Source of the DNA: Corallococcus sp. AB032C | GTDB taxonomy: Bacteria > Myxococcota > Myxococcia > Myxococcales > Myxococcaceae | Reading direction: 5' to 3' | DNA: 16,102 nt | Assembly (NCBI RefSeq): GCF_003668935.1 | Contig: NZ_RAWP01000027.1 | Coordinates: forward strand, 81,555-97,656 | Shown here: positions 1 to 16,102 of the stretch, piece after piece | Layout of the letters: the number at the start of each line of letters is the position of its first letter | Position numbering within the stretch: position 1 is the first letter of the stretch | The notes under the pieces: generated by a model | What the model was told of the DNA's origin: nothing | What the model saw: the letters and a program-made list of their open reading frames with translations, nothing else | The model's database searches: none | Made by a program: the position numbers and the translations under genes

Positions 1-692
1 GCAGGCTGCCAGCGCATGCGGCAGTCCCAGCCAATCCGCTGCGCCAGGGTGCGTGCCGCGTCCAGTACCGGCTCCACCTGCTGCAAGTACCGGCCGCGCT
101 GGGACATGGGGTCCACGGGCGTAAAGAGCGCGAAGGAGGCGAGGCCGTTGTCGTCCAGTAGCGCCTGGATGATGGACTGCACGGCCACGCCCACCGTGTC
201 GTTGCCGTATTCGCGCTCCACCTCGATGAAGGTGTCCTGCAGCAGCCCGCCCAAGTCCCGGCCCACGACGCGCAGCTCATCGGGCCCTGCGTCCACCTCG
301 TCGATGCGGCCCCGGAAGACCTCGAAGTAGTCCGCCTCTTTCGGCGCGGTGGCGAGCGGCGCGAGGCCCAGCTCCACGCGGAAGTAGGCGCCCTCCACCA
401 GCAGCGGCGCGAAAGTGCCCGCGTTGGACGTGTTGGCGAGGGACTGCACCACCAGGGGCGAAAGGGAGAGACGTGCTCCAGCGGCGCCGCTGCGCACCAG
501 CGACACCTCCGCTTCGGCCACGGGCGCGTCCAGCTTGTCGTTGACTCGCACGCCCAGCACCCAGTCGAAGCCCAGAAGGACATGCAGGCCGCGCCACTCC
601 CCTGCCGCGTCGCGTACCCAGACGCGCGGGTGGGTGGAGTAGCCGGAAGGGCTGCCCAGCAGGGCCGCCTGGAAGGAAGAGAGGGGCCTCAT
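1..692 (-). CDS. Minor tail protein at the Tal / baseplate-hub position, partial. The N-terminal ~230 aa are present; the C-terminus lies beyond the left edge of the window.
   Basis: I translated the minus-strand frame by hand from the ATG at 692..690 and found no stop down to position 1 (MRPLSSFQAALLGSPSGYSTHPRVWVRDAAGEW...). The ATG sits 3 nt after the stop of the upstream Dit-position gene. The position directly after TMP and Dit is canonical for Tal. The family assignment rests on position only. Confidence 0.45.
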   Translation of the reverse strand, partial: MRPLSSFQAALLGSPSGYSTHPRVWVRDAAGEWRGLHVLLGFDWVLGVRVNDKLDAPVAEAEVSLVRSGAAGARLSLSPLVVQSLANTSNAGTFAPLLVEGAYFRVELGLAPLATAPKEADYFEVFRGRIDEVDAGPDELRVVGRDLGGLLQDTFIEVEREYGNDTVGVAVQSIIQALLDDNGLASFALFTPVDPMSQRGRYLQQVEPVLDAARTLAQRIGWDCRMRWQP

Positions 693-695
693 GCG

Positions 696-1523
696 TCAGC
701 GCTCCTGCAACTCGAAGTCGAACTCCTGCCCGAGGACGAGCACGCCGCCCTCCCACCACTGCACCGCGCGTCCTGTTCCCACCCGGCCCAGCACGGGAAG
801 CGGCTCGTAAAGGGCAGCGCCCGAGGCCCGGTGGTACGGGTACGGCGCGCCGAAGGACTCGCCGGCAGCGAACCAGGGGGCCACCCACGACGCGGGCGCC
901 ACCCACGGCAGCACCACCAGCTCGTCCACCAGCAACTCGCCCGCTGCCGCTGCGTTGCTGAGCGTCACCGCGCCCAAGGGAAGCTGGCCCGTGCCATCCA
1001 CGGCGAGGAAGCCGTCCGCGTGGGGGCTGGCACCCGGCACGCCGTTGACGCTGAGGCCCACGCCCGCGCGGTGGACGTGGTGGCGCCACCTGTCCTTTGT
1101 CCCCTGGCGCTTCCACCAGTACGCCACCGTCCACTTCGCCCCGAGGCCCGTGGAGAAGGTGACCCTCGCTCCCGCCTCTATGAGCATGCACCCGCCGAAG
1201 CGCCCCGTGGCTTCCACCGCCCACACGTTGCCCACCATGCCGCTCGGCGAGAGGAAGGCCTGGCTACGCAGCCCGTCCTCGAAGTTCCACACCTGGCCCT
1301 CGCCCTTGAGGAGCCCCCGGTACGCGCGGGCCTCTTCCTGCGTCAGCGGGCCCGTGTTGCCCCCCAGGGTGAAGACTTCACGCCGCTCGCTGCTGCGCAG
1401 CCAGCCGGAGAAGGCGCGGCGGTGCTCGCCCAGCAGCGTCGGTGTGTACGTGAGGCCTCGCTCCGCTGAAACGGGCAAGGGGATTCCAGAAAGAGCCAGA
1501 GCAGCCGGCATGGGATTCCTCAA
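696..1523 (-). CDS. Minor tail protein at the distal-tail (Dit) position.
   Basis: The track ORF is 275 aa. The likely true start is the ATG near 1511 (MPAALALSG...), preceded by GAGGAA about 6 nt upstream. It lies immediately downstream of the tape measure gene. Size and position fit Dit. There is no diagnostic motif. Confidence 0.45.
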   Translation of the reverse strand: MRNPMPAALALSGIPLPVSAERGLTYTPTLLGEHRRAFSGWLRSSERREVFTLGGNTGPLTQEEARAYRGLLKGEGQVWNFEDGLRSQAFLSPSGMVGNVWAVEATGRFGGCMLIEAGARVTFSTGLGAKWTVAYWWKRQGTKDRWRHHVHRAGVGLSVNGVPGASPHADGFLAVDGTGQLPLGAVTLSNAAAAGELLVDELVVLPWVAPASWVAPWFAAGESFGAPYPYHRASGAALYEPLPVLGRVGTGRAVQWWEGGVLVLGQEFDFELQER

Positions 1524-4198
1524 GAGTCGGAGAAGCGCGCCGTGAGGCGCACGCGGCTGCCAGCAACGCGGATGCTCGCGCGCTGCTGGCGCAGCGACTC
1601 GTCCCGCCGCGTGGCTTCCATGGCGGCGTCGATGTCGTAGCCGGTGATGTTATAGGTGACGGGCGCGGCCATGGCAGAGACGTTGCCCGTCTCCGGCGCA
1701 CGCACCTGACCTCCTCCGCTGAAGCCAGGAGGCAAGTAGCTGCCGAGCCATCCCGGCACCGCAGGCGTCGCGGGCACCTGCCCCGAGAGGAGCTGCTGAA
1801 TGGCGGGCGGGAACATGCCGAGGAGCCATCCCGGCACCGGCCCGTTGGGCGAGGACGGGCCGTCCTCCTCCAGCTCCCCGGCGTCAGGCGCCTCGGGCGT
1901 GGGCTTTGGTTTGGGCGGCACCGTGGGGCCGTCCTGCGTGTCCTCGGACTCGAAGCGGCGCAGCGCCACCTTCCACGCGGCCGGCACGTTGGTGAGAGCC
2001 GCCGTGGCGCGGGCCACCGCTTCCGTGTGCTCCTCCACCTGCGCGGTTTCCTCGGCACGTGCCTTCGCCGAGTCCCACGTCGTGTCCTCCAGCACCTGGA
2101 GGGAGTCGTCCATGCTGTCGGTGTCCACCTTCAGCTTGTTGAGCGAGCGCGCGAACTTCTTCAGCCCGTCAAAGCCCGTCCAGTCGATGAGGCTGGAGAT
2201 GGCACGGATGACGGTTTGCACCGCGCCGATGACGGCATTCCAGACTTCGCTGATGGCCTTCGCGATGGTGAGGACGACGCTGCCAACGAACTTCAGCGCC
2301 GTGAAAAGGGCCTTCATGATGGGCCCGCCCAGGATGCTGAGCGGCTGCTGAATCAGCAGGAAGGTGCGGCCCAGCACCTCGAAGAGGGGCGCCAGGCCCT
2401 TCAGGATGTCGCCCAGCACCACCAGCGGCGGCACCAGCGGTTCAATCGCCTCCCCCAGCATCTCGAAGACGGGCGTGAGGGCAGAGAGGACGCCATCCAC
2501 CACCATCGTCACGGCGTTGAGCAGGGGCTGGAGCGGCTCCAGCAGCGTGCCCAGCGAGTCGGCCACCTTCTGGATGAGCGTGTTGACGGACTCGATGACG
2601 CCCTTGAAGCCCTCGGACTGCATGAGCAGTTCGCCCACCACGGCGATGATGGCGCCGTAGACACCACCCGCCTCCATGCCCTGGACGCCCGCGTTGATGA
2701 GGTCGCCCAGCTGGCCCAGGCCGCCGATGAAGCGGTCCACCAGCGACTCCCTCGCGGCGTCCATGGCGGCTTCCGCTTCAGCGGCGAGGTTCTCCGCCTC
2801 CAGGCGCATCTCGTGGAAGGCAGCGGCGCCAGCGGCCTCCTCCGCGCGGATGCTGGCCAGGTACTCCTTGCGCGACTCCTCGTTGGCCTGGGCCTGGAGC
2901 TTCGCCATGGCGGCCTGCTCCGCCGCCTCCTGCTTCTGGGCGGCCTCCAGGGCGGCCTTGTCCGTGGGCTTGCGGATGCGCGCCTTGCCCTGTGCCCCGC
3001 CCCCACCCGCTAGCTTCGCCAGGAGGGCCTGGATCTGCGACGTGACGCCCTCCAGGTTGAGGGCACGGGCGAGGTCCGCGCCGAGGCGCTTCGCGCCCAC
3101 CGCGCTGGTACGCAGACCGTAGGCGACGCTCTCCTCCAGCTCGCGTCCCGCGCCGGCCACGGCGTCACCCACCGCCACCGCTGTCTGCTGCGCACCGTCC
3201 CAAAGCACCTGGGCGCCCTGCCCCAGCGTCTCCAGCAACTCCCGGCCCGTGACGGTGGACACCTGCCGGAAGGTGGCTGCCAGCTCCGGGAAGCCCGCCT
3301 GTCGTGCCACGGGCTCAAGGAGACGGGAGACGCCACGCACCAGGGCCGCGACGCGGTCCAGGACGGACAGGGCCGCCCCCTTCACGAAGTCGCCCAGCGC
3401 CAGGAAGGCGTGGGAGAAGCCGTCCGCGATGCGGCCTGCCCACTTGGCCAGCTGGTCGCCGATGTCCCGGAAGAAGTCCGCGAGGCCCGTGCTGCTGTCC
3501 TCCCAGGCGGCGTAGACGCTGCCCGCCAACAGCACCAGGGCCGCTACGGCGGCGGCCACCGCAGCGAGCGGCACCAGCAGGCTGCCGGTGGACAGGGCCA
3601 GGCGCCCCAGGCTGCCGGTGACGGATGGCGTACTCGCCACCATGCCGCCCATGGAGGCCGTCACCTTGTCCATGGAGGCCGCCAGGGAGGCCAGGGCCAC
3701 GGACTTGTTGAGCAGGCGCAGCACCTTCACCAGCCCGCCAGCGCCAATGGCCACGGCCTCCACCACGCCCGCCACTTTCCCCAGCGCCCCAGCAGCGAGG
3801 CCCGCCCCAGCGACCCACACCAGCACGTCCGAGGCGGCGGCCTTCACCTCGGGAGACAGGGACTGGAAGCTCGCGACCACGCGCTCGACGCCGTCCGTGA
3901 CGTGCTGCACCACCGGCAGGAAGGCGTCGCCCACGTCCGCCGCCAGCGTGTAGAGGAGTGCTGTCATCCGCTCCGTTTCGCGTTCCATGGCTGCGTTGGA
4001 CTTGGACGCCGCCGCAACGGCACCGGCAATCCCCGCCGCCACCGCCGCGCCAATCTCACCCAGGCCCTTGGATTTCTCCTTCACCTGCTTGGCGGCCTTC
4101 TCGACGGCATCCACCACCTTGCCGAGGTTGGACAGCGCCTCGCCCACAGAGGCCGTCACCGCCACATACAGGTCGCCTACGCGCAGGCCTCCGGCCAT
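1520..4198 (-). CDS. Tail tape measure protein, 892 aa.
   Basis: It is the longest ORF in the module and lies directly after the G/GT chaperone pair. It is Ala/Gly/Leu-rich with long helical and coiled-coil stretches (e.g. AAQKQEAAEQAAMAKLQAQANEESRKEYLASIRAEEAAGAAA), hydrophobic Gly/Ala segments, and a Pro-rich C-terminal region (PTVPPKPKPTPEAP). It starts at the ATG at 4198. Confidence 0.85.
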   Translation of the reverse strand: MAGGLRVGDLYVAVTASVGEALSNLGKVVDAVEKAAKQVKEKSKGLGEIGAAVAAGIAGAVAAASKSNAAMERETERMTALLYTLAADVGDAFLPVVQHVTDGVERVVASFQSLSPEVKAAASDVLVWVAGAGLAAGALGKVAGVVEAVAIGAGGLVKVLRLLNKSVALASLAASMDKVTASMGGMVASTPSVTGSLGRLALSTGSLLVPLAAVAAAVAALVLLAGSVYAAWEDSSTGLADFFRDIGDQLAKWAGRIADGFSHAFLALGDFVKGAALSVLDRVAALVRGVSRLLEPVARQAGFPELAATFRQVSTVTGRELLETLGQGAQVLWDGAQQTAVAVGDAVAGAGRELEESVAYGLRTSAVGAKRLGADLARALNLEGVTSQIQALLAKLAGGGGAQGKARIRKPTDKAALEAAQKQEAAEQAAMAKLQAQANEESRKEYLASIRAEEAAGAAAFHEMRLEAENLAAEAEAAMDAARESLVDRFIGGLGQLGDLINAGVQGMEAGGVYGAIIAVVGELLMQSEGFKGVIESVNTLIQKVADSLGTLLEPLQPLLNAVTMVVDGVLSALTPVFEMLGEAIEPLVPPLVVLGDILKGLAPLFEVLGRTFLLIQQPLSILGGPIMKALFTALKFVGSVVLTIAKAISEVWNAVIGAVQTVIRAISSLIDWTGFDGLKKFARSLNKLKVDTDSMDDSLQVLEDTTWDSAKARAEETAQVEEHTEAVARATAALTNVPAAWKVALRRFESEDTQDGPTVPPKPKPTPEAPDAGELEEDGPSSPNGPVPGWLLGMFPPAIQQLLSGQVPATPAVPGWLGSYLPPGFSGGGQVRAPETGNVSAMAAPVTYNITGYDIDAAMEATRRDESLRQQRASIRVAGSRVRLTARFSDS

Positions 4199-4201
4199 GC
4201 C

Positions 4202-4785
4202 TCACCCCTTTGGACGCTTCCTGAAAACCGTTGTCGTCGTCATCGGGCCGGTATGAGAGGCGGGGCCCGGAGCGCGCATTCCGCGCACCTCCTCGGCCTC
4301 CAGGGCGCAGTGGGCCAGGAGGTGGACGACGTCCTCCCATGCCCAGCTACGCACTTCCTCGGGCGACTGGCCCGTCAGCTTCACCACCGCGTGCAGCGCC
4401 CTCAGCTCGGGGTGGTGCCGGAGTTTCCCTTCGCTTCCTCCAGCGTCGGTCCAGCGAAGGCCCGGGCCAGGTCGTCCTGAATCTCCTCCAGCCAGGGCTC
4501 GCGCTTCACCTGGCCGACCTCCGACTCGTCGAAGACGCGGATGGCGGTGTCCGGGTGGTAGAGGCAGAGGACGGCGATGCGGGCGATCATCGCCATCCCC
4601 GCGAACTCATCCACGGGCTTCCGGTCCGGCCCCAGTTCCTTGGCGGCCTTCGCGGCGGCGAGCAACTCAAGCTTCTCGCCCAGGGGCGGTTGGCAGATGT
4701 CGTAGTCGGCGCCGTCCAGCGCGACGCGCTTGTGCAGCTTGCGGCGGGTGCCGAGGGGCTTTCGGAGCGTGGTGGGTGCGGTCAT
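4202..4785 (-). CDS. Tail assembly chaperone GT fusion, produced by a programmed -1 ribosomal frameshift. The T extension runs about 4202 to 4429.
   Basis: The -1 frame is open from inside the 3' end of G (…GKLRHHPELRALHAVVKLTGQSPEEV… by hand translation) to a stop at 4202, 4 nt before the TMP ATG. The 61-aa track ORF 4202..4387 has its frame offset by exactly -1 relative to G. The slippery heptamer GGGAAAC lies in G's last codons. Confidence 0.55.
4402..4785 (-). CDS. Tail assembly chaperone (gpG-like), 127 aa.
   Basis: A small ORF immediately upstream of TMP with an ATG start. An overlapping -1 frame extends from its 3' end to just before the TMP start, which is the canonical G/GT arrangement. 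Confidence 0.65.
   Translation of the reverse strand: MTAPTTLRKPLGTRRKLHKRVALDGADYDICQPPLGEKLELLAAAKAAKELGPDRKPVDEFAGMAMIARIAVLCLYHPDTAIRVFDESEVGQVKREPWLEEIQDDLARAFAGPTLEEAKGNSGTTPS
4422..4429 (-). other. Candidate -1 programmed frameshift slippery site, G GGA AAC (lambda G-T uses G GGA AAG).
   Basis: On the minus strand the sequence reads ...gcg aag GGG AAA C tcc ggc..., about 8 codons before the G stop. It has X XXY YYZ geometry in the G frame. The plus strand shows gtttccc at about 4422-4428, give or take 1 nt. Confidence 0.5.
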
Positions 4786-4821
4786 GGTGAGGCCTCGGGT
4801 GTGAAGTGGGAAAGCAGGCGG

Positions 4822-5247
4822 CTACACCGCGATGGGCGCGCCCTGGCCGGCAAGGGTGGCTGAGAAGGTGACGACGTCCGTGGAACTGCGGCCCTCCTCG
4901 TAGGACGTCACCTTCACCGGGTAGCGGAAGCCTTGCGTGCCCATGGGGGCCGTCTCGTCCTCCACGATGGTGAAGAAGACGGTGGCGTCGGTCTCGAAGG
5001 CGTCACGCAGCACTTGTTGGGGCGCGCTGCCCTTGAAGACGTGGCCGGAGAGCGGAATGGAGAAGGACTTCCAGGTGCCCTTTGTGCGCTTGTACCCGTC
5101 ACCGCCGAAGTAGTTGGCGTCCACGGTGTCCTTCGCGCGGTTGACGGGCGCCTCCAGCACGCCGTCCAGCGCGTCCGCTTCCACGGGCGCGGTGTCGGTG
5201 GCGCGGATGTAGAGCTTGTCGAAGAAGGCCTCTCGGGGTTCGGGCAT
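4822..5247 (-). CDS. Major tail protein, 141 aa.
   Basis: It is the gene immediately upstream of the G/GT chaperones, which is the invariant position of the major tail subunit in siphoviruses. ATG start. The size is typical of small major tail proteins. The call rests on synteny. Confidence 0.6.
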   Translation of the reverse strand: MPEPREAFFDKLYIRATDTAPVEADALDGVLEAPVNRAKDTVDANYFGGDGYKRTKGTWKSFSIPLSGHVFKGSAPQQVLRDAFETDATVFFTIVEDETAPMGTQGFRYPVKVTSYEEGRSSTDVVTFSATLAGQGAPIAV

Positions 5248-5261
5248 GGTGGTGGTTCCAG

Positions 5262-5663
5262 TCAGTGGGAGGGAAAGCGCTGCGCCAGGAAGTCCTTCAG
5301 GACGGCAGCAACGCGGCGACGAGCGCTGCCCCGAGCGCGACGGAAGGACTTGCGAAGAAAGTGCGGCGGCGGATTGAAAAGCTGCGCGCCCCAGTGCCAG
5401 CCTTCATGAATGGGGCCGGCGGCCGGGTGCACGTAGCCTGCCGTCCACGTCGTGGAGAGGCGCTGGCTCAGGTTGTGGAGGGGGCCGCTCAAGAAGGCGC
5501 TATCGCGCAGGTGGCCCTCGCCCACTGGCACGAGGAAGAGGGAGTAATCCAGCGCGAGGCGGGCAATGTCCCGGCAGGGCGCATCCAGCGCACGCAGCAC
5601 TTTGGCGGGAGAGCGGCGCAGGCGCTCCAGCCTCACCACATCAACTCTGAGTCGGACGGGCAT
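5262..5663 (-). CDS. Protein at the tail-terminator position, 133 aa.
   Basis: It lies between the neck/tail-completion gene and the major tail gene, with an ATG start at 5663. The low-GC insert begins immediately upstream of this start codon. The call rests on synteny. Confidence 0.4.
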   Translation of the reverse strand: MPVRLRVDVVRLERLRRSPAKVLRALDAPCRDIARLALDYSLFLVPVGEGHLRDSAFLSGPLHNLSQRLSTTWTAGYVHPAAGPIHEGWHWGAQLFNPPPHFLRKSFRRARGSARRRVAAVLKDFLAQRFPSH

Positions 5664-5741
5664 CTACTACTTCTATGGGGGTGCTCTCCGCAACTGGCGC
5701 ATCAGTGAGCCCCAAGCAACAAGGCAGCTTTAACTTCCCGT

Positions 5742-5747
5742 TATAAT
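5742..5747 (+). promoter_or_regulatory. Candidate -10 element (perfect TATAAT) for the KAP NTPase gene.
   Basis: The sequence cccgtTATAATggggg lies about 45 nt upstream of the KAP ATG. No good -35 element is present (the best 17-nt-spaced hexamer matches 1 of 6 positions). No Shine-Dalgarno sequence precedes the ATG (…gactgaccacaaATG). Confidence 0.35.
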
Positions 5748-5790
5748 GGGGGTGTACGAGCGGACACTGAACCTACGAGACTGACCACAA

Positions 5791-7992
5791 ATGCCAACCT
5801 CACACCCCTACTCACCTGATCACCCAATTACAAGTCACAAAGAAGACAAACTAAATCGTTCTCCCTTCGCCCAGCGAATAGCGGACACCATTGCCGAAAG
5901 GCTCGATCCAAGCCCGCTGGTCATTGGACTAAACGGCGTCTGGGGTGACGGAAAAACATCGACGCTCCAACTGATCGAAGAACGCCTCTCAACAAGAGGC
6001 GATGTAATCTGCGTCAAATTCAACCCCTGGTATTTCGAAAATGAGGAAAAGCTTCTTCGAGGCTTTTTCTCCAACCTCTCAACGGCTCTCGGCAAGTCAC
6101 TCAGCACCCGGAAAGAGGCCGCAGGAGAAATCATAAGCAAGTACAGCTGGATATTATCGTTCGCATCAACAACACTGACGCTAGACAAGGACACATCAAT
6201 ACAGTCAAATCCCGGAGAAGCAGCCAAGCAACTAGGCCAGCAACTGTCCACAGTGGAACTACCGGCGCTAAGAAGCAGACTGGAGTCAATCCTTCGTGAA
6301 GAAGGGAAACGGATTGTCGTCTTCATCGACGACATCGATCGCCTCGATCGCAGCGAAATCCAGTCAATCTTCAGACTCGTCAAGCTCTCGGCCGGGTTTG
6401 AAAGAACAACATACCTTCTCGCATTCGATGAAGCCATCGTCTCGGCTTCGCTTGGAGAAAGATACGCCCAAGGCGGAGCACAAGCCGGCCGCGACTTCCT
6501 CGACAAGATAATTCAAGTCCCACTTCGACTCCCACCAGCAGACAAGCTCTCACTGAGGGATATCATTTTCTCGGGGATCAATGAAGCAATTGAATTGGCA
6601 GGAATAGAAGACATCAAGGACGAAGATATCCAATCCTTCCATATCGCTTTTCGTGAAGGACTTGAGCCCCACATTACAACCCCCCGCAAAGCAAACTTAT
6701 TCAAGAACACACTGTCCTTCGCCCTCCCTATACTTAAAGGCGAAGTACATCCGATCGATCAAATATTAATCGAAGGCATCCGCATCTTCCTTCCAGGCCT
6801 CTATTCAGCAATCCTAGAAAACGAAAGCTCTTTCCTCGACAGTTCAGAGCGGCGCTCCAGGGAAGACGCACACAAGAAGCGCCTGCTTGAGATCATCAAC
6901 AATGCACTCCCATCAATAAACGAAGCAGGTCGCGAAAAGATAAGGCGTGGCCTCTTGGAAAGAATTTTCCCCCAACTTCAATCGGTTTTCGGCAACATCT
7001 TCTGGGGAGACAGCAGGCAAGATGCCTGGGAAAAAGAGCAGCGGATATGCTCTCGGCAGTACTTTCATCGATACTTCTCATACGCAATTCCAAGTGGAGA
7101 CGTGTCAGACAGATTCATATCAAATATCATAAAAATTGCAGGAAAACAGCCGGCCGACACCATAAGCAAGTCCATGCTTGAACTGGGCGCCCGAGGAGCC
7201 GACCGCCTAATTGACAAGCTAAACTCAGTCGTAGACGAACTGGACGAAGTCGAAGCCCTAAATATCGCAGAGGCGGTCGCCCAATGTGGATCCGTGTTGG
7301 CCAGCCAAAACACAGCCCACCATCCGCTCTCCACTGCCTCGCAAGCCGGGATTCTTGTCTACAACCTCCTAAAGAAATCCCCCAATGGCAACCGACGAAA
7401 GATCGCAGCCCAAAAAGTATTGCGAACCGCAGAGCCAATCATATTTGCGGTCGAATGCTTTCGATGGATAAGCCACAACAGCGAAACGCCTCTGGAAGAT
7501 CGAATTCTTGATGACGCCGGACTATCCGAATCCGGCAAGATTGTCGCAGAACGAATAAGCAACGAGGCCAAGGGCGATAAACTTTGGATAAAATACCCAA
7601 ACCATACGGGCTCGCTCTTCTTCTTCTGGAAGACCTACGGAAATCCCGAAGAGCCAACGCTACACCTGCGAGAACACTTCAAGGCAGACCACAAAAGAGC
7701 CACCGAGTTTATTCAGGCCTATATGCCAACAGCATTTCTGATCATGTCCGGAATACTAAGAAAATCAGAACTCAACCTGAATGCCTATAAATCCATCAAG
7801 AGCGTCTTTGACCCGGACGAACTAATCTATTTCCTTAAAATGACGCACGGGGCTGATATCGATCACTCCTCCACATCAAGAGCATCCGAGTCTCCAGAAA
7901 GGAGTGCTGCAGTTCAATTCGTCCGTATTCACAAAGCAGCGGCCACAGGTGCCGAAGACAACGACGAGGACGCAGATGAGACTGAAACTTGA
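5791..7992 (+). CDS. KAP-family P-loop NTPase (PifA-like NTPase), 733 aa, carried on a low-GC moron in the orientation opposite to the phage operon.
   Basis: It carries the diagnostic N-terminal KAP signature: D-K-L-N-R-x-P-F-A-x-R-I-A-D-T-I, followed by the P-loop GLNGVWGDGKTS (the G-x-W-G-x-GK-S/T form typical of KAP). The segment VKFNPWYFENEEKLL matches the KAP 'FNAW-Y' pattern. The Walker B motif RIVVFIDDIDRLDRSEI matches the KAP hhhhDDhDR form. The C-terminal ~380 aa have no motif I recognise and end in an acidic tail (AEDNDEDADETET). Codon usage is AT-rich (ata, tta, aaa, gaa), unlike the flanks. Confidence 0.88.
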   Translation: MPTSHPYSPDHPITSHKEDKLNRSPFAQRIADTIAERLDPSPLVIGLNGVWGDGKTSTLQLIEERLSTRGDVICVKFNPWYFENEEKLLRGFFSNLSTALGKSLSTRKEAAGEIISKYSWILSFASTTLTLDKDTSIQSNPGEAAKQLGQQLSTVELPALRSRLESILREEGKRIVVFIDDIDRLDRSEIQSIFRLVKLSAGFERTTYLLAFDEAIVSASLGERYAQGGAQAGRDFLDKIIQVPLRLPPADKLSLRDIIFSGINEAIELAGIEDIKDEDIQSFHIAFREGLEPHITTPRKANLFKNTLSFALPILKGEVHPIDQILIEGIRIFLPGLYSAILENESSFLDSSERRSREDAHKKRLLEIINNALPSINEAGREKIRRGLLERIFPQLQSVFGNIFWGDSRQDAWEKEQRICSRQYFHRYFSYAIPSGDVSDRFISNIIKIAGKQPADTISKSMLELGARGADRLIDKLNSVVDELDEVEALNIAEAVAQCGSVLASQNTAHHPLSTASQAGILVYNLLKKSPNGNRRKIAAQKVLRTAEPIIFAVECFRWISHNSETPLEDRILDDAGLSESGKIVAERISNEAKGDKLWIKYPNHTGSLFFFWKTYGNPEEPTLHLREHFKADHKRATEFIQAYMPTAFLIMSGILRKSELNLNAYKSIKSVFDPDELIYFLKMTHGADIDHSSTSRASESPERSAAVQFVRIHKAAATGAEDNDEDADETET

Positions 7993-8020
7993 GGGCCATG
8001 TAAATCCAATCCACAAATGC

Positions 8021-8458
8021 TTAAATATTAACCATGACGAAGAATCCAATTATCACATTAAACACCCAACAATGCCGGTCTGCGCCATCTGTCCCCAAAT
8101 AGGCCGGTGCGCTTCCCTCCGCGCGTACAACAGAGCAAGAGGCGAGTGCCTCCAGGTGGAGGGCACTAAAGACAGCCTGAGCGAGTCGCTGCCCGCCCTC
8201 GAAGTCCTCCCGTGCTGAACGCACTCGCACCTGACAGCCTGGCGCAATGTACGCCGCGCGGCGCAGCCCCATGTACGCCTGTGGTCCCGCGCCGCCTGTC
8301 GCCAACAGGGCCACGGCCCGGTCCGGCACTTCGCCGTCGGCCTCAGGCATCGGAGCCGTGAAAAGGTTTGCACTTGTAGCTGGAGCGCGCATCAACCCTA
8401 TGCCTGCTGCCTCCAATACATCCGCGAGTTCCAAAGCGATGTCACGCATCAGAACCAC
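8021..8458 (-). CDS. Neck / tail-completion protein (HK97 gp10-like or DUF3168-like position). The last ~16 codons are encoded by low-GC insert DNA.
   Basis: The track ORF is 145 aa from the GTG at 8458. The more likely start is the ATG at 8449, which overlaps the stop of the upstream gene as TGATG. Its position after head closure fits a neck protein. The C-terminus …HCWVFNVIIGFFVMVNI* is translated from the AT-rich segment 8021 to about 8070. Confidence 0.45.
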   Translation of the reverse strand: MVLMRDIALELADVLEAAGIGLMRAPATSANLFTAPMPEADGEVPDRAVALLATGGAGPQAYMGLRRAAYIAPGCQVRVRSAREDFEGGQRLAQAVFSALHLEALASCSVVRAEGSAPAYLGTDGADRHCWVFNVIIGFFVMVNI

Positions 8459-8772
8459 ACCTTACGGAAACGCACCGCACCCGATCCGTCCACTGACTCG
8501 TCCACGGCTACGGGGCGCCGCGCACGGTTGAAGTCCGCGACGTCCTCACCCGGCAACCAGACACGGTGCTGTAGGGTGACTGGCGCGTCCGTGTAGACAA
8601 CATGCGCAGCTAGGTGCTCGTTACCATTGGCGTCGCGGATGAGACGCCGGAATGGCTGCACGCGCGCCCGCGTCGTCAATTGGGGCCCGAGCGTCGGCTT
8701 GCCGTAGGCGTCTCGTCCCGTCAGAACGGCATAGGTGATCAACTGACGGAAGGTGTCCGAAGGTGAGGCCAT
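8449..8772 (-). CDS. Head closure / head-tail joining protein (gp7-like position), 107 aa.
   Basis: A ~100-aa ORF directly after the connector gene. Its start overlaps the upstream stop as ATGA at 8772. The size and position are typical of head-closure proteins. Confidence 0.5.
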   Translation of the reverse strand: MASPSDTFRQLITYAVLTGRDAYGKPTLGPQLTTRARVQPFRRLIRDANGNEHLAAHVVYTDAPVTLQHRVWLPGEDVADFNRARRPVAVDESVDGSGAVRFRKVWF

Positions 8773-9431
8773 CAGATCACCCGGTGAATGACGTAGGGCG
8801 CGAGCAACGCCTGCGCGACACCAGGGATAGGACTCTTGCCCTCAGCCTTCGCGGCAAAGTAGCTCACCGACCAATCCCCGATGGACTCGCTGGCGACCAT
8901 CGCGTCCACACCGCGCGAGCGGTACAGCTGCACTGCCGTGAGAACGGTGGCCTCCTGCACGTCCTCCGGCAACGTCACCACGCGCGACGCATCCAGGGCC
9001 CGCTGCCCCGGCGTCACGAAGCCTCCGTCGTAGACGACGCGGATGCCCTCCTCGCTGCCCTGGAAGCTGTCTACCACCTCCACCACCAGCCCTCCCGAGC
9101 GCGCCGTCTCCCGCCAAGCTCCGCGCCTGCGGTACAGCATGCCGGCGTCCGCCAGCTTCCCAAGGCTCTCGTACTCCTCAGCCGGAACGAAGGCACCGCC
9201 CTCCCAGACGCCCACCACCAGGACAACGGGCGGGCGCTCCAGCAGCAGCAATGGGCGCCCGTAGCCAGCCGGGTATTCCACGAGCCCCTGGCCGTGCTCG
9301 AAGACCCGGCCGCAGTAGCCAGCAACGGCCCGGCTCGCCGCCGTGACGAGCGACTCCAGACGCGGCGTCACCGCTACGCCCAGGTCATCCGCCACGGTGG
9401 CAGCCAGGCACAGGTCAGCAGGATGCGCCAT
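8772..9431 (-). CDS. Head-tail connector / adaptor (gp6-like N-terminal domain), 219 aa.
   Basis: The N-terminus AHPADLCLAATVADDLGVAVTPRLESLVTAASRAVAGYCGRVF resembles the gp6-like connector pattern (…L…a…E..cgR.f). It is the second gene after MCP. The 219 aa size suggests an extra C-terminal domain. Confidence 0.5.
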   Translation of the reverse strand: MAHPADLCLAATVADDLGVAVTPRLESLVTAASRAVAGYCGRVFEHGQGLVEYPAGYGRPLLLLERPPVVLVVGVWEGGAFVPAEEYESLGKLADAGMLYRRRGAWRETARSGGLVVEVVDSFQGSEEGIRVVYDGGFVTPGQRALDASRVVTLPEDVQEATVLTAVQLYRSRGVDAMVASESIGDWSVSYFAAKAEGKSPIPGVAQALLAPYVIHRVI

Positions 9432-9435
9432 GGCG

Positions 9436-9870
9436 TCACACCGGCAGCGTCATGGCGCCGCCGAAGACGATGAAGGCGCACGCCTGGAGGCTGGGCGAAG
9501 TCCCGCCCGTCAGCGTCGTGGCCTCCGCAACGCGGATGAACCGCTTCGCCGCGCCGAGGTCCACGTCCTTCTCCGCGAAGGTGTTCGCCGCAGCCAGTTG
9601 CACGGAGGCCGAACCCGGTCCGGCCGGCACGAAGTCCGTCCAGGCGTCATCCGCTCCATTGTCGCTGGAGTGCTGGAGTTTCACCTCGTAGCCCTGCGCG
9701 GTGGGGCTGCCCGTTACCGCTCCCGTGGCCGCAACGAGGACGCAGCTCTCCCCCAGGACGAGCCGATCATAGCCCTGCCCCTGGCGAGTTCCGGCAGGCG
9801 TCGCGGCGGGCGGCGTGCCCAGGCGAGCGGCGATGAAGGTGCCAATCTGACTGATGTGCGGTGCGCTCAT
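9436..9870 (-). CDS. Hypothetical virion protein, 144 aa, in a non-canonical slot between MCP and the connector.
   Basis: ATG at 9870, preceded by AAAGGA. It is Gly/Ala/Thr-rich with no motif I recognise. Its position inside the structural block is the only evidence. Confidence 0.35.
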   Translation of the reverse strand: MSAPHISQIGTFIAARLGTPPAATPAGTRQGQGYDRLVLGESCVLVAATGAVTGSPTAQGYEVKLQHSSDNGADDAWTDFVPAGPGSASVQLAAANTFAEKDVDLGAAKRFIRVAEATTLTGGTSPSLQACAFIVFGGAMTLPV

Positions 9871-9882
9871 AGTGTCCTTTCG

Positions 9883-9895
9883 TGGGGCGTCGCCC
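9883..9895 (-). other. GC-rich hairpin (GGGGCG-n-CGCCCC) in the 27-nt gap immediately after the MCP stop.
   Basis: A perfect 6-nt inverted repeat flanks one unpaired nucleotide. No U-run follows, so it is not a canonical intrinsic terminator. It could be an attenuator or an mRNA-stability element that sets capsid-to-downstream stoichiometry. Confidence 0.4.
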
Positions 9896-9897
9896 CG

Positions 9898-11121
9898 TCA
9901 GTTGCTGCCCCAGCTCAGGTCCTTCACCACGACGCCGGACTGCCGGTGGCGCATGGCCAAGTCATGCTTGGTGATGGCACGCAGCACCGTCTGGTCCGTG
10001 GAGATGCCGGACACCAGATGCCCGCCGCGCGTGAAGGCTCCGTTGGGGAAGACTTCGATTTCCAGCGCCATGGACTCGCCGATGAGAACCTCGGCCATGT
10101 CTACGAGATACAGCTCCGAGCAGTTCTTGCCCGAGCCCAGCGTCTCCGGAATCTGGTTGGTGACGAAGAAGGGCACGTTGCGCAGCGTGCCGCGCTCCAC
10201 CATCTCCCGCTCCAGGGCGTTGGTGCCCTCTCCGCCAGGACCCGGAGCATCGAGAATGGCCGTCTCCGCGTTGGGGGACATCAGCCACACCGGCTGCACC
10301 ATGGGCACGTTGGCCTTCTTCAGCTTCTTCTTCGCCTTGTTCAGCTCCTTCTTCATCTCGCCCAACGTGGGCGCGCCCGCCGTGGCCACCGTCTCCGCGT
10401 AGACGTGGGCCGCGTCCACCTGGTTGCGGATGCCGCGCGGCTCCAGCTGCGTGCCGCTGCCTCGCAGGAAGGCCATGTCCTCCCGCAGAGCCATGACGTT
10501 CAGCAGGTCGTTGCGGATGAACTCCTCGGCGTTGATGGACGCGTTGCGGATGAGGTCGTTGGGCACTGCCGTCAGCGCCGTGAGCTTCTTCTCGGACAGG
10601 GACACCGTGTCCGTGCCCGGCTCCGACTCCTGGATGGTGCTCGTCTCGCCGCCGTAGAAGGCCGTGCCCGTGCTGGACTGCCGGTCGAAGGTGAGCGAGG
10701 CCCCGATGGGGATGACGCGGGCGCCGGCCTGTCGCACCACGGCCTTGTGGCGCAGCAGCTCGATGAACTCGGAGGCGAACTGGGGATGCACCAGGGAGCC
10801 CATGCCCGAGTAGTTGCCCTGGGAGAGGGCCTTGCTCACCACCTCGTCGCCCCAGCCCTTCAGCACGTCCACCACGTTGCGCCCTTCCATGCGCGCGACG
10901 GCCTTCGCCTTCACGAAGCGGATGAGGTTGAGGCCCGTGCCCTCCGTCATGTGCTTGCCGGTAATGGGCGAGCGGCGCGGTTCCTCGGGCGCGGTCTCGG
11001 CCGCCTTGGAGCCCAGCAGGGCCGCATAGCTGTCGCGGTGCCCCTTGGACTGCTCCACCAGTTGCGCGGCCACCAGCGGGCCCAGCGACTTCGCCATCTC
11101 CTGCATCTGCTCGGGGGTCAT
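9898..11121 (-). CDS. Major capsid protein, HK97 fold, 407 aa.
   Basis: It lies immediately after the prohead protease, with an ATGA overlap at 11118-11121 and AGGAGAAGG about 8 nt upstream of the ATG. The size (~400 aa) and order (portal, protease, MCP) are diagnostic of the HK97 family. Segments such as LVDMAEVLIGESMALEIEVFPNGAF and GGETSTIQESEPGTDTVSLSEKKLTA are typical of this capsid family. Confidence 0.88.
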   Translation of the reverse strand: MTPEQMQEMAKSLGPLVAAQLVEQSKGHRDSYAALLGSKAAETAPEEPRRSPITGKHMTEGTGLNLIRFVKAKAVARMEGRNVVDVLKGWGDEVVSKALSQGNYSGMGSLVHPQFASEFIELLRHKAVVRQAGARVIPIGASLTFDRQSSTGTAFYGGETSTIQESEPGTDTVSLSEKKLTALTAVPNDLIRNASINAEEFIRNDLLNVMALREDMAFLRGSGTQLEPRGIRNQVDAAHVYAETVATAGAPTLGEMKKELNKAKKKLKKANVPMVQPVWLMSPNAETAILDAPGPGGEGTNALEREMVERGTLRNVPFFVTNQIPETLGSGKNCSELYLVDMAEVLIGESMALEIEVFPNGAFTRGGHLVSGISTDQTVLRAITKHDLAMRHRQSGVVVKDLSWGSN

Positions 11122-11804
11122 GCCTTCTCCTGGAGGTGCTGAAACAGGGCCCGCGCCGTGTGAGCGGCAAGGGCGTGGGTGTCGGACTCGGAAAGGGAGG
11201 GAGGTGCGGCGGGCGGCGTGGCCTTGCGCTTCTTCCGCGACGTGCGGCCCAGCGCCTTCACCACCGCGTCCGCGATGTCGCGAATGAGGGCGGCGCGCTC
11301 GTCGGAGTGCTTCTTCAGCCGCACCGCGCGCTGGTTGCCGGGAATCGTGACGACGGAGATTTCGAGAAGCTCCTGCTCGTCGCAGTCGTAACCGCCGCGC
11401 TCATTCTCGTGGTAGCGCAGCATGCGGTAGCGCACGCTCACCGCGTTAAGGATGCCCTTCTCCACCTTGGACTCGACGCGTCGGGCAAACTCATCGTCTT
11501 GGTCGAACTCGATGTCCACCAAGAGTGCGTCGCCCTGCACGTAGGCGCGGCCCTTGCCGATGGGCAGGACGTCCGTGCGGCCCGCGCCGAACAGCCCGCC
11601 AGAGCTATCGTCGTGCATGTAGAGGACGACGGGATTGGCGGCGTATGCATCGAGCCGCCAGCCCTGGATGGACAGCCGGTCATTGTAGCGGTCGAAGTCG
11701 GCGTCGTTCGCACGGAAGGTGAAGACCTTTGGCTGGCCCTCAACAGGTGACGGCGCATCCTGCTGAGCGACAAGGCGACGAGTTCTTGAAAGAGGTGCAG
11801 GCAT
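11118..11804 (-). CDS. Prohead (capsid maturation) protease, HK97 / S78 family, 228 aa.
   Basis: It sits between portal and MCP. The N-terminal region VFTFRANDADFDRYNDRLSIQGW…VVLYMHDD and the segment LLEISVVTIPGNQRA match the HK97 prohead protease pattern (catalytic His in the MHD context). The C-terminal basic tail (RKKRKATPP) is scaffold-like. Confidence 0.82.
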   Translation of the reverse strand: MPAPLSRTRRLVAQQDAPSPVEGQPKVFTFRANDADFDRYNDRLSIQGWRLDAYAANPVVLYMHDDSSGGLFGAGRTDVLPIGKGRAYVQGDALLVDIEFDQDDEFARRVESKVEKGILNAVSVRYRMLRYHENERGGYDCDEQELLEISVVTIPGNQRAVRLKKHSDERAALIRDIADAVVKALGRTSRKKRKATPPAAPPSLSESDTHALAAHTARALFQHLQEKA

Positions 11805-11901
11805 TCACCTTTTCAATGGGGGCAGTATTAGAACTCCCCAAGAGCAAGCCCAATCCCCCCAGACAACGAGCCCGCTGGAAGCAGCCCTTCGCCAATACCA
11901 C

Positions 11902-11910
11902 TGGTATATT
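11902..11910 (+). promoter_or_regulatory. Candidate extended -10 promoter (TGgTATATT) for the lipoprotein moron.
   Basis: The sequence cactgGTATATTggcg lies in the low-GC leader about 60 nt upstream of 11971 and about 130 nt upstream of the ATG at 12040. A TG dinucleotide sits 1 nt upstream of the hexamer. There is no clear -35 element. Confidence 0.25.
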
Positions 11911-12039
11911 GGCGCCCCAACACAACACAGGGTCAATCCAACCCCACCGCAAACATCACTTACGCAGATTATGTATCCATGCTTCTCGCCATTACTAGGC
12001 CTGATTGACTTTCGTACGTCGCTCTTATTTCATCGAGCA

Positions 12040-12708
12040 ATGACCAGACCGACCGCTCTGATCCTCACTGCGTCACTGCTAACCAGCGCATGCTTCGGGC
12101 ATATTCCTCCTGAAGGCACTCAAGTGACGATGCCTCCCACAGAGACAACTCCACCGTCACGCGCCAAACAAGAGGTTGCTGCTCCCCCCGCGACAGGCAA
12201 TAAGGCAGTCGACGAGGCACAGGCTTTTGTTTCGGACGCCTTCAACCATTGCGATAATGTCACCCTCAACACTGCATACCAGCAACTACTGATCACGAAG
12301 ATTGCAACAAGAAGGAAAAACCTTGGACTTCTTGCAACAACAATAGTTGGCGTCGCCGGCAGCATTGTTACCGCAGCCCTCCTTGGATCCAAGGCAGCCA
12401 GCGACGGGAATTCAGAGAAGGCCACCATTGTCGGGGCAAGCTCAGCAGGCGCGACAGCAATCACAGGCGTAGTCTCTATCTTTATCGTTGGCAGCGGAGC
12501 AGACGATCGCGTCAAGCAGATGTCAGACAACAAAAACCGAATCGACCAGGAGGTCGACGACCTCTCGAACTCGTGCAAAGATATCAACGCCAACAACGCA
12601 GCCCAGTGCACACAAAAAGCTAAACGCGTTAAGAATCGCTGCGGAATCGCAGAGACTCAGCTACCCTACGAAGTCGAAAACCAGCCCTCATTCCTACCGA
12701 CCAACTAG
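12040..12708 (+). CDS. SlyB-like lipoprotein with a glycine-zipper membrane segment and a Cys-containing C-terminal domain (222 aa from the ATG at 12040), carried on a low-GC moron.
   Basis: The signal peptide MTRPTALILTASLLTSAC has a lipobox (L-T-S-A-C). A Pro/Thr-rich linker follows (PPEGTQVTMPPTETTPPSR). Two Gly/Ala/Ser/Thr-rich hydrophobic segments follow (LGLLATTIVGVAGSIVTAALLGS and ATIVGASSAGATAITGVVSIFIVGSGA), resembling the glycine-zipper 2TM domain of SlyB/Pcp-type lipoproteins. The polar C-terminal domain has four Cys (NHCDN, NSCKD, AQCTQ, NRCGI). GC is about 50% by eye. The gene is convergent with the portal gene. Confidence 0.6.
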   Translation: MTRPTALILTASLLTSACFGHIPPEGTQVTMPPTETTPPSRAKQEVAAPPATGNKAVDEAQAFVSDAFNHCDNVTLNTAYQQLLITKIATRRKNLGLLATTIVGVAGSIVTAALLGSKAASDGNSEKATIVGASSAGATAITGVVSIFIVGSGADDRVKQMSDNKNRIDQEVDDLSNSCKDINANNAAQCTQKAKRVKNRCGIAETQLPYEVENQPSFLPTN

Positions 12709-12750
12709 CCATTAGATGCCATCCGATTTTTAGTGTGGGCTGGCTTGGGA

Positions 12751-14034
12751 TTATGGAGCTACTTGTCCCGGCATGGGCAACGGATAGCCCTGCCGGTTAG
12801 AGTCCGGTTCGAATCCAGCCAATGCTCGCCACTCGTCATAGCTAAAGGCCTCCGGCATGGCGCTCATGACGCGTAACTGGTGCTCGCGGTCCGCCGGCAC
12901 AGGGCTGTCGTAGTCAAGAATGGCATCCGCGCCGCCGAACAGAGGCATCAGCCGCATCTGGTACTCGGTACGGAGGAACTCCATGCGCGGGAGCGTCGCC
13001 TGCTCGGCGAGGTTCTCCCGCGCCGCGAAGGCAGTCGCCTTGTTCGAGCTGGAGATGTCGCCCACGATTTCGGGCGGGACTCGAAACGTCATCCTCACGA
13101 AGTCCATGAGGAACTTCCGCAATTCCACCAACTGCATGTCGCGGAAGCTGGTGTCCAGGCGCGCGAACGTGACCCGGCCGCTGGTGAGCAGCAGCTTGCC
13201 CGCCTTGTCCGGCCCCTGATGCTCGCGGGCCAGCGACTCCTTGAAGGCCTTCGCCCCTGCGCTGTTCGCATCCGTCAGCCCCTCGATGGATGCGATGGCT
13301 GGCGGAAGCATGTTGTTCCAGAAGCTCGCCCGGAGGAACCGCGCCACGAACTCGTCCGTGTCCAGTTCGTCCCCAAGCGCGAAGGCGGGACCGACTCCTC
13401 GCCCAAGCGGATCCTCCGGGTCCAGGTTTCGCAGATGGAGCACATCCGCCGCTGGAATCTCCCGCATCACGCCGCCCACGGCGACCGTGAAGGTCCGCAG
13501 TTCACGCGGGACGTCCATCGCAGGCAGCCGAGTGACGAGGTTCGGAGGCACCGGCCAGAATCCCACCGGGAAGCCCGCCACACGTTCCAGCACCAAGAAT
13601 GCCTCGCCGACCAGGTCCAAGTACACCTGCACCAGCTTTGTGACTGAGCGGCCCGTCAGGTAGTCGTTCGGGTCCGCGAGCATCCGAAGAATTGGATGGT
13701 CCGGCACCTCCTGGACTTCGCCCGCGTCCAGCATGGACTTCAACCGCATGGCGCGGACCTCGCGCGTCGCGCTGCGAAGGGCGTAGTCCTTCACCGGCTG
13801 GCCCTCCCGCGAGACGCGCCGGTACACACGCCAGTTCACCCCGGCCACAGAGTCCGCGACCACGTCCACAATCGCCCGGAGCCAGGGCATTTCGCGGTAC
13901 GCCGCCAGTAGTTGCGAGGTGCCTCGGCGCGGCGGCGCCTGCTGCCAGCGCGCCAGCTCCAGCCCCGTTCCCTGTCGCGGAGGACGCGCCACCGCCGCCT
14001 TCATCCGGTCCCACAATCCCAAGACACGCCTCAC
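12751..14034 (-). CDS. Portal protein, HK97 family, 427 aa.
   Basis: It lies immediately downstream of terL, with its GTG start overlapping the terL stop as GTGA (an alternative ATG lies at 14004). It is about 430 aa and is followed by the protease and MCP. This is canonical portal position and size. Confidence 0.82.
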   Translation of the reverse strand: MRRVLGLWDRMKAAVARPPRQGTGLELARWQQAPPRRGTSQLLAAYREMPWLRAIVDVVADSVAGVNWRVYRRVSREGQPVKDYALRSATREVRAMRLKSMLDAGEVQEVPDHPILRMLADPNDYLTGRSVTKLVQVYLDLVGEAFLVLERVAGFPVGFWPVPPNLVTRLPAMDVPRELRTFTVAVGGVMREIPAADVLHLRNLDPEDPLGRGVGPAFALGDELDTDEFVARFLRASFWNNMLPPAIASIEGLTDANSAGAKAFKESLAREHQGPDKAGKLLLTSGRVTFARLDTSFRDMQLVELRKFLMDFVRMTFRVPPEIVGDISSSNKATAFAARENLAEQATLPRMEFLRTEYQMRLMPLFGGADAILDYDSPVPADREHQLRVMSAMPEAFSYDEWRALAGFEPDSNRQGYPLPMPGQVAP

Positions 14035-15440
14035 AGGCAGAAGAAAGAGTCAGCGAAGACCAGCTCATGTGTGCCCCACAAAAGGGCATCGACGCGGTCA
14101 TCGCGGCGGCCGTTGATGCCGCTGAATTTGGCGAGCTGCGCCTCCAGCTTCGGGAAGCTGCCCACCAGCTCGATGCGCCCGGTCTCCGCCAGGGCGCTCA
14201 CCGGCTCGGCGCGCTTCGACTTCGCCTCCCGAGCACGCACCGGCTTCACGTTGACGTGGACGCCCATCTCCGAGGCCACCGTCTGGATGGTCGTCTCCAC
14301 CATCTCCCCGCCTGAGTTCACCTCCGCAACCAGGGCGTCACAGCCGAAGGCCAGGTACTCTCGGATTGCGGCTGCGGCCCACTCACGCGGAGAGCCCCGG
14401 AAGCTTGCGTCCTTGAGCACCGACACGCGCTTGAGCGGCGCGCCATCCGTCCCGACAAGCGGACTGCTTCTCACGCCCTGGACCACAATGCCCGTCTCGT
14501 CCGAGCCCGTCTCGCTGGTGGGCGCTGGGTCCACGGACACGATGCGCCGGTCCAGGCCGCGCGCGTATTCGTGGGCATCCGCTTCCACCCTGCCCCACTT
14601 CGCCGAGCCAAAGATGGCGCCTGGCACGTCCATCAGCAGCCGGCCCAGGACCTCCTGCTGGCCCCAGCGCGTGTGCATGAGGGCGCGCATGGTGGCGACG
14701 GCGCTGGGCGCCAGGTTGGCGCGGTTGGCCAGCGACGAGCCCGTCCGCAGCACCACTCCCGGCCGCAGCGTCTTCGCTTCCGCATCCGCGAAGAGCAGCT
14801 CCTCCAGCTTCCGCAACGGCCTGGGTGTCCCGGTAAGCAGCAACTGAGGCGGGTGCGCGACGGTGCCGATGCGCAGCACCATGGGGAGCTGGTCCAAGGC
14901 CGCCATCTCATGCTTCCACGAGGCGGGCTCGTCGCCCCAAGCCCAGCCGCAGTTTGGGCCGCGCAGCCGGTCTGGCTTATCCGCCGAGTAGCAGATGGCA
15001 TAGACACCGTTGGGCCACGTCACCCGGCGCTTGCTGGGCTCGTAGACGGGCATGAACCAGGGCGGCGACAAGGCCAGGATGCCGCTGGTGCCACGGATCA
15101 TCGTGTCGCGCACGTCAGCCGCAGTGGGTCCGATGAGGGCACCGATGGACTTCGCTTCCCGGGCCTTCTGAATCACCCACCGGGCCCCGCTCCACGTCTT
15201 CCCGAAGCCCCTGCCAGCCATGATGAAGCAGGTGGAGAACGACGCCGGGGGCACCTGTTCTCGCCGCGCCCAGAAGTCCAGGTCGTGGACGAGCGTTTCC
15301 ACCTCGGGATGGGTCATCCGCCCGAAGAGGCGCGCGAGGCCCTGGCGGGTGCCGGCCTGGCGCACCATGAAGGCTGCTGGGGACTCGTCTGGGGCGAGTT
15401 GCTCCAGCATCCCCGCGAAGGGCAGGCGCTCACGGCGCAT
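14031..15440 (-). CDS. terL: Terminase large subunit, 469 aa.
   Basis: ATG at 15440. The Walker A motif FIMAGRGFGKT is present, with an acidic Walker B-like WAWGDE. The C-terminal RNase-H-like nuclease domain shows Asp motifs (RIVSVDPA…SDETGIVV…GRRDDRVDALLWG). It sits between terS and portal. Confidence 0.9.
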   Translation of the reverse strand: MRRERLPFAGMLEQLAPDESPAAFMVRQAGTRQGLARLFGRMTHPEVETLVHDLDFWARREQVPPASFSTCFIMAGRGFGKTWSGARWVIQKAREAKSIGALIGPTAADVRDTMIRGTSGILALSPPWFMPVYEPSKRRVTWPNGVYAICYSADKPDRLRGPNCGWAWGDEPASWKHEMAALDQLPMVLRIGTVAHPPQLLLTGTPRPLRKLEELLFADAEAKTLRPGVVLRTGSSLANRANLAPSAVATMRALMHTRWGQQEVLGRLLMDVPGAIFGSAKWGRVEADAHEYARGLDRRIVSVDPAPTSETGSDETGIVVQGVRSSPLVGTDGAPLKRVSVLKDASFRGSPREWAAAAIREYLAFGCDALVAEVNSGGEMVETTIQTVASEMGVHVNVKPVRAREAKSKRAEPVSALAETGRIELVGSFPKLEAQLAKFSGINGRRDDRVDALLWGTHELVFADSFFCL

Positions 15441-15885
15441 CGTCGCCCCCGCTGCTGCTGGCCCCCGCCGTCGCTTCGGGAGCGTCCGGCAGCAGGCGGC
15501 CCAGCCGGTCCATCAGCAACTCGCGCAGCGCGCGCTCGTCGGCGGCCTTGTCCTCGGGCGCCACCTCCGAGACGTTGTCCCGCCTCCCGTACAACTCCGG
15601 GAAGCGCCGCGACAGGAGCCACTGCACGTGCTTCGGGTTGTGCGCGGCAGCCGCCATCAGCATTTCCGTGGCGGACTGCATGAAGCGCGCTTCCGCAGCG
15701 CTCACCGCGAGGAAAAACTCGTGGAAGCGGCCCCGTTCCTCTCCCGCACCGCGATGAATCCAGCGCGAAAGCGTGTGCTCGTTCACGCCAACGAGGCCTG
15801 CCACTGCGCGACGGAAGAGGCCGCGCTCCAGGTGGCCGCAAATCTCGGCCTGAAGTTCAGGGGTTAGCTTTGAGGGAGGTGCCAT
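15430..15885 (-). CDS. terS: Terminase small subunit with an N-terminal helix-turn-helix (about 151 aa from the ATG at 15885; the track ORF extends to the GTG at 15939).
   Basis: The ATG at 15885 is preceded by the strong SD GAGGGAGGG. The HTH-like segment ELQAEICGHLERGLFRRAVAGLVGVNEHTLSRWIHRGA is present. The gene overlaps the terL start by 11 nt. It is the first gene of the packaging/head operon. Confidence 0.7.
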   Translation of the reverse strand: MAPPSKLTPELQAEICGHLERGLFRRAVAGLVGVNEHTLSRWIHRGAGEERGRFHEFFLAVSAAEARFMQSATEMLMAAAAHNPKHVQWLLSRRFPELYGRRDNVSEVAPEDKAADERALRELLMDRLGRLLPDAPEATAGASSSGGDDAP

Positions 15886-16007
15886 CCCTCCCTCAATGGG
15901 GGCGGGATGCGCGCAGGATTCGCTTTTCGCGCCGCACACATCGCGGCCCTGCCCATTTTTTGTTGAAGTTTTTCAAGCGTGGGGGCCCGCCGAGCAAGGC
16001 GGAAACG

Positions 16008-16021
16008 GGACGACCGTCCCA
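16008..16021. promoter_or_regulatory. Perfect 14-bp palindrome GGGACG-AC-CGTCCC upstream of terS, possibly a protein-binding site (pac/cos-adjacent or an operator).
   Basis: It is seen directly in the sequence. It lies about 120 nt upstream of the terS ATG, next to an AT-rich island (cattttttgttgaagtttttcaag) containing a TTGAA/TTCAA inverted repeat and a G7 run. Confidence 0.3.
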
Positions 16022-16102
16022 AATTCGGACCCGGGGGGGCCTCAAGCCATGTTCAACGTGACTGCAATCCGGGCAGAGCCGCCACGATGCGCTCGTGGCA
16101 GG

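Follow-up and report, generated by a model that had tools for sequence, protein, structure and literature searches.

The segment under study (positions 11805-12750) lies in the head module of a Corallococcus exiguus prophage, within a window of 16,102 nucleotides, the whole stretch of DNA that was analysed. The structural genes around it are all on the minus strand: TerL (14031-15440) and the MCP (9898-11121), both recognised with Pfam and PHROGs, and the two genes that flank the segment, encoding the portal protein (12751-14034, GenBank start 14022; Pfam Phage_portal, 3.6e-41) and the prohead serine protease (11118-11804; Pfam Peptidase_S78, 1.7e-06; PHROG head maturation protease). The original prediction placed a low-GC stretch of about 0.95 kb between portal and protease, and this gene order is confirmed: the gap measures 946 bp and has a GC content of 0.53, against 65-70% in its flanks. 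It carries a single ORF on the plus strand (11971-12708), antisense to the structural genes, with a GC3 of 0.57 versus 0.82-0.93 for its neighbours. The host element belongs to a siphovirus-type lineage of Myxococcaceae prophages that has not been cultured. Its head module (9800-15500) had no blastn match among 50,697 phage records, and the nearest portal of a cultured phage is only 31.5% identical.

Homology to 25 sister prophage loci stops at about 12761-12764 and restarts at about 11810-11824 (blastn and junction alignments). These breaks coincide with the end of the portal gene and the ribosome binding site (RBS) of the protease gene, so the segment as first delimited corresponds to a discrete, replaceable low-GC cassette, which we place at 11824..12762 (no strand assigned) from the blastn breakpoints, the junction alignments and GC content. 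Its limits are the conserved portal codons ending in PGQ on one side and a conserved protease RBS motif on the other; the portal stop codon and the last three portal codons (VAP) come from the cassette itself. On the protease side, the sole conserved block upstream of the gene in the 25-locus alignment is the right-hand junction at 11805..11823 (minus strand), where the RBS sequence CCCCCATTGAAAAGGTGA is followed by the protease ATG. The portal/protease junction is a conserved hotspot for accessory genes, and the segment is a cargo cassette of one gene within it.

All 25 clade loci with a readable junction (10 from genomes and 15 from IMG/VR contigs, a few being duplicates; portals 86-95% identical) bear an insert at this position, 0.9-3.1 kb long and with a GC content of 0.47-0.55. 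These inserts differ from the present one and contain about 26 clusters of cargo ORFs, mostly antisense. The lipoprotein gene is absent from all 25 sister loci and from seven more distant relatives (portal 62-67% identical), in which portal and protease are adjacent and of native GC. The initial view that these two genes are normally contiguous is thus valid for the distant relatives, but not for the prophage's own clade, where the junction is always occupied. Synteny also bears out the description of the segment as a moron: at this exact site the related prophages have other inserts or plain adjacency instead of the same gene, and the insert is foreign, low in GC, antisense and limited to one gene. 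Extra DNA that is missing in related phages and deviates in base composition corresponds to a moron in the sense of PMC3594210.

Only about a quarter of the clusters could be recognised, as defence genes, and for about half of the cargo types no function is known. The sister junctions hold Shedu SduA (three loci), an Mrr_cat or type IV restriction enzyme (Mrr-type nuclease), a Metallophos effector, a Schlafen AlbA_2 protein with HATPase_c_4, and DUF4062. Conserved flanking core genes around variable cargo that includes known defence genes make the junction a defence hotspot in the sense of PMC9122126, and the proportion of defence genes among recognisable clusters suggests that the site can be mined for new anti-phage genes. 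A second antisense low-GC cargo gene lies in the window at 5791..7992 (plus strand, GC 0.50) and encodes a PifA-like KAP-family P-loop NTPase (PADLOC PifA, 3.3e-78 over residues 5-635 of 733; Pfam KAP_NTPase, 1.8e-47). It occupies another cargo site, between the tail terminator and the next tail gene, which is likewise variable in relatives. Both sites are sharply bounded, in a prophage lineage that is widespread, though uncultured, among Myxococcaceae. The arrangement recalls the HK97 gene 15 moron and the hotspots of P2 and P4 (Rousset et al. 2022, PMC9122126), which also consist of extra DNA of deviant GC content in a structural operon; as in P2 and P4, core flanks are conserved and cargo is specific to each phage, part of it being known anti-phage genes. 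In contrast to those systems, the present cassette provides the final codons and stop of the portal gene and has no recognisable promoter or terminator. Neither the portal/protease site nor the host clade (Myxococcaceae) was found described in the literature searched.

The longest version of the ORF begins at 11971, and the GenBank gene model starts at a GTG at 12124 (194 amino acids), with loss of the signal peptide. Homologues (P0002, P0003, P0005-P0009 and others) align a signal peptide and lipobox upstream of the GenBank start; since the upstream part is coding according to this alignment, ATG 12040 is the likely start, and the gene (12040..12708, plus strand) specifies a precursor of 222 amino acids plus stop, as derived from the ORF listing, the homologue alignment and the family HMM. 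Judged by the aligned homologues, the start in the database model is placed too far downstream, an annotation error that conceals the lipoprotein signal. Family conservation with invariant residues rules out a spurious or non-coding ORF. A moron in the sense of Hendrix and Juhala (PMC3594210) additionally has its own promoter and terminator and is transcribed while the prophage is repressed. Here, a consensus two-hexamer scan returned no promoter in 11600-12900, and a scan for terminator-like sites around the gene found them at chance level only. The sequence TGGTATATT at 11902..11910 (plus strand), 130 nucleotides upstream of ATG 12040, is a candidate extended -10 element.

Read from ATG 12040, the protein opens with MTRPTALILTASLLTSAC. 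Residues 1-18 (12040..12093, plus strand) form a type II, or lipoprotein, signal peptide by the PROSITE-type lipobox pattern, which asks for a positively charged n-region, a hydrophobic h-region and, no later than about residue 35, the sequence [LVI][ASTVI][GAS]C. The n-region contains R3, the h-region is ALILTASLL, and MTRPTALILTASLLTSA|C brings the lipobox LTSA|C, with Cys18 encoded at 12091-12093. An equivalent lipobox is present in 17 of the 24 members of the family alignment, and its distance to the first hydrophobic helix is 68-83 residues except in one outlier, with 107. We infer that the gene encodes a lipoprotein precursor cut by signal peptidase II. The lipobox that had been read from the sequence at the outset is thus real by pattern, and the Pro/Thr linker noted with it is also present, at residues 19-54 (12094..12201, plus strand), a stretch for which AF2 gives no regular structure. 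The linker begins C-F-G-H-I-P-P-E-G, and about 10 of the 17 lipobox-bearing members share the motif C-x-G-x-[LIV]-P-E-P. The lipidated Cys18 and this flexible tether would hold a core of about 150 residues at the membrane surface, on its periplasmic side.

The core appears to run in the order helix, two marginally hydrophobic helices rich in small residues, helix, helix. The soluble part of helix 1 (residues 55-93; 12202..12318, plus strand; AF2 pLDDT 85-96 over 51-90) contains Cys71 and R92-K93, all three invariant in the four closest members. There follows a putative membrane-active hairpin (residues 94-153; 12319..12498, plus strand), delimited from Kyte-Doolittle hydropathy, conservation and the SLATT matches described below. 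It consists of two hydrophobic helices rich in Gly, Ala, Ser and Thr, LLATTIVGVAGSIVTAALL and ATIVGASSAGATAITGVVSIFIVGSG, separated by a short polar loop; the hydrophobic segments span about 94-115 and 127-153, and their Kyte-Doolittle hydropathy peaks at 2.12 and 1.66. The double hydrophobic segment rich in small residues of the original prediction is therefore real, and it is the best-conserved region of the family (0.63 versus 0.31-0.42 elsewhere), with T100, G107 and T111 invariant. The C-terminal soluble helices (residues 154-206; 12499..12657, plus strand; AF2 pLDDT 80-98 over 151-210) contain Cys179, Cys190 and Cys201, of which the first two are invariant and the third at least 90% conserved among the 24 members. 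AF2 draws helices at 55-118, 131-149, 153-178 and 187-206; it is confident for the bundle (pLDDT 85-98 for residues 51-90 and 161-210), and its confidence is low for the hairpin. The model brings helix 1 and the C-terminal helices together in a predicted three-helix bundle.

The four cysteines had been assigned to a single C-terminal domain. In fact C71 precedes the hairpin and C179, C190 and C201 follow it, and disulfides between these residues probably staple the bundle. As the four conserved cysteines are all found in the segments before and after the hairpin, both flanks should be on the same side of the membrane, the exported side; the lipoprotein signal peptide and the Pro-rich tether also indicate that the flanks would be periplasmic and not cytoplasmic. 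The two hydrophobic helices give sums of +0.6 and +2.4 kcal/mol on a rough biological scale, marginal values that suggest they may not act as stop-transfer sequences. The mean K+R count is 3.5 before the first hydrophobic helix versus 1.25 in the hairpin loop, a distribution that goes against the positive-inside rule for an N-out hairpin in the inner membrane. In M. xanthus, a Lys at position +2 keeps lipoproteins in the inner membrane (PMC3222651); inspection of the lipoboxes found it in no member of the family.

The family is tiny. A full HMM scan of 1.84 billion representatives yielded 22 clusters, and a word-indexed search with the single protein yielded 4 proteins. The protein has no above-threshold match in Pfam, NCBIfam, PHROGs or PADLOC. 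No family member was found by tblastn in the GenBank phage collection (50,697 records), nor in IMG/VR and JGI metagenome contigs scanned with a 4-sequence alignment. Several homologues sit outside recognisable prophages. One distant homologue adjoins an Rhs/Tc-type toxin gene that is accompanied by a ComJ immunity-like gene; a second is near a Gln_deamidase_2 gene and an IS110. Going by its sequences, this is a very rare and unannotated family of unusual build, combining a lipid anchor, a SLATT-like hairpin and a periplasmic bundle that appears to be stapled by cysteines.

Is this hairpin comparable to a known membrane effector? Below the significance thresholds, SLATT models matched 13 of the 24 members and none of the 24 reversed sequences of the same members, which served as the control. 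NCBIfam SLATT_1 accounts for 13 members (best E 0.0015), with SLATT_fungal matching 2 and SLATT_4 matching 1; in Pfam, SLATT_fungal matches 3 members and DUF4231 matches 1. The protein of the window itself matches NCBIfam SLATT_1 with an E-value of 0.0044 over residues 100-148, and PADLOC RTasSLATT with one of 0.038. The best score, however, is 17 bits, where membership in NCBIfam SLATT_1 takes 41. Hydropathy peaks and AF2 helices agree with the SLATT layout of two transmembrane helices flanked by helices, and the likeness extends to the succession of a helix, two transmembrane-like helices and further helices, to directional sub-threshold matches that fall on the hairpin, and to the defence setting. 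The hairpin would then be the membrane-active element, resembling the two-transmembrane SLATT effector domain. SLATT proteins are predicted pore-forming effectors, and the known ones act with a cytoplasmic partner (PMC9226505). The present protein differs in its lipoprotein signal peptide, Pro-rich tether, four conserved cysteines and periplasmic flanks, and in having no partner gene: neither the one-gene cassette nor the surroundings of the homologues contain a partner sensor or enzyme (SMODS, SLOG, reverse transcriptase or RADAR).

The kinship with SlyB/Pcp glycine-zipper lipoproteins or Rick_17kDa_Anti, suggested at first, did not survive the HMM comparison: Pfam models for SlyB/Pcp, Rick_17kDa_Anti and Transgly_assoc (YeaQ/YmgE) gave no match to the four closest members up to an E-value of 10, nor to any of the 24 up to an E-value of 1, and the JGI label YeaQ/YmgE on homologues P0003 and P0005 was not reproduced by the Pfam models. 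What these families share with the present protein is a lipobox followed by Gly/Ala/Ser-rich helices of marginal hydrophobicity; here, however, an all-helical, Cys-containing bundle is divided around the hairpin. With alpha-pore-forming toxins of the ClyA/Hbl/AhlB type there was no significant match in fold or sequence. Foldseek against the PDB returned AhlB, SmhB, MakA and ClyA at E-values of 0.15-0.5 and TM scores below 0.36, which are not significant, and NCBIfam alpha-xenorhabdolysin gave 0.08. Foldseek against BFVD produced nothing significant, and a sequence profile search of the PDB produced no credible match.

We tentatively favour the view that the gene encodes a prophage-carried, envelope-level anti-phage lipoprotein, acting by exclusion or abortively, although we give this somewhat less than an even chance of being right. 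While the prophage is repressed, the protein would be made without dependence on the antisense late operon, and it would guard the lysogen when an infection reaches the cell envelope. Its variable periplasmic bundle may meet parts of the infecting phage (for instance tail tip, tape-measure or ejection proteins), and its conserved hairpin, singly or as an oligomer, may block or perturb the membrane passage for genome entry; in the extreme, depolarisation of the cell would make the outcome abortive. The difference in conservation between hairpin (0.63) and soluble helices (0.31-0.40) fits a conserved effector joined to a variable recognition surface. Membrane proteins and lipoproteins encoded by morons are established blockers of genome entry, as in HK97 gp15 (PMC3594210), P22 SieA (PMC10883804) and S. 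thermophilus TP-J34 Ltp (PMC3952083). In common with these, and with T4 Imm, phi80 Cor and T5 Llp, the present protein is a small envelope protein, here from a prophage accessory gene; the lysogen would be expected to produce it and to station it on the route of an incoming phage. No relation to them is detectable in sequence or fold, and the combination of lipid anchor, two-helix hairpin and disulfide-type helical bundle is not theirs; PHROGs, Pfam and NCBIfam gave no match to the known superinfection-exclusion families (Cor, Llp, Ltp, SieA, gp15/YebO, Imm). The exclusion or defence role originally proposed thus gains indirect backing, by guilt by association, from the defence cargo at the sister sites and the PifA-like second insert, but not through homology to Cor, Llp or Ltp. 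Several points count against the favoured reading: consensus expression signals are not found around the gene, the cytoplasmic partner with which known SLATT proteins act is missing here and the flanks would face the periplasm, the K+R distribution opposes an N-out inner-membrane hairpin, the hydrophobic segments are marginal with no retention signal in the members, and homologues occur outside recognisable prophages, with none in IMG/VR or the GenBank phage collection.

The same architecture and context would equally suit a static blocker in the inner membrane that forms no pore, in which the hairpin only serves as an anchor or as a docking surface for a host membrane protein and the bundle sterically prevents assembly of the DNA conduit, in the manner of HK97 gp15 or P22 SieA; small membrane morons in structural operons do stop DNA entry while leaving receptors untouched (PMC3594210, PMC10883804). 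We regard this as unlikely: a mere anchor is not expected to be the best-conserved region, with invariant Thr and Gly, in 24 divergent members, nor to attract directional matches to SLATT models, and homology to gp15/YebO or SieA is lacking. Conservation of the hairpin, rather than of a soluble binding surface, also speaks against action at the outer membrane, where a Lol-sorted protein would bind and inactivate the receptor on which this and related phages rely (a porin, TonB-dependent transporter or pilus component) and make adsorption fail, as with phi80 Cor and T5 Llp. Such masking would agree with the conserved lipobox, the lack of a +2 Lys in any member, the location in a defence hotspot, and a hairpin of marginal hydrophobicity that could escape the Sec translocon. 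Escape of hydrophobic segments from this translocon has been described for SlyB-type lipoproteins. Yet the first hydrophobic helix averages 2.1 on the Kyte-Doolittle scale across 19 residues, as alpha-helical membrane anchors typically do; the Pfam models for glycine zippers and Rick_17kDa are unmatched, and nothing in PHROGs links the sequence to Cor or Llp. We find receptor masking quite improbable.

To about the same degree we doubt that the protein has a role unrelated to phage defence, in lysogenic conversion or social behaviour. It could be a lipoprotein for envelope stress or membrane organisation, or an outer-membrane lipoprotein handed to kin by outer-membrane exchange and serving as toxin or kin marker, in the way of the SitA cargo of Mx-alpha elements. 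Prophage-like Mx-alpha units of myxobacteria do bear lipoprotein toxins delivered by outer-membrane exchange (10.1101/2024.12.30.630742), and an exchanged factor would fit members devoid of an inner-membrane retention signal, the toxin-associated genes beside the two distant homologues and the weak, non-significant fold resemblance to AhlB, SmhB and MakA. A SitA-type toxin with its immunity gene was nevertheless rejected: the one-gene cassette leaves no space for an immunity partner, a SitA-type toxin domain is absent, and the hotspot neighbours are of defence type instead of toxin/immunity pairs. Hardly credible is a lysis or morphogenesis part of the phage itself, for instance a unimolecular spanin-like lipoprotein, in place of cargo. 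The lipobox and hydrophobic helices are there, and the Pfam Rz1-like LysC model weakly matches 2 of the 24 members (E 0.11), but the gene is low in GC, antisense to the late operon and set within head genes; it is missing from the 25 sister loci and the seven distant relatives, the locus is not a lysis cassette, and the hairpin is central where a unimolecular spanin has a C-terminal anchor, for which reasons spanin membership was rejected.

Within the favoured reading of an envelope-level anti-phage lipoprotein, a more specific mechanism can be imagined, which we consider unlikely as it stands. The protein would be an 'outside-in' effector, a lipid-anchored SLATT-type pore hairpin facing the periplasm, whose disulfide-stapled sensor bundle detects the entry machinery and permeabilises the membrane with no cytoplasmic partner. 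The pore or toxin alternative raised in the original prediction thereby receives slight encouragement, from SLATT matches that are reproducible but sub-threshold. If the proposed action is true, it would show that pore-type effectors can work from the periplasm with no sensor in the cytoplasm. The hosts are social, predatory bacteria whose phage biology is little studied; were the protein sorted to the outer membrane, exchange could share it among kin, and prophage-encoded protection (or killing) would then be a trait of the community.

The window carries an HK97-type head-and-tail module on its minus strand, delineated from Pfam, PHROGs and gene calls: large terminase (14031-15440), portal (12751-14034), prohead protease (11118-11804), major capsid protein (9898-11121), head-tail adaptor (8772-9431), tail terminator (8021-8449), a tail tube-like gene (4822-5247) and tape measure (1520-4198). 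No cultured phage is close to this prophage: among 50,697 phage records, the best-matching portal shares 31.5% identity, and a DNA search with the head module found no match. As originally predicted, a low-GC segment splits portal from protease, whose stop and start, respectively, are 946 bp apart (11805-12750). Its GC content is 0.53, against 0.65-0.69 for the adjoining genes. The segment contains a single substantial ORF, on the plus strand and hence antisense to the late genes, with a GC3 of 0.57, against 0.82-0.93; a sequence scan found no recognisable promoter or terminator for this gene.

A one-genome-per-species scan gave 14 loci with a related portal, 10 of them readable across the portal-protease junction, and IMG/VR supplied 26 further loci. 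At every locus of the close clade, whose portals are 86-95% identical and which comprises 10 loci from genomes and 15 from viral contigs (some of them duplicates), 0.9-3.1 kb of DNA with GC 0.47-0.55 lies between the portal and protease genes. The supposition that the two genes are normally contiguous thus holds for seven farther relatives (portal 62-67% identical), where they are adjacent with native GC, but not for the close clade, which is always interrupted. Adjacency in the distant relatives marks the insertion site as derived and specific to the clade. Cassette boundaries are very sharp, both in the window and at the compared junctions (L005-L036). On the left, DNA homology ends in the last portal codons, a conserved ...PGQ being followed by a variable tail and a stop brought by the insert (12754-12762). 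On the right, it restarts at CCCCCAT(T/A)(G/A)A-AGAGGTGA-ATG, the protease ribosome-binding site and start; only about 20 nucleotides are conserved on this side, CCCCCATTGA-AGAGGTGA before the protease ATG (11805-11823). No repeat or recombination-site motif is evident at the cassette ends.

The cargo at this site groups into some 26 ORF clusters, most of them on the strand opposite to the late genes, among which the window lipoprotein is a singleton and the sole lipoprotein. Those cargo genes that can be recognised are defence genes: Shedu SduA (L005, L014/L022), an Mrr_cat/type IV restriction enzyme (L009), a Metallophos effector (L011), a Schlafen AlbA_2 protein with HATPase_c_4 (L012) and DUF4062 (L010). 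This company in sister prophages, the strongest line of evidence, makes the proposed defence role plausible by context, and the pattern equals that published for prophage defence hotspots (PMC9122126) and morons (PMC3594210). The insert is a foreign cassette of one gene, set in a hotspot rich in defence genes, and the term 'moron' is appropriate for a low-GC cassette at a site that varies between sister prophages. We found no description of this Myxococcaceae prophage lineage or of its portal-protease site in the literature searched, and the hotspot itself may be of more use than the lipoprotein finding.

The Corallococcus coralloides KYC2213 chromosome has two copies of this prophage type (L005, L006) with differing cargo at the site: Shedu SduA in one, and in the other a 311-aa protein that lacks annotation and has a hydrophobic helix at its N-terminus. 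In Myxococcus xanthus AM003 (L011:9607-11308), an insertion of 1.7 kb at native GC (0.68) interrupts the protease gene of the sister prophage; it carries an ORF of 541 aa and is probably an insertion sequence, which suggests that this prophage is decaying. A record labelled Comamonas sp. KCTC 72670 (L015, BNCN01000010.1) contains this Myxococcus-type prophage (portal 88% identical, GC 0.66); the assembly is probably mislabelled or contaminated.

The longest ORF of the insert begins at 11971, while the GenBank model (P0001, 194 aa) begins at a GTG at 12124 and leaves out the signal peptide and lipobox (12040-12123). Because both are conserved in the homologue alignment upstream of that GTG, the ATG at 12040 (222 aa) appears to be the best start. 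Several family members in public data seem N-terminally truncated in much the same way. In the window protein, MTRPTALILTASLLTSA followed by C matches the PROSITE-type lipobox rule; a lipobox occurs in 17 of the 24 aligned members, nearly always 68-83 residues ahead of the first hydrophobic helix, and the others are short or N-terminally truncated calls. Rule and conservation together support the assignment as a putative lipoprotein. Residues 19-54 form a Pro/Thr-rich linker, and about 10 of the 17 lipobox-bearing members present C-x-G-x-[LIV]-P-E-P straight after the lipobox Cys (window 12091-12117), a candidate sorting signal or tether.

This appears to be a very rare family of envelope proteins, not previously described, here as hotspot cargo: scanning 1.84 billion representatives in full with the family HMM retained only 22 proteins at E<=0.001, and a word-indexed search with the window protein returned 4. 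Members with a named source come from a Polyangiaceae MAG and from soil-type metagenomes. P0002 adjoins small genes, including RadC; P0003, of lower GC than its surroundings, lies in a gene-poor stretch with an adjacent IS110 transposase; P0021 is encoded in an operon of four genes, another of which specifies a DUF4942 protein. Such neighbourhoods indicate that the family moves in accessory and mobile contexts, prophages not being its sole setting. Distant members also occur near polymorphic-toxin genes: P0003 near Gln_deamidase_2 (L003:9771-10829), and P0025 near a 2406-aa Rhs/Tc-type toxin (SpvB/TcdB/YD-shell, with a NucA/NucB DNase tip) after which comes a ComJ-like gene (L019:9653-16873).

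The alignment shows a conserved predicted lipobox and a conserved hairpin with variable Cys-bearing flanks. The hairpin consists of two hydrophobic helices rich in Gly, Ala, Ser and Thr (Kyte-Doolittle 19-mer means 2.12 and 1.66) and is the best-conserved region (mean majority-residue frequency 0.63, versus 0.31-0.42 elsewhere); T100, G107, T111, C179 and C190 are invariant. AlphaFold2, run on the 24-sequence alignment, predicts helices at 55-118, 131-149, 153-178 and 187-206, with pLDDT of 85-98 for residues 51-90 and 161-210 and 50-59 for the hairpin; a shallower run gave an identical topology. The 'four-Cys C-terminal domain' of the original prediction is slightly off: of the four conserved cysteines, C71 precedes the hairpin and C179, C190 and C201 follow it. 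With all four on the flanks of a hairpin, they should lie on the same side of a membrane, and the signal peptide would place them on the oxidising, periplasmic side. This placement agrees with a disulfide-stapled three-helix bundle on a lipid tether.

No Pfam, PHROGs, NCBIfam or PADLOC model matches the window protein above threshold. Kinship with SlyB/Pcp glycine-zipper or Rick_17kDa_Anti proteins was not borne out, since no glycine-zipper, Rick_17kDa_Anti or Transgly_assoc model is listed even at permissive E-values; we reject SlyB/Rick membership, the likeness to SlyB/Pcp being compositional only. NCBIfam SLATT_1, a model of the 2TM effector domain, matches 13 of the 24 aligned proteins, at best with E 0.0015; its match in the window protein covers residues 100-148 (E 0.0044). 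Two members match NCBIfam SLATT_fungal and one SLATT_4; in Pfam, three match SLATT_fungal and one DUF4231, and PADLOC RTasSLATT gives E 0.038. The score of 17 bits is far beneath the curated cut-off of 41. None of the 24 reversed sequences matches any SLATT model, and no family is matched by more than three of them, so the signal is more than composition. The family has a reproducible weak sequence likeness to SLATT. Foldseek gave no significant match in PDB (best E 0.12), the matches being long helical hairpins including AhlB, SmhB, MakA and ClyA, nor in BFVD (best E 0.05), where four giant-virus SLATT proteins stand in the top 50 (E 0.4-1.2); a PDB sequence profile search returned nothing. 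SLATT proteins are predicted pore-forming defence effectors of two to three TM segments with a cytoplasmic partner (PMC9226505; 10.64898/2026.04.29.721553), whereas the window lipoprotein has no partner and its flanks are predicted to be periplasmic.

What would such a protein do? Our best reading, from sequence and context, is an envelope-level anti-phage protein. The mature protein would be lipid-anchored on the periplasmic side, its helical bundle facing the periplasm and its hairpin inserted in a membrane; the variable bundle could recognise entry components of incoming phage, and the hairpin would block or perturb membrane passage. This action would fall between the static blockers HK97 gp15 (PMC3594210) and P22 SieA (PMC10883804) and pore-type abortive effectors.

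Alternatively, the protein may be a receptor-masking lipoprotein of the Cor/Llp type, or serve a social role via outer-membrane exchange. Several findings weaken the anti-phage reading, among them the scan that found neither promoter nor terminator. Mean K+R is 3.5 before the first helix versus 1.25 in the hairpin loop, a charge distribution that does not favour a hairpin inserted N-out in the inner membrane. For the two hydrophobic segments, rough sums on the biological scale reported by Hessa et al. 2005 come to +0.6 and +2.4 kcal/mol and suggest that membrane insertion is marginal. In M. xanthus, a Lys at position +2 retains lipoproteins in the inner membrane (PMC3222651), and no family member has either of the sorting residues reported for that species, Lys at +2 or Ala at +7. 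By these points the protein may reside in either the inner or the outer membrane, which leaves room for both alternatives to an envelope-level anti-phage protein.

The window has a second insert site, flanked by the tail terminator on one side and the tail gene at 5262-5663 on the other. Here a low-GC insert (5791-7992, GC 0.50), antisense to the late genes, encodes on the plus strand a 733-aa PifA-like KAP-family P-loop NTPase (PADLOC PifA, 3.3e-78, nearly full length). This site, too, is variable in sister prophages, with low-GC, mostly antisense inserts.
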